Source of the DNA: Candidatus Limnocylindria bacterium
Lineage (GTDB): Bacteria > Chloroflexota > Limnocylindria > QHBO01
Assembly: GCA_038233215.1 (NCBI GenBank)
Contig: JBBSML010000012.1
Span: forward strand, 1,751-65,750
DNA: 64,000 nucleotides
Reading direction: 5' to 3'
Shown here: positions 1-64,000 of the stretch, one piece after another
How positions within the stretch are numbered: the first letter of the stretch is position 1
Layout: each line of letters begins with the position of its first letter
Notes under the pieces: model-generated
Databases searched by the model: none
Seen by the model: the letters and a program-made list of their open reading frames with translations, nothing else
Told to the model about the DNA's origin: nothing
Made by a program: the position numbers and the translations under genes

Positions 1-182
1 TTGGCAGCGGCGCTCCTCGAGAGCCGGTCATGGGCATCAACTGGCAGCTCTTTCGCCGCGATGGCCGGCGGCCGCCTGCCGCTGATCGATTACCCACTTG
101 GTTCGACCGGCGCGCACACGCTGGGACCGGCAATGCCGGGTGTTCAGGTCGAAGCGCCGGGCTTCGGCGAGTTCGGGAGGCC

Positions 183-473
183 CTAGGAATCGATGCGCTC
201 AACCAATCGATCTGCAAGCGCGATCGAGTAGTTCTGCCCGCGATCGTGGGGATAGACCTGGAACATACTCGCCACCCACAGGTTCGGAATGGCGGTATGG
301 AACGGCGGGATGTGATTCCGGTAGTCCACGGTGACGATCGGCTGCGCGAATGGGGCGGCGAAGATCCAGGCATCGGTCATCCAGGATCGGTCGACGGTAA
401 GACCGGCCCGCCTAAGGCCCTCCCACCAGAAATCACCAGGACCATCGACGCTGGCGAGAGCGAGATCCACCAT
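183..473 (-). CDS. hypothetical protein (about 97 aa), aromatic-rich (FWWEG..., ...YPHDRGQNYSIALADRLVERIDS)
   Basis: ORF 183..605 minus. Start taken at the internal Met (cat at 471-473) because the upstream part crosses a palindromic promoter region. No family recognised. The antisense ORF 30..476 is the alternative reading. Confidence 0.3.
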   Translation of the reverse strand: MVDLALASVDGPGDFWWEGLRRAGLTVDRSWMTDAWIFAAPFAQPIVTVDYRNHIPPFHTAIPNLWVASMFQVYPHDRGQNYSIALADRLVERIDS

Positions 474-510
474 TGACATGCGTAGATTCCTACGTAGTAT
501 CTTACGCATG
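473..510 (+). promoter_or_regulatory. divergent promoter/operator: TTGACA (473-478), 16-nt spacer, TAGTAT (495-500), overlapped by nested inverted repeats CATGCGTA(477-484)/TACGCATG(503-510) and CGTAG/CTACG
   Basis: Seen directly. Unusually AT-rich for this genome. The -10 ends 7 nt before the ATG at 508, implying a leaderless mRNA. Confidence 0.4.
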
Positions 511-966
511 AAAGACCGCTTGACGTACCAGGCGACGGATCTTGCACGCAACCATCGGAACGTGTTGGCGGAGGCCCGCGCCGGATACGCGCTCGTTCGC
601 GACAAGGACGGGACGACGCTGATCCTGACGCCGGCGGGTGATGTCGAGCGACTGCGCGAGCTCGCCGATCTGGCACTCGGACTGGCAACGCTCCAGCGGG
701 TGCTGACACGGCCGATGGATCAGCGCGCCACCGCGCTGTACGGAAGCTTCGCGTGGGCAAGTGCCCTGCCGGAGGAGAATCAGCGCGCGTTCGCCGAAGA
801 ACTTGCCGATGCGTTGCTGATCGCCACCTCCGGGACCTCGTTGGAGCCGGTTCGGGAGCTGATCGGAGACTGGATCGCGACCGTCGAGGCGTGGGCTGAT
901 CCCGAAACCCGCGGGCGCCTTCTCACGGATGAGCCTGACCCTCTGCGCGTTGAGCTTCACGGCTGA
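508..966 (+). CDS. hypothetical protein; N-terminal about 50 aa resemble the Phd/YefM antitoxin fold (TYQATDLARNHRNVLAEARAGYALVRDKDGTTLILTP)
   Basis: ORF 331..966; start placed at ATG 508 (MKDRLTYQ...) just downstream of the promoter-like element. The YefM-like pattern is by eye only. Confidence 0.4.
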   Translation: MKDRLTYQATDLARNHRNVLAEARAGYALVRDKDGTTLILTPAGDVERLRELADLALGLATLQRVLTRPMDQRATALYGSFAWASALPEENQRAFAEELADALLIATSGTSLEPVRELIGDWIATVEAWADPETRGRLLTDEPDPLRVELHG

Positions 967-1719
967 CCGTGGCTGCGGAAGAGTCGCCGCCATGGACACT
1001 GCTCGCCGCTTCGGCGTCCGCAGAACGAGAGTGGGAGGAGGCGAGGACGAGGGAACCGGAGCTGATGCGAAGGACCGCGGAACGGTTACGACAGCGTCCG
1101 CTCGACCGATCGGCCAATCCACGCCGCACGCACCGCCTGAAGCCTCCGCTGGACTCGATGCGGATCGGTCATCGGCGCTTACCGCAATGGCAGCACGAGC
1201 TCAGCACCGCCTGTCGGATCCACTATTGTCCCGATTCCGAGGCTCGAATCATCTGGATCACAATGGTAAGCCTGCGCCACCCGAGAACAACCGAGTGAGC
1301 CTCGAGCGGCGTCGTCGCGTGAACTATCGATTGATCGAGCGGGGGCAGGCCGCGGGTTCCGATCAACGCGGCAGACTGGGAACGGCCAAGACGCTTGCAG
1401 CGCAGTCCGCCACCTGAGGCTGCTGCCCTTCAGCACCAATACCCGTGCCGTGGCCTCAGGGAGCCTGGGGCCTCGCCCGCGCTAACCTCGGTTAAATCCT
1501 CCGCAGCGACCCAACCTCCGCAACGCGCGCCGCAAGGAAACGAACCCGCTCAGCGCCATTGAGAACGGCGCGGCTGGTGCTACCCGTCGCCGGTGAATCG
1601 AACGATCGAGTCGTTGCTGGCCGCTGCTTCCACCTATAGCGTGCCGCACCAATGCTACTCTTGGAAGCAGCAGGAACCTTGCGGCCGGAACGTCCAGCAG
1701 AGGCGATAGTTCTCTAACG

Positions 1720-3924
1720 GTGAGCTCAAAGCCAAGCGCGTCGATTCGCACCGGAGCGATGGGTGGTAGCGCGGTACTCCTGCTGTTCATCGTCACGATC
1801 TTTCTGGGCGCGGTCCTCGTATTCGGCGTGCAGCCGATAGCCGCACGGTTGCTCTTGCCACGCTTCGGCGGCAGCCCAGGAGTCTGGAGCGCCGCCAGCC
1901 TTTTCTTCCAGTTGGCGCTCCTGGCCGGGTATGGCTACAGCTTTCTCCTCACCTGCCACGTCACGCAGCGTTATCAGCCACTTATTCATGTGCCCCTGCT
2001 GGCCATGCCGCTGCTGCTCCTGCCGCTCAGCCTGCCGATCAGCGGTCAACCCGCCACGGACGCCACGCCGGCCATTTCGGTTCTGGGCGTGCTAGCCGTT
2101 GGCCTCGGCATTCCATTCGCCGTGGCATCGACAACCGGTCCGCTGCTTCAGCGGTGGTTTAGCTACACCGGTCACCGATCCGGATCTGATCCTTATTTCC
2201 TCTACGCGGCAAGCAATACCGGCAGTCTGTTGGTCCTGTTGGCGTATCCATTCTTGCTCGAGCCGCGCTTGACGCTCGATGAACAGTCGATTGCCTGGTC
2301 TGTCGGCTACGCAGTCTTCGCCTTCCTTGGAGCGACATGTGCGGTCGTGATGCGGCGACGCGCTCCGGGGGAAGCGACGTCAGACCGGCTGGTCGAAAAG
2401 GAGAAGGGCTCGGGAAGCTCGGCGACAGTTCCAACATGGCGCTCGCGGGCGCGATGGGTCGTCTTGTCCGCCGTGCCGTCCGCCCTCTCTCTTGGGACAA
2501 CGCAACACATCAGCACGGACATCGCCGCAGTACCGCTTCTCTGGATTGCGCCCTTAGCGCTCTACCTGACGAGCTTCATAGTTGCATTCTCCAGGAGGAA
2601 TCCGCTTAGCTCGAGCGTCGCCGGCAACCTTCTGCCGATTCCCGCGGCCGCCATGGTGGTGGTGCCCTTGTTAGGCGCACCGATCTGGCTGACCATCAGT
2701 ATCCATCTGCTCCTGCTGTTCGTTGCAGCCGTTATGTGCCACGCGCGCTTGGCTGAGGAACGGCCTTCCACCCGATATCTGACCGAGTTCTACCTGCTCT
2801 TGAGCATCGGTGGCGCATTGGGGGGCGTCTTCGTCTCGCTGCTTGCGCCGCTGCTGTTCGACCGGGTATGGGAATACCCGCTGGCAATCGTCGCGGCGCT
2901 CCTGCTGCGCCCGCGGATCCAGGGCCTCTTACCCCGATGGAGCCTTATTGCAGTAGGAGGGACTATCGCCCTCGCGGTCATCGCGTTGCTCGTACGCGCT
3001 CAGGAACCATCCGTCCTGCCTGGTTGGACCCCGTGGATCGCCTTGGCCGCGACGCTTCTCGCGCTCTCGCGGTGGCGAATCGTCTTGGCGGCCGTAACGG
3101 CATTCCTCCTTGGGGTACCACTCACCAACGGAGAAGGGGCAATCTACACGGATCGCACATTCTTCGGCGTGTACCGGGTTCTCTCCACTGAGGGCCGGCA
3201 CGAGCTGCTGCACGGCACGACCGTGCATGGCATGCAGTTCTTGGGAGCCACAGAACGTGAGGTGCCTGCCACCTACTATCACCCGACGGGTCCGATTGGC
3301 CAGGTCTTAACGGCTCGCGGCAGCGCGTTCAAACGAATTGGAGTGGTGGGCCTGGGGGTGGGCACCCTGGCGAGCTACGGCACGCCCGGCCAGCACCTCA
3401 CATTCTTCGAGATCGACCCGGCAATGGTGGCGCTCGCCCGTGAGCCGACCTTATTCACGTACCTAGCTGATTCGGAAGCTGAGATCGATATCCGGGTGGC
3501 CGATGGCCGACTCGGCCTCGTCGCCGATACGACACGGTACGATCTATTAGTGGTCGATGCTTTCTCGTCCGACGCCATCCCCGTCCACCTGTTGACTCGT
3601 GAGGCGCTATCCATCTACGAAAGCCGGCTCGCGTCTGGTGGAGTCATCGCCTTCCACATCACGAACCGATACCTTGACCTCGCACCGGTTCTGGGGAATA
3701 TCGCGGACTCACTCGGCATGAGCGCGCTGGTCCAGGTTGACACAACTCTGTCTGCGTATGCTCTGGCTCAAGGGAAGGCCGCCTCCACCTGGGTCCTGCT
3801 TGCCCCCCGGCCTGCCGACCTCGCGCCCTTTGACACCGATGCACGGTGGACTCCCGCCAAGCTTGACCCTGACAGCCGCGTCTGGACCGATGGGTACTCG
3901 GACCTCATCGGTGCCCTTCACTAG
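1720..3924 (+). CDS. membrane-anchored spermidine-synthase-like (polyamine aminopropyltransferase fold) protein
   Basis: 734-aa ORF. N-terminal about 480 aa is a multi-TM hydrophobic domain. The C-terminus has a class-I MTase/spermidine-synthase-like region (VVGLGVGTLASYG, FFEIDPAMVALAR, VDAFSSDAIPVHLLTRE). GTG start at 1720; ATG alternative at 1759. Confidence 0.65.
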   Translation: MSSKPSASIRTGAMGGSAVLLLFIVTIFLGAVLVFGVQPIAARLLLPRFGGSPGVWSAASLFFQLALLAGYGYSFLLTCHVTQRYQPLIHVPLLAMPLLLLPLSLPISGQPATDATPAISVLGVLAVGLGIPFAVASTTGPLLQRWFSYTGHRSGSDPYFLYAASNTGSLLVLLAYPFLLEPRLTLDEQSIAWSVGYAVFAFLGATCAVVMRRRAPGEATSDRLVEKEKGSGSSATVPTWRSRARWVVLSAVPSALSLGTTQHISTDIAAVPLLWIAPLALYLTSFIVAFSRRNPLSSSVAGNLLPIPAAAMVVVPLLGAPIWLTISIHLLLLFVAAVMCHARLAEERPSTRYLTEFYLLLSIGGALGGVFVSLLAPLLFDRVWEYPLAIVAALLLRPRIQGLLPRWSLIAVGGTIALAVIALLVRAQEPSVLPGWTPWIALAATLLALSRWRIVLAAVTAFLLGVPLTNGEGAIYTDRTFFGVYRVLSTEGRHELLHGTTVHGMQFLGATEREVPATYYHPTGPIGQVLTARGSAFKRIGVVGLGVGTLASYGTPGQHLTFFEIDPAMVALAREPTLFTYLADSEAEIDIRVADGRLGLVADTTRYDLLVVDAFSSDAIPVHLLTREALSIYESRLASGGVIAFHITNRYLDLAPVLGNIADSLGMSALVQVDTTLSAYALAQGKAASTWVLLAPRPADLAPFDTDARWTPAKLDPDSRVWTDGYSDLIGALH

Positions 3925-4175
3925 ATGACGACCGCTCGTGGATGGGCATCAGCAGAGCGGACGGACAGTACCGTGAGTCCCGGCCACGGGATGACCACTA
4001 CGACCACATGAGCTTACGGTTCGCGTGCCGGATCCTGTCTCGCGCGCTAGGGCCGCGCGTAGACACGTCTGTCGGGCCTCTGCCAATTGCCCGCTCAGTA
4101 GACCGCGGAGCTGCGGGCATCCGTCAGTCAACCGTCCCGTTGTTCCGCCAAGAATCGATGCGATGATGTGGCACG

Positions 4176-5117
4176 ATGATCAACAAGCTCGATCGCACGG
4201 CGTCCAAGATGCGGCTCCGCGGCGTTGGTCGGCCCTCGCTCGGCGTCCGGCTGGCGCGCATCGTGGCTTTGGCGGTGATCATAGGAATCGGGTTCAGCCA
4301 TGTCTGGTGGTCGATCACCGACTGGCACCTGAAGGACATGAACGCCTACTGGGATGCCGGGGTGAGGCTACGGGCCGGCGACGCGCTCTATCCGCAGATA
4401 GCCAACGTTCTCGCGTCGGAGGTATACCGATACAGCCCCTGGTTCGCGTGGCTGTGGGCGCCGCTCACCGTTCTCCCGCGGGAATTGGTGAACGTGCTCT
4501 GGTCGGCCGTCCTGCTCGCAGCAAGTATCGCCGCCGTTTGGCCGATGGCTCGGCGCGGGAGCTGGATCGCCGTTGCCTTCTTTCTACCTGTGCTCATCGG
4601 CATTTCGGCGGGAGGCAATGTTCATGCGCTGCTCATCGCCGCTCTCGTGCTGGGCATCGAACGGCCCAGCGGTCCGGTGTGGATCGGCGTGGCCGCCTCA
4701 CTCAAGGTCTTTCCGATCCTGTTCGCCCTGACCTATCTCGGGCGCCGCCAATGGTGGCGGGTGATCGGAACCGGAGCGATCGCCGCGATCCTTCTGGCTC
4801 CCTATCTCCTCTACGATCTCACCAATTACGTCACCAGCGCCGGCGGCGCCGCGCTCCTTAGCCAGTGGATGCCGGTGTATGTGATGGCTGTCGCGGCGAG
4901 CATCGCTGCCGCACTCTGGTACGCCAGGAGTCGGCACGCCTGGCTGGCCTCCGCCGTCGCCGTGGCGCTCGCTTTGCCACGATTCTTCGTCTACGACATC
5001 ACCTACTTGGCGGTCGGGCTAGCGGAGGCCAGAGACGGAACCACGTCAGAGCCGCGTCCTGCCCATCATCGGTCGCCCTGGGGCCGGGAGCCGATCAGAG
5101 ACGTCACTGATCCTTGA
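4176..5117 (+). CDS. GT87/DUF2029-family polyprenol-phosphate-sugar dependent membrane glycosyltransferase (paralog 1)
   Basis: Multi-TM protein with the family core GGNVHALLIAALVLGIERP...AASLKVFPILFAL, shared with four other paralogs in this window. Confidence 0.65.
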   Translation: MINKLDRTASKMRLRGVGRPSLGVRLARIVALAVIIGIGFSHVWWSITDWHLKDMNAYWDAGVRLRAGDALYPQIANVLASEVYRYSPWFAWLWAPLTVLPRELVNVLWSAVLLAASIAAVWPMARRGSWIAVAFFLPVLIGISAGGNVHALLIAALVLGIERPSGPVWIGVAASLKVFPILFALTYLGRRQWWRVIGTGAIAAILLAPYLLYDLTNYVTSAGGAALLSQWMPVYVMAVAASIAAALWYARSRHAWLASAVAVALALPRFFVYDITYLAVGLAEARDGTTSEPRPAHHRSPWGREPIRDVTDP

Positions 5118-5340
5118 GCTGATAGATCGGCCACCCTTCAATGACGTCGTCAGTACTTCGTGGCTAGTGCGTCAGTGGGCAGGCCGTGTAGGGTGCGCCA
5201 TGTGATTCGCCCCTCCCTCCTGCCAGCCGCGCCAATTCCGGAGCGCCTCCGCCTCGTCCTGCTGGCCTTCCTGGTCCTCTTTGTGGATCATCTTCAAGCC
5301 GCTGCTGTCGATTAGCCCGGTGCACCTCCCACCGCTGACC

Positions 5341-6183
5341 ATGTCGCGGCTGGCCAAGGCCGCCCTCCTGGTGGTTCTGCTAGTGCCCAACCTCGTCCTG
5401 ACTCAGTGGTCGGTGGAGGCAATCCTCAACGGAAAGATCGCCGTTGATTGGGTCCAGTATGCCGAAGCCGGTGAGCGGGTCTGGACCGACGACCTTTACG
5501 GATCAACGGCGACGTACGGATGGCGCTATTCGCCCATCCTCGCCTATGCCTTCACCGTACTTGGGCTTATGGGCACCATGGCCTGGCGCGTTCTCCACTT
5601 CGTCGCCGCGCTTGCGTTGCCCGGCTGGAAGCTCGTCCTAGTCACGCTTATTTCCTGGCCATTCTGGTTCGACGTCGAGACCGGCAACACGATGGTGTTC
5701 GTACTGCTGGCGGCTGCATGGGCCCTGCGGGGGAGCCGAATCGGCATCTTTGGGTTCCTGGCCCTCACCCTCCTCATCCCTCGGCCACTGATGCTGCCAG
5801 TCGCGGCATGGATCCTCTGGCAGCATCCCGAGTGGCGCTGGCGCTTCGCGGCCATGTTTGTGATCCACGGGCTGGCGGTGCTGGTCACAGGCTGGGGAGC
5901 TGCATGGATCGCCGAGCTCCTCTGGTCTCCCGCCGATCACCTTTCGCCCAGTAACGTTGGACCCAGCCGGTTCATCGGTCTGACGTGGATCATCGTGGGC
6001 GCTCCGCTTGCCGCGTGGCTGACCTGGAAGGGCCGACTCGGTCTGGCGAGCCTCGCGATCAGCCCCTATCTGCTGCCGTACTACCTCATGATGGGACTGC
6101 TCGAGCTCATCCCGGTCCGCCGTCGGCAGTATGCTGTCCGAGCATTGCCAGCACAGCCCGCGCGTTGGAAGGCAGCGTCATGA
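5341..6183 (+). CDS. GT87/DUF2029-family membrane glycosyltransferase (paralog 2)
   Basis: ORF 5281..6183, start placed at MSRLAKAALLVV. Core ETGNTMVFVLLAAAWAL...; C-terminus ISPYLLPYYLMMGLLELIP. Confidence 0.6.
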   Translation: MSRLAKAALLVVLLVPNLVLTQWSVEAILNGKIAVDWVQYAEAGERVWTDDLYGSTATYGWRYSPILAYAFTVLGLMGTMAWRVLHFVAALALPGWKLVLVTLISWPFWFDVETGNTMVFVLLAAAWALRGSRIGIFGFLALTLLIPRPLMLPVAAWILWQHPEWRWRFAAMFVIHGLAVLVTGWGAAWIAELLWSPADHLSPSNVGPSRFIGLTWIIVGAPLAAWLTWKGRLGLASLAISPYLLPYYLMMGLLELIPVRRRQYAVRALPAQPARWKAAS

Positions 6184-7070
6184 CCTCGGTCCCAACCGTC
6201 CTGGACGATCTTCTCCCGACTCCCCGCTCGCTACCCCGTGCCGGGCGCCTGACGGTCACCCTGATCAGCCTCGCCCTGTTGGCAGTGGGCGTCACCACGG
6301 CCGCGGCGAACTGGCACCTGACGGACCTGAAGGCGTACCTCGCGGCGGCAGATCTGCTTGCAGCGGGCGGGAATCCGTTCGACTTGGCGCTCGTCGAACG
6401 CGGGGTGACGTACTACTATCACTACAGCCCGTGGTTTGCGGGGCTCTTCGTACCTTTCACTGGGCTGCCACCCGAGCTCATCCGCGTTGGGTGGTCCGTC
6501 ATCCTCATCGCAGCCAGCGGCCTGGCAATCGTCCCCCTCGTGCGGATGCATGGGGCCGCCGGCCTTCCGCTCGTCGCGCTCATCGCGTTCCTCCTCCTCA
6601 ACCTCGTTGCCGAAGGCAACGTCCAGCCCCTTCTCCTCGCGGCGCTGGTCTGGTCGTTGGAGCGGCGAGCTGGCCCCGTCGCCATCGGCATGGCGGCGAG
6701 TCTCAAGATCACGCCCATCCTGCTTGCCCTCGTCTACGTGGGCCGAGGTGAATGGGCTCGAGCGCTCCTGTCCGCGGCTGTCGCTGGTCTGCTCGTTCTT
6801 CCGACGCTCCTGTTCGAGCTCACCCCGAACGCGACCGAGACGGGTGGCACCGGCCTCTTCACCTCGGCACCGATCCTATGGGCGCTCCTGGTGCTGACCG
6901 CCCTGGCGTCCACGATGTGGCTGGCACGGTCACGATTCGGCTGGCTCGCCGCTTCCACGGCCACGGTGCTCGCGCTGCCCCGGTTGCTCATCTTCGACTT
7001 CACGGTCCTGATCACCGCGTTTCCGGCGCGCCGCACCGAGCGTGCCCTGCCCGGACCATCGGACTACTGA
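6180..7070 (+). CDS. GT87/DUF2029-family membrane glycosyltransferase (paralog 3)
   Basis: Start ATG 6180 (MTSVPTVLDD) overlaps the upstream stop as ATGA. Core AEGNVQPLLLAALVWSLERR...AASLKITPILLAL. Confidence 0.65.
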   Translation: MTSVPTVLDDLLPTPRSLPRAGRLTVTLISLALLAVGVTTAAANWHLTDLKAYLAAADLLAAGGNPFDLALVERGVTYYYHYSPWFAGLFVPFTGLPPELIRVGWSVILIAASGLAIVPLVRMHGAAGLPLVALIAFLLLNLVAEGNVQPLLLAALVWSLERRAGPVAIGMAASLKITPILLALVYVGRGEWARALLSAAVAGLLVLPTLLFELTPNATETGGTGLFTSAPILWALLVLTALASTMWLARSRFGWLAASTATVLALPRLLIFDFTVLITAFPARRTERALPGPSDY

Positions 7071-7099
7071 GGCCGACCGGGCTGCGTGCTAGCGTTGCT

Positions 7100-7650
7100 C
7101 GGTCGCACCACGACGGACCGTACATGACCACTCGCACGACGCTGACCCAGCCCTGGCTGCGCGCCCTGGTCGGCATTGCCATCAGTATCGACTTCGAGCT
7201 AGAGGACCATCGCATCCGAGCCTTCAACCATATCGGTCCGGGACAGGAGCCTGGTTTTGTCATTTCTCGCTTTCCGAGCAGCTGTCGCGGATCGGGAGGG
7301 GCGAGCAGGAACCGGTCATCGAAGTCGGGAACGTCGAGTCGCGCCGCGACTTCACCGACGTCCGCGACGTCGTCCGTGCCTATCGCCTGGCAGGGGTCAT
7401 GGGAGTGCCCGGCGAGGCTTACAACGTCGTTTCGAGCCGCGCGGTGAGCGTGCAAACGGTTCTCGACCACCTCGTCCGCGCCGCCGGAGCAGCGGTCAAG
7501 GTCGCCTCTGATCCACAGCGCACCAGGGCCGGCGAGTCTCCCCAGGCCCTGGTCGGAGACTCCTCGAAGCCGTCACGACTCACCGGGTGGCAGCCCAAAG
7601 TCTCCTTCGAGCAGACCGATGTCATGGACGCTCTCTTCGAGCCCGCGTAG
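7100..7650 (+). pseudogene. 5'-truncated, frameshifted remnant of a GDP-mannose 4,6-dehydratase / GDP-4-keto-6-deoxymannose reductase (Gmd/Rmd, SDR-extended) gene
   Basis: Frame 2 gives ...RAFNHIGPGQEPGFVISRF. After a +1 shift near 7250, frame 1 continues SEQLSRIGRGEQEPVIEVGNVESRRDFTDVRDVVRAYRLAG...PGEAYNVVSSRAVSVQTVLDHLV..., the conserved C-terminal half of Gmd/Rmd enzymes. The N-terminal Rossmann domain is missing. Confidence 0.6.
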
Positions 7651-7652
7651 GA

Positions 7653-8471
7653 ATGCACGCCGTGGGACTGCCGATGAGCCGCGACATCGACTGGCTGCCC
7701 CTGGCTCGGTGGGTCGGCATTGCGGGACTGGCGGTCGTGTGGGTCGCGCTCCTGGTCCTCCAGCCGGACGTCACCGGGAAGCCCTTCGGCGTCGACGCCA
7801 TGGCGTATCACGGTTCGCCAATGGCCAACCCGTACGACGGCCCGCAGGTCGGACTCCCTGGTGCCTACCTGTATCCACCGCCGTTCATCCAGCTGCTCAC
7901 GCCCCTGCGACTCCTACCCTGGGAGCTGTTCATTGCCCTTTGGCTGGCACTCGAGCTCGCGGCACTTGCCTGGCTCCTGTCCCCTGCAATTGCACTGCTT
8001 GCGCTGGCAATTCCATACGTGCTGGCCGAGGTCGCCATCGGCAACGTCCACCTGTTCATGGCCGTGGCCATGGTGATCGGGATCCATCGCCCGGCATGGT
8101 GGGCTTTCGTCGCTCTGACCAAGCCAACCGTGGCCGTCGTCGCGACGTGGCATATCTTCCGTGGCGAGTGGCGCGCCGCCGTGATTGCCGCAGTTGCCAC
8201 CGCCGTCGTCGCGATCGCGTCCATCCTGATTGCCCCGGACTTGTGGGTCGCATGGATCGACCGCATGCGGGGAGGTACGGGGACGGCTGGCTCTACCTGG
8301 ATGGTCGCTCTCGCCGTTCGTGTCGTGTTGGCAGGTGGGATCGCGTGGTTCGCGGCGCGCCGCAACCGTCCGGTCTTCCTGCCCCTGGCTGCATTTATCG
8401 CCTTGCCGATCCCGTGGCTCGAGGGATTAACCCTCTTCGCAGCGATCCCCCGATTGGTCCGCAGCCGATGA
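7653..8471 (+). CDS. GT87/DUF2029-family membrane glycosyltransferase (paralog 4)
   Basis: ORF 7587..8471, start placed at ATG 7653 (MHAVGLPMSRDIDW) right after the pseudogene stop. Core AIGNVHLFMAVAMVIGIHRPAWWAFVALTKPTV. Confidence 0.6.
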   Translation: MHAVGLPMSRDIDWLPLARWVGIAGLAVVWVALLVLQPDVTGKPFGVDAMAYHGSPMANPYDGPQVGLPGAYLYPPPFIQLLTPLRLLPWELFIALWLALELAALAWLLSPAIALLALAIPYVLAEVAIGNVHLFMAVAMVIGIHRPAWWAFVALTKPTVAVVATWHIFRGEWRAAVIAAVATAVVAIASILIAPDLWVAWIDRMRGGTGTAGSTWMVALAVRVVLAGGIAWFAARRNRPVFLPLAAFIALPIPWLEGLTLFAAIPRLVRSR

Positions 8472-8514
8472 CTCGCGCACTCGCGCCCGCCGTTCCGGCC
8501 CTTACCAGCGGTCG

Positions 8515-8870
8515 GTGCTCTTGGTCGTGGTCGCGGCCATCCTGGCCGTCCCGAACGCGATCTTGCTCGGTGAGACGTTCGGCTTCATCGCGTCGCGGCA
8601 CTACCATCGGCACGGTGTACGCCGTTCTCTCATTGGCGACCGAAGAGGCATTTTCTTTTCTGGCGTCTCTCACCGGGGCACGGAACTCATGGCCATGCAG
8701 TACAACTGGGGACCGACGGCATGGATTGGCCCAGCATGGCTCCTAGCTGGGATCCCAATCGCTGCCTTACTAACCTGGAGGGGCAGAATCGGGTGGCTGC
8801 CTTGGCGGGTAGCCCCCACATCCTTCCGTATTACCTGCTGGTGTTGCTTTGGGAGGTTGGATTGACGACG
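8515..8870 (+). pseudogene. frameshifted 3' fragment of a further GT87/DUF2029 paralog
   Basis: The two reading frames give ...GPTAWIGPAWLLAGIPIAALLTWRGRIGWLP then ...AGSPHILPYYLLVLLWEV, which align to the C-terminus of paralog 2 (GLTWIIVGAPLAAWLTWKGRLGLASLAISPYLLPYYLMMGLLEL). Confidence 0.45.
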
Positions 8871-8917
8871 GGCACCGGATCCGGCGCGCCGGCCGAGACC
8901 CAGACGGGGGGGCTTCC

Positions 8918-9712
8918 ATGAAGGGCCTTCTTCTCGCGGGTGGCAGCGGGTCGAGGCTCTTCCCGCTCACCCTTGTCACCAACAAGCATCTCCTGCCCGT
9001 CTACGACCGCCCGATGATCTACCACCCCCTCGAGACCCTCCGTGACATGGGCTGCCGGGAGGTGATGGTGGTTGTCGGCGGACGCTCGGTGGGCGACGTG
9101 CTCGAGCTCCTTCACGACGGTTCCGACGTCGGGCTGGATCTCACCTACCGATACCAGCGCGGCGCGCTGGGAATCGCGCACGCCATTGGCCTCGCCCGCG
9201 AGTTCGCGGGATCCGATCCGCTCGCGGTGGTCCTCGGAGACAACATCGTCCGCGGCTCGCTTCGCCAATTCGCGGACGAGTTCGTGGCAAGTACCGCTGC
9301 CGCGGGTGCGGTGCTGAAGGCCGTGCCCGATCCGCATCGGTTCGGTGTGGCGGAGTTCGGCGACGACGGCCGGGTCATCGGCTTCGAGGAGAAGCCGTCG
9401 AATCCGAAGTCGAACCGGATACCCATTGGCGTCTACCTCTTCCGGCCGAGCGTGTTCGACGTGCTCCGCAAGCTGCGACCGTCGGCCCGCGGAGAGTTCG
9501 AGATCACCGATGTCCTCAACCACTACGTTCGAGAGGGAAGCCTGATCGCCCACGACTTCGCCGGGGACTGGATGGACGCAGGGACGGTGGAGTCCCTGCT
9601 GGATGCCAACACGTTTGCCGCCGGCTACGCCGCCGAGCATCCGATCGAGACCGGCCGCAGCATCGCCGAGGTGGGAGCCGAGCCGGTCGACCCGGGATCG
9701 GTCCGGCCATGA
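8918..9712 (+). CDS. rmlA: glucose-1-phosphate thymidylyltransferase-like sugar nucleotidyltransferase
   Basis: MKGLLLAGGSGSRLFPLT...NKHLLPVYDRPMIYHPLETL, a nucleotidyltransferase N-terminal signature. It is the first gene of an rml operon and overlaps the next gene as ATGA. Confidence 0.75.
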   Translation: MKGLLLAGGSGSRLFPLTLVTNKHLLPVYDRPMIYHPLETLRDMGCREVMVVVGGRSVGDVLELLHDGSDVGLDLTYRYQRGALGIAHAIGLAREFAGSDPLAVVLGDNIVRGSLRQFADEFVASTAAAGAVLKAVPDPHRFGVAEFGDDGRVIGFEEKPSNPKSNRIPIGVYLFRPSVFDVLRKLRPSARGEFEITDVLNHYVREGSLIAHDFAGDWMDAGTVESLLDANTFAAGYAAEHPIETGRSIAEVGAEPVDPGSVRP

Positions 9713-10731
9713 GGCTGCTCGTGACCGGCGGTGCCGGGTTCATCGGCTCGTCGTTCGTCCGCCGCGCCATGGCGCGGCCCGCCGTCGATCAGCTGACGGT
9801 CATCGACAAGCTCACGTACGCCGGCAACCCGGCCAACCTGGCGGAGGTCGCGGGTGACCCGCGCTACCGCTTCCTGCATGCCGACATCAACGACGCCGAG
9901 GTCGTCACCGGCCTGATGCGCGACGCCGACGCGGTGGTAAATTTCGCTGCCGAGTCGCATGTCGACCGCAGCATCGAGGAGGCCGACGCCTTCGTCCGCA
10001 CCGACGTCAACGGCACGTTCACTCTCCTCGAAGCAGCCCGCGCGACCGGCGTCGCCCGGTTCGTGCAGGTGAGCACCGATGAGGTGTACGGCGACGTTCC
10101 CGAGGGCAGCTCCAGCGAAGCCGATGCGCTCCGTCCGCGAAGCCCGTACGCGGCGAGCAAGGCAGCCGCAGACCTCCTGGCGCTCGCGTATCACACTACC
10201 CACGGCGTCCCGGTGATGATCACCCGCGGGAGCAATACCTACGGACCGAGACAGTTTCCGGAGAAGATAATCCCGCTGTTCATCACCAATGCCATCGACC
10301 ACGAGCCGTTGCCGCTCTACGGCGATGGGCTCCAGGTCCGCGACTGGCTGCACGTCGACGACCATTGCGCGGCGGTCGAGGCGGTGCTGGATCGGGGGAC
10401 AGCGGGCGAGATCTACAACGCCGGCGGCACGGCCAGCTTGACGAACCTTGAGCTGACACGGTGGCTACTCGGCCTGCTGGACCGCCCCGAGTCGCTCATC
10501 CGGCACGTGGCTGATCGTCCGGGACACGATCGGCGGTACGCGCTCGACAGCTCGAGGCTGCGGGCGCTCCGATGGCAGCCGCGGGTCGCCCTCGAAGACG
10601 GGCTTGCCGCGACCGTCGATTGGTATCAGCAGAACGAGGCTTGGTGGCGGCCCATCAAGGACGGCTCGTTCCGCGACTACTATCGGCGCCTGTATGCGGA
10701 ACGACTCGCGACGTCCACGGCCGCGTGGTGA
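9709..10731 (+). CDS. rmlB: dTDP-glucose 4,6-dehydratase
   Basis: MRLLVTGGAGFIGSSFVRR...; YAASKAAADLL (YxxxK); extended SDR fold. Confidence 0.85.
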   Translation: MRLLVTGGAGFIGSSFVRRAMARPAVDQLTVIDKLTYAGNPANLAEVAGDPRYRFLHADINDAEVVTGLMRDADAVVNFAAESHVDRSIEEADAFVRTDVNGTFTLLEAARATGVARFVQVSTDEVYGDVPEGSSSEADALRPRSPYAASKAAADLLALAYHTTHGVPVMITRGSNTYGPRQFPEKIIPLFITNAIDHEPLPLYGDGLQVRDWLHVDDHCAAVEAVLDRGTAGEIYNAGGTASLTNLELTRWLLGLLDRPESLIRHVADRPGHDRRYALDSSRLRALRWQPRVALEDGLAATVDWYQQNEAWWRPIKDGSFRDYYRRLYAERLATSTAAW

Positions 10732-11582
10732 CCCGCGTCGTCGTCATCGGGGCTGCCGGCCTCCTCGGTCGCGAGCTGTGCGGAGCGTTTTTGAAGAGCG
10801 GCCACGAGGTCATACCGCTGACACGCGCCGACGTCGATCTCGCCGACCCCGCGTCCCTCGGGCCCATCAGAACAGCGCGGGCCGATATCGTCATCAATGC
10901 CGCCGCTTGGACTGACGTGGACGGGTGTGCTCGCGACCCGGATCGAGCGCAGCTGATCAACGGCGCAGGGCCTGGAGGTGTGGCTGGGGCGAGTGCCGAG
11001 GGAGGGGCGCTGATGATCCAGGTCAGCACGAACGAGGTATTCGACGGGCGAGAGGAACGGACGTATGCGGAGAACGACGTGCCGAATCCAATCAACCCGT
11101 ACGGTGCATCCAAGGCCGCGGGCGAGCGCGCGGTGATGGCCGCGACGGACCGTCACCTGATCGTGCGGACGGCGTGGCTCTTCGGACCCGATCGTGGATT
11201 CCCTGCGCGCATCAGACAGGCCGCGGACCGCGCCCACTCATCCGGCGAATCACTGCGGGTCGTGGACGACGAGTGGGGAAACCCCACGCTCGCCAGTTCG
11301 CTCGCGGCGGCGATGGTGGATGCCGCCCAGCTCGCCCTTGGGAGCCCCGCTCTTCGGGTACTGCACCTGGCGGGATCGCCGCCCGCCACTCGGTGGGAAT
11401 GGGCGCAGCAGATCCTCGCTCATCATCCGGTCGACATCCGGGCGATCCACCACGTGGAGTACGTCCGAGCTTCCGCCGTCCCGTATCACGCCGTCCTCGC
11501 GCTTGACCTTGCACGGTCGCTCGGGCTGGCAGAGATCGACTGGCGGACGGTGGCGAGAGGTACCGTCGATGCTCCGAGCTGA
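10728..11582 (+). CDS. rmlD: dTDP-4-dehydrorhamnose reductase
   Basis: GTG start at 10728 overlaps the rmlB stop as GTGA. VTRVVVIGAAGLLGRELCGAF...PYGASKAAGE. Confidence 0.8.
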   Translation: MTRVVVIGAAGLLGRELCGAFLKSGHEVIPLTRADVDLADPASLGPIRTARADIVINAAAWTDVDGCARDPDRAQLINGAGPGGVAGASAEGGALMIQVSTNEVFDGREERTYAENDVPNPINPYGASKAAGERAVMAATDRHLIVRTAWLFGPDRGFPARIRQAADRAHSSGESLRVVDDEWGNPTLASSLAAAMVDAAQLALGSPALRVLHLAGSPPATRWEWAQQILAHHPVDIRAIHHVEYVRASAVPYHAVLALDLARSLGLAEIDWRTVARGTVDAPS

Positions 11583-12120
11583 ACGCACCGCGCTCGAGGG
11601 CGTGCAGATCCTCACTCCGGGCGTCCACGCGGATCGGCGTGGATTCCTTGTCGAGTCATATCGCGCGGCCGAGCTGGCCACGGCAGGCATCACCAACCCG
11701 TTCATCCAAGAGAATCACTCGCGATCAGTACGCGGCGCGCTCCGCGGGCTCCACTTCCAGGCCCCGCCGGGCCAGGCCAAGCTGGTGCGCGTGGCACGCG
11801 GTGCCATCCTAGACGTCGTCGTCGACATCCGTCGCTCCTCCCCGACCTTCGGACAACACGTGGCGGTCACCCTCGACGACGCCCTGCACCGCCAGCTGTA
11901 CATTCCGACCGGGTTCGCGCACGGATTCATGGTGCTGACCGAGGACGCGGACGTCATGTACCGACTTGATCGGTACTACGACCCGGCTCTCGAGCGTGGG
12001 GTCGCGTGGGATGACCCGGCCCTCGCCATCGAGTGGCCAGTGGAGAACCCGACGCTCTCCGAACGCGACCGCGCCAATCCGCTGCTGGCCGCCCTCCCCG
12101 CCGAACTTACTGACTGGTGA
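11568..12120 (+). CDS. rmlC: dTDP-4-dehydrorhamnose 3,5-epimerase (cupin)
   Basis: MLRAERTALEGVQILTPGVHADRRGFLVESY...RGLHFQAPPGQAKLVRVARGAILDVVVDIRRSSPTFGQH; start overlaps the rmlD 3' end. Confidence 0.85.
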
Positions 12121-12819
12121 CTCGTGGCCGGCGCAGCCGGCCCACCAGGTGCGATCGCAGTGGCGGGATGAGCTCCAACGGTCCGTACAGGATCCTCGTC
12201 AGCGGACCCAGCCGTCGCGCGACGGGGGGCAGCAGCGTCACTGCACGCAGTTCGGACAGCCAACCGGGAAAGAGCTGGGCGAGGCGCGAACGGCCGATCC
12301 CGTGCACCGCGCGGTTGGACGGATTGCCGAGCCGGAGGTCGTACCAGACGAGCCATCCGCCTCGCGCCAGCACCCGCGCGATCTCCGCCGCCACAGCCTC
12401 CTCGAGCTGCCCTGATGGGAGGGACGAGAACAGGGTCGAGGTGACTACCACGTCAAACGCCGCGGTATCAAACGGAAGACGGTCCGCAGAAGCCTCGACG
12501 AATTCGGCCCACGACATGGACGACGCGGCCGCAGCGACCGCCCCGGGATCCAGGTCAGCGCCCGTCCAGGATACGATCGGCAGGCCGGCGTCGCGGGCCA
12601 CCTCGGCCAAACGACCGTTCCCCATGCCGAGGTCGAGAACGCGGCCACCACCCTCGGGGAGGCTGCGACCAAGGACGCTCACGAGCGCCCGGTCGCGGTC
12701 GTGGACCATCCGCGCGAATCCGCGGTTCCGCAGGTCCCAGATCCGAACTCGCCCGTTGGCCCGGTAGCGCCGATACGTCTCGCGGATCGCCTCGAGATCG
12801 CGGTCGCGGTCACTCATCC
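12107..12819 (-). CDS. class I SAM-dependent methyltransferase
   Basis: Motif I VLDLGMGNGRLAEVA. The start is placed at MSDRDRDLEAIRETYRRY (cat 12817-12819), not at the upstream extension of ORF 12107..13204, because the next gene overlaps there. Confidence 0.65.
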
Positions 12820-13815
12820 CCGCGGAGCACCGGCGACGGCTGCGGACGCGCGGACGCGATTCGCGAGCCTTTGCCACTGGGCGGCCGCGGACAGGGTGCC
12901 CATGCCATACGCCAGGTGCATGACGAGCGCTACAACCGGCAACAACACGCGTGCGGTCAGCCCGGACGCCGGCACTCGGACGGCGAAGATGCACGCCGCC
13001 AGCAGCCATGATGCACCGAGGACGACGAGCGGGAGCCACCACCCCAGAAGCGCGAGTGCGCAACCAATGATCAGCGCCAGGACGAAGACCGCCGGCACGA
13101 AGTGACGCCATCGGATGGCCGATGGGCGGATGGTGGCGAGAGCAACCTTCCAGAACCCGTATCCGTGGTACTGCCGCCAGATGCCCACCAGGGAGTCGCG
13201 GCACCGGTAGGTCGACCGGATGGAAGGTTCGAGCCGGATCCGAAGGCCGGCTTCGCGAATGCGAGCGTTGAGGTCATCGTCCTCGGTCCGGAGTAGGGCC
13301 CGGTTATATCGCCCGACGCGATCGAAGACATCGCGACGGTACACGCCTAGGTAGACCGACTCCACGTCCCGCGCGTCGCCAGCGAAGTGAAACTGCGAGT
13401 CTCCGACGCCGAACGGCGACTGGAGAAGGGCGGCCATCGCACGGCCGATCACTGTCGATCCGACGGGCCGCATCGGTCCACCGGCGACAGCGATGGCGCG
13501 GTCCGTGAGCACCTCCGCCGCACGCTGAAGGTAGTCAGGGGCGATTCGAGCCTGGGCGTCGACGAGGGCCACCAGATCAGCGCTGATGGCATTGAGGGCG
13601 ACGTTGATCGCGGAGGCTCGATCGCCCTCGGGGTTACTGAGAACACGCACACCGGGGGCCATCAAGCCCGTCGCCACGTTGTGTGTGTCATCACTCGAGG
13701 GACCGACCATGATCACCACGTCGTCGGGGATCCAAGATTGACCCGTGACCGCAGCGAGACAGTCCGGAAGCAGGTGTGCTGCGTCCCGTGCCGGGACGAC
13801 CACGGCAACGGTCAT
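12814..13815 (-). CDS. GT2 glycosyltransferase with C-terminal transmembrane helices (polyprenyl-phosphate sugar synthase-like, GtrB/ArnC/DPM type)
   Basis: MTVAVVVPARDAAHLLPDCLAAV...; D-x-D region; TEDDDLNARIR; C-terminal about 90 aa has 2-3 predicted TM helices. Overlaps its neighbours by 4-6 nt (translational coupling). Confidence 0.7.
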   Translation of the reverse strand: MTVAVVVPARDAAHLLPDCLAAVTGQSWIPDDVVIMVGPSSDDTHNVATGLMAPGVRVLSNPEGDRASAINVALNAISADLVALVDAQARIAPDYLQRAAEVLTDRAIAVAGGPMRPVGSTVIGRAMAALLQSPFGVGDSQFHFAGDARDVESVYLGVYRRDVFDRVGRYNRALLRTEDDDLNARIREAGLRIRLEPSIRSTYRCRDSLVGIWRQYHGYGFWKVALATIRPSAIRWRHFVPAVFVLALIIGCALALLGWWLPLVVLGASWLLAACIFAVRVPASGLTARVLLPVVALVMHLAYGMGTLSAAAQWQRLANRVRASAAVAGAPRG

Positions 13816-14747
13816 CGGCGCGGATCCTCGTCGTTGGCCGCCGACCACAGGGCTCGCCAGGCCCGACGCGCTCCGGCCCGCAGTGACAGAGTCATGCCAA
13901 CGGCCCGCAGCCAGAGAAGAAGCAGCGCCAGCACCGAGCCGCCCGGGCCGTACCACTTGCCCAGGTACTGGCGCATCGACCGCGCGTGGAGCGGCCCGAA
14001 GTGGTAGTCCTCCGAGCTGCTCGCGCCACCGATGTGGGTCACCACCGCCGAAGGCACGTAGCGGATCGGCATTCCCGCCGCGGCGGCGCGCCGGCAGAGG
14101 TCGGCATCCTCGAAGTACATGAAGAACCTCTCGTCGAAGCCGCCAAGCTCCCCAAAGGCTTCACGACCGATGGCGAAGCAGGCGCCAGATACCATGTTGG
14201 TATCGATCGTCTCGGTGGCGGTCTCCGCGCTCGCATACTCCCGCGCGAGGCGCGAATGCCGTAGCAATGCGCCAATGCTTGGGACCCGACGTACCCAGTT
14301 TCCAATGGCGTGCAGCCCGAGCATTCGAATGATGAGATCGGATGGCTCTGGAAGGAGCCCGGCAGAACGCTGAATGGAATCGCCGGGTTCGATGAGGCGC
14401 GGGCCGACAACCCCTCGACCATTCCACCTGCGGACTTCACTAAGGATCTCGCCGAGTGAAGTTCCGGAAATGGCCGCGTCGCTATTCAAGAAGACCAGCG
14501 TCGCGCCGTTAGCCGCCCTCGCGCCAATGTTGGCCGCTGCACCGAAGCCGCCGTTCTGAAAACTTTCTAGGACAACGATCCCCCTTGCCTGTAGACCTTT
14601 TAGTCTCTCCACCGTATCGTCGTGAGATGCGTTATCGATGACCACCACTTCGTCGGCCCCTGCCGACAGCGCACTTAGCGCCGCGCTTTCTGTCAGGGCT
14701 GGCGTTCGATAGCTCGCTATGATCGCGCTCGATCGGACTATCTGCAT
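13812..14747 (-). CDS. GT2 family glycosyltransferase (WbbL/rhamnosyltransferase-like)
   Basis: SAIIASYRTP...VVVIDNASHDDT...FFMYFEDADLCRR. Start at MQIVRSS (cat 14745-14747); the longer ORF to 15299 is antisense to the divergent GT2. Confidence 0.7.
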   Translation of the reverse strand: MQIVRSSAIIASYRTPALTESAALSALSAGADEVVVIDNASHDDTVERLKGLQARGIVVLESFQNGGFGAAANIGARAANGATLVFLNSDAAISGTSLGEILSEVRRWNGRGVVGPRLIEPGDSIQRSAGLLPEPSDLIIRMLGLHAIGNWVRRVPSIGALLRHSRLAREYASAETATETIDTNMVSGACFAIGREAFGELGGFDERFFMYFEDADLCRRAAAAGMPIRYVPSAVVTHIGGASSSEDYHFGPLHARSMRQYLGKWYGPGGSVLALLLLWLRAVGMTLSLRAGARRAWRALWSAANDEDPRR

Positions 14748-14774
14748 ACTTTGCTTCGCAGCCGGTAGATCGTT

Positions 14775-15710
14775 TTGATTCTCAGCCATCCCGAACTCTC
14801 CGTCCTCATCGTCAATTACAACTCCACGAACTTGTTGCGGAAATGCTTGGCTTCGCTCACTGCCAGCACCATCGCGGACCGTCTCGAGGTGATCGTGGTG
14901 GACAACGCTTCCGCAGACTTCGACGCGCCGGCCATCGGGATGGAGTTTCCATGGGCGCGCCTGCTGCCGCAGACGACGAACACGACATGGACCGGCGGCA
15001 ACAACATCGCTTTCGATGTATCTTCCGCGCCCCTGGTCCTCCTGCTTAACCCGGACACTGAGGTGGAGCCCGAAGCGCTCGAACGAGCGGTTCAGCATCT
15101 TCGGGACGACGCTTCGCTCGTCGGTTTGGGAGCGATCCTCATCGGACCAGACGGCAACCTCCAGCACTACTACCGACGGCTCCCGACCGTCCTCGATCTC
15201 CCGATCATTTTGTTCGAACCGATCTTCCGCCGCACTAAGCGCGGAAAGCACTACCTCATGCTCGACGAGGCATTTGATCGTCCAACAGTGGTGCCCCAAC
15301 CGCCGGGGGCGTTTCTCCTCTTTCGGCGAGCCGCAGCCCGTTATCCGCTGCTAGATCCCCAGTACTTCAACTTTGTCAGTGATCTTGACCTATGTCGCGA
15401 TCTCAACCGGTCTGGGCAGTTGGTAGTCTTCCCGGATGTCCGGACGTATCACGTGCGCGCGAATGCAGGCGTCGGATCAAAGAACCCTCGGACCCGTCTC
15501 ACACTGGCCCACGACTTCGGATATGGCGTCCGTTACTACTTCAACAAGTTCGCATCGCCGCCCGAACGCCTTCTTGCTAGTTTGGCCGTAATCGTCTATT
15601 GGGGTACGCGAATGGCTCGTCTTGCGATTCGCCGACCAGCGATCGCAAGCGCTGCGGCCATGCAACTTTTTCGCGCGATCCGCGACGAGCCGCCGTCTTA
15701 CCGATCCTGA
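14775..15710 (+). CDS. GT2 family glycosyltransferase
   Basis: TTG start. PELSVLIVNYNSTNLLRKCLASL...VVDNASAD, a classical GT2 N-terminus. Confidence 0.7.
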   Translation: MILSHPELSVLIVNYNSTNLLRKCLASLTASTIADRLEVIVVDNASADFDAPAIGMEFPWARLLPQTTNTTWTGGNNIAFDVSSAPLVLLLNPDTEVEPEALERAVQHLRDDASLVGLGAILIGPDGNLQHYYRRLPTVLDLPIILFEPIFRRTKRGKHYLMLDEAFDRPTVVPQPPGAFLLFRRAAARYPLLDPQYFNFVSDLDLCRDLNRSGQLVVFPDVRTYHVRANAGVGSKNPRTRLTLAHDFGYGVRYYFNKFASPPERLLASLAVIVYWGTRMARLAIRRPAIASAAAMQLFRAIRDEPPSYRS

Positions 15711-15872
15711 TCGGTACATAGTTGACCGCCCGATCGGCAACATGGCTGCGGGCGGCAAAATCAAGGAGCGCGGCAACTCCGCCAACGCCATCGAACTTGC
15801 CGTGGCGGAGCCGGCCAACACCTGCCGGTGCCTTCATACAAGGTGCCTGGAACGATGCACCCACTACCTTGC

Positions 15873-16538
15873 TCACTTCCCCGGCCGCACCAAGACAAAC
15901 CATTCCGCGGCTAACCACTCGTCGCTGATCCCCCTAGTGGCACGACCCAAGACTGACCGTAGGTGACCCAGCACAGTGCTTTGTGGGTAGCCCCATCGCT
16001 CAGGCTTCCACCCCGCCTGTTCAAGAAGCTCACGTAGATTAGACCTGGTGAAAAAGCGGATGTGAGTCGAATCGAATGTGCCTGACGCTTCGGGCCGAAA
16101 TCCGGCACCGACGGCGATCCGTGCGAGAGCCCTGACGTTTCGAATGTTCGGAATTGAGATCAGTAGGCTCCCTTGTGGCTCAACGACTAATTGCCGAAGC
16201 GCCGCTAGCACCGACCCAGGATCAAGGAGGTGCTCCAGGACATCGGCACAAATGATCAAGTCGAATGGACCGGCAACGTCGGCAATTACACCCTCGACTG
16301 TAGCCCTGTGCACCTCATCGAAGCGCTGCGCCGCAAGTTCGCTGCTCTCTTCGTCCGGCTCGATACCGACGATCGTGGCGGCACCACGGGCGCGCAGCCA
16401 TGGAGCGTTGGCTCCAGCTCCGCATCCCACCTCCAGGACAGACGCGTACTCAGTTCCACCCATCCAATCAAGAAGATCCAGTCTCGGTGTCCCGTAGTAC
16501 TCAGTCCTACTTTTATCAGTGGGTGGAGCATCCCTCAC
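15873..16538 (-). CDS. class I SAM-dependent methyltransferase
   Basis: VLEVGCGAGANAPWL...LIICADVLEHLLDP. Confidence 0.7.
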   Translation of the reverse strand: MRDAPPTDKSRTEYYGTPRLDLLDWMGGTEYASVLEVGCGAGANAPWLRARGAATIVGIEPDEESSELAAQRFDEVHRATVEGVIADVAGPFDLIICADVLEHLLDPGSVLAALRQLVVEPQGSLLISIPNIRNVRALARIAVGAGFRPEASGTFDSTHIRFFTRSNLRELLEQAGWKPERWGYPQSTVLGHLRSVLGRATRGISDEWLAAEWFVLVRPGK

Positions 16539-17950
16539 AATTCACCTCCGCGATGTAACGCGTACAACCGCGGCCACGCGACAGCTCCAGATGCAATAGC
16601 CGCAAGCCCGAACCAAACGGATGTGACAATCGGATCGAGGCCAGACGCCAAGAGCAGCGACGATGCGGCAGCGATGGCGAGAGTTACTATCTGCAGCCGG
16701 CCCGGCCCGGTAGGGACATGTGGACGGACGAGGAGCCAGACACCTACGTAATAGATCGCCTGGGACATTGCATATCCGATCCCTGCTCCAGCCAAACCTA
16801 ATGCTTCCACCGCAATGATTGTCCCCGCGATGAGGGTCGAGCCTCCGATGAGTTCAGCGGAGAAATACGAGAACCCGCGGCCGCGTGCTAGTAATCCGAA
16901 CACGAGGACCCACGCTGGTAGACGGACGAGATCTCCGATGAGCTGCCATTTGAGCACCTCGTATGCCGGAACGAATTCCGGCGAGTACAGCAACTCCATC
17001 AAGAAAGGTCCTGTCGCCAATATCATGAGGATGACTGGAATGCCAAGTCCCATGACTAGACGCATGCGGCGTTCGACCAAAGTCGCCAGCTTGAGCGGGC
17101 TGGAGGCCGCGGAGACGCGCGGTAGATAGTCCTGCATCATCATCGAAAGAAAGACCGTGAGATATCCGATCGAGATGGCCGACGCGGCGCGATAGTGGCC
17201 CACGTCTAAGGTGCTCAACATGTTGAGCACAACGATGGGAATGAGAAGTTGAGCCCCTATCCCAGCCAGCTGACTTCCTTGGATAGGGAGACCTATCCAA
17301 AAGAGATGTGCGGCCTCGGGAATAACGTTCGACCCCGACTCTCGCGGCAGCGCATGACCTCTCGAGAGTGCGATCCGCGATAGCGTTATCTGTACTGCGG
17401 CGGTGACGAGTAGCGCAGGCGCCAATCCAGCCCCACCAAAGATGGCGACAAGCGACACTCCTAATGCCGCTGCAGCCACGGATGTTCCTATATTGATTCC
17501 GGCGACGGTTCGGATCCGGTGAAGACCGGTCAGCACGGCAATCTGCACGCCACCCGCCACGGTCAGCAGAAGCGCCGGCGCCAGGACAACCGGCACGAAA
17601 CTCTGCTCGACGGATCCTAGAAGGAGAACCGCGATGGGTTCTCGAAAGACAACGAGCCCTGCGGCTCCAATAGCGCCGCCCCCAAGCCCGACCAGAAGTC
17701 CAGCGCGCTCGACACTGGAAGGACCTCCCTTGCCGTGCGACGCAGCGCTTGCTGTGGCCCGGATTACGCTCGTCCCGAGGCCGACGCTGGCTAGGATGAC
17801 ACCGAGGTTCAGAAGGGACTGCATCAATGCCAACAGGCCCACGCCATTTGCGCCGATGAGGAGCGCGAGCGCCTTCGCAGCAATCACACTCAGTGCGAGT
17901 GTCACGACTGATCCGAAACCTACGATAGCCGTCACTCGTAGAGGAGCCAT
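16535..17950 (-). CDS. polysaccharide/O-unit flippase (MOP superfamily, Wzx-like)
   Basis: About 14 TM helices with a Gly/Ala-rich hydrophobic profile typical of Wzx. Start uncertain (MAPLRV at 17950, or 18034). Confidence 0.6.
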   Translation of the reverse strand: MAPLRVTAIVGFGSVVTLALSVIAAKALALLIGANGVGLLALMQSLLNLGVILASVGLGTSVIRATASAASHGKGGPSSVERAGLLVGLGGGAIGAAGLVVFREPIAVLLLGSVEQSFVPVVLAPALLLTVAGGVQIAVLTGLHRIRTVAGINIGTSVAAAALGVSLVAIFGGAGLAPALLVTAAVQITLSRIALSRGHALPRESGSNVIPEAAHLFWIGLPIQGSQLAGIGAQLLIPIVVLNMLSTLDVGHYRAASAISIGYLTVFLSMMMQDYLPRVSAASSPLKLATLVERRMRLVMGLGIPVILMILATGPFLMELLYSPEFVPAYEVLKWQLIGDLVRLPAWVLVFGLLARGRGFSYFSAELIGGSTLIAGTIIAVEALGLAGAGIGYAMSQAIYYVGVWLLVRPHVPTGPGRLQIVTLAIAAASSLLLASGLDPIVTSVWFGLAAIASGAVAWPRLYALHRGGEL

Positions 17951-18113
17951 GGAGGCGTCAGATTGGCTAAGCTCTTCCGCCTCCCTTGACACCAGCGCAC
18001 GATAGCGCAGTCGTATCTGCTTGCACCTGTCCATTCAGGCCACTGCGGACCGGTAGTGCTGCTAGAACAGCTACCGCCGGTCTAGCCTGCTGCCCCATGA
18101 CTCTGAGGCACCC

Positions 18114-19289
18114 GTGAGCTCAGCCGAGCAGGAAATCATCCCCTTCCACCGCCCCTCCATTGGCGACCGCGAGATCGCGGCCGCCGTGGAGGTGCTCGAG
18201 TCCGGCTGGCTCACTACCGGATCGAAGGCGCATGCGCTGGAGGCGGCGATCGCGAAGCGCATCGGCGTGACGCATGCGCTGGCGGTGAACAGCGCAACCG
18301 CGGCGCTGCATCTGGCGCTCGACGCCTGGGGTATCGGTCCCGGCGACGAGGTCGTCATCCCCACCACCACCTTCACCTCGTGCGGCGAAGTGTGCGCCTA
18401 CCTGGGCGCGCGGGTCGTGCTGGCCGACGTCGGCGAGGACGCGCTCCTGGGTCCGGCCCAGCTCGAAGCCGTCGTGACCGATGCGACCCGCGTCGTCATG
18501 CCGGTCCACTTCGCGGGGCAGGCCGTCGATGTCGCGGCGCTGCGTGGGATCGCCCCGAACGTTCGCTTCCTGGAGGACGCCGCGCACGCCCTGCCGGCCG
18601 ACGTCCGGGGTGTGCCAACCGGGCGGCTCGGGGATGCCGCCGCCTTCAGCTTCTATGCCACCAAGACGATGACCACCGGCGGCGAGGGCGGCATGCTCGT
18701 GACCGATGACGACGCCGTCGCCGAGCGCGCCCGCCTCATGCGCCTGCATGGCATCAGCGCCGACGCCTGGAACCGGTACGGCGCCGGCGGCACATGGGCA
18801 TACGAGGTCGTAGAGGCCGGCTACAAGTACAACCTGACGGATCTCGCTGCGGCTATCGGCCTCGTGCAGCTGGAGCGACTGGATGAGCTGGCCGATGCGC
18901 GCGCCGCCATCGCCGCTCGCTACGACGGTGCCTTCGCGGAATCGGCGCTGCTCGACCCGCCACCGCGCCGAGACGGTGACCGGCACGCGTGGCATCTCTA
19001 CGTCCTTCGCCTCAACCTGGATGCGCTGACCATCGATCGCGCGAAGGTGATCGAGCGGCTGTCGGAGGCAGGCATCGGCGCAGCGGTCCACTTCATCCCG
19101 CTGCACCTGCATCCGCACTACCAGCAGCGCTACGGCTACACGCCCGGCGACTTCCCTGTGGCCGAGGACATCTTCGAGCGCTCCATCTCCTTGCCAATCT
19201 GGCCGGGCATGACCGAAGCCCAGGTGGAGCGCGTCGCCGCGACGCTCCTCGAGATCTGCGAGGCTGCACGCCGCCCCGCCGAGGTCTGA
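18114..19289 (+). CDS. DegT/DnrJ/EryC1/StrS-family PLP-dependent sugar aminotransferase (PglE/WecE-like)
   Basis: IPFHRPSIGDREIAAAVEVLESGWLTTG...FYATKTMTTGGEGGMLVTDD, the canonical family motifs. Confidence 0.85.
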   Translation: MSSAEQEIIPFHRPSIGDREIAAAVEVLESGWLTTGSKAHALEAAIAKRIGVTHALAVNSATAALHLALDAWGIGPGDEVVIPTTTFTSCGEVCAYLGARVVLADVGEDALLGPAQLEAVVTDATRVVMPVHFAGQAVDVAALRGIAPNVRFLEDAAHALPADVRGVPTGRLGDAAAFSFYATKTMTTGGEGGMLVTDDDAVAERARLMRLHGISADAWNRYGAGGTWAYEVVEAGYKYNLTDLAAAIGLVQLERLDELADARAAIAARYDGAFAESALLDPPPRRDGDRHAWHLYVLRLNLDALTIDRAKVIERLSEAGIGAAVHFIPLHLHPHYQQRYGYTPGDFPVAEDIFERSISLPIWPGMTEAQVERVAATLLEICEAARRPAEV

Positions 19290-19338
19290 CCAGCACGGAC
19301 ACTCAAACTTTCACGCATCATGATGCTACAATGCGTGC

Positions 19339-19569
19339 ATGCGCACGACAGTGACCCTAGACGAGGATGTCGCGGCTGCGGTGAAGCGACTCCGGCGAGA
19401 GGACGGGCTTGGCGTCAGCGAGGCGCTGAACCAGATCGCTCGGGCTGGGCTTGCCCACAAGGAAGCGCGAACGCCGTTCAGGCAGCGCACTGTCAAGATG
19501 GGCCTCCTGGTGGACGTTTCCAATGTCGCGGAAGCCATCGACCTGGCCGAAGGTGCCAGCCATCGCTGA
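19339..19569 (+). CDS. vapB: ribbon-helix-helix antitoxin (VapB-like)
   Basis: MRTTVTLDEDVAAAVKRL...; 76 aa; its stop overlaps the vapC ATG (ATGA). Confidence 0.7.
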   Translation: MRTTVTLDEDVAAAVKRLRREDGLGVSEALNQIARAGLAHKEARTPFRQRTVKMGLLVDVSNVAEAIDLAEGASHR

Positions 19570-19997
19570 TGCTGATCGATGTCAATCTGCTGCTCTATGC
19601 GGCGTACGCAGAGACGCCAGAGCACGAGTTGACTCGGGCATGGCTTCAGGAGCAGTTAAACGGACAGAGACGCGTCGGCCTGCCCTGGGAGTCCCTGGTC
19701 GGCTTCGTTCGACTCGCCACGAATCCACGCGTGTCGCCAAGGGCACTCCGACCAGCTGAGGCGTGGGCATTCGTCGAGGACTGGTTGGCGGCGCCGGTCG
19801 TGTGGGTCCCCACCCCGACGGATGAGCACGCGCAGGTGCTCGGGGGCCTCATCGCGAAGCACAGGATTACCGGCAAGCTCGTGCCCGATGCGCACCTGGT
19901 GGCGCTGGCGATGGAGCATGGCCTCGTCGTGTACTCGGCCGACTCTGACTTCGCGCGATTCCCGGAGATCCGCTGGGTCAATCCGCTCGCTGCGTAG
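19569..19997 (+). CDS. vapC: PIN-domain ribonuclease toxin
   Basis: MLIDVNLLLYA...; PIN acidic residues (D5...E...D...D). Coupled to vapB. Confidence 0.75.
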   Translation: MLIDVNLLLYAAYAETPEHELTRAWLQEQLNGQRRVGLPWESLVGFVRLATNPRVSPRALRPAEAWAFVEDWLAAPVVWVPTPTDEHAQVLGGLIAKHRITGKLVPDAHLVALAMEHGLVVYSADSDFARFPEIRWVNPLAA

Positions 19998-20080
19998 ACC
20001 GGGTTTGCGACAAACCCGGTAGTACTGTTGACCCGCGGCACCGGCCGATTCAGCCTACCTCCCACCATGATTGGCGAAAC

Positions 20081-22591
20081 GTGAAGCTTTGGCAGGCCGC
20101 CGTCAAGCGGCTGATTGACGTCGTCCTCGGCGCGTTCGGGCTCGTCGTCCTGATCCCGGTCATGGCACTCGTGGTCGTGGCGGTTGCGGTCGATTCAACG
20201 GGTCCGGTCGTCTACGGCGCGCGGCGCGTTGGCCGGCACAGGCGCGAGTTCACGATGTGGAAATTCCGTTCCATGGCCCGTGGCGCAGACAGGGTCGGTC
20301 CGGCGGTGACCGGTGCCTACGACTTCCGCGTGACGCGCGTCGGCGCCTTTTTGCGGCGAACAAAGTTGGATGAGCTTCCGCAGCTGGTGAACGTGCTGGT
20401 GGGCCAGATGTCGCTGGTGGGCCCGCGTCCTGAAGCGCCGGTCTATGTCGAGCGCTGGACGACCGAGGAACGCGAGATCCTTGCCTTCCGACCGGGCATC
20501 ACCGGACCGACGCAGATCGCCTATATCGACGAAGAGGAGCGCCTCGCCGGCGATCCGAACGCGGTGTACGAGTCCGAGCTGATGCATGTCAAGCTCGCGG
20601 TGGACCTCGACTACGTGCGCCGCTTCAGCCTGCGTGGTGACCTCGGGATCATGTGGAAGACGCTCGTCGGCATCCTGTCGGCCGGCGAACGCCGCACGAA
20701 CCGGCCGCGTCGCCGCTACACCCTGGACGAGCGACTGCGCAGTGCCCGCCTGGGGCCCATCCTGCTCGACGCCTTCCTGGCGGCCATGGCAGCGGCCCTG
20801 GCGGTGGGCCTGCGCATCGATCGCAACAACATCTTCGCCGCGGTTGCCACGTACTGGGTCCTCATCCCCCTGGCGGCCATTGTCCGGCCCGCGGGGTTCC
20901 TGATCGCCGGCGCGTACATGCGGGTCTGGCGGTATCCGACCGTCTCCGATGCAGCGCTGATCGTTGGCTCCTTGGCCGCCGGCTCGCTGATCATGACCAT
21001 CCTCATCTTCGTCGTCATGCAACCGTGGGCATTCGCCGGTTCGGTTGGCTTCCCGCGCAGCGCGCTCATCATCGAGTTCCTGGTCTCGTTCATCGTGCTC
21101 GGCGGAATCCGTTTCGCCTCTCGCATTCGCCAGGAAGGCATTGAGGAGGGGATGCCGCCGGCGAGCGCCGGGCCGCCCCGGCCGGTCTTGATCTATGGTG
21201 CCGGTGAGGCGGGAGCGCTGTTGGTTCGCGAGATGCGGCGCAACCGGTCGCTCCGACTTGAGCCGGTCGCCTTCCTTGACGACGATCCGGCGAAGCGCGG
21301 ACAACGTATCTACGGGGTCGAGGTCGTAGGCGGCGCGAAAGATCTGCCGCTCGTGGCAGCCGAGCGCGAGGTGGCCGAGGTGATCGTCGCCATGCCCCGC
21401 ATCGGCGGCGACCTGCTTCGCCAGATCGTTGCCCTCGCGGAGGCCGCGGGCGTTGCCGTGCGCACCCTCCCCGCCGTCGACGAGCTGCTCGACGAAACCG
21501 TGTCTGTGAACCGAGTGCGGCCGGTCCGCGTCGAGGACCTGCTCAGACGGGAACCAATCGCCATCCCTGAAGGACCGATGCGTTCCCTCGTCGAGGGACG
21601 AACCGTCCTGGTCACCGGCGCGGGCGGCAGCATCGGCTCCGAACTTTGCCGCCAGATCGCGTCGCTCGGCGCTCGCCGAATCGTGCTGTTCGAGCGAGCC
21701 GAGACCCCGCTCTTCTACGTCGACGAGGAGACCCGCCGGCGGTTCCCAGGCGTTGAAGTTGTTGCTGTCGTCGGCGACGTGACCGACGAGGGATCCGTGT
21801 CACGCTGCTTTGAGCGTGAGCAGCCGCAGGTCGTCTTCCATGCCGCCGCCCAGAAGCACGTGCCCCTCTCGGAGGCCAACGTCGCCGCGACGGTCTGGAC
21901 CAACGTTCGAGGGACACGCCTAGTCGCGCAAGCGGCCGTTGATATCGGCGTCGAGGCATTCATCTTCATCAGCACCGACAAGGCGGTCGATCCGTCGTCG
22001 ATCATGGGCGCCACAAAGCGCATCGGCGAAGAGCTGGTGCGGACCGCAGGCGCGTCGGCCGTCGGGCGGTTCGTGGTCGTTCGCTTCGGCAACGTGATGG
22101 GGTCACAGGGATCGGTCCTCGAACTCTTCCGGCAGCAGATCGCCGATGGTGGCCCGGTGACGATCACGCACCCGGACATGACGCGGTACTTCATGACGAT
22201 CCCCGAAGCGGTTCGCCTGATCCTGCACGCTGGCGCCGTTGGGCGTCCCGGCGACGTCCACGTCCTGAACATGGGGCAGCCGATCCGGATCGTCGACCTG
22301 GCGAGCGACCTCATCCGTCTTTCGTCACCGGCGGGGTCTCGCGACATTGCCATCGTCTTCACCGGCCTTCGTCCTGGCGAGAAGCTGGAAGAGACATTGT
22401 TCGGGACGGATGAGGAAGCGCTCGAGACGGATTCGCCGTTCCTGCTGGTGGCGCGCCTTGGTGACGAAGGGCCCCTTGGCTCAACGAACCAATTGGCGGC
22501 GCGCCTCGAAGCACTGGCTGGCGAAGGACGGGATGCCGAGTTGCGCGACCAGCTAGGCGGGACCGCCGCAACGAGCGCCGCCCGAGGATGA
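20081..22591 (+). CDS. fusion protein: N-terminal small phosphoglycosyl transferase (Bac_transf/PglC-WbaP catalytic domain) + 4-TM region + C-terminal CapD/PglF/WbpM-type NAD-dependent nucleotide-sugar 4,6-dehydratase
   Basis: N-terminus: [17 protein letters not shown] (hydrophobic helix), [35 protein letters not shown]-terminus: [44 protein letters not shown]. Confidence 0.8.
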
Positions 22592-24750
22592 TCCGCATCG
22601 TTCCCCGCGTGGCACTCCAACTGTGGATCGTCGGGTTCATCGTCTTCTTCGGCGCCGAAGCCATCCACCTCGAGCCGCCCCTGCGCATCGCGACGCAGGT
22701 CCTGTACGGCTTCCCACTGGCGGCGTGGGCGGTATTCCGCCTGCGTGGGCCATACGACAGGCTCGACATGGCCGTTCTCGGGCTTCTGGTCATCTATGCG
22801 ATCCTGTGTCTCTTCAGCCGCGACCGCACCGAGAGCCTTGGCACGCTGGCCCTGGCAACTGCTTACGCGACGTGGTTCCTGCTCCTCCGTCGCGCAGCCG
22901 ATCTGCGCCCGCAGATTGTGCTCGCGATTGGAACCGGGCTCGCTCTCACCCTGGCCTTCAATGCCTACCTGCAGATCCAGGAAAAGGCGACATGGTTCGC
23001 CACCGTCGGCGCGGCGCCGTTCGAGGGAGTGCTGACCTTTCCATGGGAGTCGGTCAACGCGCTCCCGATGCTCGTGTTGATCGCGATTCCGTTCCTGGCC
23101 TGGGTCATACCTTCGCAGATCAAATCGGTTCTGATGTTCGTCGTGGGATTCAGCGCAGTCGTGGTCGTACCTCTCAGCATGGGGCGCGCCGGATGGCTCG
23201 GCCTCGCGGTCGCCGCGCTGCTGGCACTCCTCCTGCCCTCGACCTTGCAGACCTTCGCGAAGACTCGGTGGCAGACCAAAGCACTCGGCGCAGGAGTGGC
23301 GACGGCCGCGGCAGTCGGTGCTGCGGTGCTTGTCGGACCACGGGCGGTAACCGCCATCGCGGAAAGCGGACGCCTGCTTCTCTGGGAACAGGGTTTGGCG
23401 ATGATCATTGGCTCGCCCCTGATCGGATCCGGACCGGGAACGTACTCGTGGGTGCGGCTGGAAGCAGCGCCGGCTGCCGCCGACCTCCTGGCCGTTCGAC
23501 TCGTCCACAACGTTCCGCTCCAGACGCTCGTCGACGGCGGCCTCGTGCTCGGAACCAGCTTGGTCGGCCTGATGGTCGTATGGGGGCTTGCGCTGCATCG
23601 CCGTTGGCCGGCGTGGAGGGTCGCGGACCGAGTCACGTTGGCCTGTGTTACAGGCTTCGTCGCAGCTCTGATCCTCGATGACTTCAGTTACCTACCGGCG
23701 ATCACGGCCAGCTTCCTGGCCGCGGCGGCGTTTCTGGTCCCCGCCTCAGACACGCGAGCTCTGACGCCCGCGCGTGGCCTGGCAGCACCAGCGCTGCTCA
23801 CGCTGGCAGCACTGATTGCTCTGCCGTATGTCGTCGCCGTCGACGTGGCGCGATCAGCGGCACAGGCAGGTCGAGGAGCCATGGTCGACGGAAGCTATGG
23901 CGCGGCGCGAGCGCACTTTGAAGCAGCGACCCAGGCACACCCCGAAAGCGGCGGCTATTGGCTCGGTCTCGGGATGGCCGCGAGCTATGACGGCGACAGG
24001 ACTGGAGCGATCGACGCGTATCGGCGCGCCGTGGCCGTCGCCCCCGGAGATCCGCGGGGGTACGCGGCGCTCGCAGAGCTGGATAGTGGAGCTGACGCCA
24101 GCGTTCTTCTGGAGCAGGCCGCCGACCGCACCTTGGGTGACCCTCAGTACGCGGTTCGGCTGGGGCTCGAGCTGATGGCCGCCGATCGCCCCCACGAGGC
24201 TACGCACGCGTGGAGCCGCGCTGCCGCGCTTCGACCAGACCTCGTGACCACGCTGCCGTACTGGAATCCTGTGACCATGGGAGCGGTCGCTACCGAGGCC
24301 ATGATCACGATCCACAACGAACCCCGTCCCGCTCCGAGAGAGAACATGGAGAATGCTTGGGACCTCGGACTTGCTCTGGATACACTGCCGGCCGACGCTG
24401 ATCCCGCATGGCGGGCGGTGGATGCCGCCCGGCACGGAGACAACGACACCGCACGTGAACTGGCGGAGGGGTCAGTCACTGCCGCACCCTATGTCGCCCG
24501 CGGCTATCAGGCACTTGCGGCGGTCGCTGCGTTCAGTTGTGACCCGACGACGGTCGAGAACGCCCTCCGGCTGGAGGCCCTGAGTCTCGGCGCATACGAG
24601 CCATTACCGCCTGAACCCCACGTGCGGCGCGAGTTCGTGTACCGCGAAGCCAGCCTCGGGCCGACCCAGCCGCCTGCCGTGGAGCCACTCACTGAGCCAG
24701 AAATGTGGCCGTGGTCGCTGGTTCCACGACCCACGGCCTGCGACGGGTGA
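22588..24750 (+). CDS. O-antigen ligase/oligosaccharyltransferase-like (Wzy_C domain) polytopic membrane protein with C-terminal TPR domain
   Basis: About 12 TM helices. Wzy_C signature GSGPGTYSWVRLEAAPAAADLLAVRLVHNVPLQTLVDGGLVLG. The C-terminal about 300 aa are soluble with TPR-like repeats (AYRRAVAVAPGDPRGYAALAEL...). ATGA overlap with the upstream gene. Confidence 0.65.
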   Translation: MIRIVPRVALQLWIVGFIVFFGAEAIHLEPPLRIATQVLYGFPLAAWAVFRLRGPYDRLDMAVLGLLVIYAILCLFSRDRTESLGTLALATAYATWFLLLRRAADLRPQIVLAIGTGLALTLAFNAYLQIQEKATWFATVGAAPFEGVLTFPWESVNALPMLVLIAIPFLAWVIPSQIKSVLMFVVGFSAVVVVPLSMGRAGWLGLAVAALLALLLPSTLQTFAKTRWQTKALGAGVATAAAVGAAVLVGPRAVTAIAESGRLLLWEQGLAMIIGSPLIGSGPGTYSWVRLEAAPAAADLLAVRLVHNVPLQTLVDGGLVLGTSLVGLMVVWGLALHRRWPAWRVADRVTLACVTGFVAALILDDFSYLPAITASFLAAAAFLVPASDTRALTPARGLAAPALLTLAALIALPYVVAVDVARSAAQAGRGAMVDGSYGAARAHFEAATQAHPESGGYWLGLGMAASYDGDRTGAIDAYRRAVAVAPGDPRGYAALAELDSGADASVLLEQAADRTLGDPQYAVRLGLELMAADRPHEATHAWSRAAALRPDLVTTLPYWNPVTMGAVATEAMITIHNEPRPAPRENMENAWDLGLALDTLPADADPAWRAVDAARHGDNDTARELAEGSVTAAPYVARGYQALAAVAAFSCDPTTVENALRLEALSLGAYEPLPPEPHVRREFVYREASLGPTQPPAVEPLTEPEMWPWSLVPRPTACDG

Positions 24751-26270
24751 GGTCGGCATTGCGCAGGAGGATCCCGGCGAGCTGGGTGGCCATCGCCGCA
24801 CTCTTTGCGCTCGTGGCGTTGCCGCGGTCGGCGATTCCGCTCATCGACGGCGATGTGTATTGGCACATTCGGGCCGGCCTCGAGGTGCTCGACACGGGGC
24901 AAGTCCCGGCGGAAGACAGCTGGAGCCTGGTCGGCGACGGCATGCGGTGGCTGAGCCAGGACTGGCTGAGCAACGTGCTCCTCGGCTTGGGATGGCGCCT
25001 CGGAGAGATCGGGCCATCAGCGCTCTCGCTTGCGTGGTCCTCTCTGGTGGTCGCAGCGCTGGCACTGCTCTGGTGGGCCTTCGGCCTGCGACGCCCAGAG
25101 ACCGGATGGCTGGGGCGCATCGGCTGGCTGACCGTCGGGCTTATCGTCGCTGGCCCCGTCCTTGGCGTCCGCGTGCAGGTCGTCGATCTCACGCTGGCGA
25201 CTGCGGTGGTTCTCTCCTGTTGGGGATACCTGGCACGGCCGTCCATCGGTTGGCTCGTGGCACTTCCGACCATCTCGCTCGCGTGGGCCAATCTGCACGC
25301 AGGCTGGCCGCTCATCTTCATCGTCGGTGGCGCCATCGTCATCGGCGAGGCAGCCGACCGGGTGCTGAAACGCCGACCACCGCACAACATGCTGACATGG
25401 CGGCAGATCGCCCTGCTCGGTGGTGCGCTCGTCGTCTCGATCATGCCGATCGCAGTCAATCCGAGTGGTCTTGAGCTGTATGCCTACCCTCTCGAAACTT
25501 CTTCAATCGCAGCCCATCGCGACTTCATATCGGAATGGCAGTCTCCGGATCCGGGAACCATCGTCGGACAGTTGTTCATCGTCTTCGTCGTGGTGATCGT
25601 CCTGCCGTCGCTCTGGATCGGTCGCCGGACGATGCGTGCCGCTGACGCGCTCGTCATCGCGGGCATGACCGTGATGATCGCCCTCGGTGCGCGGTTTCTG
25701 CTGCTCGCGCCGATCATCGCCGCGACGGCCGGACTCACGCTCGAACCGGCGATCAGCGGGACGGCGCTCGGCCGTCGATTTTCGAGGCCACTGGCACGCC
25801 TCGGTACGGCGCGGAGTGGGGCATTCCTCAACGTGGTGAACGCCGCCCTCATCGGCATCATGGTGCTGGCCGGCCTGGGCGTCGCGTGGGCGCGGGCCAG
25901 CCCTACCGCACAGCGCGAGCTCGTCGCCGACCACATGCCGGTCGGCGCGGTTGACTGGATCATCGCCAATGACCCCGGAGCCCGCCCCTTCAACCAGTAT
26001 TCATGGGGCGGATACCTGGGTCTGCGACGGCCCGACCATCCCATCTACATCGATGGCCGATCCGACATTTACGGCGACCGCCCGATACGCGAGTACGCGA
26101 ACGCGGTCCAGCTCGAGACCGATCCACAGGAACTCTTCGATCGCTACGCGATCGACTACATCCTCTTCCCGCCGAATCAGCCGCTCTCGCAGTGGCTTGA
26201 AGACTCGCCCATCTGGCAGCGTGAATACGTGGACGCCATCGCAGCGGTGTGGATCCGCTTGAATGAATAG
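24705..26270 (+). CDS. uncharacterised polytopic membrane protein, GT-C glycosyltransferase-like (paralog of 27111..28547)
   Basis: N-terminal loop motif PLIDGDVYWH...GQVPAEDSWS. About 11 TM helices. C-terminal soluble domain with YIDGRSDIYGDRPIREY. Shares both motifs with the minus-strand paralog. Confidence 0.5.
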   Translation: MAVVAGSTTHGLRRVRSALRRRIPASWVAIAALFALVALPRSAIPLIDGDVYWHIRAGLEVLDTGQVPAEDSWSLVGDGMRWLSQDWLSNVLLGLGWRLGEIGPSALSLAWSSLVVAALALLWWAFGLRRPETGWLGRIGWLTVGLIVAGPVLGVRVQVVDLTLATAVVLSCWGYLARPSIGWLVALPTISLAWANLHAGWPLIFIVGGAIVIGEAADRVLKRRPPHNMLTWRQIALLGGALVVSIMPIAVNPSGLELYAYPLETSSIAAHRDFISEWQSPDPGTIVGQLFIVFVVVIVLPSLWIGRRTMRAADALVIAGMTVMIALGARFLLLAPIIAATAGLTLEPAISGTALGRRFSRPLARLGTARSGAFLNVVNAALIGIMVLAGLGVAWARASPTAQRELVADHMPVGAVDWIIANDPGARPFNQYSWGGYLGLRRPDHPIYIDGRSDIYGDRPIREYANAVQLETDPQELFDRYAIDYILFPPNQPLSQWLEDSPIWQREYVDAIAAVWIRLNE

Positions 26271-27144
26271 GCCGCGCGTTGCAGAAATGATGAGCTCACC
26301 ACAGCTGCGGCGGCTGCTCAGGGATGGAACTCTTATCGCGGCCATCGTCTTCATCGGCTTCGTATGGTGGCTGGTCACGTTCAACGACTATCAGCACGAT
26401 GCCCGGGCTTACTGGGCGGCTGGCCTGGATAGCCCCTACGCCGATGCACTCGTTGGCGGCTCGGATGCGTACCTCTATTCGCCCGTCTTCGCGCAGCTCG
26501 CCTTTCCGCTGAGCCTGCTGCCATTCGAGGTGTTCCGAGGCATCTGGGCCGTGCTGAATCTCGGCGCCCTGGTCTGGCTGACTGGACCCCGACTCGGTGC
26601 CCTCATGTTGATCATCCCCGGCTCGCCGGTAATCGACGAGGTGGCCACGGGCAATGTCCATCTCCTCATCGCGGCCGCCATCTACGCGAGCCTGTGGAGG
26701 CCGGCCGCATGGGCATTCCCGCTGCTCACGAAGATCACCCCGGGGATCGGCGCCGCCTACCTCCTGGGCGCGCGACGCTGGCGCGCCTTCGCGGAGGCAG
26801 TGGGGGTTTCCGTTGCGTTGAGCGTCATCTCGTTCGCGATCGTCCCCGACCTGTGGTTCGAATGGTTGCGCGTCCTCACCTCGAGCACGAGCGTTCCTGT
26901 TCCTGGCGAGATTGCGATCATTCCGGGCCCGCTTTCGGTCCGCGTGGCAGCTGCTGGCGCGATCGCCCTCGTTGGTGGCATACGCGGCTGGCGGTGGGTG
27001 ATGCCGGTGGCGGCCATGATTGCCCTGCCGGTCCCGTGGTCGTCCGGCCTGAGCCTCCTGGTCGCCGTGGTAGCGCTGTGGCGGTCCGGGCACCTTGTCG
27101 AGCCCAAGGCTCAGGCGGCTGGCGAGGGCGCCCGCGTGACCTGA
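26263..27144 (+). CDS. GT87/DUF2029-family membrane glycosyltransferase (paralog 5)
   Basis: Core ATGNVHLLIAAAIYASLWRPAAWAFPLLTKITPGIGAAYLL, as in paralogs 1-4. Confidence 0.65.
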   Translation: MNRPRVAEMMSSPQLRRLLRDGTLIAAIVFIGFVWWLVTFNDYQHDARAYWAAGLDSPYADALVGGSDAYLYSPVFAQLAFPLSLLPFEVFRGIWAVLNLGALVWLTGPRLGALMLIIPGSPVIDEVATGNVHLLIAAAIYASLWRPAAWAFPLLTKITPGIGAAYLLGARRWRAFAEAVGVSVALSVISFAIVPDLWFEWLRVLTSSTSVPVPGEIAIIPGPLSVRVAAAGAIALVGGIRGWRWVMPVAAMIALPVPWSSGLSLLVAVVALWRSGHLVEPKAQAAGEGARVT

Positions 27145-28547
27145 TCACAGGGGAGAAGGAGGACCGCTCGCTCGTCGCGAAACGCCTCGCACCAGCCTGC
27201 CCGCTCATCCATCGAAGCCAACGGCGCGCTGGGAGGAAGGAGGATCGCCTCAACCCCACGGTCGGCGGCGACCGTTTGCCAGCCGGACTCCGCGCCGCGG
27301 ATGGCCAGGTACTCCTCGAATATCTCGCGCGGGTACATGTCGCTCCGGCCATCGATGAACACTGATCCACCAGAGCCGTACAGGCGGTGGATCGCCCACC
27401 CGCCCCAGTCGTAGTCGACCAATGCCTGAACATCGGGTTCGACGGCGACCAACTGATCCATGGCTGCGCTGGGAAAGACCTCATCTTCGGCCTGGCTGAC
27501 CGCAGGTGGCAGAACGATGACGATCCCGACGACCACCACTGCCGCCAGCCCCAATTCCAGGATGCGGCGTTGGCGCGCGCTGGCGACCGAGCGCGCCCGC
27601 GGCGGCCGAAGGCGAGAGTCGAGCCCAATCGCGAGCATGGGCATCGTCATCACCACCGCAAGCGGGGCGTTACGAACTGCCACGAGGGCACCCAGGGCAC
27701 CGACAACTGCCACTGCCGTGAGCCACCCCGGCGCACCGCGTCGACCAAGGGCAATGACGCCGACGATCAGAAGTGCGACGCCCCATTGCCGCGGGTCAGT
27801 GAAATCGGCCGGCTGCCACTCAGCGATGAAGCTGGTGCCCCAATCGTCCTGGCGCAGGTACCGCAGCGGATAAACGATGCCGTCAAGGCCTGCGGGCGTG
27901 ATCGCAGAGGCAAGTGCGCCGCCAAGGAGCATGCCGACCGCCGTCCATCGCCGTGGCGCAAGCGCGGTTCGACCGAGAAGCGAGAACAGGACGTACACGC
28001 CCACCACTCCAACGCCCACGATCCAGAGACCGTGGAGGTTCGCCCACAGCGCCAGCAACGGAACCACGAGCCATGGCCGGATCCGGTGGTTGACGCGCAG
28101 GCCGAACAGCAGGGCGAGCAAGACAGCAAGAAGCAGCCACGAGAGCACCTGTGGACGTACCGTCGCGAACGAGGCGAGCACGTAGGTGCCGACCACCAGG
28201 AATGGCGTCAGCGCGCGGACTGCGATCCTGTGTCGGTGGAGCATGAACGCGGGGACGAGGAGCGCGCCAGCGGTGGCCAACCCAAAGATGGCAGCTGTGA
28301 CCGGGTAGCCGACGGTCCCCACAAGAGCGGCGATCACCACCTCGCCGAGCCATTCATGAGCGACCCAGGGCCCGTCATAGGCGAAAGAAAACGGATCGTT
28401 CGTCGGCACATCACCGCTGCCGAGAATCAGGCGTCCCGTCTCGAGGTGCCACCAGTAATCTGCGTCGATCGGACCGCGTGCCTCAACCAGCACAATGAAG
28501 AACGCGGCGACGACGGCCGCCAGGATCGTCAGCGGCGAGGGGAGCAT
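27111..28547 (-). CDS. uncharacterised polytopic membrane protein, GT-C glycosyltransferase-like (paralog of 24705..26270)
   Basis: GPIDADYWWHLETGRLILGSGDVPTNDPFSF...; C-terminus FIDGRSDMYPREIFEEY. Confidence 0.5.
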   Translation of the reverse strand: MLPSPLTILAAVVAAFFIVLVEARGPIDADYWWHLETGRLILGSGDVPTNDPFSFAYDGPWVAHEWLGEVVIAALVGTVGYPVTAAIFGLATAGALLVPAFMLHRHRIAVRALTPFLVVGTYVLASFATVRPQVLSWLLLAVLLALLFGLRVNHRIRPWLVVPLLALWANLHGLWIVGVGVVGVYVLFSLLGRTALAPRRWTAVGMLLGGALASAITPAGLDGIVYPLRYLRQDDWGTSFIAEWQPADFTDPRQWGVALLIVGVIALGRRGAPGWLTAVAVVGALGALVAVRNAPLAVVMTMPMLAIGLDSRLRPPRARSVASARQRRILELGLAAVVVVGIVIVLPPAVSQAEDEVFPSAAMDQLVAVEPDVQALVDYDWGGWAIHRLYGSGGSVFIDGRSDMYPREIFEEYLAIRGAESGWQTVAADRGVEAILLPPSAPLASMDERAGWCEAFRDERAVLLLPCDQVTRAPSPAA

Positions 28548-28597
28548 CGTCTCGAAAGTACCACGAGGCTACGACAATGGCTGGGTAGGATGCCCCC

Positions 28598-30217
28598 ATG
28601 CCCGCGCGCTCGGTGATCTTTCGCGATCTGGTCTCGCTCACCGCGGTGGCGCTCGTCGTGCGCGCGGTGTCTGCGTGGCTTGTGCCGGCGCCGCCGCACG
28701 TCGACGCCGCCTACTACACGATGATCGGCGAGCAGTTGGCGATCGGCAATGGGTTCAACGCCCCGGCCCTGTGGAGCTTTCTCGAGGTCGGGGGCAGGCT
28801 CCCGGCCAACCCGGGTCTGCCGGTCCCAAGCAATGGCCACTGGATGCCACTCACCTCAATCGTGAGCGGCGCCTTCATGACGATCCTGAGTCCTGACTGG
28901 CGGGCCGGCCAGGTGCCCATGGTGCTCCTCTCGACGCTCCTCGTGCCACTGACCTACCTCGCGGCGTGGCAGGTGTCGAGATCTCGGCGCGGCGCCGTTC
29001 TGTCCGCGATCCTCGCCATCACCGCCGGATCGCTTCTCCTCATGTATCCCCTGATCGAGTCCTTCGCCACATTCGGAGTGCTGGGCGCCACAACGCTCCT
29101 TGCCAGCGTGCGAGCAATGGAAACCGCTCGCCCTGGGCCATGGCTCGTGCTGGCTGGTGCTGCCGCGGGAGGCGCGAGCCTGACCCGTATCGACGGCGTG
29201 CTTCTCACGCTGGCTCCTGCAACCGCATGGCTCCTTCTCCGTCCGTTCGGAACCGGGCACCTCGGATCTCCGATTCGGGCGCTGGGTTGGGGATGGCTCA
29301 GCGCAATGGCGTTTCTCGTGGTTGTCATACCTTGGTTGATCCGCGACGTCGCCGTCTTCGGCACAGCGTTTCCCTCCCCGGGAGGCCGCCTGCTCTGGAT
29401 CCGCGATTACAACGAGCACCTGTCGATCAGTCTCAACCTGAGCCTGGAGCGCTACCTGGCGTGGGGACTGCCGGCCATCCTGCTCTCGAAGCTCGCCGCG
29501 CTCGTGGCCGTGCTGGGACAGACCCTCGCGCTGATGGGTGGAGTCTTCGGCCTCTATTTCCTCGCTGGCCTGTGGATGCAGCGTCGTAATCGACGCCTGG
29601 CACCAGTAACGGTGTACCTCATCGCGATGTTCGCGACAATGATCCTGCTCGCCACCGAGCATGCTCCGAAGGGCGCATTTCTTCACACCGCACCCGCGTG
29701 GCTGCCATTTGCCCTGCCGATGGCGGTCTCCGCGGTCGTACCCGCCTCCACCGCCATGGGGCGCGTCTGGCCGTTCCTCCGTCGACCGGCGACGCATCGC
29801 TTCCTCGAGGTGGTCGCCGTTGTCGGAGCGGTGGTGCTGGCCCTGATTGGCGCACTCATCCTTGTTGGCCAGTGGCAGGTCCGTTTCGAGCGCCAGGAAG
29901 CAGCCGCCACCTTTCTGCGAAACGAGGCGGCCCCCGGTGATGTGATCCTGGCCGACGATCCATCAAGCCTGTACCTGCGCACTGGTCTCCATGGGGTCGC
30001 CCCGCCCTTCGACCCGTACCCAGTGATCGAACGAGTGATCGAGTCCTATGGCATCGATTGGGTCGTGGTCACGCTCGGTCCCAAGGAAACAATTGATCCC
30101 CTTGGCTTGTGGGAAGGAGGATCTGCCGCCGACGCGCTCGGCAATGAGGCCACGTTTCTTCCAGACGCACCAGCGTTCGAGGCCGACGGTGTGCGGGTCT
30201 TCAAAGTCGATCCGTAG
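28598..30217 (+). CDS. ArnT/PMT-type (GT39/GT83-like) polyprenyl-phosphate-sugar dependent GT-C glycosyltransferase
   Basis: First loop PPHVDAAYYTMIGEQLAIGNGF; 10+ TM helices; C-terminal soluble domain. Confidence 0.6.
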   Translation: MPARSVIFRDLVSLTAVALVVRAVSAWLVPAPPHVDAAYYTMIGEQLAIGNGFNAPALWSFLEVGGRLPANPGLPVPSNGHWMPLTSIVSGAFMTILSPDWRAGQVPMVLLSTLLVPLTYLAAWQVSRSRRGAVLSAILAITAGSLLLMYPLIESFATFGVLGATTLLASVRAMETARPGPWLVLAGAAAGGASLTRIDGVLLTLAPATAWLLLRPFGTGHLGSPIRALGWGWLSAMAFLVVVIPWLIRDVAVFGTAFPSPGGRLLWIRDYNEHLSISLNLSLERYLAWGLPAILLSKLAALVAVLGQTLALMGGVFGLYFLAGLWMQRRNRRLAPVTVYLIAMFATMILLATEHAPKGAFLHTAPAWLPFALPMAVSAVVPASTAMGRVWPFLRRPATHRFLEVVAVVGAVVLALIGALILVGQWQVRFERQEAAATFLRNEAAPGDVILADDPSSLYLRTGLHGVAPPFDPYPVIERVIESYGIDWVVVTLGPKETIDPLGLWEGGSAADALGNEATFLPDAPAFEADGVRVFKVDP

Positions 30218-30317
30218 TACTTCCGAGGCTCAAAGTACTGTTGCCCGGATGCACTCGGGGCCGACAGCATGGACGCGACGTCCGGTACTACGCCGGACAC
30301 GGTACTCCAGGGACCTT

Positions 30318-31337
30318 ATGGCGAACAATCCGGCGCGCGACAGCGCGAATCAGGAATTCGACCGCATCGGGGCAGAGGCCACTGAGAGCCTGCTCGGCGA
30401 TTCGCGACGCCTGCATGCGCTGGCCGAGCAGTTTCGCAGTCAGTACCGCAGCGACCTCGAGCAATGGATGCAGCTCCGCGCGCGGCTCGACCGCCGGGGG
30501 AATGACCTCCGTCCGGTCGGAACCGATGCGCTGCGCGCCGAATACGAGGCACGAAGCAGAGACCTGGCGGCGCTCCAGGCCCGGCTGAAGCGCCTGGAAG
30601 TCGTCGCGAGCCAACTGGATATCCTGCTGGGATACCTCGAATCCCCTGAGGCGGCAGGCACGGAGCCCGGACCGATGGCCGACGCCTCGCCCGCCACCAT
30701 GAGCCTGCGCATCGTCCAGGCCCAGGAAGGTGAGCGCCAGCGCATGGCGGAGGACATCCACGACGGTCCGGCGCAGGTTCTCACCAACGCGATATTCCAG
30801 GTCGAGTATCTGGATCGCATCCTCGGCGATGCAGACCGCGCGGCCCAGGCCGAGGTTGCGTTTCTGCGCGACATGCTGCGTAACGGCCTTGACGAAGTTC
30901 GCACCTTCATCACCGACCTACGGCCGCCGGTTGTCGATGTCGGCATGGCGACCGCGCTCGCCGAGCGCGCACAACAGCTCCATGCGCGGCACGGGATCGC
31001 CACGGAGATTTCGCTCAAGGGTATCGACGAGCGCCTGACGCCGGCGCAGCGCTCGTCTGTCCTGCGCATCGTGCAGGAGGCATTACAAAACGTGCGCAAA
31101 CACGCGGCAGCCAGCACCGTCGCCATCGGTCTCGAGGGAGATTCCCTGGTCATCGAGGACAACGGTCGCGGCTTCGACCTGATGCGCCTCGCATCAGGGA
31201 CGAGTGGCAACTTCGGATTGCAGTTCATGCGGGAGCGCGCCGAGCTACTCGGTGGTCAGCTCCAGATCGATTCGCGACAGGGTGAAGGTACCCGTATCCT
31301 GCTCCGGTTGCCGGTGCAGGCGCGCGACGCACACTGA
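30318..31337 (+). CDS. cytoplasmic NarL-family sensor histidine kinase (HisKA_3 + HATPase_c), no TM segments
   Basis: H-box QEGERQRMAEDIHDGPAQVL; HATPase QEALQNVRKHA...DNGRGF...GLQFMRERAELLGG. Start at ATG 30318. Confidence 0.8.
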   Translation: MANNPARDSANQEFDRIGAEATESLLGDSRRLHALAEQFRSQYRSDLEQWMQLRARLDRRGNDLRPVGTDALRAEYEARSRDLAALQARLKRLEVVASQLDILLGYLESPEAAGTEPGPMADASPATMSLRIVQAQEGERQRMAEDIHDGPAQVLTNAIFQVEYLDRILGDADRAAQAEVAFLRDMLRNGLDEVRTFITDLRPPVVDVGMATALAERAQQLHARHGIATEISLKGIDERLTPAQRSSVLRIVQEALQNVRKHAAASTVAIGLEGDSLVIEDNGRGFDLMRLASGTSGNFGLQFMRERAELLGGQLQIDSRQGEGTRILLRLPVQARDAH

Positions 31338-31350
31338 GGAGGAGAGCCTA

Positions 31351-32085
31351 ATGACAGTCGAAACCAAGACCGACGAGCGTCGCAGGGGCGGCGATCGCCG
31401 CGCCGGAAGCATCCGGGTCGTCATCGTGGACGGCCACACGCTGTTCCGTCGTGGCGTCCGAAACATCCTGGAGCTCGAAGACGACATCGAGGTCGTCGGC
31501 GAGGCGGGCTCAGGAAGAGACGCACTGGCCATGGTCCAGGACGTCACGCCGGACGTCGTACTCATGGACCTGGGCCTACCGGCGCCGAACGGGATCGAGA
31601 CAACCCAGCGCCTGAAGCGCGAGCTTCCGCATACCGGCGTCATCGTGCTCGCATCGAATGACGACGAGGACCAGCTGTTTGACGCCATCAAGGCCGGGGC
31701 CGCGGCGTACGTCCTGAAGGACATTGACCCGACCGACCTGATCGCCATCATCCGGCGCGTGCAGGCCGGCGAGTACCTGATCAACGACAAGGTCTTCGCC
31801 AAACCAGCAGTCGCGTCGCGCGTCCTCAAGGAGTTCAGGGAGCTCGCCGTCTATGGATCCGAGGCGGCGCCGATCTTCGCGCCACTCTCACCGCGCGAGG
31901 TCGAGATCCTGGACAACATCGCGCAGGGCATGACGAACAAGCAGGTGGCCTACGCGCTGGGCATCAGCGAGCAGACCGTGAAGAACCACATGAGCTCGAT
32001 TTTGCGCAAGCTCTCGGTGAACGACCGCACCCAGGCCGTGGTCTACGCCATGCGCCAAGGCTGGATCAAGATCCCCGAGGACTGA
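31351..32085 (+). CDS. NarL/LuxR-family response regulator
   Basis: REC VVIVDGHTLFRRG...VVLMDLGLP; LuxR HTH LSPREVEILDNIAQGMTNKQVAYALGISEQTVKNHMSSILRKL. RBS ggaggagag upstream. Confidence 0.85.
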   Translation: MTVETKTDERRRGGDRRAGSIRVVIVDGHTLFRRGVRNILELEDDIEVVGEAGSGRDALAMVQDVTPDVVLMDLGLPAPNGIETTQRLKRELPHTGVIVLASNDDEDQLFDAIKAGAAAYVLKDIDPTDLIAIIRRVQAGEYLINDKVFAKPAVASRVLKEFRELAVYGSEAAPIFAPLSPREVEILDNIAQGMTNKQVAYALGISEQTVKNHMSSILRKLSVNDRTQAVVYAMRQGWIKIPED

Positions 32086-32236
32086 TCACCATTAGTCCCG
32101 GCCGCTCCGGTACGAACGGCCCATTGGTGAGGCGAGGACGCGTCCATTAGCGTTCCGATCAAGTCACCGCGGGTATCCGCGGGGACCTTCATACCAGGAC
32201 CGCGGTCGGTCCCCAGGTCTCCTCCTCCGGTGCCAG

Positions 32237-32266
32237 GGAGCCGCTCCGCAAGGAGCGGCTCTTTTA
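32237..32266 (+). terminator. rho-independent terminator
   Basis: gagccgctcc-gcaa-ggagcggctc followed by ttttac. Confidence 0.6.
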
Positions 32267-32421
32267 CCTACTCCGGGCGTGATGGTTGACTTTCGGAACG
32301 GTACCCCGCAAGGTACGCTTCCCTGCGGGGAACAGTAGGACTATTCGGCCATATCTCTTGCCGAGCCCGGTCCGTACGCTCCCGATGCAGAATCTTCTTA
32401 GGAAAGGAGGAACCAAATCAC

Positions 32422-32604
32422 ATGATCAAGAACTTCATCAGCAATCTTCTGGCTCGCTTCCAGAGCGAGGACGAGGACGGGCAGACGCTCGTCGAGTACG
32501 GCCTGCTTCTCGCCCTCATCGCGATCGTCGTGATCGCCGCCCTGATCTTCCTGGGCCCGATCATCAGCCAGCTGTTCCAGAACGTCGGCACCTCGTTGAA
32601 GTAA
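32422..32604 (+). CDS. flp: Flp/Fap-family type IVb (Tad) pilin
   Basis: 60 aa with the Flp motif GQTLVEYGLLLALIAIVVIAAL. Strong RBS aaaggagga upstream. Confidence 0.8.
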   Translation: MIKNFISNLLARFQSEDEDGQTLVEYGLLLALIAIVVIAALIFLGPIISQLFQNVGTSLK

Positions 32605-32632
32605 GCCGTCCTCCAGACGGAAACGACTCACA

Positions 32633-32668
32633 GACCCCCGCAGCCTCGGCTGCGGGGGTCTTTCGTGT
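32633..32668 (+). terminator. rho-independent terminator/attenuator downstream of flp
   Basis: gacccccgcagc-ctcg-gctgcgggggtc then tttcgtgt. Confidence 0.6.
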
Positions 32669-32830
32669 CATTGTGCGTTGACGGCTCTGCAAGTACCACG
32701 AGGGTCATAGCCCACAAGTCCAGTCGTTGAGACTTGCCGCCCGTGCGTAGACTGTTGACCGCAGGCACAACCCGTGTACTGCCAGGTACTCATTCCGTAA
32801 CCAATCCACCCGAGCCCAAAGGGGACTTTT

Positions 32831-33727
32831 GTGAAGCGATCGAATCGCCTCGTCATCCTGGTCGGCGTCCTGCTCGCCGTCCTCGCCTTCGTTGCCATCG
32901 TGATCCTGCTCAATCAGCGAGAAGAGGCCGTGGCACCAGAGGAGATCACCGAGACGGTCCTGGTCGCGACGCAGGACATCGCCATCGGCGACCCGGTCAC
33001 CCCCGACGTCGTTGAGGAGCAGGAGATTAACCCCGAAGCCGTTCAGGGCGCTGCGCTCGGCAGTGCATCGGCAGTCTCCGGACAGCCTGCCCTCTTTGCG
33101 ATTCCCGCCGGGTCCCAAGTTACGGGCGAGGCGATCGGCCTCGGCACTGCTGCCGATACCAACCTGGCCGCGCGGCTAGAACCGGGCGAAAAGGCGATCG
33201 GGTTCCAGGTCGACAGCGAGACGGGACTGAACCTCCTCATCAAGGAGGGAGACTCGATCGACTTGATCCTCAGCCAAGACGTGCCTGCCGTGCAGGAGAC
33301 GGCCGATTCGGCTGCGAACCCAGATACCGAAGCGCCGCCCCGCTTTGAACCAGTCGCGGGCTTGGAGAATCTTCGATCGGTGAAGGCCATTCTTCAGGAC
33401 AAGCGCGTTCTGTATGTCAGTGACACTAAGGCTTTCGCGCCCCAACCCGTGGACGCGGATGGCGACGGCGTGGCAGATCCCGAACAACCTCCACCCGCAC
33501 CCGAGGACCAGACTTCTACGGCGATCATCATCATTGCGGGCACTGAGCAGGACGCCGAAGTGGTCAAATTTGCCCAGGGCCAAGAGCGATCGATCACGAC
33601 GGTGATGCGACACGCAGACGACGATGCCATCGACGAAACTCTGGGAATCACCCTCCGACAGCTGGTGGATGAATTCGGTGTACTAATCCCCGATATCATC
33701 CAGCTCGATTTTGAGGCCGCGCCGTAA
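32831..33727 (+). CDS. cpaB: Flp pilus assembly protein CpaB/RcpC
   Basis: N-terminal TM anchor; SAF-like region VLVATQDIAIGDPVTPDVV; acidic C-terminus. Confidence 0.7.
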   Translation: MKRSNRLVILVGVLLAVLAFVAIVILLNQREEAVAPEEITETVLVATQDIAIGDPVTPDVVEEQEINPEAVQGAALGSASAVSGQPALFAIPAGSQVTGEAIGLGTAADTNLAARLEPGEKAIGFQVDSETGLNLLIKEGDSIDLILSQDVPAVQETADSAANPDTEAPPRFEPVAGLENLRSVKAILQDKRVLYVSDTKAFAPQPVDADGDGVADPEQPPPAPEDQTSTAIIIIAGTEQDAEVVKFAQGQERSITTVMRHADDDAIDETLGITLRQLVDEFGVLIPDIIQLDFEAAP

Positions 33728-33762
33728 GCTGGCGCTCGCGCCAGCTCTGACGGTTCACCATC

Positions 33763-34995
33763 ATGATCAAAGTCCTCATCGTCGACGACATTCCCGAGAC
33801 ACGCGACCACCTCTCGCGTCTCCTTGGCCTGGAGCGTGAGATCGACGTTGCCGGCACCGCCGGCTCCGGCGAGGAGGCGATCCGCGTATCGATGGAGCTA
33901 CGGCCGGATGTCATCGTCATGGACATCAACATGCCGGGCATGGACGGCATCGCCGCCGCCGAGATCATCTCGCAGCGACTTCCGCACAGCCCGATCATCA
34001 TGATGAGTGTCCATGGCGAGGCGGAGCAGCTCAAGCGATCCATGCTCGCGGGTGCCCGTGAGTTCCTCGTCAAGCCGTTCAGCGGCGACGAGTTCTCGAC
34101 CTCGATCAAGCGCGTGCATGAGCGTGAGCTGACTCGCCGAGAGCAGATGCAGGAGACGTCCGGCGGGGCCGTAGCGACACCCGCCGGCGAATCCGGCGAC
34201 CCCGAGGACCACCAGGTGATCGGCGTGTTCTCACCGAAGGGCGGCGCTGGACGAACGACATTGGCCGTGAACCTGGCACTCGCCCTCAAACGGGAGACGA
34301 ACCAGCGCGTGGCCCTCATCGACGCGAACCTTCAATTCGGCGACGTCGGCGTTCTCCTGAATCTGAACCCGAAGAACCGCTCCGTCGCGGAGGCCGTCGA
34401 AGGCGGCGAGCCTGACGGTGACATCATCGAATCCGTCATGGTCGAGCACTCGACCGGCATCCGCGTGCTCCTCGCCCCACCGTCGCCAGAGGGCGCCGAC
34501 CTCGTCACGCCCGCATACCTCAAGAAGATCATCGGGTTCCTGCGCGAGACGCACGACTGGGTCGTGGTGGACCTTCCGTCGGGCCTCAACGATCACACCC
34601 TGGGGGTCCTTGACGGGGCCGATCAGATCCTGGTCGTCGCCGCGCTCGAGATCACCACCATCAAGAACGTTCGGCTCTTCCTGGAGATCGCGGATCAGCT
34701 CGACTACGAGCGCTCGAAGATTCGCCTCGTCATCAACCGATCGGACGCCTCGCAGGGCATCCGCATCGGCGATGTGGAGGCCTCCATTCGCCGCTCCATC
34801 GACGGCACGATCGTCTCCGACGGCCGCCTCGCCGTGCTCGCGGTGAATCGCGGAGTGCCGTTCGTCGTATCTCATCCAGAGTCGCCGCTCTCGCGCGACG
34901 TCTTCAAGCTCGCCCGAACGCTCGCCGGCGCGGGGACAGCCACCACCGGAAAGACCGATAAGGCCGCAAAGCGCGGACTCTTCGCACGCCGCTGA
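33763..34995 (+). CDS. tadZ: TadZ/CpaE pilus-localisation ATPase (ParA/MinD fold) with N-terminal canonical receiver domain
   Basis: REC KVLIVDDIPETRD...VIVMDINMPGMDG...KPF; ATPase VIGVFSPKGGAGRTTLAVNLALAL. Confidence 0.75.
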   Translation: MIKVLIVDDIPETRDHLSRLLGLEREIDVAGTAGSGEEAIRVSMELRPDVIVMDINMPGMDGIAAAEIISQRLPHSPIIMMSVHGEAEQLKRSMLAGAREFLVKPFSGDEFSTSIKRVHERELTRREQMQETSGGAVATPAGESGDPEDHQVIGVFSPKGGAGRTTLAVNLALALKRETNQRVALIDANLQFGDVGVLLNLNPKNRSVAEAVEGGEPDGDIIESVMVEHSTGIRVLLAPPSPEGADLVTPAYLKKIIGFLRETHDWVVVDLPSGLNDHTLGVLDGADQILVVAALEITTIKNVRLFLEIADQLDYERSKIRLVINRSDASQGIRIGDVEASIRRSIDGTIVSDGRLAVLAVNRGVPFVVSHPESPLSRDVFKLARTLAGAGTATTGKTDKAAKRGLFARR

Positions 34996-35017
34996 GACCA
35001 TTGGAAGGACGCAGCAC

Positions 35018-36469
35018 ATGTCATTGCTGAAGCGAATCGAGCGGGCCCGTCCCGCCGCAGAAGGGGAACCGCAGACGCCCGCGGTCCCCGCGACGGTTCC
35101 ACCGTCGGGTGGAGCGCCCCAGACGCCGGCCCATGGCGTGAGCGGACCGCCCGCGTCGACACCGCCACCGGTTGCGGCGCCATCGCGCTTCGCCGGCGCA
35201 ATGCCAGCTCGCGAATCGTTCCGGGAGGCGAAATTCCGCGTCCAGAATCGGCTCGTCAATGAGCTGGACCCCAAGCTCGATCTTTCCAACCAGGTCGAGG
35301 TCCGGCGCCAGATCGAAGACCTCTTCAGCCGCATCGCCGATGAGGAGGGCCTGGCCCTCACTCGTGCCGAGCGCGTCCGCATGCTCGAACAGATCACGGA
35401 CGAGATCCTTGGCCTGGGCCCGCTCGAGCCGCTGCTCCGCGACGAGACGCTCACCGAGGTGATGGTCAACGGACCGCAGCAAGTCTACATCGAGCGCGAC
35501 GGCAGGCTGGAGCTCACGAACGTGACGTTCCAGAACGACGAGCACGTGATGCGGATCATCCAGCGCATCATCGCGCCCATCGGTCGCCGCGTCGACGAGT
35601 CCAGCCCCATGGTCGATGCTCGCCTTGCCGATGGCTCACGCGTGAACGCGATCATCCCGCCGCTCTCGCTGGTCGGCCCGGTCGTCACCATTCGAAAATT
35701 CTCGGCAACACCGTTCTCCGTGGACGATCTGATTCGATTCGGGACCGCGACACCCGAGATGTTCGAGTTCCTCGAGGCCTGCGTGAAGGCGCGCTTGAAT
35801 GTCTTCGTTTCCGGCGGCACCGGGTCCGGCAAGACCACGATGCTCAACATCCTGTCGTCGTTCATCCCGGATGACGAGCGGATCGTGACCATCGAGGACG
35901 CGGCCGAGCTCCAGCTTCGCCAGGAACACGTGGTCACGCTCGAATCGCGACCCGCGAACATCGAGGGCAAGGGCGCCATCCCCATCCGCGAGCTCGTGCG
36001 CAACTCCCTGCGTATGCGACCCGACCGCATCGTGGTCGGCGAGTGCCGCTCCGGAGAGGCACTCGACATGCTCCAGGCAATGAACACCGGCCACGACGGC
36101 TCGATGTCGACTGGCCACGCGAACAGCCCACGAGACATGCTCAGCCGCCTGGAGACCATGGTCCTCATGGCCGGCATGGACCTGCCACTCAAGGCGATCC
36201 GTGAACAGGTAGCGTCGGCCGTCGACCTGATCGTTCAGCAGAACCGACTCAAGGACGGATCCCGCAAGATCGTGAACATCACCGAGGTCCAGGGCATGGA
36301 AGGTGACGTCATCGTCATGCAGGACGTCTTCGTCTATGAGCAGACCGGGGTCATCGAGGGCAAGATCCAGGGTCGCCTCAGGCCGACCGGTATCCGTCCG
36401 AAGTTCGTCGAAAAGTTCGAGGCCGCCGGAATCCATCTGCCGAACAATATCTTCGGGTCCCCATTCTGA
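35018..36469 (+). CDS. cpaF: Tad secretion ATPase CpaF/TadA
   Basis: Walker A VSGGTGSGKTTMLN; VGECRSGEALDMLQAMNTGHDGSMST; Pro/Ala-rich N-terminal extension. Confidence 0.85.
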   Translation: MSLLKRIERARPAAEGEPQTPAVPATVPPSGGAPQTPAHGVSGPPASTPPPVAAPSRFAGAMPARESFREAKFRVQNRLVNELDPKLDLSNQVEVRRQIEDLFSRIADEEGLALTRAERVRMLEQITDEILGLGPLEPLLRDETLTEVMVNGPQQVYIERDGRLELTNVTFQNDEHVMRIIQRIIAPIGRRVDESSPMVDARLADGSRVNAIIPPLSLVGPVVTIRKFSATPFSVDDLIRFGTATPEMFEFLEACVKARLNVFVSGGTGSGKTTMLNILSSFIPDDERIVTIEDAAELQLRQEHVVTLESRPANIEGKGAIPIRELVRNSLRMRPDRIVVGECRSGEALDMLQAMNTGHDGSMSTGHANSPRDMLSRLETMVLMAGMDLPLKAIREQVASAVDLIVQQNRLKDGSRKIVNITEVQGMEGDVIVMQDVFVYEQTGVIEGKIQGRLRPTGIRPKFVEKFEAAGIHLPNNIFGSPF

Positions 36470-37461
36470 TGGGCATGCTTCCCTTCCTCATCGCCGGACT
36501 GTCCGCGATGGCTATTCTCTTGATCGCCGTAGGCGTCTCCATGAGCGGCGGCTCGGGAACGGTGGCGTCGCGCCTGGAGCGGTACGCGTCGGCGCAGTCG
36601 GATGCGAATGGCGGCGCGGCCAATGATCGCGGCAGCGCCGTCGTTGAGGGTCTTACGCGCGTCATGGAGCGGCAGGATCGCGGAGCGCGCCTAGGAGTCG
36701 AGCTCGCTCGTGCCGACCTGAAGCTTCGGCCTGCCGAGTTTGCTCTCGCGTGGTTCGCTTCTCCCTTCCTGTTCGCCGGTGCCGCGTTCTTGCTGAGCGT
36801 CATCTTTCCAGCACTTGGGAATCCGGTGGCACTCGCGGTCGCAGCCGCCATTGGCGCATATTTTCCTCGGTTCTACCTCAAGCGACGCCAGGGAAAGCGG
36901 CTCAAGGCATTCGCCACGCAGTTGCCTGACACGATCACGCTGCTCGCGAACTCTCTCCGTGCCGGATCGTCCTTCCTCCAGGGCGTCGAGCTCGTCACGC
37001 GTGAGGGGCGTCCGCCCATCAGCGAAGAGTTCGAGCGCGTCGTGCGCGAAATGCAGCTCGGGATGGCACTTCAACCGGCCCTCAATAACCTGGCCCGCAG
37101 GGTGGACAGTGAGGATCTGGACCTCGTGGTGACGGCGATCAGCATCCAGAGCCAGGTCGGCGGTAACCTCGCCACGGTCCTCGATTCAATCGCTCACACC
37201 ATTCGCGAACGAGTACGGTTGATCGGCGAGATCAACACCCTCACCGCCATGCAGCGCTACAGCGGGTATGTCATTACAGCCCTCCCGTTTGGCCTCGGCC
37301 TTATCCTTTTGGTGATCAGCCCGACCTACATGGCACCGATGTTCGAACGTCCCCCGGAGGCCTTCGGCCTGCCCCTCGGCGTCATCTTCTTCCTCGTCGG
37401 GCTCTTCATGATGGGCATGGGCTACTTCCTTATCCGACGCATCGTAGATATCAAGGTTTGA
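36469..37461 (+). CDS. tadB: Tad pilus platform protein TadB (T2SSF family)
   Basis: Polytopic; LPDTITLLANSLRAGSSFLQGVE, a T2SSF-like motif. Confidence 0.75.
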   Translation: MGMLPFLIAGLSAMAILLIAVGVSMSGGSGTVASRLERYASAQSDANGGAANDRGSAVVEGLTRVMERQDRGARLGVELARADLKLRPAEFALAWFASPFLFAGAAFLLSVIFPALGNPVALAVAAAIGAYFPRFYLKRRQGKRLKAFATQLPDTITLLANSLRAGSSFLQGVELVTREGRPPISEEFERVVREMQLGMALQPALNNLARRVDSEDLDLVVTAISIQSQVGGNLATVLDSIAHTIRERVRLIGEINTLTAMQRYSGYVITALPFGLGLILLVISPTYMAPMFERPPEAFGLPLGVIFFLVGLFMMGMGYFLIRRIVDIKV

Positions 37462-37465
37462 TGCT

Positions 37466-38383
37466 ATGACCCCTGAAATCATCGTCGCGATCCTCGCCGC
37501 CGGCGCCGTCCTCCTCGTCACATACGGGATTGCCGCCCGGCCATCCGAGGATGCCGTACAGGCACGTCTGTCACAGCTGGTCGTTCAGCCCAAGTCGCTG
37601 GAGGAAATGGAGCTCAACCAGCCCTTCTACGATCGGACCGTCCGGCCATTGATCCAGCGCCTCTCAACGGTCGGAAAGCGGAAGGACGGCGGTGTCATCG
37701 CCCGAACCGATGCTCGGCTGGAGAGAGCCGGCTATCCGGGAGGTCTTCGAGGTGCGGACTGGCTGGGCGCGAAGCTCCTCGCTGCCATCGTCGGCGGCAT
37801 CAGCGTTTTCCTGCTCCTGCTCCTGGTCACCGCCGGTACCTTCGGCGTGGCGATCCTGGGTGGGTTGGTCGGCCTCATGATCGGCTTTGTCGCCCCGGAG
37901 TTCTGGCTCGGCAAGAAGATCAAGGCCCGCTCCATGGCCATGATGCTGCAACTTCCCGATGCGCTCGACCTATTGACGATCTCGGTCGAAGCGGGGCTGG
38001 GGTTCGACGCGGCATTGGCGAAATGCGTGGAGAAGATGGAAGGACCGCTCATCGACGAGTTCCGCCAGGCGCTGGCAGAAGTACGCATGGGCCGCACTCG
38101 CCGCGATGCCCTGCGTGACGTCGCCACGCGTGCGGATGACCAGTCGCTCACCAACTTCATCGGCGCCATCGTCCAGGCAGAGCAGCTCGGCGTGCCGATC
38201 GCCAAGGTGCTCCAGATTCAGTCGCAGCAGTTGCGAATCGTCCGACGACAGCGCGCCGAGGAGGCTGCTGCGAAGGCGCCCATCAAGATGCTCTTCCCCA
38301 TGGTGGGCTGCATCTTTCCGACGATCTTCATCGTGATCCTCGGACCGGCCGTCATCACCGTCATGGGCGGCATCGGCGTCTAG
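37466..38383 (+). CDS. tadC: Tad pilus platform protein TadC (T2SSF family)
   Basis: LPDALDLLTISVEAGLGFDAAL. Confidence 0.7.
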   Translation: MTPEIIVAILAAGAVLLVTYGIAARPSEDAVQARLSQLVVQPKSLEEMELNQPFYDRTVRPLIQRLSTVGKRKDGGVIARTDARLERAGYPGGLRGADWLGAKLLAAIVGGISVFLLLLLVTAGTFGVAILGGLVGLMIGFVAPEFWLGKKIKARSMAMMLQLPDALDLLTISVEAGLGFDAALAKCVEKMEGPLIDEFRQALAEVRMGRTRRDALRDVATRADDQSLTNFIGAIVQAEQLGVPIAKVLQIQSQQLRIVRRQRAEEAAAKAPIKMLFPMVGCIFPTIFIVILGPAVITVMGGIGV

Positions 38384-38385
38384 CC

Positions 38386-39099
38386 GTGCTACCGCCGGTG
38401 CGGCCGGCCGTCCTGCTGGTCGATGACGACCGCACGTTGCTCTCGGTGGTTTCGCGGCGCGTGAGCCGCGCCGGGTACGAGGTACGGACCGCGACATCAG
38501 GACCGGCAGCGCTCAAGCAGTTGGAGGGGACCTGGCCTGCCCTCCTGGTGATCGACCTGATGATGCCCGGCATGGACGGCTTCGAGCTCGCCCGGCACGT
38601 GAAGCAGCTAGCTGACCTGCCGATCATCGTCCTTTCGGCCGTCGATGCGTCTGAAGCCAAGGTGAGCGCGCTGGAGCTGTATGCCGAGGATTACGTCACC
38701 AAGCCATTCGACCCCGACGAGCTGGTTGCTCGGATCCAACGCGTCCTGAGGCGGTCAGCGATCGGCAATCCGCAGCTCTCGTTTGACGGCGGGGACGTGG
38801 AGGTGGACCTGGCCACACGACGGCTGACTACGCCCGCGGGGTCGCATCAGCTCAGTCCCACCGAAGCGCGACTGCTCCAGGTGCTCGCCGCCTCCCTCGA
38901 TCGCGTCGTGCCCACCGATGAGCTCATCGACCGGGTCTGGACCGGTAGGGAGGGCGCCGATGCATCCTACCTATGGGTCACCGTCCGCCGATTACGTCGG
39001 AAGCTTGAGGCGGACCCCGACCGACCCCGCTATCTGCTGACCGAGCGCGGCCTCGGCTATCGGCTGGTCTCTAGCACGTCCGCGCCACTGCGCTCATAG
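38386..39099 (+). CDS. OmpR/PhoB-family response regulator
   Basis: REC LLVDDD...LVIDLMMPGMDG; winged helix LSPTEARLLQVLAAS.... Confidence 0.8.
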   Translation: MLPPVRPAVLLVDDDRTLLSVVSRRVSRAGYEVRTATSGPAALKQLEGTWPALLVIDLMMPGMDGFELARHVKQLADLPIIVLSAVDASEAKVSALELYAEDYVTKPFDPDELVARIQRVLRRSAIGNPQLSFDGGDVEVDLATRRLTTPAGSHQLSPTEARLLQVLAASLDRVVPTDELIDRVWTGREGADASYLWVTVRRLRRKLEADPDRPRYLLTERGLGYRLVSSTSAPLRS

Positions 39100-39102
39100 G
39101 CC

Positions 39103-40575
39103 GTGCCTCGCAGCGGCCTCTGGCTTCGCGTTTTCGTCGGCCTACTGTTGGCGGTGATGCCGCCCCTGCTCATGCTGGCCGGGGCGCTCCTGCTCACCGA
39201 ATATGTCCTCCACGGCACGGATCCCGCATCCGTCGCAGCCCTGGTCGTCATGGGAGCCATCGGCTGGGCGGCCATCCTGGCAATCTTCTTCACGCGCAGC
39301 CTCGCGCAGGATTACGGTTCTCTCCTTTCCCTTGCGCATCGCGGAGAACACGGTGGGGATGCCGAGGGGGATGCCGCGTACCGCGAGCTCGCCAGCCTTC
39401 TCGACGAGAGGGATCGCCAAGTCTCGACGCTGGCGCAGCAGGCCAGCACGATTCCCATCGACGATGAACCGCGGGCGGTCGTGGCATCCCTAGTGTCGGC
39501 AGTGCGGCGCGTGATGCGGGACTCAACCTGGCGCTGCGCCGTACTGGCATCCGATCACGAGGAACTCCTCCCTCCCGGGGTCTACCAGGGAACCGAAGAC
39601 GCCACCGAGCCGGGGGCTTTGGACGACCTCGAGCGTTGGGCCTCGGTCTCCGGTTGGGAGCGGCCGGCACGCCGGGAGGAGGGACCGTGGGGCGCCTTCG
39701 TCATCATCAATGTGGCCGCAAGCGAACGGGTGAGCGCCATTCTCTACGCTCCCTGGGAGGGCAGAGTTGACCCAACGCCGGCGGAGATCGGCCTGCTCAG
39801 CCTGGTTGGCCAACATGCCGGCACCGCGCTGGAGCATTCGCTCGTCTACTCCCAGGTACGGTCGCAGGCGGACGAACTCAACCGCATGGCCAGCATCCAG
39901 GCGGACTTCCTGCGAGGCGTCACCCACGACCTACAGACGCCGCTGACCAGCATGGCGGCGCTGGCTACCGAGCTGCAGGCGGAAGAGGTGGTTTCGGAGA
40001 CGGCACGTGCGGACCTTGAATCCATCGCCCACCAGGCCGAACGTATGCGACGGATGGTAAGCCAGCTCCTGATCGCGTCGCGCTTGGAGGCCGGAGGCAT
40101 TTCAGCACACCAGGACGTTTTCGCCGTTCCGCCATTGGTGGAGCGGACATGGGCCGCGCTGCGAGCGAATCGACCCTTCGCGCTGAAGGTCGCCGGGCCT
40201 CCGCACCTCGCGGTGGCGGACCAGGATCGCCTGGAGCAGGTCCTCTGGGCGGTGCTGGATAACGCGGTCAAGTACAGTCCTGCGGGCTCGTCGGTCGACG
40301 TGCATATCAGCCCAGAAGCCGGCCTGCTCGCGATCATCGTGGCCGACCGGGGCACCGGCATGAGTGAGGCCACCCGCGCCAGGGCATTCGACCAGTTCTA
40401 TCGCGCGCCGGAGGCACGCAAGCTGGCGCCCGACGGCAGCGGAGTCGGACTGTATGCCGCGCGCGGGATCATGCAGGCAATGGGCGGCTCCATAGACATC
40501 GACAGCCACCTCGGGCGAGGTGCGCGCGTGACACTCCGGCTGCCAGCCGAAGCGAGCGGCGCCGCCGGGGAGTAG
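39103..40575 (+). CDS. membrane sensor histidine kinase (HisKA + HATPase_c)
   Basis: 2 N-terminal TM helices; H-box FLRGVTHDLQTPLTSM; ATPase DRGTGMSEATRARAFDQFYRA...GVGLYAARGIMQAMGG. Confidence 0.8.
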   Translation: MPRSGLWLRVFVGLLLAVMPPLLMLAGALLLTEYVLHGTDPASVAALVVMGAIGWAAILAIFFTRSLAQDYGSLLSLAHRGEHGGDAEGDAAYRELASLLDERDRQVSTLAQQASTIPIDDEPRAVVASLVSAVRRVMRDSTWRCAVLASDHEELLPPGVYQGTEDATEPGALDDLERWASVSGWERPARREEGPWGAFVIINVAASERVSAILYAPWEGRVDPTPAEIGLLSLVGQHAGTALEHSLVYSQVRSQADELNRMASIQADFLRGVTHDLQTPLTSMAALATELQAEEVVSETARADLESIAHQAERMRRMVSQLLIASRLEAGGISAHQDVFAVPPLVERTWAALRANRPFALKVAGPPHLAVADQDRLEQVLWAVLDNAVKYSPAGSSVDVHISPEAGLLAIIVADRGTGMSEATRARAFDQFYRAPEARKLAPDGSGVGLYAARGIMQAMGGSIDIDSHLGRGARVTLRLPAEASGAAGE

Positions 40576-40680
40576 TACGACCGTACCAATGCGATCGGGA
40601 CGGTTTACGGGCAGGCTGCAAGGTGACGTGCAAGGTCGCGCTCATAGACTCCGCTCATAAGTCGCTAACGAGCCCCCAAG

Positions 40681-41769
40681 TTGTTTCGCCGACACGTATC
40701 ACGAGCGTCCGCCAGCCGCGGGCAGGCAATGGTTGAGCTGGCAATCATCCTGCCACTTCTCGCTTTGCTCCTTGTGATGGCGCTGGACTTCGGTCGTGTT
40801 TTCTACAGTTCTGTGTCTCTCAACAACGCGAGCCGGGTCGGAGCTAACTACGCCGCGGCACACCCCACGGACACGTGGGGCCCGGGTTCCAAGTACGCGA
40901 ACCAGATCCAGAGAGACGCCGCCGCGATTGGCTGCCAACTACCGACTCCACTCCCGCCACCCACCTTTCTCAACGGCACCACTCCCGGAGGAGATGCACA
41001 GGTCAGGCTGACCTGCACCTTTACGCTGATCACCCCCTTGGCAAATAGCATCATCGGCGGTCCCGCGGCCCTGGCCGCGACTTCAAGCTTCCCCATCCGA
41101 AGTGGCCTTCTTGCCGGCGCGCCACCGCCTCCGCCTCCGGCAGCCTGCTTCTTGGTGCCAAATCTCGTAGGCTCCAGCGTAGCCGCTGCACGAGTCACGT
41201 GGGGCCAAGCAGGGTTTGTGGCTGGGACGTTCTCCCCAGCCACGGGCAATGATGCCGAGCCGGTCAACTTCCAGACCACCAGCCCCGTCTCGGTCCCTGG
41301 CGACTGCCTGCCGGTAACCACGACCGTGACGGTAGGGTCCACAGCTGCTCCACCGCCACCGCCCGGTTGCCGGATCGTGCCGCAGCTGGTAGGCCTGAGC
41401 GGAGCCGCGGCACGCGCTGAGTGGACCAGCTACGGTTTCGCGGCCGGCACATTCTCGCCTGCCACCGGCAACGACAGCTCGACGGTGCTCACGCAGACCA
41501 CGAACCCGGCTGCCTCGCCAGGCGGCTGTATCTCGCCGACCTCGTCGGTCACCGTTACCTTCGGCGCCGCACCACCACCACCAACGTGCACCGTGCCCGG
41601 GCTGAGCGGCGTCGGTGCCAACCAGGCGACAAACCAGTGGACGGGTGCCGGTTTCAGCGGGACCCTCACGATCACGCGACCGCCCAATGGCAACTACCAG
41701 ATCAAGAACCAGACCATCGTGGGTGGCCAGAAGGTGCCGTGCAACAGCGCGATGTCGGTGGGCGGATAG
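40681..41769 (+). CDS. TadE-like minor pilin fused to three tandem PASTA-like repeats
   Basis: TadE N-terminus RGQAMVELAIILPLLALLLVMALDFGRVFY. Poly-Pro linkers, then three about 70-aa repeats each beginning C..VP.LVG (FLVPNLVGSSVAAARVTWGQAGF..., RIVPQLVGLSGAAARAEWTSYGF..., TVPGLSGVGANQATNQWTGAGF...). Confidence 0.7.
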   Translation: MFRRHVSRASASRGQAMVELAIILPLLALLLVMALDFGRVFYSSVSLNNASRVGANYAAAHPTDTWGPGSKYANQIQRDAAAIGCQLPTPLPPPTFLNGTTPGGDAQVRLTCTFTLITPLANSIIGGPAALAATSSFPIRSGLLAGAPPPPPPAACFLVPNLVGSSVAAARVTWGQAGFVAGTFSPATGNDAEPVNFQTTSPVSVPGDCLPVTTTVTVGSTAAPPPPPGCRIVPQLVGLSGAAARAEWTSYGFAAGTFSPATGNDSSTVLTQTTNPAASPGGCISPTSSVTVTFGAAPPPPTCTVPGLSGVGANQATNQWTGAGFSGTLTITRPPNGNYQIKNQTIVGGQKVPCNSAMSVGG

Positions 41770-41770
41770 C

Positions 41771-42250
41771 ATGCGCCTGCTTCAACGTCGCCCCAGACGA
41801 GGCCAGTCCCTCGTGGAGTTCGCGCTCGTTCTCCCGATCTTCTTCCTGCTCCTGTTCGGAGTACTGGATCTCGGTCGCGGCGTTCTCGCCTTCAACTCTG
41901 TGTCCAACGCGGCACGGGAGGGCGTTCGAACGGCGATTGTCGATCAAACGGTTTCTGCCATCAAGGCACGAGCCGCCAGGACGTCCACCGGGGCTGCGCT
42001 CTCCGCCGGGGACATCCGCATCGCGTTCCGCAGGAGTGACGACCCCACCAACATCAGCAACGTGTGCAACCCGGTTCGCGAAGGATGCGTCGCCGTCGTG
42101 ACCGTGCAAACGCTCTTCCAGGCGGCAACGCCGTTGATCGGCAACATCGTCGGCCCGGTCTGCATTCAGTCCACGACCATGATGGCCGTCGAGGCCGTAC
42201 CAACCCCCACCCCCGCTCCACCTCCCGCGTGGACGGCGGCCTGTCCGTGA
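41771..42250 (+). CDS. TadE-like minor pilin
   Basis: MRLLQRRPRRGQSLVEFALVLPIFFLLLFGVLDLGR. Confidence 0.65.
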   Translation: MRLLQRRPRRGQSLVEFALVLPIFFLLLFGVLDLGRGVLAFNSVSNAAREGVRTAIVDQTVSAIKARAARTSTGAALSAGDIRIAFRRSDDPTNISNVCNPVREGCVAVVTVQTLFQAATPLIGNIVGPVCIQSTTMMAVEAVPTPTPAPPPAWTAACP

Positions 42251-43395
42251 TGGAGAAGACAATGCCCCGCTCCCACACTGCGCGCCCTGACGAGCGCGGC
42301 CAGATTCTCGTGATGGTCGCCGCTGGGCTTTTCACGCTCATCGCCTTCATCGGCGTCATCATTGATGGCGGCAACGCGTGGTCGCAGCAGCGCGGCATGC
42401 AGAACGGCACAGACGCGGCAGCCGAGGCGGGCGCGGTCGTCCTGGCCCAGCGGATCAGTGGAGCGTCCCGAACCGATTCTGATGTCGCCGCCGCGGTTGC
42501 GAACTTCGGCGCCAAGAACAACATCCAGGTTCCGGCGGCGTACTACACCGACTACACCGGTTCCCTGCTCGCCCCGAGTGGCACGACCACCACGGATCCG
42601 TCCGCCGCGGCGCGCGTCGGCGGCGGGTCGATCCCCAATGGAACGCAGGGCGTACGCGCCTCCGGCCGGCGAACGTTCGAGACCTTTCTTGCCCGTATCA
42701 TCGGTATCAATCAGTGGACGACGTCGGGGGAGGCAACGGCGGTCACGGGGCCCCCGCGGAGCATCTGCGCAGGTGCGGACGGATGCGCCCTGCTGCCCGT
42801 GGCCTTCCCGGTCAACCTGATCCAGTGCGATGGGTCAGACAAGGTGCAGTACAAGGTGCCGGTGGAGCCCTACGTCGCGGGTAGGCGGTACATCTTTCCG
42901 CTCTGCTTCAACTCGCCAGGCAACGTGGGCTGGCTCGACTGGGTTCCCCCAGCCGGTGGCGCGAGCGAGGTGGCATCGTCCATCTCCACTCCGAATAATC
43001 CAGCCATTGACCTGCCGTCATGGGCCGGAATCGACCAGACTGGCAACATCAGCAGCTCGCAAGTCGAGAATGCACTCAACGGCTACATTGGTCAGCCAGT
43101 CACGCTCCCGCTGTTCGACAGCACCTGCGATATGGAACCGTCTGGAGTTCTTGTCGGTGATTGTCCGGCCGGCCATGTCGGCGGAAATGGGAACAACCAG
43201 TGGTACCACATACCGACAGTCATGTCCCTGGTCATCGAGCGCGCCTACATCAACGGGACCTACAGCCAGTGCGCGCCGGTTGGCGCCAAGAGCTGCATCA
43301 TCGGCACGGTCACTTCCTTGACTGAGTCGGGCACGGTGGGACAGGTTACGGGCACCACCGTATATGACAATGTCAGGGTCCAGCTCGTCCGCTAG
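42250..43395 (+). CDS. TadG-like (Tad_N domain) pilus protein
   Basis: ERGQILVMVAAGLFTLIAFIGVIIDGGNAW...TDAAAEAGAVVLA; ATGA overlap with upstream gene. Confidence 0.65.
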   Translation: MEKTMPRSHTARPDERGQILVMVAAGLFTLIAFIGVIIDGGNAWSQQRGMQNGTDAAAEAGAVVLAQRISGASRTDSDVAAAVANFGAKNNIQVPAAYYTDYTGSLLAPSGTTTTDPSAAARVGGGSIPNGTQGVRASGRRTFETFLARIIGINQWTTSGEATAVTGPPRSICAGADGCALLPVAFPVNLIQCDGSDKVQYKVPVEPYVAGRRYIFPLCFNSPGNVGWLDWVPPAGGASEVASSISTPNNPAIDLPSWAGIDQTGNISSSQVENALNGYIGQPVTLPLFDSTCDMEPSGVLVGDCPAGHVGGNGNNQWYHIPTVMSLVIERAYINGTYSQCAPVGAKSCIIGTVTSLTESGTVGQVTGTTVYDNVRVQLVR

Positions 43396-43624
43396 TGACG
43401 CAAACTGCGATCGTCTTTAGGCGACGCCCACTTGAGGCGAGTCGTCTGGTGGGCGAAGGGCGCACGTGAATGCATCGAGCTTCCCGTCGGGACGATACAC
43501 CTCAGCAGGAGCAAGCCGGGCGATCGGCTGTGGGCTAGTGAACGCGGGATCGTTGGAGGGTGTCCTTCCGTAAGCCGGTAAGCCCGGCCTGCAGGGGTAT
43601 GGAACTCGAACCGCAGTTGACCGC

Positions 43625-45265
43625 CTAGGGACCCGTGACACAGAGATTGCCGGGTGAACACGCACGATCAAGTCGAAGGACTCCTCGCCGCTCGGTGTTG
43701 CTGGCCGTTAATCTGAAGACAGACGAGTCGAACTTCAAGGTCCATGACCACAGCTGGCCGATCTCGGCGGCGGAGGTGGAATTTCCCTTGAAGTCTGCAT
43801 TGTCGCTCGGGGCATACTGCACGCCTGCAAGAAAAATGTTTCCTCCCCCTGTGAGAGTCAGCGTGGAGTTCTCGCTGTCCTTGCAGTCGGGTGGAGTGGT
43901 CAGCCCCACGATGCAGTTGGGGTCCCGACGCACCATCACCGTCAAAGGGAGAGGACGGTCTCCAATAGTCTGTACCGGGCCCGTCGGTCCAGTCGCCGCC
44001 TTGGCCTTCTTGCCCGACGAGTTGAGGTAAGCGCTGCCGTAGTTCATCGCCAGCAGCGAAGTTGCGGTCTTGGTCGTGAACCTCCCAGGCTCCCGCCCCT
44101 CGCTGCTCGCTTCCTTGAAGACGAGGGCCACGCCGGCCTGATCTGGCACGAAGCCACCAATCAGACTCTCCGAGACGGTTACTCCAAAGTCGAAGAAGTA
44201 GACGCCTGGCGCAAGGAGGTACGCCGTTTGGGTCGTCGCGCTGACTACTTGATACCGATAGACGCCCGGTCGCAAGCAGACTGCGGTCACCTTGAGGGGA
44301 TCACGAATGAGTTGGTTCGTCTTTAGCTCACGGTAGGAGTCCGGGACGGACGCCTGAAGGGCGCTGCAACGCGCCGCATAGTTCGCGTCATAAGCCGGGT
44401 GTCCGACCTTCGTGCCCATTGCCTCAGCCTCGTCGGCGTACCGATATCGCGGGTCGGTGGGAGCGTCCGGGATCGTGTAATTCGGATCATCTGTGTACGT
44501 GGCCGTCTGGACCCCGGTCGGATTCCCGCTCCACAACTTATACGGGTCGTAGTAGTACAGGTTGTAATCAGGATCAAGGATTAGTTGAGAGAATCCCGCT
44601 CCTCCGCCGCCGCCATAGAACATGTTGGTGTTGGTGACGACGTCCCCGTTCGCGACGTATACCTTGCTGCCGCCGGTGATCTGGAGGTTTTTCTCGTTTG
44701 CGTCGCTCGCATTATTGCGAGGGCTTGGTGGTCGCAGGGCGACGAGGGCATACTGACGAGCGTGAACCACACCTGCGACAGACGTCGCCCGAACCTGCCA
44801 TTGGTTCTGACCCAAGATCCGGCCAAACGTGAGTTTGAAGGAAGGCTGCCAGACGCTTACCTGGACCGCACGGGAGGACTCGCAGTCCAAGCAGCTCGGC
44901 GAGGGCGTGATGATGGACACGCGATAGTCCGTCCCCGACATCGCGCAGCCGCCAGCCGTAAGGCAGTCGCCGGCAGGTCCGGTCTTGCTTGGACCGCCGA
45001 GCTGCGAAGCGAGAACGTCCCACGCGTGCTGACGAGCCTTGGCTCGTTCGGTTTCCGTGGGCAAGGCCCTGGTCCCCGGCACCTGTAAGTCCTGAGCACC
45101 GGCAAGAGAAGCTGCGTCCGCCACGGACCGTTCCCAGCGTTCCGCCATGTAGGCAGCGCTGACGTCGACCGCGAGGGCGCTGAGACCTAGCAAGACAGTC
45201 ATCATGAGCGCCGCAAGGACCAGTACCTGGCCTCGCTGAGATTGAGAGAATGCTACGTTGGTCAT
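43625..45265 (-). CDS. large TadG-like (Tad_N domain) secreted pilus-associated protein
   Basis: QRGQVLVLAALMMTVLLGLSALAVDVSAAYMAER...ADAASLAGAQDL; 546 aa. Confidence 0.65.
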   Translation of the reverse strand: MTNVAFSQSQRGQVLVLAALMMTVLLGLSALAVDVSAAYMAERWERSVADAASLAGAQDLQVPGTRALPTETERAKARQHAWDVLASQLGGPSKTGPAGDCLTAGGCAMSGTDYRVSIITPSPSCLDCESSRAVQVSVWQPSFKLTFGRILGQNQWQVRATSVAGVVHARQYALVALRPPSPRNNASDANEKNLQITGGSKVYVANGDVVTNTNMFYGGGGGAGFSQLILDPDYNLYYYDPYKLWSGNPTGVQTATYTDDPNYTIPDAPTDPRYRYADEAEAMGTKVGHPAYDANYAARCSALQASVPDSYRELKTNQLIRDPLKVTAVCLRPGVYRYQVVSATTQTAYLLAPGVYFFDFGVTVSESLIGGFVPDQAGVALVFKEASSEGREPGRFTTKTATSLLAMNYGSAYLNSSGKKAKAATGPTGPVQTIGDRPLPLTVMVRRDPNCIVGLTTPPDCKDSENSTLTLTGGGNIFLAGVQYAPSDNADFKGNSTSAAEIGQLWSWTLKFDSSVFRLTASNTERRGVLRLDRACSPGNLCVTGP

Positions 45266-45846
45266 TGGGGTGCCTTGGGTTCCATGCGGAGTTGAGTCGA
45301 CGAGGTCACGCAGTAGCCTGAAGATCCCTGACAGTTACCGATGAGAGCCTGAAGCCCGGGCAGGAATATCGGCACGACGTGGCTGACCTTCACCCGGATC
45401 GACCAGGGAATTCTGCCGTCAGCCGGCGGACAGTCACTGGGGAACAATGCAATTGGCGGACTGCCCCACTGCCAATCGGCGGCAGGCTGCTGTCCGGAAG
45501 GGAACCAGTCGACACCGACACCGCGCGCACCCCCTGACGTTGACGAGCCAGCGCTTGCCCATGGGGTCCAACCAACTAGCGAAGCTCGGCCGGCCTGCTC
45601 GTTGGCCTTAGAGCTCACGTTCGCACGAGACGCAGCGGAGTCGCACGGAGCAAGAGGTTGCGTCACTGCCCAACGTGCTGTCTCCCGGGCTACCTCCGTA
45701 ACCGCGTTCTGCGTCCAGAGAATCACCGAAAACTGGACCAGGCCGCCTACGACGAGCATGAACAGCCCGATAACAAGAGCGAACTCGACCATCGCCTGTC
45801 CTCGGGAACTGCAACCGTTGGCAAGAGGCTTAGTCCAAACTCTCAC
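45262..45846 (-). CDS. TadE-like minor pilin
   Basis: ...SSRGQAMVEFALVIGLFMLVVGGLVQFS. GTG start at 45844-45846 overlaps the upstream stop as GTGA. Confidence 0.55.
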   Translation of the reverse strand: MRVWTKPLANGCSSRGQAMVEFALVIGLFMLVVGGLVQFSVILWTQNAVTEVARETARWAVTQPLAPCDSAASRANVSSKANEQAGRASLVGWTPWASAGSSTSGGARGVGVDWFPSGQQPAADWQWGSPPIALFPSDCPPADGRIPWSIRVKVSHVVPIFLPGLQALIGNCQGSSGYCVTSSTQLRMEPKAPQ

Positions 45847-46412
45847 TGGTCTTCCTGTGGCTCCATGCGGAACTGCGAGGTCGCGGTAACCGGGAAGGTG
45901 CACCCGGAACTTTGGCACGTGATAGAGAGTGGCAGGTACTCCAGCCCCGGAATGAACACTGGAACGCCGTGGGCCAACCGCACCGTGACGTACTCGGTTA
46001 CCCGGTTGTCGAGCGGACGGACACACGCCCCACCACCCTCTCGCGACCACACGACCTCTACCCCGCCATCCGCATTCGGAGCACTAGCGGGGAGCTGAGT
46101 GTTATCCGGGTATGCCATGAAGACGTTCCAGCCGCTGGAGTATCCGAGGATCCCCGCCTCAGAGGCGAAAAGATTGGCTTGAGTAAGGGGTTGGGGAGGC
46201 GCGTCCGTCGCCGCCTTGGCGCATGGGTCACGCGTTTGTGTAGCTGCCCAACGTCCGGTGTCCCTGGCAACCTGGACCAGCGCGTGCCTAGCGGCAAAGA
46301 TCGCCCCTACTTGGACGACTCCTCCGATCAACGCCAGCAGAACTGGTAGGACGATTGCGAATTCGACGAGGGATTGCCCCCGCCGCGGTTTGGTGAACAT
46401 TCGATAGGACAT
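45843..46412 (-). CDS. TadE-like minor pilin
   Basis: MSYRMFTKPRRGQSLVEFAIVLPVLLALIGGVVQVGAIF. Confidence 0.65.
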   Translation of the reverse strand: MSYRMFTKPRRGQSLVEFAIVLPVLLALIGGVVQVGAIFAARHALVQVARDTGRWAATQTRDPCAKAATDAPPQPLTQANLFASEAGILGYSSGWNVFMAYPDNTQLPASAPNADGGVEVVWSREGGGACVRPLDNRVTEYVTVRLAHGVPVFIPGLEYLPLSITCQSSGCTFPVTATSQFRMEPQEDQ

Positions 46413-46939
46413 CTGTACTGGGGGAAGACGGCAATCGTACCTGGCCTACCTTGCAATCCCCCTAACAAGCCGGTCCTCGTCACCTACCTACTTTCACGGC
46501 ACGGCTTACCGCTCCGTGTGCCGACTATCAAGTAGCAGATGGGGTCCTCAGGACGATTTCCTTAGCTTCGCAGGCGTCGAAGTCCGCCGCTCACGCGGGC
46601 TGAATCCCGGACTATGGTAAGGATTGGCAGAGTCATGGCGGCGCGCCAGAATCGGCAATATGAAGAACTGGGCTCGACGCTTGCTTTCCGCCACGGTTTG
46701 GGCCTTGGCGATCTCGACTTGGGGATCGATTGGACACCACTTACTTGGTACGCCGGATCTCGGGCCAGTACTACCGTTGGCCGTCGGCCTAATTGTCGTC
46801 GGCTGGCCCCTTGGGGCGGCGTATCGCAACCGAATCTCCACCACACCACCGATCTCCGCCATGGGCGGTACGCGCGGTGCGTAGGGCGGCCGAAGTGGCG
46901 ACCTCTAGATAGCTAAGCGCCGGCCCACAGGACCGAGAC

Positions 46940-47781
46940 TCAGGCCTCCAGGGTAGCGGTGATGATGATGTCGTCGACCACGATGACCGCCGGTGGCGGT
47001 CCCGATGCCACTGCAAAGGCACCGCGCAGGTTGTTAAGCCAAGCCACCCGGTTGAGCCGGTGCTGCTTCGTCGTCGGTCGCGTCCGCACGAGCACCGAGG
47101 ATAGGGGCAGCCCAACCGGCGCGACAGCCCGTTGCTCGATCAGCTCGGCCTGGTGGTAGCCGCGCGCCGCCAGCCGCGCGGCGTGAACGGGAACCGGCAC
47201 CAGCGCGGCCGCGGGACCCGCAATCGGCAGCAGCAAGCGCAGCGCGGGCAGTGCCGCATCGGCGAGGGGGGCGCCGGGCGGGAGACGCCGGCGTACTTGG
47301 GCGCCGCGAGCGCGCGACGCATCGGTCCTTCGTAGGCGAAGGCAGCGATGGCGAAGAGGAGCGCGTCACCGACCACAACGCCGGCATCGGGCGCGACGAT
47401 CGGTCGCGTGGATCCAGCGGTGTCCGGAAGCACGCGGGGCAGGCGGCGCAGAGGAGCGCGCCCGACCGAACCAGCCGGCGCAGGCGGGAGACAGGAGCAG
47501 GTCCAGGAGTCGCATCGGCCTCCAACGGCACGTGTCGTTGACGGGTCCAATCCTTGCGTGAATCTAGGCGCGCATACGTCCTGCACGATCAATCTCGCCA
47601 AGTAATCAACGTCCGCTTCAGCGGCGGCGAGGAAGGTCTCGGTTCGGAATCCGGCCGAGGCGCTCTTGCGTTGTACTGCCCTGCGATGATGCGCCGATGA
47701 CTGGTGCGGCCCGTTACATCCGAATCGAGAACATGACCCGGGGAACGGTCGTGGGCGAGCGGGTGCGCGTAGCCAGGTCAA
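46940..47781 (-). pseudogene. decayed, frameshifted paralog of comF (ComF/phosphoribosyltransferase family)
   Basis: Two frames give VAPDAGVVVGDALLFAIAAFAYEGPMRRALAAPKY... and ...GYHQAELIEQRAV...RTRPTTKQHRLNRVAWLNNLRGAF...VIVVDDIIITATLEA. These match the intact comF at 48544..49191 (about 80% nt identity over the aligned part) but lack the last about 20 codons. Confidence 0.55.
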
Positions 47782-48071
47782 GCCGCGACCGCACGGTCGG
47801 TCTGCTGCGGACGCCGGAGGTCAAGCTCGGCGAGGGACTCTGGATCGAGCGGTCACCGTCGATCCACATGTTCTTCATGCCCTACGCCATCGACGCCGTC
47901 TTCGTCGGCAAGGCCGGCCGCGTCACGAAGGTGGTAGTCAACCTGAAGCCGTGGCGCGTCGTGTGGTGGGCGCGCGGCGCCCGCGACTGCCTGGAGCTGC
48001 GGGCGGGAGCGGCCGCCGAGAGCGGCACCCAGGTCGGTGACGAGCTGCGGCTCGTCGACATCGGCTCTTAA
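47697..48071 (+). CDS. DUF192-family protein (COG1430)
   Basis: LWIERSPSIHMFFMPYAIDAVFVGKAGRVTKVVVNLKPWRV; likely start MTRGTV at 47733. Confidence 0.6.
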   Translation: MTGAARYIRIENMTRGTVVGERVRVARSSRDRTVGLLRTPEVKLGEGLWIERSPSIHMFFMPYAIDAVFVGKAGRVTKVVVNLKPWRVVWWARGARDCLELRAGAAAESGTQVGDELRLVDIGS

Positions 48072-48482
48072 ACTTCGTCGAGCCTCCGCGAGGGTCTGGC
48101 CGAGAAGGCTGGTGAAGAGCGCCTCCGTGGCGTGATGCTCGCCCCGCATCGAGAGCGCGGCGGCGCCCGCGAACACTAGATTCTCGGCCTTGGGCTTGAT
48201 TCGGACGAAGGACGGCAGCCCGTAGCGGACGGCCAACCAGTTCGCCATGAAGCGGGCCGCCCGTCCGTTTCCGTTGGCGAACGGATAAATACGGATCCAT
48301 TCTCCGTGGGCGTAGGCGCAGAGCCGAACGATCGCCGCAACGTCGAGGTGCCGGGACGGCACACTCCCCGGTGGTATGGCGGCATCCAGGGCGCCGGTCA
48401 CGGCGGTGGCGGCACCGATGAAGCGATCAAGCGCATCGGGGACCTCCCTGACCGGCGTACCCGCCACGCCGCCGACGGTCAC
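47853..48482 (-). CDS. short Fic/Doc-superfamily protein with non-canonical active-site motif (YPFANGNGRAAR instead of HPFx[DE]GNGRxxR); 3' end uncertain, possibly a pseudogene
   Basis: LDVAAIVRLCAYAHGEWIRIYPFANGNGRAARFMANWLAVRYGLP matches the Fic core helix-loop pattern. GTG start. The ORF overlaps the convergent DUF192 gene by about 220 nt, so the true stop is probably earlier. Confidence 0.45.
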   Translation of the reverse strand: MTVGGVAGTPVREVPDALDRFIGAATAVTGALDAAIPPGSVPSRHLDVAAIVRLCAYAHGEWIRIYPFANGNGRAARFMANWLAVRYGLPSFVRIKPKAENLVFAGAAALSMRGEHHATEALFTSLLGQTLAEARRSLRADVDEPQLVTDLGAALGGRSRPQLQAVAGAARPPHDAPRLQVDYHLRDAAGLADEDGVDGVGHEEHVDRR

Positions 48483-48543
48483 CTCGTAGCCGATCAGGCA
48501 GCGGATCCGATATCACATGTCAAGATGTGACATCAGTCATCCC

Positions 48544-49191
48544 CTAGACCTCACGCGCCAGCGCGAAGCCGTACACCGCTGAGCAACCGGCCTGCCGCAG
48601 GACCGATGCGCACGCCTCCAGCGTCGCCGTGGTGGTGATGATGTCGTCCACCAGGATGGCCGTGAGCGGCACCGCCCCGGACGCCTGAAACGCGCCGCGC
48701 AGGTTCGCCAGGCGCGCCGTTCGGTTGAGCCGATGCTGCTTCGTCGTCGGTCGCACGCGCTCGAGCGCCAGAGCCATGGGAGTTCCGAGCCGGCGTGCGA
48801 TCAGCTCCGCCTGGTTGTAGCCGCGAGCCCGCTGACGTTCGCGGTGCAGCGGCACCGGTACGAGCACCGCGGGTCCCGTGGTGCGCAGCAAATTGTCCAA
48901 CGCCGGCGTGGCGGCCCGCGCCAGGATCGGCGCAAGGCGAGAGGCGCCTCCGTATTTCAGCGCCGCCAGGGCGCGGCGCATCGGTCCTTCGTACGCGAAC
49001 GCTGCCACGGCGAGGGCCAGCGCATCACCCACGACCACGCCGGCATCCGGGGCCAGGAAGCGATCTGCAGGCCGTGAAGGCACCTGCAACCCGTTCAGGC
49101 ACCGGGGACATAGCAGTGCGCCAACTCGGCCGCAGGCGGCGCACGCCGGCGGCATGAGGAGATCCAGCAGCGACACGATGGTCCCCAGCAT
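48544..49191 (-). CDS. comF: ComF-family protein (competence-associated phosphoribosyltransferase-like, N-terminal Cys4 zinc ribbon)
   Basis: CAACGRVGALLCPRCL...; PRTase loop ILVDDIITTTATLEACASVLRQAG. Confidence 0.75.
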   Translation of the reverse strand: MLGTIVSLLDLLMPPACAACGRVGALLCPRCLNGLQVPSRPADRFLAPDAGVVVGDALALAVAAFAYEGPMRRALAALKYGGASRLAPILARAATPALDNLLRTTGPAVLVPVPLHRERQRARGYNQAELIARRLGTPMALALERVRPTTKQHRLNRTARLANLRGAFQASGAVPLTAILVDDIITTTATLEACASVLRQAGCSAVYGFALAREV

Positions 49192-49531
49192 GCGTTGTGG
49201 CCATTACCGCGCGCGTACCGGGTACTTATCGCGGTGCTTGGCACTGGGTGCGCGGTCGGCGGACATCGGTCCTTATCAGGCTCGTGGCTGTCGCGTCTCG
49301 GGGCGTCCGGAACCGAAATTTGGCTGGGGCGCAAGCAACTACGAAGTTGGGCCCCGAAACCGTCCCCGATTTGCCGCACGTGCAAACCATGGGCCTGTTG
49401 GGGGTAGAAACGGGCGGATTCGGCCTCTTCTTCGTAGATACTTGCGCTGGGCGCAAACGGCGCGTAGTGGGCGCGCGGGTGTAGCCTAGAAGGCCATTCC
49501 CGACCACACACGCAGCGGAGGGCAGGGAAGA

Positions 49532-50110
49532 GTGAAGACGAACCTGACGGCCCGCAACCTGGAGCTGAGTGACCTGCTCCGAGAGCAGATCGAGCACAAG
49601 CTCCAGCGGCTCGACCGCATCACGCATGACCTTGCAGAAGCCGATGTCGAGCTGATCGCCAAGGCCTCCCACGCGGCGGACAGCGCACAGGTCGCGGAGG
49701 TCACGCTGCGTAACAACGGCGACGTCCTGCGCTCAACGGCGGCCGGTCCCACGCCCATGGCCGCACTCGACATCGTGGTCGACAGGCTCGAGCGCCAGGT
49801 GGTTCGTCACAAGGAGCGGCCGCGCAGCGTGAGGGAACGCCATGCGGACGAGGTCGAATCCGTCCTGGAACGAGAAGCGCTCGGAACGATCGAGCCTGAT
49901 GAGGCTCCAGCTCCATCGGTCGTGAAGCTCAAGCGCTTCGACATGCAGCCGATGTTCTCCGAAGACGCCATCGCGCAGATGGAAGAGCTTGGCCACGCCT
50001 TTTTCGTGTTCCTGGACGCGGAGACCGATGGGGTCGCAGTGCTGTATCGGCGCAGGAACGGGTCGTACGGGCTGATCGAGCCGGTTCTCGGCAACGGGAA
50101 ATCGCGCTGA
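49532..50110 (+). CDS. hpf: ribosome hibernation promoting factor, long form
   Basis: MKTNLTARNLELSDLLREQIEHKLQRL...; C-terminal dimerisation domain HAFFVFLDAETDGVAVLYRRRNGSYGLIEP. Confidence 0.85.
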   Translation: MKTNLTARNLELSDLLREQIEHKLQRLDRITHDLAEADVELIAKASHAADSAQVAEVTLRNNGDVLRSTAAGPTPMAALDIVVDRLERQVVRHKERPRSVRERHADEVESVLEREALGTIEPDEAPAPSVVKLKRFDMQPMFSEDAIAQMEELGHAFFVFLDAETDGVAVLYRRRNGSYGLIEPVLGNGKSR

Positions 50111-50125
50111 GGCTCGCGCCGTCGA

Positions 50126-50262
50126 TCAGAAGATGGCCGGCAGAATCAGCAGCGCCGCCACGACTCCGATCAGCGCCACGAAGAAGACGAGCAGCCCCAC
50201 GCCAAGGAGGTCGGTCGTCGGCGTCTGCGGTTCGGGCGATCCCGTCGGGTCATCAGGCATGG
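50126..50262 (-). CDS. possible 45-aa single-TM peptide
   Basis: MPDDPTGSPEPQTPTTDLLGVGLLVFFVALIGVVAALLILPAIF; weak, supported only by hydrophobicity. Confidence 0.2.
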
Positions 50263-50324
50263 CGCGCACCCTAGCACGGCCCGAGCCCCGACGGCGCCTG
50301 ACGTGGCCGGCCTCCGCTCCGCGA

Positions 50325-51248
50325 GTGGGCCTGCACATCGGCGTGGCGAACGGGCTGATGCGGGCGGCGCGCCGGTCTCGCCAGATTGGCGCACAGGCGC
50401 TCCAGATCTTCAGCGACAACCCCACCGCCTGGCGTCGCCGTCCCGAACCACTTCCCGACGCCCCGGAGTTCATCACCTACTGCTCCCGCGAGGGAATCGC
50501 GCCGATCTCGATCCACGCCTCCTACCTCATCAATCTCGCCGGCTCCGCCGAGCCCTTCGCCACGCAATCCCGCGCCGGCCTGATCTTCGAGATGCAGCGT
50601 GCCCCGATATACGGGGCGACGCTGGTCAACACCCATATCGGGTCGCATCGGGGGGTCGGCGCGGACGTCGGCCTGCGACAGATCGTGGAGTCGGTGCGCG
50701 CCGTCCTGGAAGCCTCGCCGCCATCGGTCCGGCTGGTGCTCGAGAACTCGGCGGGCGGCGGGGATCTCCTCGGCTCTCGGGTGGAGGAGCTGGCGGCCAT
50801 CCTGGAGGGAGTGGGGTCCGTGGCCGGGGCGGATCGGCTCGCGTTCTGCCTCGACACCGCGCACCTGTGGGGTGCCGGCTATGACATTGCTTCCGTTGCG
50901 GGGACGGGTGCCGTGGTCGATCGGTTCGATGAGCTGATCGGGCTGGACCGCCTGGCCCTGGTCCACCTGAATGACTCGCGATCGTCACTGGGCTCGCGGA
51001 CGGATCGCCACGAGCACGTGGGGGCGGGGCAGATCGGTCCTGTGGGTTTGGGTGCGTTTCTGCGCGATCCGCGGTTGGCGCGGCTGGCGTTCATCATGGA
51101 GACACCGGGCGGAGACGAGGGCTACGACGCCGTCAACCTGCGACGCGCGTTTCAGCTGTGGGGTGGCGCCGATGCTCTGCCGGTGTTGCCGCCGAAGGCC
51201 TTTCGAACCAACCGCCGGTCCACGCGGATGGGGCCTCGGGTGGATTAG
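50325..51248 (+). CDS. nfo: endonuclease IV (AP endonuclease family 2, TIM barrel)
   Basis: GTG start (VGLHIGVANGL). IHASYLINLAG, LVLENSAGGG, CLDTAHLWGAGYD, HLNDS. Confidence 0.8.
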   Translation: MGLHIGVANGLMRAARRSRQIGAQALQIFSDNPTAWRRRPEPLPDAPEFITYCSREGIAPISIHASYLINLAGSAEPFATQSRAGLIFEMQRAPIYGATLVNTHIGSHRGVGADVGLRQIVESVRAVLEASPPSVRLVLENSAGGGDLLGSRVEELAAILEGVGSVAGADRLAFCLDTAHLWGAGYDIASVAGTGAVVDRFDELIGLDRLALVHLNDSRSSLGSRTDRHEHVGAGQIGPVGLGAFLRDPRLARLAFIMETPGGDEGYDAVNLRRAFQLWGGADALPVLPPKAFRTNRRSTRMGPRVD

Positions 51249-51477
51249 CTGGGGCGAACTGAGCGCCGAGCCGCGCTCTTGGACAAATGCCGCGTGCGTG
51301 GTCATTAGCCGATAGATCGGGCGGGGTGCGGCCATATCCACGCTCAGCGTCACGAGTCACGAAGGCTGTTCTCGCGCTAATGCTCACCTTGGCGGCAAAA
51401 GACCGAACGGGTGGATCGGCGCGGTCAGAGGCTCACCATGACGGCAGATGACCGAAACGCGCGCCCCGCACACCGAG
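51249..51477. repeat. repeated intergenic element family L, copy 1 (forward B-type core at 51281-51313, reverse A-type core at 51431-51462)
   Basis: ggacaaatgccgcgtgcgtggtcattagccg, and gctcaccatgacggcagatgaccgaaacgcg, which is the reverse complement of the L2/L3 core. Confidence 0.6.
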
Positions 51478-51930
51478 TTAGCGCCCGTTTGAATACCCGT
51501 TCGAGGCCGGGTGCGACCCGTTTCCGGTGCCATTGCCCGTGCCGTTGGTGTGGTTGCGTCGTGAGCGGACAGCGATATATGCCTGCATCAACTCGCGAAC
51601 ATCCGCCTCGGTGAGGGAGTCATCACCGCGCAGGGCGTGCTCAACGCGAGTCGCGGGCATGACCACGCGGGAGCTCACTGCGGAGAAGTAGGCGGGACCA
51701 TCGGCCTCATCGTGGATCTCGCGGAGGCCGCGGGCGAGCTTGGTGGCCGTGCCCAGCGACGGCATCCGGTCACCCTTGATCAACCGGGAGATCGTGGAAT
51801 GATCCACGCCCGACTGGAGCGCCAAGTGGCGCTGGCTCATCTTCTTTTCCTTCAGCTGGCCACGCAGCCAGGCGTTGAAGGATCGCGGCGTCTGCAGCGT
51901 CATCTGCGACCTATATGCGCTGTACGCCAT
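51478..51930 (-). CDS. XRE-family helix-turn-helix transcriptional regulator with N/G/T-repeat C-terminal tail
   Basis: LRGQLKEKKMSQRHLALQSGVDHSTISRLIKGDRMPSL; tail NHTNGTGNGTGNGSHPASNGYSNGR. The long ORF extension to 53130 is rejected. Confidence 0.6.
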   Translation of the reverse strand: MAYSAYRSQMTLQTPRSFNAWLRGQLKEKKMSQRHLALQSGVDHSTISRLIKGDRMPSLGTATKLARGLREIHDEADGPAYFSAVSSRVVMPATRVEHALRGDDSLTEADVRELMQAYIAVRSRRNHTNGTGNGTGNGSHPASNGYSNGR

Positions 51931-52035
51931 CGGTACGGGTGTGCCGATGGTGCATACGAGCAACCGCAGCATCCATTGTGGACGGCTCCGCCTCAATAGG
52001 AGGAAGGTACCGCGCCTCTTGGCGACCCCTGCGAG

Positions 52036-52216
52036 TTGCATCAGGTGCACGTAACGACGAAGAAGGGACCTGATCGGCCCACATTTGGGCCATGGTTTGC
52101 ACGTCACGCACATCCAGGACCGTCTGGGGCCGAATCGAGCCACAACGTGGTCGTTACGTGCACCCAGCGCAAAACCGAGCCACAACGTGGTCGTTACATG
52201 CGCCCAGCGCAAAACC
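52036..52216. repeat. inverted-repeat element family T, copy A: GGTGCACGTAACGAC (52044-52058) and its reverse complement (52150-52164) about 90 bp apart; the second arm is tandemly duplicated as a 40-bp unit (52137-52176, 52177-52216; 2 mismatches)
   Basis: Seen directly; lies upstream of the XRE regulator gene. Confidence 0.6.
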
Positions 52217-52244
52217 GCGGCCCAGAAGGAACAGAAGACCCGGG

Positions 52245-53306
52245 TTAGCCGGGGGAGACCACCCTGGCTCCATGGGCGCGCCGGACTTTTTGGCTGAAGG
52301 CGTAGAGGATGCCGCCCAGGATGATGACCGTCACGATCGTCAGGCCCCGGTCCACGAGGGCGACCGCGGCGGCAGGTTCCTCGGGAACGCCGTACAGGAA
52401 TAGGACGCCGATGATGCCGGCCTCCACGAAGCCGAAGCCCGCGGGCGTCAAGGGAATGGCAGTCAGGAGGGCGGCCGCAAGGGCCACGAAGACCGATGCG
52501 CTGATTCCGAGACCCACCTCCGGCAGGTCCAGCGCACGGATGACGAAGTACAGGCGCGCGCCCTCCAGCACCCAGATGCCGACGGTCAGCGCCAGGACGA
52601 CCGGGGCGCTGCGGGCCGACAACGCCCCGGTGCTGCCTTCCTGGAATCGAATCCACAGTTCGCCGATGCGAGCCGGCAGCCAGCGCCCGATGCGCGCGCC
52701 GTACAGTCGCAGCCCGGCCAGCATCAGGATGAGCGTGATGGCCAGCACGAAGCCGATGACAAAGAGTGTGTCGATCTCCGGGCGAGATCGACCCCGGAAG
52801 GACCAGAAGCCGGCGGTCAGTGCCAGTACGGCGATGACGATGATATCGGCGATCCGCTCGATGAAGACCGTCCCCACCGTCCGGGAGATGGAGGCGGCGT
52901 AGTTCGCACGCAGCAGGTACGCCCGATACAGGTCGCCCAGCTTGGCCGGCACCAGGCAGTTGACGAACCACGAGAGGAACAGGATCTCGGTCGCGTCGCG
53001 GAAGCGGACCGGCATGGCGCTGCGCCCCAGGACGTAGCGCCATCGGAAGCCGCGCAGCGGGAAGGTCGCGTAGTACGCAAGGAACGCGAGGCCCAGGAAT
53101 CCGACGTCCGCCTGTCCGACCAGGCGCCACACGAGGCCCCAGTTGAAGTCGTCGCCAAAAATGACGCGCGAGAGGAAGTAGAGGAGGAGAAGGCCGAACA
53201 CCAGCGAGCCGATCGTCCGCACGTTCAAGATTCGGCTGCGGAGCGAAACCTGGTCGGCCGTGAACTCGTCGGCGTTGCGCTCCGAATCTGCTATCGGCTC
53301 ACCCAT
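52245..53306 (-). CDS. lysylphosphatidylglycerol-synthase-TM-region-like (UPF0104/flippase-like) membrane protein
   Basis: 8 TM helices; LSWFVNCLVPAKLGDLYRAYLL; start MGEPIADSE. Confidence 0.6.
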   Translation of the reverse strand: MGEPIADSERNADEFTADQVSLRSRILNVRTIGSLVFGLLLLYFLSRVIFGDDFNWGLVWRLVGQADVGFLGLAFLAYYATFPLRGFRWRYVLGRSAMPVRFRDATEILFLSWFVNCLVPAKLGDLYRAYLLRANYAASISRTVGTVFIERIADIIVIAVLALTAGFWSFRGRSRPEIDTLFVIGFVLAITLILMLAGLRLYGARIGRWLPARIGELWIRFQEGSTGALSARSAPVVLALTVGIWVLEGARLYFVIRALDLPEVGLGISASVFVALAAALLTAIPLTPAGFGFVEAGIIGVLFLYGVPEEPAAAVALVDRGLTIVTVIILGGILYAFSQKVRRAHGARVVSPG

Positions 53307-54183
53307 CCGTATCGGGCTCTTTGGAGGGCAGGTCGGCGCTGGTCGGGCGCTTGACGGGCTCCTGACGCACGACCTCCGGCTCCTGCGGACCCAGGATCGG
53401 GCCGGTAGCGGTGCGCTTGCCGCGCCATCCGTCGAACGAGTTCTTCCAGACTGCCCAGCGCGTGGTGGCGTGAATGAGGACAGTGGACCGACTGGCATGC
53501 CAGTCGTTATCGGGCAGCAGGATCTTCAGCTGCTCGGCGGTTTCGAACGCGGGGAGGGCGTTGAAGGCCATCGCCACCTCGAAGCGCGAATGGGAGTCGG
53601 AGGCCGCGATACCGGGAATCCCGTAGCGGTGCGCGAATTCGGCTGCCTCGAGGTTGTGGCGCTGGAGCGCGACGCGACAGTTGAAGACCTCGATCATGTC
53701 GATCTTGCCGGTGTCCGCGAGGTTGCGCAGCGGACCGTCCCGGATGTGCGAGCCGCGGAATGGATCGAACGGGTGCGGGATGCTGACGAGGCCACCTTGC
53801 CGATGGATCTCATCCGCGGTCTCCTTGGCGCTGAGACCGCGCGGGATGGTCCTGGTCAGGAAGATGCCGACCACCTCTCCGTCCGCGGTCGAGACCTCCT
53901 CGCCCAGGATGACGGTGAGCTCGTCCTCCAGGCCCAGCTCGCGCACCTTGTCGCGTACCGCAATCGCCCCTTCCACGTTGTTGTGATTCGTGACCGCGAC
54001 GTGCGTCAGGCCGCGTTCGATCGCGGTCCTGATGAACCTCTCCTCGGGCAGGATCGAGTCACGACTGAACCGGGTGTGAATGTGGAAATCCACGAAGACC
54101 CGGTCCATCCGCGGCTTGCCCGTTCCTTCCCGCTGCTGCATGAGCGAGGCGCGAAGGTCGCCCGCGGATGCAGCGATGGTCAC
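53299..54183 (-). CDS. PHP-domain metal-dependent phosphoesterase
   Basis: FVDFHIHTRFSRDS...HVAVTNHNN...SIPHPFD. Confidence 0.65.
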   Translation of the reverse strand: MTIAASAGDLRASLMQQREGTGKPRMDRVFVDFHIHTRFSRDSILPEERFIRTAIERGLTHVAVTNHNNVEGAIAVRDKVRELGLEDELTVILGEEVSTADGEVVGIFLTRTIPRGLSAKETADEIHRQGGLVSIPHPFDPFRGSHIRDGPLRNLADTGKIDMIEVFNCRVALQRHNLEAAEFAHRYGIPGIAASDSHSRFEVAMAFNALPAFETAEQLKILLPDNDWHASRSTVLIHATTRWAVWKNSFDGWRGKRTATGPILGPQEPEVVRQEPVKRPTSADLPSKEPDTDG

Positions 54184-54190
54184 GGGTGAC

Positions 54191-55186
54191 TCACGAGTGG
54201 CTCACCAGGCTCTTGCGATACGCGCCGAAGTGCTCCAGCGCCATGCCGGTGCCCACGGCGACGCTGTTCAGCGCGTTCTCCGCGACGTGGCACGGGATGC
54301 CGGTCACCTGCGTCAGCAGCTTGTCGAGGTTCCTGAGCAGTGAACCGCCGCCGGTCATGACCATCCCCTTGTCGATGATGTCGGAGCTCAGCTCGGGCGG
54401 CGTCTGCTCGAGCACGTTGCGGACCGCGGTGATGATCGCCTGGAGCGGCTGCTCGATCGCCTCGGTGACCTCCGTGGAGCTGATCGGAATCGTGCGGGGC
54501 AGGCCCGCGATCATGTCGCGGCCCTTGACCTCCATCCTGAGTGGCTCGTCCATCGGCAAAGCGGATCCGATCTGGATCTTCACCTCCTCCGCCGTCCGGT
54601 CGCCGATCATGAGGTTGTACTTGCGCCGGATGTAGTTCGCGATCGTCTCGTCGAAGCGGTTGCCGCCGACCCGCAGGGACTCGGAGACGACGATCCCACC
54701 CAGCGCGATCACCGCGACCTCGCTGGTTCCTCCACCGATATCGATGATCATGTTTCCGCTCGGTCCCGAGATGGGGACGTTTGCGCCGATGGCCGCCGCC
54801 AGCGGCTCTTCAATCAGATACGCATCCTTCGCGCCGGCCTTGAGGGCAGCGTCCCGGACGGCCCGTTTCTCGACGCTGGTGACCCCGGAAGGGACGCTGA
54901 TCATCACGTCTGGTTTGAAGAGGCGCACGCGGGCAACTTTGTTGATCACGTAGCGCAGCATCGCTTCGGTGATGAGGTAGTCGGCGATGACGCCGTCTCT
55001 CATCGGGCGGATCGCCCGGACATTGCCGGGGGTGCGGCCGATCATCTCTCTCGCTTCTTCGCCGACGGCGACGAGGCGGTTGTCATCCTCACTGATGGCC
55101 ACCACGCTCGGTTCGTTCAGCACGACGCCCTTGCCCTTGACGTACACGAGGATATTGGCGGTGCCGAGGTCAATGCCGATCTTCAT
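54191..55186 (-). CDS. mreB: rod shape-determining actin homolog MreB
   Basis: [30 protein letters not shown]...[11 protein letters not shown]. Confidence 0.9.
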
Positions 55187-55450
55187 GCGTTCATGCGTGC
55201 GCTATCGGTCCAATTCGAGCGTGTGGGGAGCCCGCAGTATACCGACACCGCTCCCAGGGTCCGGTGGGGGCTCGCGTGTAGACATTTGCCCGTCATGGCG
55301 GCATGTGTCCGCATGGGGGTGCGCGTTCGGTCATCTGCCGTGATGGTGGGCAATAGCCGAGGTTCTGGGCTGCATGCGGCCGGATTCACGCTCCCGTCCT
55401 CGGTGGCTTCGGGTTCGTTCCGCGGCTAATGCCCGCCATGGCGTCATCTG
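55187..55450. repeat. repeated intergenic element family L, copy 2
   Basis: Core GCGTTCGGTCATCTGCCGTGATGGTGGGCAATAGCCG (55323-55359) plus CGGCTAATGCCCGCCATGG, both shared with copy 3. Confidence 0.6.
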
Positions 55451-56194
55451 TCACAACGGTGACGCGTGCCGGCCAGCCACTCCGCCCCTGACGCGCTGCG
55501 CTGGGCTCCCGGGGCCACCGGTGGCTGGCAGGCTGACGAACCACAACGCTCCGCTGGGGCTGACCGCCGGGCGCCGAAGCCACGAGATGCATGTCCGACC
55601 GCGAAGACTGAACCGATCAAAGAGGGTATCGAGGTTCGCGATCCGGCGCCGAATGGTGCGGTCATCGGCCATCACGATGGCGGGGACGACGGCCCGAACC
55701 TCCCAACCGAGTTCGCCGGCCACGTGTCGGGCCAGCCGTGTCTTCACGTCGAGCGAACCGAGCAGTGCCTGGACATCGACGAGGTCGGTCTTGATCTCGA
55801 TCACCAGCAGCGTGCCGGTCATTGGATGCCACGCAAGAAGATCGATCCTGCCGCGCTCGCCATATCGGCTGTAACTGACCTCCACCCGAACGATCCAGCC
55901 CCAGCGCTCGAGGCGGCGCTTGACGCGGGCACCAAGGACTGCATGACCGGCGTCGAGAAGCCGATCCAGCTCTGGCCCGTTCCAGAACATCCGCACGTCG
56001 AGCCGGGCGCCCAATGCGCCGATGATCGCCTCGACGGCGGCCATCTTCAGACGCCGCGCCTGCCCGCGTTCGAGCGACGAGACGGCTTGCCGGCTTACTC
56101 CGGCTCGGGTGGCCAGCACCGTCTGGGTCAGTGCCTGACGTACCCGGAGCATCCGAGCGAGCCGGCCAAGCCGCTCCGCATTCACGTTCCTCAT
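55451..56194 (-). CDS. XRE-type HTH protein fused to a PD-(D/E)XK nuclease-like domain
   Basis: HTH LTQTVLATRAGVSRQAVSSLERG. Restriction-endonuclease-like core GRIDLLAWHPMTGTLLVIEIKT (D...E.K). The C-terminal about 40 codons run through repeat element L2. Confidence 0.5.
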   Translation of the reverse strand: MRNVNAERLGRLARMLRVRQALTQTVLATRAGVSRQAVSSLERGQARRLKMAAVEAIIGALGARLDVRMFWNGPELDRLLDAGHAVLGARVKRRLERWGWIVRVEVSYSRYGERGRIDLLAWHPMTGTLLVIEIKTDLVDVQALLGSLDVKTRLARHVAGELGWEVRAVVPAIVMADDRTIRRRIANLDTLFDRFSLRGRTCISWLRRPAVSPSGALWFVSLPATGGPGSPAQRVRGGVAGRHASPL

Positions 56195-56259
56195 GATGGA
56201 CGGGGACGCTTACCGCGTGATTACCGGCCGCTTACCGGCGAGCGGATCACAATGGACAG

Positions 56260-57081
56260 ATGCCTGAAGGCGACACGATCTTCCGTACCGCCGAGGTGCT
56301 GCGTGCCGCGCTGGTTGGTCGACGAATCACGGCAGCGCGCGCGCAGCCCCGGCCAGGCTTGCGGCGGGTGCCGGACCTGTCGCGGCTGATCGGCGCAACG
56401 GTGGCAAACGTTGAAGCGCGCGGCAAGCATCTGCTCATCGGCTTCGATAACGGGTTGACAGTGCGCAGCCATCTGCGCATGAGCGGGTCATGGCACCGAT
56501 ATCGCGCCGGCGAGCCATGGAGCCGTCCGCTGCGCCAGGCCAGCGCCATCCTCGAAACATCGGAGTCCGTGGCGGTGGCCTTCAACACTCCCGTCGTGGA
56601 ACTGTTGACGGAGTCCGATCTTCGCCGGTCCCGGGCGTTGACCACGCTCGGGCCGGACCTGCTTTCAAGCGTCTTTGACGTTGACGAGGCGATGCGGCGA
56701 CTTCGAGAACGCGACGGCCACGAACTAGGGAATGTCCTGCTCGACCAGCGAGCGGTGGCGGGAATCGGAAACGTCTACAAGAGCGAGGTCGCGTTCCTCG
56801 AGGGCCTGGATCCGTGGGGGCCGATCGCAGCCTTCGAGGATTCGGAGCTGATCAATGCCCTCCGCACCGCCCGGCGGCTGCTCCAGGCGAATACCAGGGG
56901 CGGAGCACGGATCACCACCGGAAGCCCCGTCCGCGGCCAGGCACTCTGGGTCTACGGTCGGGCGGGCCGTCCATGTCGCCGATGCGGAACGCAGATCCAG
57001 GTTCGCCGTCAAGGGGAGCTCGCTCGACAGACGTACTGGTGTCCCCACTGTCAGCCGCACCGCAAACGCCCCGTCATGTGA
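56260..57081 (+). CDS. nei: Fpg/Nei-family DNA glycosylase (endonuclease VIII-like)
   Basis: MPEGDTIFR N-terminal Pro/Glu catalytic dyad; H2TH; C-terminal zinc finger CRRCG...CPHCQ. Confidence 0.8.
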   Translation: MPEGDTIFRTAEVLRAALVGRRITAARAQPRPGLRRVPDLSRLIGATVANVEARGKHLLIGFDNGLTVRSHLRMSGSWHRYRAGEPWSRPLRQASAILETSESVAVAFNTPVVELLTESDLRRSRALTTLGPDLLSSVFDVDEAMRRLRERDGHELGNVLLDQRAVAGIGNVYKSEVAFLEGLDPWGPIAAFEDSELINALRTARRLLQANTRGGARITTGSPVRGQALWVYGRAGRPCRRCGTQIQVRRQGELARQTYWCPHCQPHRKRPVM

Positions 57082-57371
57082 TGCGGCCCAGCCTCAGATG
57101 TTTCCACGGCCGTTCCCGTAGCGGGCGGTCGGCGCATGAGCCGGCGGCATGAGCCGGCGGCATCACGCAACCGCGTTCGGTCATTTGCCGTGGTGGTGAG
57201 CATTAGCCGGAAACAGAGTCCACCACGGCGGCTGGTGAGCGTGACGGCGGCCGATCCACCGCTGTTCAATCGGCTAACGCCCGCCTGGACAGCAGGTGTC
57301 CGAAGGCTGATGGTTGAGCGGACAAATGCCGCGATGGTGGTCATTTGACCGAAGAATTTCCACCGCGGCAG
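57082..57371. repeat. repeated intergenic element family L, copy 3, plus a 13-bp tandem duplication gcatgagccggcg x2 (57134-57159)
   Basis: Core GCGTTCGGTCATTTGCCGTGGTGGTGAGCATTAGCCG (57173-57209); GGACAAATGCCGCGATGGTGGTCATTTGACCG (57320-57351); CGGCTAACGCCCGCCTGG. Confidence 0.6.
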
Positions 57372-58649
57372 CTATGCCTCGATGCGGTTGATGTTGGCGC
57401 CGAGGGCGACGAGCTTGGCTTCGATCTGCTCGTAGCCGCGATCCACGTGCTCGATGCCGGAGATGACCGACGTGCCCGTGGCGACGAGCGCGGCGAGGAT
57501 GAGGGTGGCGCCCGCACGCAGGTCCGCGATCCCGACCTCGGCACCGTGAAGGGGCGTGGGACCGGAGATCCTGGCGCGCCGGTCGTCGAGAAGCTCGATG
57601 TCGGCGCCCATCCGCGACAGCTCGCGCAGGTGGTCGAGACGGTCCTCGAAGATCGTCTCGTTGATGGTCGAGATGCCATCCGCTTGGGTGAGCAGGACTG
57701 AAAGGGGCGCCTGGAAGTCGGTGGCGAATCCGGGATAGGGATCGGTGCGCAGGTCGACGGCGCGCAGGGAACCCGGGTCAACGGCGCGGACGGTGAGGGT
57801 GGAGGCGGCCGCATCGGCCTCATAGGAAACGTTCATGCGATCGCAGACTTCCAGGAACGCGCCGAGGTGCGCGGGATTCACGCCACGCAGGGTGACCGAC
57901 CCGCCGGTGATGGCGGCCGCGATGGCGAAGGTTTCGGCCTCGAGCCGGTCGCCGATCACGTGGTGCTCGACCCCGCCCAAACGATCAACGCCCTCGATCT
58001 CGATGCGGCGCTCCTCCGTGCGCTCGATCCTGGCGCCCATGGAGCGGAGCATGGCAATCAGGTCGTCCACCTCCGGCTCGAGCGCCGCGTTGTCGAGGAT
58101 CGTCGTTCCGCGGGTCAGCGTGGCGGCCAGCATCGCGTTTTCGGTGCCCATGACGGTGACAATCGGGAACTCGATGTGCGCCCCTCGAAGACCGTCGGGC
58201 GGCGCCGCCGCAAAGTAGTAGCCGTTGCGATACACGATCGTGGCGCCCAGGCGCTCCATTGCGTGGACGTGCAGGTCGACCGGGCGCCGTCCGATTCGAT
58301 CCCCGCCGGGATTCGGCAGGATCACCCGGCCGAACCGCGCCAGCATCGGTCCCAGGAGGATGAAGCTGGCCCGCATTTTCATGGCCGCGTCGAGCGGCAC
58401 GAACGGCCACGGCGCTTCGACCGCGCGCAGCTCCAGCGCGTCGCCGTTCACGCGCCGAACCTCGAAACCGATATCGGTGAGGACCTCGCGCAGAATGGCG
58501 ACGTCGCTGATCTTCGGCACGTTGCGCAGCGTGCACGGTTCGTCGGTCAGGACGGCCGCGGCCATCATCTTCAGGACCGCGTTCTTGGCGCCGGCGATGC
58601 GCACCTCGCCGGAGAGCGGCACGCCGCCCGTGATCACGAACTTCTGCAT
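57372..58649 (-). CDS. murA: UDP-N-acetylglucosamine 1-carboxyvinyltransferase
   Basis: MQKFVITGGVPLSGEVRIAGAKNAVLKMMAA...; full-length EPT fold. Confidence 0.9.
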   Translation of the reverse strand: MQKFVITGGVPLSGEVRIAGAKNAVLKMMAAAVLTDEPCTLRNVPKISDVAILREVLTDIGFEVRRVNGDALELRAVEAPWPFVPLDAAMKMRASFILLGPMLARFGRVILPNPGGDRIGRRPVDLHVHAMERLGATIVYRNGYYFAAAPPDGLRGAHIEFPIVTVMGTENAMLAATLTRGTTILDNAALEPEVDDLIAMLRSMGARIERTEERRIEIEGVDRLGGVEHHVIGDRLEAETFAIAAAITGGSVTLRGVNPAHLGAFLEVCDRMNVSYEADAAASTLTVRAVDPGSLRAVDLRTDPYPGFATDFQAPLSVLLTQADGISTINETIFEDRLDHLRELSRMGADIELLDDRRARISGPTPLHGAEVGIADLRAGATLILAALVATGTSVISGIEHVDRGYEQIEAKLVALGANINRIEA

Positions 58650-58727
58650 GGACCGATGCAGTCTAGTGGGAGCCCTGCGGGAGCGCTGGAGTATATACGT
58701 ATATATTCCACAGCCGCCAAGGCCGAA

Positions 58728-59267
58728 TCACCCGGGAAACGCCTCTTTCCACTCATGCCCGCCCATGTGGTGGCCGTCGCACAACCCGAGGCGCCCCCCC
58801 ATGTGGCGCGACGGCAGATACGGCTGCATTCCCGCCTCGAAGGGAGTCGGCTCGCGATTGCAGATCATCATCCGCCCCTCTCGCGCCCACTCGTAGAGAT
58901 GATCAGATGAGCAGAACCGATACGGCTTCGTGAAATTGACCGTTTCACCATGGGCCGGACTGCTCGGGAGGCCGATCGGCCCTGTCTCGCGCACAACCTC
59001 GATCCGCACCGGCAACTGCGGCATGCGCGTGCCGCATCGGTCGCAGGACAGCACCCGTCAGCCGGTGTAATGCGCGCCGTCGTCCGCCGAGTGGCGCTCG
59101 ACGAAACCGGGATCGAGGTTGGGATCCTCGCCGACCGGTGATCCCCTGTGCGGCATCGAGTCGACCGGGCAGATGAACGGAAACTCGCGCCCGACCTTGC
59201 GAAGCTCCTGCATGCGCCGATGCGGGGGCTCCGGCTGTCCGGGTGGCGTCAACGGCTTCTCATCCAT
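58728..59267 (-). CDS. conserved-hypothetical Cys/His-rich protein interrupted by a single in-frame TGA (codon 59058-59060); either a 108-aa protein starting at GTG 59054, or a 179-aa protein with readthrough, selenocysteine or a pseudogene
   Basis: ORFs 59058..59267 and 58728..59054 are in the same frame, separated only by TGA-CGG-GTG. The downstream part has CDRCG...C and HMGGRLGLCDGHHMGGHEW. Confidence 0.35.
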
Positions 59268-59349
59268 GCGCCGATGCTACCGCAGCGGCCCACCATTGGC
59301 GCGATGCCCCTCCCGTACTGGCTGACGCGCTTCAATCTCGGATTGTCCC

Positions 59350-59500
59350 GCGCTTTGCGCCGGGTGCACGTAACGACCAAGATCGGGCGCTTATTGCGTC
59401 AAATCGGCCGGAACATGCCCAGTATTTGCACTACGCGCACACCCTGGTCAGCAAAACGAGGCAAAGTCGTAGATACGTGCACCCGGTGCAAGCGCCCACC
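59350..59500. repeat. inverted-repeat element family T, copy B: GGTGCACGTAACGAC (59363-59377) and a degenerate reverse-complement arm (59466-59483), flanked by TGCGCCGGGTGCA (59356-59368) and the perfect palindrome TGCACCCGGTGCA (59478-59490)
   Basis: Seen directly; the interior shares tttgcac..cgcgcaca with copy A. Confidence 0.55.
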
Positions 59501-59544
59501 CCGCCGCCTGATCGGGCCCGGCGGAGACGTGTCAGTGGCGAGAG

Positions 59545-59955
59545 TCAGCCGCGGGATCGGCGACGGGTGGCGATGCGCTCGCGCATGAGGGCGGTCTGGA
59601 GCGAGGCGCGGACGCGGCCGAGGTCGATGGGATCCTTGGTTTCGCCGAGCTCCGCCTCGGCTCGCTTGCGGGCCTCGACGGCCTTCGCCTCGTCGATCTC
59701 CTCGGAGTGCTCGGCCAGGTCGGCCATGACGATCACCTTGTCCGGGCGAACCTCCACAAAGCCGCCCGAGATGAGCAGTGACTGCTCGGTGCCGCCCTTC
59801 TTGATCCGGAGCTCCCCGATCCCCAACGCGCTGATCAGGCGCGTGTGGTGGGGCAGGATGCCGAGCTGGCCATCGATGCCGGGCACGATGACCATGTCCA
59901 CCTCATCGGTGTAGGCCAGTCGCTCCGGCGAGACGATCTCCAGCTGCATCGGCAT
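59545..59955 (-). CDS. atpC: F1 ATP synthase epsilon subunit
   Basis: MPMQLEIVSPERLAYTDEVDMVIVPGIDGQLGILPHH. Confidence 0.85.
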   Translation of the reverse strand: MPMQLEIVSPERLAYTDEVDMVIVPGIDGQLGILPHHTRLISALGIGELRIKKGGTEQSLLISGGFVEVRPDKVIVMADLAEHSEEIDEAKAVEARKRAEAELGETKDPIDLGRVRASLQTALMRERIATRRRSRG

Positions 59956-59958
59956 CGG

Positions 59959-62284
<2,326 letters not shown>

Positions 62285-62499
62285 CGGCTACGCGCCCGCC
62301 GCTCGGCCGGCTTGCACCGGGTGCACCAATTGGAGGAGCAGGGAGCCATGGGCACCCCATTCGAGGCGTGTTCTTGCATCGGGCGTGTGGGGGCGTGCGT
62401 GGAGGATCATCGGCTATTCCCAGGCCCCATGACGGTGTGCCAGGTCGCCGAATATATACGTATATACTTCGCGATCGACGGAGGGATTCGGAGGCGACA

Positions 62500-64000
<1,501 letters not shown>

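Follow-up and report, generated by a model that had tools for sequence, protein, structure and literature searches.

PimE (Rv1159; M. abscessus structures 9DM5/9DM7), a member of GT87 (PF09594), is a polyprenyl-phosphate-mannose:Ac1PIM4 alpha-1,2-mannosyltransferase. Two further actinobacterial GT87 enzymes, MptC (Rv2181) and MptD, are alpha-(1->2)-mannopyranosyltransferases that branch lipomannan and lipoarabinomannan, and the GT87 paralogues of an actinobacterial genome are larger, few in number and dispersed. GPI mannosyltransferase I (PIG-M/Gpi14; GT50; 23GX, 23GF, 9WNO) is found in eukaryotes and depends on dolichol-phosphate-mannose and on a partner, PIG-X, whereas ALG6, ArnT and PglB share the GT-C_A core, which is made up of seven helices and two juxtamembrane ones. 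PimE has been assigned to this GT-C_A subclass, and mutation of each of its residues D58, Y62, Y92, Q163 and K195 abolishes activity (PMC12041525). Several GT87 paralogues of one actinobacterial genome differ in their linkage or acceptor roles (PMC3123699).

Here we describe an array of related genes in the window, the whole 64,000-nucleotide stretch that was analysed, from an uncultured soil/freshwater Candidatus Limnocylindria bacterium, a host in Chloroflexota rather than Actinomycetota. Five intact copies (c1–c5) and one decayed copy lie around a surface-polysaccharide gene cluster (Table 1). As with MptC and MptD, several paralogues of this Pfam family share one genome, but here the full-length copies are short and, in related Limnocylindria loci, reach up to nine within ~20 kb (L013), arranged differently. 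We consider it fairly probable (roughly 0.62) that the five intact genes encode PimE-like GT-C enzymes that make different transfers onto an extracytoplasmic glycan acceptor, in a locus that is in flux. By analogy with PimE, these glycosyltransferases most likely work on the outer side of the cytoplasmic membrane and depend on a lipid-phosphate-sugar donor.

Layout of the array and its remnants

The first-pass annotation had proposed four intact head-to-tail genes and a fifth further downstream, and all five ORFs were confirmed, as was an overlap by ATGA (6180–6183, read directly), where the start of c3 overlaps the stop of c2; this c2–c3 junction is contiguous in a related locus (L020) too. 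The public gene call starts c4 at the same position and c2 at a TTG at 5281. The products are polytopic membrane proteins of unusually small size. When each copy was searched against Pfam GT87 (gathering score, 25 bits), c1, c3, c4 and c5 passed, so the family membership proposed for every copy holds for these four and not for c2, which had no match. In addition, NCBI gives the name 'glycosyltransferase family 87 protein' to a fragment in the 90% cluster of c5.

Table 1 Features of the array and its surroundings in the window.
Feature	Position	Strand	Details
c1, short GT87-type GT-C glycosyltransferase	4176-5117	+	313 aa; Pfam GT87 41.5 bits
c2, separate unannotated PimE-like family	5341-6183	+	280 aa
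c3, short GT87-type paralogue	6180-7070	+	296 aa; Pfam GT87 46.1 bits
SDR sugar epimerase/dehydratase/reductase pseudogene (GDP-mannose-dehydratase family)	7190-7650	+	3' half; 5' half missing; frameshift near 7260
c4, short GT87-type paralogue, c4/c5 clade	7653-8471	+	272 aa; Pfam GT87 38.3 bits
Decayed c2-type paralogue	8515-8865	+	recognisable: last ~55 codons, 8701-8864; frameshift near 8796
rmlA, rmlB, rmlD, rmlC, dTDP-L-rhamnose synthesis	8918-12120	+	Pfam NTP_transferase, GDP_Man_Dehyd/Epimerase, RmlD_sub_bind, dTDP_sugar_isom
Wzx/Wzy-type glycan cluster	12107-24750		Pfam + NCBIfam scans
Region of c5 with three large polytopic membrane proteins	24705-30217		mem521, mem478, mem539
mem521	24705-26270	+	large polytopic membrane protein
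c5, short GT87-type paralogue	26263-27144	+	293 aa; Pfam GT87 57.7 bits
mem478, mem521 paralogue	27111-28547	-	large polytopic membrane protein
mem539	28598-30217	+	large polytopic membrane protein

Two remnants lie between or beside the intact genes, and the earlier description of pseudogene debris stands for one of them as a decayed copy. For the remnant downstream of c4, which had been read as the 3' fragment of a sixth copy, the c2-family HMM matched at positions 210–252 (E 9.6e-11) and, in another frame, 242–266 (E 4.7e-4), while its N-terminal part gave no significant match to that HMM. The corrected peptide is 65% identical to L017_7176 over 52 aa (E 3e-20) and 54% identical to the window's c2; it is thus a decayed paralogue, but of the c2 type and not the canonical GT87 type. 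The debris between c3 and c4 proved to be of another kind: its frameshift-corrected peptide (three-frame translation) matches Pfam GDP_Man_Dehyd over positions 178–327 of 332 (E 9.3e-16), which rules out glycosyltransferase debris. At the counterpart site in L020, upstream of a c4 relative, an epimerase-family ORF matching this remnant adjoins an intact GDP-mannose dehydratase, and the window is ~5.2 kb shorter there. Conversely, the window carries a 3.5-kb rmlABDC block at a spot where L020 has just 0.7 kb. Gene content differs strongly between relatives.

Conserved motifs and predicted fold

All five copies have the putative catalytic Asp-x-x-x-Tyr, a YxY(S/P)P motif and a Gly-Asn motif, and four of the five have the predicted phosphate-binding Lys, which is a hydrophobic residue in c2. 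In c1 these are D54-x-x-x-Y58, Y84-R-Y86-S-P, G147-N148 and K177, and in c4 D-A-M-A-Y, Y-L-Y-P-P, G-N-V-H and L-T-K. Of 81 family members compared, 80 have the Asp, at least 76 the Gly and at least 78 the Asn; among the 54 canonical members, 52 have the Lys. The AASLK(V/I)(F/T)PIL core that had been attributed to all copies is confined to c1 and c3, as c4 and c5 read LTK(P/I)T and c2 lacks a Lys there.

An AlphaFold model of c1 (pLDDT 85.7) gave PimE 9dm5 as its best PDB match (E 6.5e-5, TM 0.59), followed by GPI mannosyltransferase I (third-best; weaker than PimE, TM 0.51), PIG-U and ALG6. The model of c2 (pLDDT 89.1) also matched PimE best (9dm7; E 3.6e-3, TM 0.62), with ALG6 as its only other GT-C match (E 4.3). 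The resemblance to ALG6, ArnT and PglB is one of fold only (TM 0.46–0.50 for ALG6 with c1 and c2, E-values >1), and their C-terminal modules differ. When a profile of c1 relatives was compared with PDB sequences, the best match (E 1.3e-5) was to GPI mannosyltransferase I, a longer protein (390–431 aa), and included the motifs YRY(T/S)P, GN and K-x-(F/Y)-P; PimE was matched at E 2.3e-4. In the profile alignment, D54, Y58, Y86, N148 and K177 of c1 pair with D58, Y62, Y92, Q163 and K195 of PimE, so that Asn stands at Gln163. The shared features comprise, on the first juxtamembrane helix, the Asp and the Tyr four residues after it, the tyrosine of YxY(S/P)P, the G-(N/Q) motif and, in all copies except c2, the Lys ahead of the short sixth helix. 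Considering the GT87 scores of four copies, the PimE fold matches of c1 and c2, the alignment of the essential residues and the adjoining polysaccharide cluster, the proposal of the first-pass annotation that these are polyprenol-phosphate-sugar-dependent transferases is supported as far as computation reaches.

The window proteins also depart from PimE. PimE has 415 residues and twelve helices; they have 272–313 residues and about ten predicted helices, in a compact GT-C-type fold that is ~100–140 residues shorter and seemingly lacks the final two helices (secondary-structure map). Helices 7 and 8 are joined by a loop of ~19 residues, whereas that of PimE is extended, with two extra helices and a donor arch. 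Since these final helices and the greater part of the donor-arching loop are seemingly missing, donor binding could differ from that of PimE; mapping of PimE W319 and H322 onto the window proteins identified no equivalents. The copies score 24–36 bits against a cut-off of 413 in the PimE equivalog model and are thus not PimE orthologues.

The c2 family and the age of the duplications

Neither c2 nor 23 of its relatives had a match in Pfam or NCBIfam, and BLASTP of c2 against the remaining window copies gave nothing significant. By hhalign, the c2 family matched the other four copies with a probability of 94% (E 1.3e-7), in an alignment that spans D-x-x-x-Y, YxYSP and GN. The c2 type is therefore a remote relative of the GT87-type copies, visible only through profile–profile comparison and predicted fold. 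It comprises 412 clusters at 50% identity in 1.84 billion representatives, and at least 375 homologues are named 'hypothetical'.

The motifs of c2 (D36-x-x-x-Y40, R-Y63-S-P, G115-N116, P147-R148-P149) bear on whether it is active. Because L, I or V replaces the essential Lys (PimE K195 position) in 24/27 c2-type genes, they might encode a catalytically dead GT-C-fold partner of an upstream canonical GT87-type enzyme, comparable to PIG-U in the GPI transamidase, itself among the structural matches of c1. The gene arrangement would fit: in eight instances in related loci a canonical gene is followed, on its own strand and after 33–51 nt, by a c2-type gene, and the window c2 overlaps the next one. 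We nevertheless regard this as rather unlikely: the catalytic Asp is kept in 26/27, as are the Gly-Asn and YxYSP motifs; the P-R-P is invariant, its Arg lying four residues past the lost Lys position, which looks like compensation rather than decay; and in one locus (L006) a 7.8-kb stretch holds four c2-type genes and not a single canonical one between them.

Tandem genes on one strand could also be young, redundant copies whose effect is a higher dose of one activity. This is very improbable and is refuted by three observations. First, protein identity is 41% for c1–c3 and for c4–c5 and ~29–36% between these two pairs. Second, no long DNA repeat was found, the longest being 29 nt, at motif codons. 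Third, in a tree of the window copies and 76 full-length relatives from 21 other genomes, each copy clusters with genes of other genomes and not with its window neighbours (c4, for example, with genes from L017, L004 and L007–L010). As the best pairs are just 41% identical and the copies are closer to genes elsewhere, the duplications are old and do not reflect a dosage effect, which bears out the earlier view of old, diversified copies. The copies form three ancient clades (c1/c3, c4/c5 and c2) with relatives across the class.

Neighbouring glycan genes and the likely acceptor

Downstream of the rml genes, the Wzx/Wzy-type cluster encodes two methyltransferases, three GT2 glycosyltransferases, a Wzx-like flippase and a DegT aminotransferase. 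It also encodes a fusion of a PglC-like phosphoglycosyltransferase with a PglF-like 4,6-dehydratase, as well as a TPR-repeat protein of the Wzy_C (O-antigen-ligase-like) kind (weak Wzy_C match, 34 bits). Beyond it, c5 sits between the uncharacterised mem521 and mem478, which are 27% identical. Searches of Pfam, NCBIfam and PDB sequences gave no match for these two or mem539; the representative of the 90% cluster of mem539 is named 'phospholipid carrier-dependent glycosyltransferase' by NCBI. All three recur beside GT87-like arrays in related loci, and in L005 the same order (mem521-...-c5-mem478-mem539) includes a c5 relative of 79% identity. A Tad/Flp pilus cluster lies at 33.7–43.4 kb of the window. 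Among the ORFs scanned (most of the larger ones, 1.7–51 kb), no polyprenyl-phosphate-sugar synthase (Ppm1/GtrB-like) was recognised.

The array is tied to the neighbouring glycan cluster by adjacency only, and this cluster most plausibly makes the acceptor. The DegT, PglC/F and Wzy_C-TPR genes also lie downstream of a c2-type gene in L002 and L003, and in L017 DegT alone is seen, at the locus end. Several related arrays have no Wzx/Wzy-type cluster within their 10-kb flanks, and many adjoin other GT-C-like membrane proteins instead. Such arrays would suit enzymes that build a membrane-anchored glycolipid or lipoglycan resembling PIM or lipomannan, independently of a merely adjacent cluster, as would the action of the characterised GT87 enzymes (PimE, MptC/Rv2181 and relatives), all on PIM, LM or LAM (PMC12041525; PMC3123699). 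We hold this to be unlikely, given the low PimE equivalog scores, the DegT–PglC/F–Wzy_C module beside the array in three loci, and the scanned ORFs, which gave no sign of a PIM/LM pathway or of inositol-lipid or PimA/PimB-type genes.

A protein acceptor is more doubtful still. In this case, the array would extend O- or N-linked glycans of surface, S-layer or pilin proteins, with the Wzy_C-TPR protein as an O-oligosaccharyltransferase and the bacillosamine-type PglC/PglF/DegT module supplying the linking sugar. The PglC/PglF fusion, DegT and Wzy_C protein are similar to components of general protein O-glycosylation systems, in which Wzy_C occurs in PglL and PilO, and the window has the pilus cluster as well. 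However, Wzy_C is also found on O-antigen ligases and polymerases, the match is weak, and no acetyltransferase for di-N-acetylbacillosamine was identified.

We therefore favour PimE-like transfers onto a glycan beyond the cytoplasm, for which the rml/GT2/Wzx/PglC–PglF/Wzy_C cluster is the most plausible source. By analogy with PimE, each enzyme would span the cytoplasmic membrane and have a cytoplasmic N-terminus, which fits the charge of the c1 N-terminus (7 K+R vs 1 D+E), and would take its sugar from a polyprenyl-phosphate-sugar donor at the outer face. At the tip of the first juxtamembrane helix, the conserved Asp, kept in place by the Tyr at +4, would deprotonate the acceptor hydroxyl, while the Gly-Asn motif and Lys would bind the polyprenyl phosphate as it leaves; the Arg one helical turn on probably replaces this Lys in the c2 type. 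Since the three ancient clades have relatives across the class, different copies most likely serve a different sugar, linkage or acceptor position, in a locus that evolves by gene gain, loss and replacement, leaving the two pseudogene remnants behind.

Gene copies and family membership

The window (G+C ~65%) holds five intact PimE-like membrane glycosyltransferase genes, c1–c5, of which c1–c4 lie on the + strand between the gene for a membrane/spermidine-synthase-like fusion (1720–3924) and rmlA. We judged GT87 membership by the gathering threshold of Pfam PF09594 (25 bits). The first-pass annotation had assigned every copy to GT87; hmmscan upheld this for four of the five, c1 (41.5 bits), c3 (46.1), c4 (38.3) and c5 (57.7), here called canonical, but not for c2, which had no match in Pfam even at E ≤ 0.1 and none in NCBIfam either. 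Orthology to PimE, the actinobacterial GT87 mannosyltransferase, was rejected: against the PimE equivalog (NCBIfam NF009915, cut-off 413 bits) c1, c3 and c5 scored only 24.4–35.9 bits, and c2 and c4 gave no match.

Features of the window discussed here
Feature	Position	Strand	Remark
c1	4176–5117	+	intact ORF
c2	5341–6183	+	intact ORF; public call begins at TTG 5281
c3	6180–7070	+	intact ORF; ATGA overlap with c2
c4	7653–8471	+	intact ORF
rmlA, B, D, C	8.9–12.1 kb		
Two methyltransferases, three GT2 enzymes, Wzx-like flippase	12.1–18.0 kb		
DegT aminotransferase	18066–19289	+	
PglC-like phosphoglycosyltransferase/PglF-like UDP-GlcNAc 4,6-dehydratase fusion	19949–22591	+	880 aa
Wzy_C (O-antigen-ligase-like) protein	22465–24750	+	with TPR repeats
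mem521	24705–26270	+	
c5	26263–27144		intact fifth copy, apart from the four-gene array
mem478	27111–28547	-	

The moderate identity first claimed among the copies held up in pairwise BLASTP, at 41% for c1–c3 and for c4–c5 and ~29–36% between those pairs, and the ATGA overlap described for the tandem array was found at the c2–c3 junction. As BLASTP gave no significant similarity between c2 and the other copies, profile and fold methods were needed to assess its kinship. Searching all six reading frames of the window with HMMs returned no further copies or fragments besides one remnant. A promoter and terminator scan of 3800–9000 stayed at background, with 1 promoter-like and 3 terminator-like sites where 0.5 and 2.4, respectively, would be expected.

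Homologs of c2 are numerous, with at least 375 in a word-indexed search and 412 clusters at 50% identity (361 with E ≤ 1e-10) when 1.84 billion representatives were searched exhaustively by HMM. Where these records carry a name it is 'hypothetical protein' or 'uncharacterized membrane protein', and those with a stated organism are assigned to Chloroflexota or Candidatus Limnocylindria. No precomputed Pfam domains were found on the c2 homologs, and 24 c2-type proteins had no match to Pfam GT87 or any other GT-C family at E ≤ 1. With hhalign, the c2-family profile aligned with that of c1/c3/c4/c5 (94% probability, E 1.3e-7) over 135 columns, within which the D-x-x-x-Y, YxYSP and G-N motifs fall. 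The AlphaFold model of c2 (pLDDT 89.1, pTM 0.85) had PimE as its sole convincing PDB match (9dm7_A, E 3.6e-3, TM 0.62), with ALG6 next at the fold level. Profile alignment and model match, with no Pfam match, show c2 to be a remote, unannotated GT87 relative that is not a member by the family's own threshold.

Predicted fold and candidate active site

The c1 model (pLDDT 85.7, pTM 0.82) best matched product-bound PimE (9dm5, E 6.5e-5, TM 0.59), followed by Candida GPI mannosyltransferase I, PIG-U and ALG6; both the c1 and c2 models thus have a GT-C fold with PimE as the nearest solved structure. Searched against PDB sequences, a profile of c1 relatives matched GPI mannosyltransferase I (E 1.3e-5) and PimE (E 2.3e-4). 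The twelve-helix, ~415–430-residue architecture is not that of the window proteins: PimE has 415 residues, twelve membrane and four juxtamembrane helices and a long loop over the donor between helices 7 and 8, whereas the window proteins have 272–313 residues, and AlphaFold secondary structure gives about ten membrane and two juxtamembrane helices for c1 and c2, with only ~19 residues in place of that loop. On our reading of this secondary structure, the short proteins may have lost helices 11–12 and most of the donor-arching loop. Helix number was not taken from a crude hydropathy count of membrane segments because the count merged adjacent helices.

For PimE, D58, at the juxtamembrane helix 1 tip, has been proposed as the catalytic base, with Y62 hydrogen-bonded to it; the polyprenyl phosphate is held by K195, W319 and H322, and activity is abolished by D58A/N, Y62A, Y92A, Q163A, K195A and W319A (PMC12041525). 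An HMM alignment to 9dm5 placed c1 D54/Y58/Y86/N148/K177 on PimE D58/Y62/Y92/Q163/K195. We then counted residues across an alignment of 81 members, made up of the five window copies and 76 full-length genes of the 21 related loci. All but one of them have the Asp (80/81; 26/27 of the c2 type), and all five window copies have the Tyr four residues after it. The G-N motif is nearly as constant (Gly in 77/81, Asn in 78/81), and the Y92-equivalent Tyr occurs in 54/54 canonical and 20/27 c2-type members. The K195-equivalent Lys is found in 52/54 canonical members, including c1, c3, c4 and c5; in the c2 type this position is L/I/V in 24/27 genes. An invariant P-R-P in c2-type proteins sets an Arg four residues past the missing Lys, and we suggest that this Arg may stand in for it. 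A profile of the C-terminal 65 residues, used to look for a counterpart of PimE W319/H321/H322, gave no PDB sequence match at E ≤ 10. An (L/S)-P-(R/I/V/Y) motif is conserved ahead of the last helix and may be the counterpart of PimE's second phosphate-binding site.

Age, distribution and decay of the copies

DNA repeats in the window reach at most 29 nt and are short patches at motif codons, and near-identical recent duplicates were therefore rejected. In a neighbor-joining tree there are three deep clades, the c2 type, the c4/c5 type and the c1/c3 type (the last with many subclades), and every window copy groups with genes of other genomes and not with its window neighbor. The first-pass view of the duplications as old and diversified is supported by this grouping, the ≤ 41% identity and the short repeats, and simple gene dosage as the reason for the copies is refuted.

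A 73.6-kb contig in NCBI and Logan encodes a protein 100% identical to c1, and close relatives are labeled Candidatus Limnocylindria. Scanning one genome per GTDB species for the c2 family yielded 21 loci, all from Limnocylindria or Chloroflexota MAGs except three labeled otherwise, which we took to be mis-binned. Full-length family genes number about nine in 20.7 kb at locus L013, eight at L010 and seven at L017. Gene order varies among genomes, and c2-type genes are typically wedged between canonical ones: a canonical gene ends 33–51 nt upstream of a c2-type gene on the same strand in eight instances, and another starts ≤ 80 nt downstream in four. Such an arrangement could be read as c2-type proteins being non-catalytic partners, which we consider unlikely; at locus L006 four c2-type genes lie in 7.8 kb (146–7802) with no canonical GT87-type gene among them, which speaks against an obligatory canonical partner. 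The L006 MAG is labeled Acidimicrobiaceae, probably a binning error.

Two stretches of the array are decayed. First, 8515–8865 matches the c2-family HMM at profile positions 210–252 (E 9.6e-11), with 242–266 continuing in another frame. With a frameshift near 8796 corrected, its last 52 residues share 65% identity with a c2-type L017 gene but only 54% with c2 of the window, and it is therefore an old c2-type paralog lacking the 5' two-thirds, not a recent copy. The first-pass annotation was thus right to see a 3' remnant of a further copy at 8515–8870, but this is of the c2 type and not a GT87 member by Pfam. The nearest long locus syntenic with the window is L020; there the c4 relative is followed by c2-type HMM matches that span most of the profile but are spread over three frames. 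Second, the debris at 7190–7650 is not of glycosyltransferase origin: its frameshift-corrected peptide matches Pfam GDP_Man_Dehyd at positions 178–327 of 332 (E 9.3e-16), and the stretch is what is left, on the 3' side, of a gene for an SDR sugar epimerase or reductase, about half of it. At the equivalent position, ahead of its c4 relative, L020 has a GDP-mannose 4,6-dehydratase gene, an epimerase-family ORF matching this remnant and a DegT-like gene.

By DNA alignment, window 5491–7194 and 7208–8604 are contiguous, whereas L020 carries ~5.2 kb between the matching blocks (window 7194–7208 vs L020 11833–17016) that includes the DegT-like gene, the GDP-mannose dehydratase and the 5' half of the epimerase. 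Elsewhere L020 is the shorter of the two, with 0.7 kb (18415–19133) in place of the ~3.5 kb that hold rmlABDC in the window (8604–12109). Compared with L020, the window lineage has rmlABDC and lacks most of a GDP-sugar module, a difference that looks like the replacement, in either lineage, of one nucleotide-sugar module by another.

Neighboring genes and proposed function

G+C falls to 0.59–0.60 at 14000–18000 (GT2 genes, a methyltransferase and the Wzx-like flippase) against ~0.66 elsewhere, as might be expected if this part of the glycan cluster were type-specific and exchanged horizontally. The DegT–PglC/F–Wzy_C module also lies downstream of c2-type genes in L002 and L003, where DegT and PglC/F are 72–84% and Wzy_C-TPR 37% identical at the protein level, and DegT is at the end of L017. 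This bacillosamine-type initiating module could serve polysaccharide or protein glycosylation. No polyprenyl-phosphate-sugar synthase was recognized among the scanned ORFs of the window (most larger ones from 1.7 to 51 kb), and NCBIfam searches for one among the GT2 proteins gave only generic or weak EpsD/MftF/PglI-like matches.

After the Wzy_C gene come genes for three large polytopic membrane proteins around c5, in the order mem521, c5, mem478 (minus strand), mem539, a block conserved in L005. A near-identical cluster representative of mem539 is named 'phospholipid carrier-dependent glycosyltransferase' by NCBI. mem521 and mem478 are polytopic paralogs of ~500 aa (27% identical) that recur beside GT87-like arrays in related loci, and labeled family members are 'hypothetical proteins' of Limnocylindria/Chloroflexota. 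They had no Pfam, NCBIfam or PDB sequence match, including with a 20-sequence profile. By eye only, their invariant N-terminal D48-x-D50-x-x-W-H and C-terminal Y-x-W-G-G ... I-D-G-R-S-D motifs resemble the oligosaccharyltransferase signatures DxD and WWDYG...DGG. An identity like that of the oligosaccharyltransferases STT3/PglB/AglB was nevertheless unsupported, as single-sequence, profile and Pfam searches were all negative (Pfam on 20 family members at E ≤ 1; PDB sequence profile at E ≤ 10).

Other genes accompany the arrays. Directly upstream of c1–c4, 1720–3924 (+) encodes a ~700-aa protein with a large membrane domain and a spermidine-synthase-like domain, and Spermine_synth fusions lie inside the arrays of two other genomes (L010, 6052–8148; L013, 12980–15109), which suggests a recurrent functional link. 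PMT_2 (ArnT/PMT-like GT-C) proteins occur in or beside arrays (L017, 3757–5412; L011, 8625–10085), and these neighborhoods therefore combine several kinds of lipid-carrier-dependent glycosyltransferase. L010 also has, within its GT87-like array, a 522-aa fusion (1879–3444) of HTTM, a vitamin-K-dependent-carboxylase-like membrane domain, to a DCC1-like thiol-disulfide oxidoreductase. Farther along the window, a Tad/Flp-type pilus cluster (33751–43395, +) includes a CpaE-like ATPase with an N-terminal response-regulator domain, a CpaF-like T2SSE ATPase, two TadB/C-like T2SSF proteins, a histidine kinase and a TadE/G-like protein.

CAZy defines GT87 activity as alpha-1,2-mannosyl transfer from polyprenyl-phosphate-mannose. 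Considering the predicted fold, the aligned residues and the neighborhood, we favor, at a probability of roughly 0.6, compact PimE-like GT-C enzymes in a locus that gains and loses genes: each would use a polyprenyl-phosphate donor to add a sugar to an extracytoplasmic glycan, and their specificities would have diverged long ago. It is improbable that the acceptor is instead a glycolipid or lipoglycan and the adjacent polysaccharide cluster unrelated; a protein acceptor, which the initiating module could also serve, seems somewhat less probable still.

Going beyond these compact extracytoplasmic enzymes, a bolder, tentative reading joins three claims. No working GT-C glycosyltransferase would be smaller than these 270–310-aa proteins, each a minimal ten-helix core without PimE's last two helices and donor arch; the c2 type would represent a new glycosyltransferase family that Pfam misses, its canonical Lys exchanged for Arg; and Limnocylindria would have multiplied these enzymes into large, rapidly rearranging arrays that yield strain-specific surface glycans outside the cytoplasmic membrane. 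If true, a monoderm phylum would be varying its surface by an unusual route based on donor lipids.

Searches of the literature on Limnocylindria glycosyltransferases and Chloroflexi GT87 found no paper describing the expansion. Public annotation already names relatives of c1 and c5 'glycosyltransferase family 87 protein', the type to which four of the five genes belong, and current knowledge is not overturned. What is new relative to the literature found is how small the proteins are, the c2-type family and the change at its phosphate site, and the class-wide, rearranging expansion. The c2 type, ~400 sequence clusters that are 'hypothetical' in every named record here, can now be entered in annotation as remotely related to GT87 and altered at the donor-phosphate site. 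The minimal GT-C proteins (~280 aa) form a natural set fit for structural and specificity studies. Candidatus Limnocylindria, a class of Chloroflexota that is abundant in soil and freshwater, is uncultured. That PimE-like enzymes of very small size have expanded throughout the class, next to genes for polysaccharides, points to extensive extracytoplasmic sugar decoration.

Follow-up and report, generated by a model that had tools for sequence, protein, structure and literature searches.

A conserved Chloroflexota locus predicted to build a lipid-linked amino-sugar glycan for a WaaL-type ligase with a TPR domain: a plausible surface-protein glycosylation system

Introduction

S-layer glycosylation in some monoderm bacteria depends on O-oligosaccharyltransferases encoded in slg clusters, such as WsfB of Paenibacillus alvei and WsaB plus WsaA of Geobacillus stearothermophilus. 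WsfB joins Wzy_C to a C-terminal TPR domain, WsaA is a separate TPR protein beside WsaB, and the clusters include rmlABCD, a methyltransferase (in slg clusters, an O-methyltransferase) and a phosphoglycosyltransferase (PGT) (PMC2943079). In Campylobacter and Neisseria, the PglF-PglE-PglD-PglC route uses a 4,6-dehydratase, a C4 aminotransferase and a small monotopic PGT, and a GLLLP motif in the PGT is a fingerprint of diNAcBac (PMC10186338). The Neisseria PglL and Acinetobacter PglS systems combine a Wzx-type flippase with a WaaL-superfamily transferase, with no polymerase; the domains PglL_A and Wzy_C_2 mark these O-OTase classes, and the pilin-specific O-OTases modify the C-terminal residue of the pilin (PMC12645811).

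WaaL itself (Cupriavidus metallidurans, 7TPG/7TPJ; E. coli; CAZy GT121) has a 12-TM core and a large external loop; two Arg bind the diphosphate and a His activates the acceptor, and related inverting polymerases are reported to have Asp or Glu at the His position (PMC10920833). The pneumococcal lipoteichoic acid ligase TacL, a Wzy_C-type ligase of a monoderm, moves an Und-PP-linked chain with a free-amine AATGal at its reducing end to an acceptor that is not lipid A (PMC5727136). The P. aeruginosa pilin arabinosyltransferase TfpW belongs to the GT-C enzymes and has its TPR domain in the periplasm (bioRxiv 10.1101/2020.04.19.049825). Chloroflexota are reported to lack an outer membrane, and O-glycan-like densities have been seen on a type IV-like filament of this phylum, for which the responsible enzyme is not known (PMC12488501).

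Results

The window analysed here is a 64-kb stretch of DNA from a MAG of the Chloroflexota class Limnocylindria; its best relatives are Limnocylindria/Chloroflexota MAGs. The sequence-only reading had described a Pgl-like module at 18114-24750, and its three genes are indeed there, all on the + strand: a DegT-family PLP sugar aminotransferase corresponding to the PglE step (18114..19289; PF01041, E 4e-112), a fusion of a PglC-like PGT to a PglF-like dehydratase (20081..22591) and a 720-aa WaaL-fold protein with Wzy_C and TPR matches (22588..24750), hereafter the ligase. They are not strictly consecutive, as had been claimed, since a vapB/PIN pair (19339..19997) splits DegT from the fusion. 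The vapB-like antitoxin (19339-19569, +), a 76-aa ORF opening with MRTTVTLDEDV, stops where the PIN toxin begins (about 19566-19997, +; E 3e-9, the match covering residues 84-215 of ORF 19320-19997). This pair is an insertion within the operon and lies outside the pathway.

The early steps were confirmed as Pgl-like by Pfam and PDB matches. In the fusion, Pfam places Bac_transf at residues 9-199 (E 2e-55), CoA_binding_3 at 301-464 (E 6e-12) and Polysacc_synt_2 at 509-786 (E 1e-102). Judged from these domains, residues 1-200 are a small monotopic, PglC-like PGT and residues about 225-836 a full PglF-like, membrane-anchored UDP-GlcNAc 4,6-dehydratase. The top PDB match of the dehydratase part is C. 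jejuni PglF/WlaL (5BJU, E 1.6e-70); the fusion also matches WbaP (E 1e-22) and PglC (8G1N, E 4e-18). The locus differs from the Campylobacter and Neisseria systems in that the PGT is fused to the dehydratase and the host is monoderm. It also departs from the bacillosamine pathway, since it has no PglD and motif inspection found no GLLLP between KFRSM and DELPQ of the PGT part (fingerprint: PMC10186338).

The best solved relatives of the DegT protein are ArnB structures (8SNG/1MDO, E 1e-85 to 1e-82). The claim that no N-acetyltransferase is present was borne out for the whole 64 kb, in which tblastn found no PglD-like gene (best match E 0.23). The DegT product therefore probably keeps its free amine, and the first sugar would probably be of the Bac2Ac4N or FucNAc4N/AATGal type. 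An ArnB-like DegT with no acetyltransferase would allow a free-amine, AATGal-like first sugar, and would also fit a different acceptor: the ligase could move the glycan from Und-PP to a membrane glycolipid or an envelope glycopolymer (a lipoglycan or secondary wall polymer), which we consider rather unlikely. Its analogues would be actinobacterial LM/LAM assembly and pneumococcal TacL, which shows that a monoderm can have a Wzy_C ligase handling AATGal at the reducing end (PMC5727136). A point of difference is that the substrate of TacL comes from a separate polymerase.

Candidate genes for extending the glycan lie upstream of the module. The rmlA, rmlB, rmlD and rmlC genes for dTDP-L-rhamnose synthesis (8849..12120, +) match NTP_transferase (E 1e-55), GDP_Man_Dehyd/Epimerase (E 1e-70), RmlD_sub_bind (E 4e-65) and dTDP_sugar_isom (E 5e-66) in Pfam; the limits are those of the listed ORFs, and the true rmlD and rmlC starts are later. 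Next comes a glycan-tailoring block (12107..16538) with two SAM methyltransferases and three GT2 glycosyltransferases by Pfam, for which NCBIfam gave only generic matches. Its content varies among related loci, and it includes a low-GC segment (0.59-0.60 at 14-18 kb vs 0.66-0.69 in the flanks). The presence of rhamnose genes and methyltransferases also speaks for a glycolipid or wall-polymer product. The walls of Chloroflexus have been reported to hold methylated sugars and rhamnose. Upstream of DegT, as previously read, and divergently transcribed from it, is a Wzx-like flippase gene (16535..18034, -; Polysacc_synt_3, E 2.2e-11). Its product has about 14 hydrophobic segments and matches the WzxE-like model NF011679 (E 1e-11) under the cut-off of that model.

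The ligase carries Wzy_C at residues 189-322, with 37.8 bits against a Pfam gathering score of 31.7, so that the HMM check proposed for it gave a positive result. It has 13 predicted TM helices, followed by a TPR domain at about 420-560 (Pfam matches at 427-498), a helical region (561-663) and a conserved tail (664-720). Loops predicted to face inside hold 9 K/R in 40 residues and those facing outside 5 in 108. Within the 300-aa C-terminal part, C651 and C718 are the sole Cys, and each is near-invariant. The TPR domain is thus predicted to be extracytoplasmic, and the outward-facing loops are the best-conserved parts of the protein. Its SxGR200A, GR262xxLW and H307-N-x7-D-G-G motifs align with TR215A, AR288LAMY and H338-N-x4-E-A-G of E. 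coli WaaL, respectively, so that the Arg/Arg/His constellation matches motif by motif (PMC10920833). Unlike WaaL, the ligase extends the 12-TM core with its large external loop by one further helix (TM13) and an outward-facing TPR-and-tail module of 300 aa, and it has no significant sequence match to solved WaaL: its profile found no match in the PDB, solved WaaL included, and hhalign against E. coli WaaL gave only a local match (E 0.16). Given that Chloroflexota reportedly have no outer membrane (PMC12488501) and that no secretin was found in the tad locus, transfer to lipid A-core is improbable. The proposed likeness to PglL/PilO holds for Wzy_C and the WaaL-type motifs; it does not extend to PglL_A and Wzy_C_2, both absent by Pfam (class-marking domains: PMC12645811), and TM13 and the TPR domain are extra to PglL/PglS.

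A quite improbable explanation, and a weaker rival than a lipoglycan or wall-polymer ligase, is a Wzy-type polymerase acting on flipped repeat units to make a surface polysaccharide, with the polymer attached by an enzyme encoded elsewhere in the genome and the TPR domain serving as a built-in chain-length or export scaffold. Pfam Wzy_C includes polymerases, and among the ORFs scanned in the 64-kb window the ligase is the sole Wzy_C-like protein and sits beside the Wzx flippase. The ligase gene is also the fastest evolving of the locus (37-58% identity vs 72-90% for DegT, the fusion, LuxR and CpaE/F), as would be seen for the reader of a variable repeat unit when the initiating enzymes are conserved; such divergence characterises glycan-specific Wzy or WaaL enzymes and not relaxed O-OTases. 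In 67/115 sampled members of the wider family, position 307 is Asp, in the motif RHPDS, and this sister subfamily of the same architecture thereby resembles inverting polymerases/SEDS (PMC10920833). His/Asp is consequently no clean discriminator between ligase and polymerase. Against polymerisation, the window protein and its whole clade retain the WaaL-type His-Asn motif and both Arg, and neither the ORFs scanned in the window nor the approximately 10 related loci with called genes yielded a Wzz/PCP or LCP partner.

Downstream, the stop of the ligase gene overlaps the start of GTCx1 (24747..26270, +), which direct sequence reading shows as GTGA. GTCx1 is a polytopic membrane protein, GT-C-like by inference, with no match in Pfam, NCBIfam or PDB. 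It is followed by a GT87-family membrane glycosyltransferase (26263..27144, +; PF09594, E 1.9e-15), by GTCx2 (27111..28547, -), a polytopic paralogue of GTCx1, and by a PMT_2/ArnT-like GT-C membrane glycosyltransferase (28598..30217, +). The last is assigned by synteny and by its orthologues (50-61% identity), which match PF13231 PMT_2 in L003 and, weakly, PF02366 PMT in L022; the window copy has no Pfam match. GTCx1 and GTCx2 are about 25% identical, with common D-x-D / W-H motifs. GTCx2 has 398 homologues in Chloroflexota/Limnocylindria, the named ones all 'hypothetical', with a precomputed Pfam match in only one cluster; D27, D29, W32, H33, N169, H171, E242 and W243 are invariant and C452 and C466 near-invariant, and the profile found no PDB or Pfam match.

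GT87 enzymes form a family dependent on polyprenol-phosphate sugars. A GT87 gene lies 3' of the ligase, directly or a few genes on, in every related locus whose contig reaches past it, and GT87 and uncharacterised GT-C-like membrane proteins are the most constant partners of the ligase, also in more distant family members, on whose short contigs no PGT, DegT or Flp gene was found. These universal neighbours, which in the window are translationally coupled to the ligase, make a lipoglycan or wall-polymer ligase a serious rival; extension of the product outside the cell would then fall to the GT87, GTCx and PMT_2-like enzymes, and the neighbourhood fits such an assembly line at least as well as it fits protein glycosylation.

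Further indirect hints to the acceptor come from the TPR domain and from the pilus genes. It had been proposed that the C-terminal TPR could recognise protein substrates; its predicted position outside the membrane agrees with this. TPR domains are scaffolds in polysaccharide export too, which counts against a protein acceptor. TacL is not known to carry a TPR domain, and neither in TacL nor in WaaL is any role known for an extracellular TPR-and-tail module of 300 aa, which counts against a glycolipid or wall-polymer acceptor. OGT and the eukaryotic TMTC O-mannosyltransferases are TPR-bearing glycosyltransferases with protein acceptors. The same is true of WsfB and TfpW (PMC2943079; bioRxiv 10.1101/2020.04.19.049825). 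TfpW and TMTC share with the ligase a polytopic membrane part and an extracytoplasmic or lumenal TPR, but they are GT-C(A) enzymes using polyprenyl-monophosphate sugars, in contrast to a WaaL fold with diphosphate-linked glycans, and the resemblance, an analogy, is one of domain logic and not of catalytic-domain homology.

Most related Chloroflexota contigs of sufficient length (among them L001, L003, L005, L008, L009, L010, L011, L021, and L022) keep the DegT, fusion and Wzy_C-TPR genes together, and the arrangement is not due to chance. L004 has separate PglF- and PglC-like genes instead of the fusion, and in L020 the PGT domain was not detected. DegT identity is 72-84% in the syntenic related loci and drops to 39% in L004; the L014 copy is fragmented. 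A HisKA_3 histidine kinase and a LuxR-type response regulator (30048..32085, +; Pfam), the latter about 77-92% identical across related loci, separate the glycan island from the pilus locus. The Flp prepilin gene (32422..32604, +; 60 aa), a candidate acceptor only, encodes a G/QTLVEY processing motif and was correctly placed about 8 kb downstream (7.7 kb from the ligase). It is followed by CpaB, CpaE, CpaF, TadB and TadC, with no secretin in the tad locus among the Pfam-scanned window ORFs. Synteny reaches Flp/tad in L001, L003, L008, L010, L011, L015, L021, and L022; in L005 and L020 it extends as far as the kinase and regulator. The description of a module beside a pilus locus is thus supported by conserved adjacency and qualified by the eight genes that separate ligase and pilin.

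This synteny, with the order island-kinase-regulator-Flp-tad conserved in at least eight related loci, would suit a narrower form of protein glycosylation, in which an O-OTase dedicated to the pilin modifies Flp as TfpO/TfpM modify type IVa pilins, at a conserved Thr-Ser/Thr two to four residues from the Flp C-terminus. We find this improbable. The Flp orthologues match PF04964 Flp_Fap and their C-terminus FQNVGT[ST]L is kept in seven loci and the window; in the independent arrangement of L014 the Flp gene lies about 150 bp directly upstream of DegT, with no tad genes within 10 kb downstream. On the other hand, tfpO and tfpM sit next to their pilin genes and the ligase gene does not, neither Flp nor tad genes occur within 10 kb in L004, and the shorter contigs of distant family members carry no tad genes. 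For a 40-aa pilin, so large a TPR module together with four to six additional membrane glycosyltransferases also seems excessive. Moreover, the related loci are close relatives, and with neighbouring proteins 72-90% identical in the synteny-sharing loci, common descent can explain the Flp adjacency. Conserved synteny is the one line that suggests a role for Flp. The conserved Flp/tad position and the L014 adjacency are in turn left unexplained by a glycolipid or wall-polymer acceptor.

Discussion

In domain architecture, the ligase is most readily likened to WsfB, a Wzy_C membrane enzyme with a C-terminal TPR in a monoderm. As in slg clusters, rmlABCD, glycosyltransferases, a methyltransferase and a monotopic PGT are found at the locus, and the related locus L003 has an Asn-synthase homologue like wsfA (PMC2943079). 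The differences are that the initiating sugar here would be a PglF/DegT-derived amino sugar, where WsfB and WsaB systems use Gal, that no S-layer gene was identified near the window ligase, and that this ligase, from Chloroflexota, is coupled to GT87 and GT-C-like enzymes.

In the pathway that we propose, the PglF-like half of the fusion would turn UDP-GlcNAc into a 4-keto-6-deoxy sugar, DegT would aminate it at C4, probably leaving a free amine, and the PglC-like half would load it onto undecaprenyl phosphate. Cytoplasmic GT2 enzymes, dTDP-rhamnose and methyltransferases would extend the glycan and Wzx would move the lipid-linked product across the membrane. The 720-aa WaaL-fold enzyme would then pass it en bloc, with no polymerisation, to a hydroxyl acceptor outside, R200 and R262 holding the diphosphate and H307 activating the acceptor. 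The likeliest acceptor would be a Ser, Thr or Tyr in at least one exported surface protein that the extracytoplasmic TPR domain would recruit; the ligase would then be a protein O-oligosaccharyltransferase analogous to P. alvei WsfB. Once outside the cell, the glycan may be elaborated by the co-transcribed GT87 and GT-C-like enzymes, with polyprenyl-phosphate sugars as donors. Our preferred reading, though a tentative one, is that the ligase transfers an oligosaccharide en bloc to one or more surface proteins, by analogy with WsfB.

With the same caution, the locus may supply the central initiation and transfer steps of a pathway for undecaprenyl-diphosphate-linked oligosaccharides, with a surface-protein acceptor, in monoderm Chloroflexota. 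A conserved gene set that would build a lipid-linked amino-sugar glycan and hand it to a WaaL-type ligase is plausible as a surface-protein glycosylation system.

Gene content of the glycan island

A DegT-type aminotransferase, a fusion of a phosphoglycosyltransferase (PGT) with a dehydratase, and a ligase-like protein with TPR repeats had been read at 18114-24750 from the sequence alone, and Pfam matches located all three. The first gene (18114-19289, +) encodes a DegT/DnrJ/EryC1 aminotransferase (E 4e-112). The second (20081-22591, +) encodes an 836-aa protein with the domains Bac_transf (residues 9-199), CoA_binding_3 (301-464), and Polysacc_synt_2 (509-786), i.e., a small monotopic PglC-like PGT joined to a complete PglF/CapD-type membrane dehydratase. 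The third (22588-24750, +) encodes the 720-aa protein hereafter called the ligase, in which Wzy_C is followed by TPR repeats. The order of the three activities is as had been described, but they are not strictly consecutive, since a vapB-like antitoxin and PIN toxin pair (19339-19997, +) lies between the aminotransferase and the fusion. A different PIN/PhdYeFM pair is found at the same intergenic spot, on the opposite strand, in the related Chloroflexota locus L001 (6553-7250, -), which suggests a recurrent insertion site within the operon. Two neighbors were also recovered as reported: a Wzx-like flippase (16535-18034, -), divergent from the DegT gene, and an Flp prepilin of 60 aa (32422-32604, +) whose processing site is G/QTLVEY, 7.7 kb downstream of the ligase rather than the approximate 8 kb. 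Genes for CpaB, CpaE, CpaF, TadB, TadC, and TadE/G-like proteins are 3' of the Flp gene, and no secretin gene is present in the tad locus of the window. At 40681-41769 (+) there is a TadE-like pseudopilin of 362 aa with a weak PASTA match (E 4e-4, below threshold), an unusual combination.

These genes are at the center of a glycan island of ~28 kb, in a window with a G+C content of ~65%. The upstream side of the island holds genes for a spermidine-synthase-like polytopic protein, two GT87 genes, rmlABDC, two methyltransferase genes, and three GT2 genes. The NCBIfam matches of the window's GT2s and methyltransferases were only generic, so of the glycan's constituents only the first sugar and rhamnose can be read from the genes. 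Downstream of the ligase are, in order, the polytopic membrane protein GTCx1 (24747-26270, +), a GT87 gene (26263-27144), a second polytopic protein, GTCx2 (27111-28547, -), and a PMT_2/ArnT-like GT-C gene (28598-30217). The stop and start codons overlap at the fusion/ligase (ATGA) and ligase/GTCx1 (GTGA) junctions, and GTCx1 and GT87 overlap by 8 nt, so these four genes are very probably co-translated. A promoter and terminator scan of 17.9-32.9 kb gave a signal no higher than background, and therefore did not define the operon structure. A 734-aa protein encoded at 1720-3924 (+), with ~11 TM segments and a C-terminal spermidine-synthase-like domain (NF037959, E 8e-13), has homologues in L017 (6379-8412), L018 (3001-5034), and L005 (1-1668). 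In L017 and L018 the homologue overlaps the start of the gene for the ligase homologue, and this protein may belong to the same envelope system. The ORF at 7619-8746 (+; 375 aa) is Arg/Pro-rich, has no hydrophobic segments, and was discarded as a probable off-frame artefact of the high G+C; the overlapping ORF at 7587-8471 may be the true gene.

The first sugar

The dehydratase half of the fusion is of the PglF type, the retaining UDP-GlcNAc 4,6-dehydratase of the diNAcBac module, as its match to 5BJU (WlaL/PglF) had an E of 1.6e-70 versus ~1e-38 for CapD/CapE-type enzymes, including the inverting CapE/FlaA1 type. The best solved relatives of the window's DegT protein are ArnB enzymes. The absence of an N-acetyltransferase, noted in the sequence-only reading, was upheld by a tblastn search of the whole 64 kb with the PglD-like protein of the related locus L004 (best E 0.23), and no Hexapep domain was matched among the scanned window ORFs. 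By inspection, the PGT loop of the fusion also lacks the GLLLP fingerprint of UDP-diNAcBac-using PGTs (PMC10186338). With both PglD and this motif absent, a canonical diNAcBac pathway was rejected for the window. Judging from the gene set, we infer that the first sugar would be a 2-acetamido-4-amino-2,4,6-trideoxyhexose with a free amine, of either C4 stereochemistry; FucNAc4N/AATGal and Bac2Ac4N are both established PGT substrates (PMC11257628). Locus L004, on the other hand, has a complete and unfused bacillosamine set (7274-7924, -, and 4217-4873, -) beside its own ligase gene, with a PglF-like protein of 634 aa, a DegT protein, a PglD-like acetyltransferase, and a PglC-like protein of 218 aa. 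The first sugar is therefore probably diNAcBac in L004 and a non-acetylated amine in the lineage of the window.

Fold, motifs, and topology of the ligase

The HMM check for Wzy_C was positive: residues 189-322 scored 37.8 bits, above the Pfam gathering score of 31.7, and PF04932 is annotated on most homologues as well. Profile searches against PDB sequences returned only TPR proteins for the full-length ligase and no meaningful match for its membrane domain; WaaL was thus out of reach of sequence searches, and a fold comparison was needed. The AlphaFold2 model, built on 35 homologues (pLDDT 90.9, pTM 0.89), has 13 membrane helices followed by a TPR region of ~140 residues, another helical stretch, and a tail of 57 residues that shows little secondary structure yet is confidently predicted. 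As in the GT-C(B) fold, 12 of the TM helices form a core, and a long external loop connects TM9 to TM10.

Within the clade of the window's ligase, two arginines (R200, R262) are invariant and one histidine (H307) is near-invariant, and the motifs SxGR200A, GR262xxLW, and H307-N-x7-D-G-G correspond to R215, R288, and H338 of E. coli WaaL. The alignment of R262 to R288 comes from an hhalign comparison of the family with this E. coli protein, a 22-column local match (E 0.16) that was used solely to place this residue. In WaaL, the two arginines bind undecaprenyl diphosphate and the histidine activates the acceptor, while Asp or Glu replaces this histidine in related inverting polymerases (PMC10920833). 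The Arg/Arg/His set of the WaaL/O-antigen-ligase superfamily (CAZy GT121-like) is thus found on the external face of the ligase, with the caveat that a sister subfamily has Asp at 307.

The predicted outward-facing loops are the best conserved stretches of the protein. Loop charges obey the positive-inside rule, with nine K/R in 40 inside residues and five in 108 outside residues, and from this distribution, together with the 13 helices, the C-terminal 300 residues are predicted to lie outside the cell. The only cysteines of this region, C651 and C718, are both near-invariant, a pattern that fits an extracytoplasmic disulfide.

A Chloroflexota-specific family

MAGs of Candidatus Limnocylindria and other Chloroflexota are the source of the closest homologue of the ligase (94% identity) and of its named relatives. 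Searching with a membrane-domain profile gave at least 272 clusters (formed at 50% identity) with an E-value no higher than 1e-30, and 2,651 with one no higher than 1e-10, all from metagenomes, and every named member among the 272 is from Chloroflexota; with a narrower alignment as query, only 10 genome loci were recovered. Nearly all of the proteins found by the profile are 710-790 aa long, which makes this a large family defined by a ligase with an extension. The sister subfamily (P0125, P0128, and others) has RHPDS in place of His-Asn, with Asp at 307 in 67 of the 115 family members sampled, while the window's clade retains His-Asn. As this subfamily has the same length and architecture, the value of His versus Asp as a discriminator between ligases and polymerases is weakened. 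The subfamily also lacks C651, and it may differ from the window's clade in acceptor or chemistry.

The partners GTCx1 and GTCx2 are paralogous polytopic membrane proteins of ~480-520 aa, and had no match in Pfam, NCBIfam, or the PDB, even by profile. All 398 homologues of GTCx2 are from Chloroflexota and are called "hypothetical" wherever a name exists. The residues D27-x-D29, W32-H33, N169-x-H171, and E242-W243 are invariant and a C-terminal Cys pair is near-invariant; these proteins look like an undescribed GT-C-type family.

Conservation of the gene context

The order DegT, fusion, ligase, GT87/GTCx/PMT_2-like set, HisKA_3 kinase, LuxR regulator, Flp, CpaB, CpaE, and CpaF is kept in L001, L003, L008, L010, L011, L015, L021, and L022, and could be traced only up to the kinase and regulator in L005 and L020. 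L010 (JAICUY010000011.1) is labeled Steroidobacteraceae (Gammaproteobacteria) and carries the Chloroflexota locus, with DegT, fusion, LuxR, and CpaE/F proteins 74-90% identical to those of the window; this contig is probably mis-binned. Where the order is conserved, the DegT, fusion, LuxR, and CpaE/F proteins are 72-90% identical to those of the window, indicating fairly close relatives, versus 37-58% for the ligase, whose gene is the fastest-evolving of the locus. The upstream block of glycosyltransferase, methyltransferase, and Wzx genes varies from locus to locus. The variable block coincides with a drop in G+C to 0.59-0.60 at 14000-18000 (flanks, 0.66-0.69), where GT2b, GT2c, a methyltransferase, and Wzx are encoded, and in its variability it resembles the strain-specific centers of O-antigen and slg clusters.

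In L014, residues 1-224 of the ligase are 70-74% identical to the window's protein and the remainder ~44%, a mosaic suggesting that the external part has been subject to diversifying selection or to recombination. An Flp gene of L014 lies next to the operon, preceding DegT by ~150 bp at a distance of 3.8 kb from the ligase, and tad genes are absent within 10 kb downstream. Neither Flp nor tad genes occur within 10 kb in L004. The distant members L017-L019 retain the GT87, GTCx, and PMT_2 neighbors; PGT, DegT, and Flp genes were not seen on these short contigs.

Rapid divergence next to conserved initiation enzymes, as seen for the ligase, would be typical of an enzyme specific for a repeat unit, and a Wzy polymerase of repeat units (inverting clan GT-C1) is one way to read the ligase; the Asp-type sister group makes the histidine criterion non-absolute. 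A polymerase is nevertheless expected to have Asp or Glu at the histidine position and a Wzz/PCP partner, whereas the ligase has His at 307 and no Wzz/PCP was found among the scanned window ORFs or in related loci. The scanned window ORFs also contained no LCP protein and no second Wzy_C protein, which, with the WaaL-type histidine, argues for single-unit transfer over polymerization. We consider a polymerase improbable.

The acceptor

We propose that a lipid-linked oligosaccharide would be begun by the fusion and DegT, lengthened in the cytoplasm, and flipped by Wzx, and that the WaaL-fold enzyme would then hand over the complete glycan (en bloc transfer) to an extracytoplasmic acceptor. A lipid A-core acceptor is unlikely, because the relatives are Chloroflexota, the tad locus is secretin-less, and the phylum is reported to have no outer membrane (PMC12488501). 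A true LPS WaaL was accordingly rejected on the host phylum, and the acceptor should be something else.

That the ligase belongs to the PglL/PilO class, as first proposed, did not hold. PglL/PglS enzymes are marked by PglL_A and Wzy_C_2 alongside Wzy_C (PMC12645811), and in the ligase only Wzy_C and TPR families were found (Pfam, E <= 0.01), which puts it outside these classes as now defined. In contrast to TfpO/PilO and TfpM, whose genes are directly beside the pilin gene, the ligase has Flp eight genes downstream. Among monoderm proteins, the precedent nearest in architecture is WsfB, an S-layer O-oligosaccharyltransferase (O-OTase) in which, as in the ligase, a TPR is described at the C-terminal end of a Wzy_C membrane domain; in WsaB, the TPR is in a separate partner, WsaA, and the WsfB and WsaB clusters each have rml genes along with a PGT and a methyltransferase (PMC2943079). 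No S-layer gene was recognized in the window. Proteins are also the acceptors of other membrane glycosyltransferases with an outward TPR, a pilin in the case of TfpW (bioRxiv 10.1101/2020.04.19.049825).

Protein O-glycosylation, the function suggested by the sequence-only reading, is retained as the single most likely one, although not as an established one, and its link to the pilin rests on gene context. On balance we tentatively favor exported proteins as the acceptor. Somewhat less probable is a non-protein acceptor, namely a lipoglycan or wall polymer assembled extracellularly. The constant and translationally coupled GT87 and GT-C-like partners fit such an extracellular assembly line, and an analogue exists in pneumococcal TacL, a Wzy_C-type enzyme acting on an AATGal-initiated chain (PMC5727136).

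Among exported proteins, Flp is a putative substrate by virtue of its conserved adjacency and of the conserved T-[ST] pair in its C-terminus (...FQNVGTSLK), 2-4 residues from the end and not the last residue; the acceptor of TfpO/PilO and TfpM is the C-terminal Ser/Thr of the pilin. That Flp specifically is the acceptor we regard as a long shot. Tad pili occur in about a third of Chloroflexota genomes, and a type IV-like filament from the phylum has shown O-glycan-like densities, likely O-glycans, that have been assigned to no enzyme (PMC12488501). A bolder and slightly less probable proposal is that the ligases with His at 307 are the missing O-OTase of Chloroflexota type IV filaments. They would transfer a rhamnose-containing, methylated glycan begun with a free-amine sugar (Bac2Ac4N or AATGal-type) to the conserved Thr-Ser/Thr near the C-terminus of the Flp pilin (40 residues), perhaps also to further surface proteins, and the glycan would then be extended outside by the translationally coupled GT87 and by GTCx. 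We know of no bacterial O-OTase system with extracytoplasmic elaboration after transfer.

The part types of the locus are all known, and on either reading this is a genome-mining prediction built from them, with no new principle. As far as the literature found shows, no machinery for protein or envelope glycosylation has been characterized in Chloroflexota. What is new is the WaaL-fold family itself, which is large, specific to Chloroflexota, and distinguished by a 13th helix, an external TPR, and a tail bearing a conserved Cys pair. Also new are the coupling of this family to a PglC::PglF fusion, and to GT87 genes and Pfam-less, uncharacterized GT-C-like proteins, and its position kept beside the Tad/Flp locus. 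The family is a concrete candidate for the enzyme behind the densities on the Chloroflexota filament. Should it prove to be an O-OTase, the range of WsfB-type transferases with a TPR would reach a deep-branching monoderm phylum, and the reducing-end sugar would be unlike that of diNAcBac systems. If it is instead a lipoglycan or wall-polymer ligase, then the ligase, GT87, and GTCx would outline an unknown envelope glycoconjugate pathway.

What the first reader, a model, noticed from the sequence alone, without database searches (positions are those of the whole stretch)
20081..22591. Single polypeptide fusing an initiating phosphoglycosyl transferase to a PglF/CapD-type UDP-sugar 4,6-dehydratase
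The N-terminal 200 aa carry the complete small-PGT catalytic domain: re-entrant helix, KFRSM, and DE dyad ([22 protein letters not shown]). They are followed by four TM helices and the C-terminal NAD-dependent dehydratase ([18 protein letters not shown]). In characterised pathways (Campylobacter PglC/PglF, Pseudomonas WbpL/WbpM) these are separate proteins acting at the first and last cytoplasmic steps of making undecaprenyl-PP-linked 4-amino-6-deoxy sugars. A fusion would physically couple nucleotide-sugar tailoring to lipid-carrier loading. The only well-known PGT fusion partner is an acetyltransferase, in Neisseria PglB.
Basis: partly seen in the sequence, partly recalled or inferred. Interest (0 to 1): 0.7.

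Follow-up and report, generated by a model that had tools for sequence, protein, structure and literature searches.

The report
Sugar-starter enzyme fused to sugar dehydratase
One gene in this Chloroflexota-like genome really does join the enzyme that loads the first sugar onto the membrane lipid carrier to the enzyme that begins tailoring that sugar, but the same fusion occurs in many uncultured bacteria and belongs to an already recognised class of bifunctional starter enzymes.

Summary
The 836-aa ORF at 20081-22591 (+) is real, uninterrupted and reproducibly assembled. It carries a complete monotopic phosphoglycosyl transferase (PGT) domain (PF02397, aa 9-199). A basic linker follows, then four TM helices, the PF13727 nucleotide-binding 'DUF', and a PglF-type UDP-GlcNAc 4,6-dehydratase (PF02719, aa 509-786). 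Catalytic residues of both halves are conserved across 86 fusion homologues (32-97% identity).

The fusion is not unique. At least 55 clusters at 50% identity share it, in Chloroflexota (Limnocylindria), Dormiibacterota, Nitrospinota and Nitrospirota. Their linkers are unrelated, and the fused forms are scattered on a dehydratase tree.

Unfused versions in the same gene order are common. One is Shigella sonnei wbgX(DegT)-wbgY(PGT)-wbgZ(dehydratase), with a 14-nt gap between the last two. Here a DegT aminotransferase lies upstream, and a Wzy_C/TPR gene is translationally coupled downstream.

Best reading: a fused WbgY+WbgZ-type enzyme. It makes UDP-4-keto-6-deoxy-GlcNAc, DegT aminates it, and the PGT half loads the 4-amino sugar onto undecaprenyl phosphate.

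Rival reading: direct transfer of the 4-keto sugar, as in Rhizobium WreU.

Novelty is modest: a new, uncharacterised member of the known bifunctional-PGT class.

The parts
20081..22591 (+). Whole fusion gene, 836 aa: PGT - linker - 4 TM helices - DUF (PF13727) - PglF-type dehydratase
   Evidence: ORF. Pfam. Identical protein on two assemblies. Full-length homologues.
20081..20689 (+). Monotopic phosphoglycosyl transferase catalytic domain (aa 1-203), including the membrane helix aa ~11-37 with invariant P26, K61-F-R-S-M, the D97-E98 dyad (nt 20369-20374) and P115-R116-P117
   Evidence: PF02397 full-length hit. WbaP E 1.6e-24 and PglC E 4.5e-19. In A2 (86 seqs) P26 is invariant and K61, D97, E98, P115, R116, P117 are conserved in at least 90% of sequences. 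All of these are invariant in A1. pLDDT 80-97.
20690..20746 (+). Basic linker (aa 204-222, [19 protein letters not shown]). It is the relic of the former intergenic region plus the dehydratase N-terminus, and it is conserved within the Chloroflexota family
   Evidence: 9 K/R in aa 200-228. R211, R212, E217 invariant in A1. Low pLDDT at 204-209. Linkers of the L007/L009/L013 fusions are unrelated.
20747..21127 (+). Four-transmembrane-helix bundle (aa ~223-349) of the PglF/large-PGT type
   Evidence: Hydropathy. AF2 helices 224-246, 251-276, 288-313, 326-349. Second stretch of the TIGR03025 large-PGT model.
21173..21472 (+). Cytoplasmic Rossmann-like 'DUF' / CoA_binding_3 domain (aa ~365-464), the module shared by large PGTs and PglF-like dehydratases
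   Evidence: PF13727 E 5.6e-12. 3NKL match E 3.3e-12. pLDDT ~90. The role in WbaP (UMP sensing, dimerisation) comes from PMC10942596.
21605..22438 (+). NAD-dependent UDP-GlcNAc 4,6-dehydratase domain (aa 509-786): G513-x-G-G516-S-I-G519, S631-T632-D633-K634 (T-D-K at nt 21974-21982), M642, K646
   Evidence: PF02719 E 1e-102. C. jejuni PglF 5BJU E 8.6e-71, with the TDK and Met positions aligned. Foldseek TM(target) 0.88-0.89, rmsd 2.0 A. Residues invariant or at least 90% conserved.
18114..19289 (+). DegT/DnrJ/EryC1 UDP-4-keto-sugar C4-aminotransferase, the conserved upstream partner
   Evidence: PF01041 E 4e-112. Closest to ArnB and PseC. 45% identity to S. sonnei WbgX. Adjacent in L001-L005, L010, L025, L009.
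22588..24750 (+). Wzy_C (O-antigen ligase/polymerase/O-OTase family) + TPR membrane protein. Its start overlaps the fusion's stop codon (ATGA). It is the conserved downstream partner
   Evidence: PF04932 plus TPR. ATGA overlap. Conserved in L001, L003, L004, L005 and a JGI contig.
16535..18034 (-). Wzx-type flippase (Polysacc_synt_3) of the same glycan cluster
   Evidence: PF13440. Weak WzxE hit.
19339..19997 (+). RHH antitoxin (19339-19569) + PIN toxin (19569-19997) inserted between DegT and the fusion. Not part of the pathway
   Evidence: PF01402 and PF01850. Gene calls in L084. Absent in L003/L005, and a different TA pair sits there in L001.

Best explanation
The gene encodes a bifunctional inner-membrane enzyme that arose by loss of the stop codon between an adjacent small-PGT gene and a pglF/wbgZ-like dehydratase gene. 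It is the fused equivalent of Shigella sonnei WbgY+WbgZ.

Topology (inferred): the N-terminal helix dips into the cytoplasmic leaflet. The PGT catalytic domain, the basic linker, the DUF and the dehydratase all lie in the cytoplasm. An even number (4) of TM helices sits between them.

Chemistry (inferred by homology):
1. The C-terminal domain converts UDP-GlcNAc to UDP-2-acetamido-2,6-dideoxy-xylo-hexos-4-ulose (UDP-KdgNAc), using tightly bound NAD+ and the T632/D633/K634 triad.
2. The separately encoded DegT aminotransferase just upstream converts this to a UDP-2-acetamido-4-amino-2,4,6-trideoxyhexose (FucNAc4N or Bac type; the C4 stereochemistry is not determinable). No N4-acetylation follows, because no acetyltransferase is encoded in the cluster.
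3. The N-terminal PGT domain (D97-E98 dyad, covalent phosphosugar intermediate as in PglC) transfers the sugar-1-phosphate to undecaprenyl phosphate and releases UMP.
4. GT2 enzymes then extend the lipid-linked sugar, with dTDP-rhamnose supplied by the rmlABCD genes. A Wzx-like protein flips it, and the translationally coupled Wzy_C/TPR protein handles it.

The fusion guarantees 1:1 stoichiometry. It also places the first committed sugar-tailoring step at the membrane beside the lipid-loading step. The shared 4TMH-DUF module probably acts as the dimerisation and uridine-nucleotide-sensing scaffold, as in WbaP.
For: Shown here:
- Intact ORF and architecture.
- Both catalytic sets conserved in 60 close homologues and in 86 homologues down to 32% identity.
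- Dehydratase matches PglF by sequence (E 8.6e-71) and by fold (TM 0.88-0.89), including TDK and the Met that marks retaining PglF-type enzymes.
- PGT matches WbaP and PglC.
- Confident AF2 model, pLDDT 88.4.
- Four TM helices and a K/R-rich linker.
- DegT - fusion - Wzy_C/TPR synteny conserved from 58 to 97% identity.
- Unfused pairs in the same order with gaps of a few to about 130 nt: 12 nt from stop to ATG in L008, also L017, L036, L025, L029. Anaerolineae L025 has DegT - sPGT - pglF.
- S. sonnei pSS has DegT(wbgX) - sugar transferase(wbgY) - dehydratase(wbgZ) with a 14-nt gap.
- The window's PGT domain is closer to WbgY (42%, 149 bits) than to the WreU-like PGT (35%, 95 bits). It groups with the other DegT-associated PGTs. 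Its DegT is 45% identical to WbgX.
- No acetyltransferase in nt 1-37,000, and no GLLLP motif of diNAcBac-specific PGTs (motif definition from PMC10186338).

From the literature:
- S. sonnei O-antigen contains FucNAc4N, and wbgX/wbgZ are tied to its synthesis (PMC4368438, PMC6467956).
- The DUF of WbaP binds UMP/UDP and mediates dimerisation, and the 4TMH+DUF module is shared with PglF (PMC10942596).
Against: - No biochemistry exists for any member.
- The two fused activities would be non-consecutive (steps 1 and 3), whereas characterised fusions such as Neisseria PglB join consecutive steps.
- WbgY's own donor substrate has not, to my knowledge, been shown in vitro, so the WbgY-versus-WreU similarity argument is indirect.
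- C4 stereochemistry and any later N-modification are unknown. Several methyltransferases are in the cluster.
- Inter-domain geometry could not be read from the model (no coordinates or PAE available), so channelling is unsupported.
- The fate of the glycan (cell-wall polymer or protein O-glycan) is unknown.
Confidence: 0.6

Rival explanations
1. Consecutive-step coupling (WreV/WreU-like). The dehydratase domain makes UDP-KdgNAc, and the fused PGT domain immediately transfers the 4-keto sugar-1-phosphate to Und-P. Amination by the DegT enzyme, or other tailoring, then occurs on the lipid-linked sugar.
For: R. etli WreU, S. suis Cps9F and V. vulnificus WbfU clusters of small PGTs use UDP-KdgNAc, with later steps on UndPP-sugar (PMC11626204). 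Rhizobium has the same sPGT - dehydratase gene order. Fusions usually join consecutive reactions, and the labile 4-keto intermediate would benefit most from proximity.
Against: The window's PGT domain is clearly closer to the DegT-associated WbgY group than to WreU-like PGTs (149 against 95 bits). WreU-type loci lack DegT, whereas DegT is tightly syntenic here. From my knowledge, DegT-family enzymes characterised so far act on nucleotide sugars. ArnB and PseC, which act on nucleotide sugars, are the nearest relatives.
Confidence: 0.25
2. The fusion is selectively neutral bookkeeping. A stop-codon loss between two overlapping or adjacent genes is tolerated because both halves already sit at the membrane with compatible topology. 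It gives no kinetic or regulatory benefit, and the two domains work independently, possibly even serving different glycans.
For: Fused and unfused forms are interspersed on the dehydratase tree (at least 28 changes on a rough NJ tree) and linkers are unrelated, implying easy gain and loss. A close Limnocylindria relative (L008) keeps them separate with a 12-nt gap.
Against: The fusion has persisted through divergence to 57% identity within one family, with a conserved linker. It has arisen in three formats: PGT-N, PGT-C and polytopic-PGT fusions. That argues for recurrent selection for physical coupling.
Confidence: 0.1
3. Artefact or pseudogene: a frameshift, mis-assembly or read-through of two genes, or one half is catalytically dead.
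For: High-GC metagenome assemblies do produce spurious long ORFs. One relative (L010, nanopore MAG) is broken by frameshifts.
Against: Identical protein in two assemblies. More than 110 full-length homologues. Both catalytic sites conserved. Coding-type GC3. Confident AF2 model of all domains.
Confidence: 0.02

Closest known systems
Shigella sonnei / Plesiomonas shigelloides O17 WbgX-WbgY-WbgZ (form I O-antigen, FucNAc4N initiation)
   Same: Same three activities in the same gene order: DegT aminotransferase, small monotopic PGT, 4TMH-DUF-dehydratase. There is no acetyltransferase. A Wzx flippase and an O-antigen-ligase-family gene are in the cluster. Identities are 42% (PGT), about 40% (whole) and 45% (DegT).
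   Different: There WbgY (196 aa) and WbgZ (639 aa) are separate proteins with a 14-nt intergenic gap. Here they form one polypeptide joined by a conserved basic linker. The host is a Chloroflexota-like bacterium, not a proteobacterium with LPS.
Campylobacter jejuni PglF (UDP-GlcNAc 4,6-dehydratase) and PglC (small monoPGT)
   Same: The dehydratase domain has the PglF fold, the T-D-K triad and Met in place of the SDR Tyr. The PGT domain has the PglC-type DE dyad, PRP motif and a proline-containing membrane helix.
   Different: In Campylobacter they are separate proteins, and the pathway includes the PglD acetyltransferase to give diNAcBac. Here the GLLLP motif of diNAcBac PGTs is absent and no acetyltransferase is encoded.
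Bifunctional monoPGTs (Bi-PGT class), prototype Neisseria PglB (acetyltransferase + PGT)
   Same: A monotopic PGT catalytic core is fused to another enzyme of the same UDP-sugar pathway. The class is recognised from the SSN analysis of about 38,000 monoPGTs (as cited in PMC11626204, PMC10186338, PMC12802240).
   Different: The partner here is a membrane-integral dehydratase carrying its own 4TMH-DUF module. It probably catalyses the first, not the penultimate, step. I found no experimental characterisation of this architecture, and could not read the 2021 paper to see whether it is listed.
Large monoPGTs (WbaP/WcaJ/CpsE: 4TMH-DUF-PGT)
   Same: They contain the same three building blocks: the 4TMH bundle, the PF13727 DUF and the PGT core. 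TIGR03025 matches in two stretches. WbaP is the best PDB hit for the PGT domain.
   Different: The order is permuted (PGT-4TMH-DUF instead of 4TMH-DUF-PGT), and a dehydratase follows the DUF.
Rhizobium etli WreU/WreV
   Same: Adjacent small PGT then PglF-like dehydratase, in the same order, with an O-antigen ligase gene nearby.
   Different: Unfused, with no DegT. The PGT belongs to a different subgroup that uses UDP-KdgNAc.

Membership tests
Monotopic phosphoglycosyl transferase superfamily (PF02397; PglC/WbaP core) | Full-length match to the Bac_transf profile above the curated cut-off | tested here: met
   187.6 bits against a cut-off of 27, profile 1-178/179. WbaP E 1.6e-24, PglC E 4.5e-19.
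Monotopic phosphoglycosyl transferase superfamily (PF02397; PglC/WbaP core) | Asp-Glu catalytic dyad, conserved Lys/Arg (KFR) and the PRP nucleotide-binding motif | tested here: met
   D97-E98, K61/R63 and P115-R116-P117 are present. They are invariant in A1 and at least 90% conserved in A2.
Monotopic phosphoglycosyl transferase superfamily (PF02397; PglC/WbaP core) | Re-entrant (helix-break-helix) membrane helix rather than a spanning helix | tested here: inconclusive
   Hydrophobic helix aa 11-37 with basic residues on both sides, and P26 invariant in 86 sequences. Equivalence to PglC Pro24 is inferred from alignment offsets only. The AF2 DSSP string shows one long helix and no coordinates were available.
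Monotopic phosphoglycosyl transferase superfamily (PF02397; PglC/WbaP core) | Transfers sugar-1-phosphate from a UDP-sugar to polyprenyl phosphate | not testable with these tools
   Requires an enzyme assay (UMP-Glo or radiolabel).
PglF/WbpM/CapD-type membrane-bound UDP-GlcNAc 4,6-dehydratases (PF02719 with N-terminal 4TMH + PF13727) | Polysacc_synt_2 SDR domain with GxGGxIG NAD-binding motif | tested here: met
   PF02719 E 1e-102. G513-A-G-G-S-I-G519 with the glycines invariant.
PglF/WbpM/CapD-type membrane-bound UDP-GlcNAc 4,6-dehydratases (PF02719 with N-terminal 4TMH + PF13727) | Thr-Asp-Lys catalytic triad, and Met replacing the canonical SDR Tyr (retaining dehydratase signature) | tested here: met
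   S631-T632-D633-K634 and M642 align to PglF T395/D396/K397 and M405. The mutant PDB entries 5BJW, 5BJX and 5BJY mark those positions.
PglF/WbpM/CapD-type membrane-bound UDP-GlcNAc 4,6-dehydratases (PF02719 with N-terminal 4TMH + PF13727) | Four TM helices followed by the PF13727 Rossmann-like domain, upstream of the SDR domain | tested here: met
   Hydropathy and AF2 helices. PF13727 E 5.6e-12.
PglF/WbpM/CapD-type membrane-bound UDP-GlcNAc 4,6-dehydratases (PF02719 with N-terminal 4TMH + PF13727) | PglF fold | tested here: met
   Foldseek against 5BJU: TM(target) 0.88-0.89, rmsd 2.0 A over 331 columns.
Bifunctional monoPGTs (Bi-PGT) | A second catalytic domain of the same glycan pathway fused in one polypeptide to the monoPGT core | tested here: met
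   Single ORF with both domains. Pathway linkage is supported by DegT/Wzx/Wzy_C synteny.
UDP-diNAcBac-specific PGTs (PglC cluster) | GLLLP loop motif, aromatic box, C-terminal extension; pathway acetyltransferase present | tested here: not met
   The loop reads [23 protein letters not shown], with no GLLLP. PglC aligns only over aa 5-147 at 72 bits. No acetyltransferase in nt 1-37,000. The motif definition comes from PMC10186338. The aromatic box was not checked residue by residue.
UDP-KdgNAc-specific PGTs (WreU cluster) | Sequence clustering with WreU, and a locus lacking a nucleotide-sugar aminotransferase | tested here: not met
   95 bits to the WreU-like PGT against 149 bits to WbgY. WreU-like PGTs (L036, L061, L029) form a separate group without DegT. 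This rests on pairwise scores only, not a formal SSN.

The most novel reading that the evidence does not exclude
The natural PGT-4TMH-DUF-dehydratase fusion is found alongside the reverse-order (4TMH-DUF-dehydratase-PGT) fusion and the polytopic-PGT-DUF-dehydratase fusion. Together they may reveal that the 'puzzling' 4TMH-DUF module shared by PglF-like dehydratases and large PGTs is a dedicated docking and regulatory scaffold. On this view it assembles the dehydratase, the aminotransferase and the PGT into a membrane metabolon. Large PGTs (4TMH-DUF-PGT) would then have originated from dehydratase-PGT fusions by loss of the dehydratase domain.
Probability: 0.15. Interest if true: 0.6.

Novelty: new member of a known kind. 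Interest (0 to 1): 0.3.

Why it matters
Initiating PGTs and PglF-type dehydratases are considered antibacterial targets and are hard to study as separate membrane proteins. A naturally fused, well-conserved version offers a single-chain construct for structural work on how UDP-sugar tailoring is coupled to lipid-carrier loading.

It also gives a direct test of two open points in the PGT field. The first is why PglF-like dehydratases carry the same 4TMH-DUF module as large PGTs. The second is whether the PGT acts on the 4-keto or the 4-amino sugar.

For annotation, the fusion is currently named 'SDR family NAD(P)-dependent oxidoreductase' in NCBI records. That name hides the initiating transferase of the glycan clusters of Limnocylindria and other uncultured lineages.

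In itself the finding is an expected kind of gene fusion between neighbouring pathway genes, not a new mechanism.

Tried and rejected
- Hidden stop or frameshift: rejected.
- First AF2 run with 60 close homologues: the PGT domain was unusable (pLDDT ~40-50). It was rerun with 86 diverse fusions and succeeded. No coordinates or PAE are exposed, so inter-domain distances and active-site orientation could not be measured.
- Foldseek against afdb50 was unavailable. This prevented a census of identical architectures in UniProt/AFDB.
- The key paper (O'Toole, Imperiali, Allen 2021 PNAS) could not be opened by PMC id or DOI. Full-text searches for PF02397+PF02719 and for 'dehydratase domain' + fused + PGT found no description of this architecture.
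- diNAcBac specificity was considered and rejected: no GLLLP motif and no acetyltransferase.
- The listing of cluster members on ten distant fusions returned no organism names. Taxonomy therefore rests on the genome contigs titles.
- Several apparent full-length tblastn matches (L008, L012, L017, L025, L029, L036, L038, L061, L071) turned out to be adjacent genes, not fusions.
- The NJ-tree count of fusion and fission events is rough: the sequences are only about 40% identical, and the top-150 selection is biased toward fused proteins.
Full report
**1. Observation**

An open reading frame of 836 codons (GTG start) runs from 20081 to 22591 on the + strand with no interruption. Pfam gives three non-overlapping blocks:
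- PF02397 Bac_transf, aa 9-199, covering the whole profile (1-178/179), E 2e-55.
- PF13727 CoA_binding_3, aa 301-464, E 5.6e-12.
- PF02719 Polysacc_synt_2, aa 509-786, E 1e-102.

The other SDR families listed overlap PF02719 and add nothing. NCBIfam gives generic large-PGT models (TIGR03025, in two stretches: the PGT core and the TM/DUF part). For the C-terminus it gives sub-threshold PseB/FnlA hits.

Hydropathy shows one N-terminal hydrophobic helix (aa ~11-37) flanked by basic residues. A linker with 9 K/R follows (aa 200-228), then four hydrophobic helices.

The exact protein is called on two independently assembled contigs. More than 110 cluster representatives at 58-97% identity match it end to end with the same Pfam content. 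Codon-position GC is that of a real gene. A frameshift or mis-assembly is therefore excluded as far as sequence data allow.

**2. Are both halves functional?**

*Dehydratase half.* Against solved structures, it matches C. jejuni PglF (5BJU) at E 8.6e-71. S631-T632-D633-K634 align to the PglF T395/D396/K397 triad. M642 aligns to the Met405 that replaces the SDR tyrosine. The deposited point mutants 5BJW, 5BJX and 5BJY mark exactly these columns.

*PGT half.* It matches the WbaP catalytic domain (E 1.6e-24) and PglC (E 4.5e-19), with the Asp-Glu dyad (D97-E98) and PRP motif in place.

*Conservation.* In an alignment of 60 close fusions (A1), these residues are invariant in both halves. In 86 fusions down to 32% identity (A2), they remain invariant or at least 90% conserved.

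*Structure.* AlphaFold2 with the shallow alignment failed on the PGT domain. With A2 it gave mean pLDDT 88.4 and pTM 0.69. Only the two linkers (204-209, 352-362) and the C-terminal tail were disordered. Foldseek places the C-terminal domain on PglF with target TM-score 0.88-0.89 and rmsd 2.0 A.

*Topology.* It follows by inference. The dehydratase needs cytoplasmic NAD+ and UDP-GlcNAc. An even number of TM helices separates it from the PGT domain, so both active sites face the cytoplasm.

**3. Context**

The window carries a Wzx/Wzy-type glycan cluster:
- rmlA, rmlB, rmlD and rmlC (8849-12120).
- Methyltransferases and two GT2 enzymes.
- A Wzx-like flippase (16535-18034, minus strand).
- A DegT aminotransferase (18114-19289).
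- An RHH/PIN toxin-antitoxin pair (19339-19997).
- The fusion itself.
- A 720-aa Wzy_C+TPR membrane protein whose ATG overlaps the fusion's TGA (ATGA).
- GT87-family membrane glycosyltransferases.

No acetyltransferase is encoded between nt 1 and 37,000.

The triad DegT - fusion - Wzy_C/TPR is conserved in relatives at 82%, 73% and 58% identity. The TA pair is not: it is absent in L003, and a different pair on the other strand sits there in L001.

The aminotransferase is nearest to ArnB and PseC, both UDP-4-keto-sugar C4-aminotransferases, without reaching any equivalog cut-off.

**4. Distribution and origin**

Named close relatives are Chloroflexota, mostly Candidatus Limnocylindria.

A scan of one genome per species returned many apparent full-length matches. 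ORF-level checking showed only some are fusions:
- Single-ORF fusions: Limnocylindria/Chloroflexia MAGs (L004, L005), a Nitrospinaceae MAG (L007, 835 aa), a Dormiibacterota MAG (L009, 874 aa) and a Nitrospirae MAG (L013, 967 aa).
- Adjacent small-PGT then pglF-like genes, same strand and order, with small gaps: L008 (Limnocylindria), L017 and L036 (Rhizobium), L025 (Anaerolineae) and L029 (Armatimonadetes). In L008 the arrangement is TAA, 9 nt, then ATG.
- DegT - sPGT - pglF, the unfused image of the window: L025.

The linkers of the L007, L009 and L013 fusions are unrelated to the conserved [13 protein letters not shown](x)ERL linker of the window's family.

An exhaustive HMMER search of 1.84 billion 50%-identity representatives shows how common the architecture is. 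Classifying its best 150 hits gives:

| Architecture | Count among best 150 |
|---|---|
| PGT-N fusions (same as the window) | 55 |
| Reverse order (4TMH-DUF-dehydratase-PGT) | 4 |
| Dehydratase with another N-terminal extension | 9 |
| Dehydratase alone | 82 |

Eight sampled PGT-N fusions at 34-47% identity all have Bac_transf - CoA_binding_3 - Polysacc_synt_2. One of the nine extended proteins is a polytopic PGT (PF00953) fused to the dehydratase.

On a rough NJ tree of the dehydratase domain, fused and unfused forms are thoroughly interspersed (at least 28 state changes). The tree is noisy, and the top-150 sample is biased toward fused proteins. Even so, monophyly of the fused forms is clearly not supported.

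The simplest history is repeated stop-codon loss (and possibly re-splitting) between neighbouring sPGT and pglF-like genes.

**5. Mechanism**

Two annotated reference loci were retrieved from the plasmid collection.

*Shigella sonnei pSS* encodes, in order: a DegT aminotransferase (wbgX), a 196-aa sugar transferase (wbgY), and 14 nt later a 639-aa dehydratase (wbgZ). It sits next to the flippase and O-antigen-ligase-family genes. The S. sonnei O-unit contains FucNAc4N, and wbgX/wbgZ are linked to its synthesis (PMC4368438, PMC6467956).

*Rhizobium phaseoli* has a WreU/WreV-like sPGT - dehydratase pair without DegT. For R. etli WreU, the literature shows that the PGT takes UDP-KdgNAc, the dehydratase product, directly. 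Reduction then occurs on the lipid (PMC11626204).

Pairwise comparison splits the PGT domains into two groups:
- A DegT-associated group: the window, L025, L009, L007, L008, WbgY and L071.
- A WreU-like group without DegT: R. phaseoli, L036, L061 and L029.

The window's PGT domain scores 149 bits (42%) to WbgY against 95 bits (35%) to the WreU-like protein. Its DegT is 45% identical to WbgX. The GLLLP motif that marks diNAcBac-specific PGTs (PMC10186338) is absent.

I therefore favour (0.6) a fused WbgY+WbgZ-type enzyme. The route would be dehydratase, then separate DegT, then PGT loading a 2-acetamido-4-amino-2,4,6-trideoxyhexose onto Und-P.

The consecutive-step alternative, direct transfer of the 4-keto sugar with amination afterwards, remains open (0.25). 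WbgY's substrate is itself inferred, and fusions usually join consecutive reactions.

All chemistry is inferred by homology. Only architecture, conservation and synteny are shown.

**6. Comparison with what is known**

Bifunctional monoPGTs are a recognised class. The PGT literature divides monoPGTs into small, large and bifunctional. It cites the 2021 SSN study for fusions to acetyltransferases, glycosyltransferases, sugar-modifying and regulatory domains.

I could not open that paper. I therefore cannot say whether this exact architecture is listed there. From memory of its abstract, 'sugar-modifying enzymes' are one of three common partner types.

No searchable paper describes or characterises a PGT-PglF fusion.

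One point of specialist interest remains. Dodge et al. 2024 (PMC10942596) call the shared 4TMH-DUF module of large PGTs and PglF-like dehydratases 'puzzling' and treat the two enzyme classes as functionally unrelated. The three fusion formats found here show that PGTs and these dehydratases are repeatedly joined in nature. They also offer a conceivable route to the large-PGT architecture. This is speculation (probability about 0.15).

**7. Verdict**

The fusion is genuine, ancient within its lineage, and catalytically intact.

It is also widespread in metagenomes. It is easily derived from a common gene order.

I rate it a new, uncharacterised member of the bifunctional-PGT kind, interest 0.3.

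Noticed in passing
window 19339-19997; L001 9063-9760: The intergenic spot between DegT and the fusion is a toxin-antitoxin insertion site. The window has RHH + PIN on the + strand. Relative L001 has a different PhdYeFM + PIN pair on the - strand. L003 and L005 have none.
   Followed up: partly
window 13800-18050: A lower-GC island (0.59-0.60 against about 0.66) holds a GT2, a methyltransferase and the Wzx-like flippase on the minus strand. These ORFs fail the GC3 filter that the other genes pass. This is probably a horizontally exchanged, variable part of the glycan cluster.
   Followed up: no
window 4176-5117, 5985-7070, 7587-8471, 26263-27144: Four paralogous GT87-family (polyprenyl-phosphate-sugar-dependent, GT-C-like) membrane glycosyltransferases flank the cluster. 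GT87 genes are also conserved next to the fusion in L001 and L003.
   Followed up: no
proteins P0161 (also P0169, P0199) and P0174 (also P0192, P0203, P0258): Other PGT/dehydratase fusion formats exist in metagenomes. One is a polytopic PGT (PF00953 Glycos_transf_4) + PF13727 + PF02719, confirmed for P0161. P0169 and P0199 are inferred from matching length and match position only. The other is the reverse order PF13727 + PF02719 + PF02397, Pfam-confirmed for P0174. The other three were classified by BLAST domain order.
   Followed up: partly
window 22588-24750: A 720-aa Wzy_C + TPR membrane protein is translationally coupled to the fusion (ATGA overlap) and conserved in all close relatives. 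Whether it is a polymerase, a ligase or a protein O-oligosaccharyltransferase in this probably LPS-less lineage is unknown.
   Followed up: partly
protein P0001 (97% identical, 4.4-kb contig): It is labelled 'MAG: Rhizobiales bacterium', while every other close relative is Chloroflexota/Limnocylindria. This is probably a mis-binned contig. NCBI names these fusions 'SDR family NAD(P)-dependent oxidoreductase', which hides the PGT half.
   Followed up: no
L010 7920-11419: The orthologous fusion in a nanopore-derived Chloroflexia MAG is split over several frames. This is most likely homopolymer indel errors, not a real pseudogene.
   Followed up: no
window 24705-26270, 27111-28547 (-), 28598-30217: Three large ORFs (478-539 aa) with coding-type GC3 have no Pfam hit. 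They lie downstream of the Wzy_C gene, and products of similar size occur in the same place in L001. They may be uncharacterised membrane proteins of the glycan system.
   Followed up: no
window 32831-40575: A Tad/Flp-type pilus locus begins here (RcpC/CpaB-like 32831-33727, CpaF-like secretion ATPase 35018-36469). It follows a HisKA_3 kinase / LuxR-type response-regulator pair at 30048-32085.
   Followed up: no
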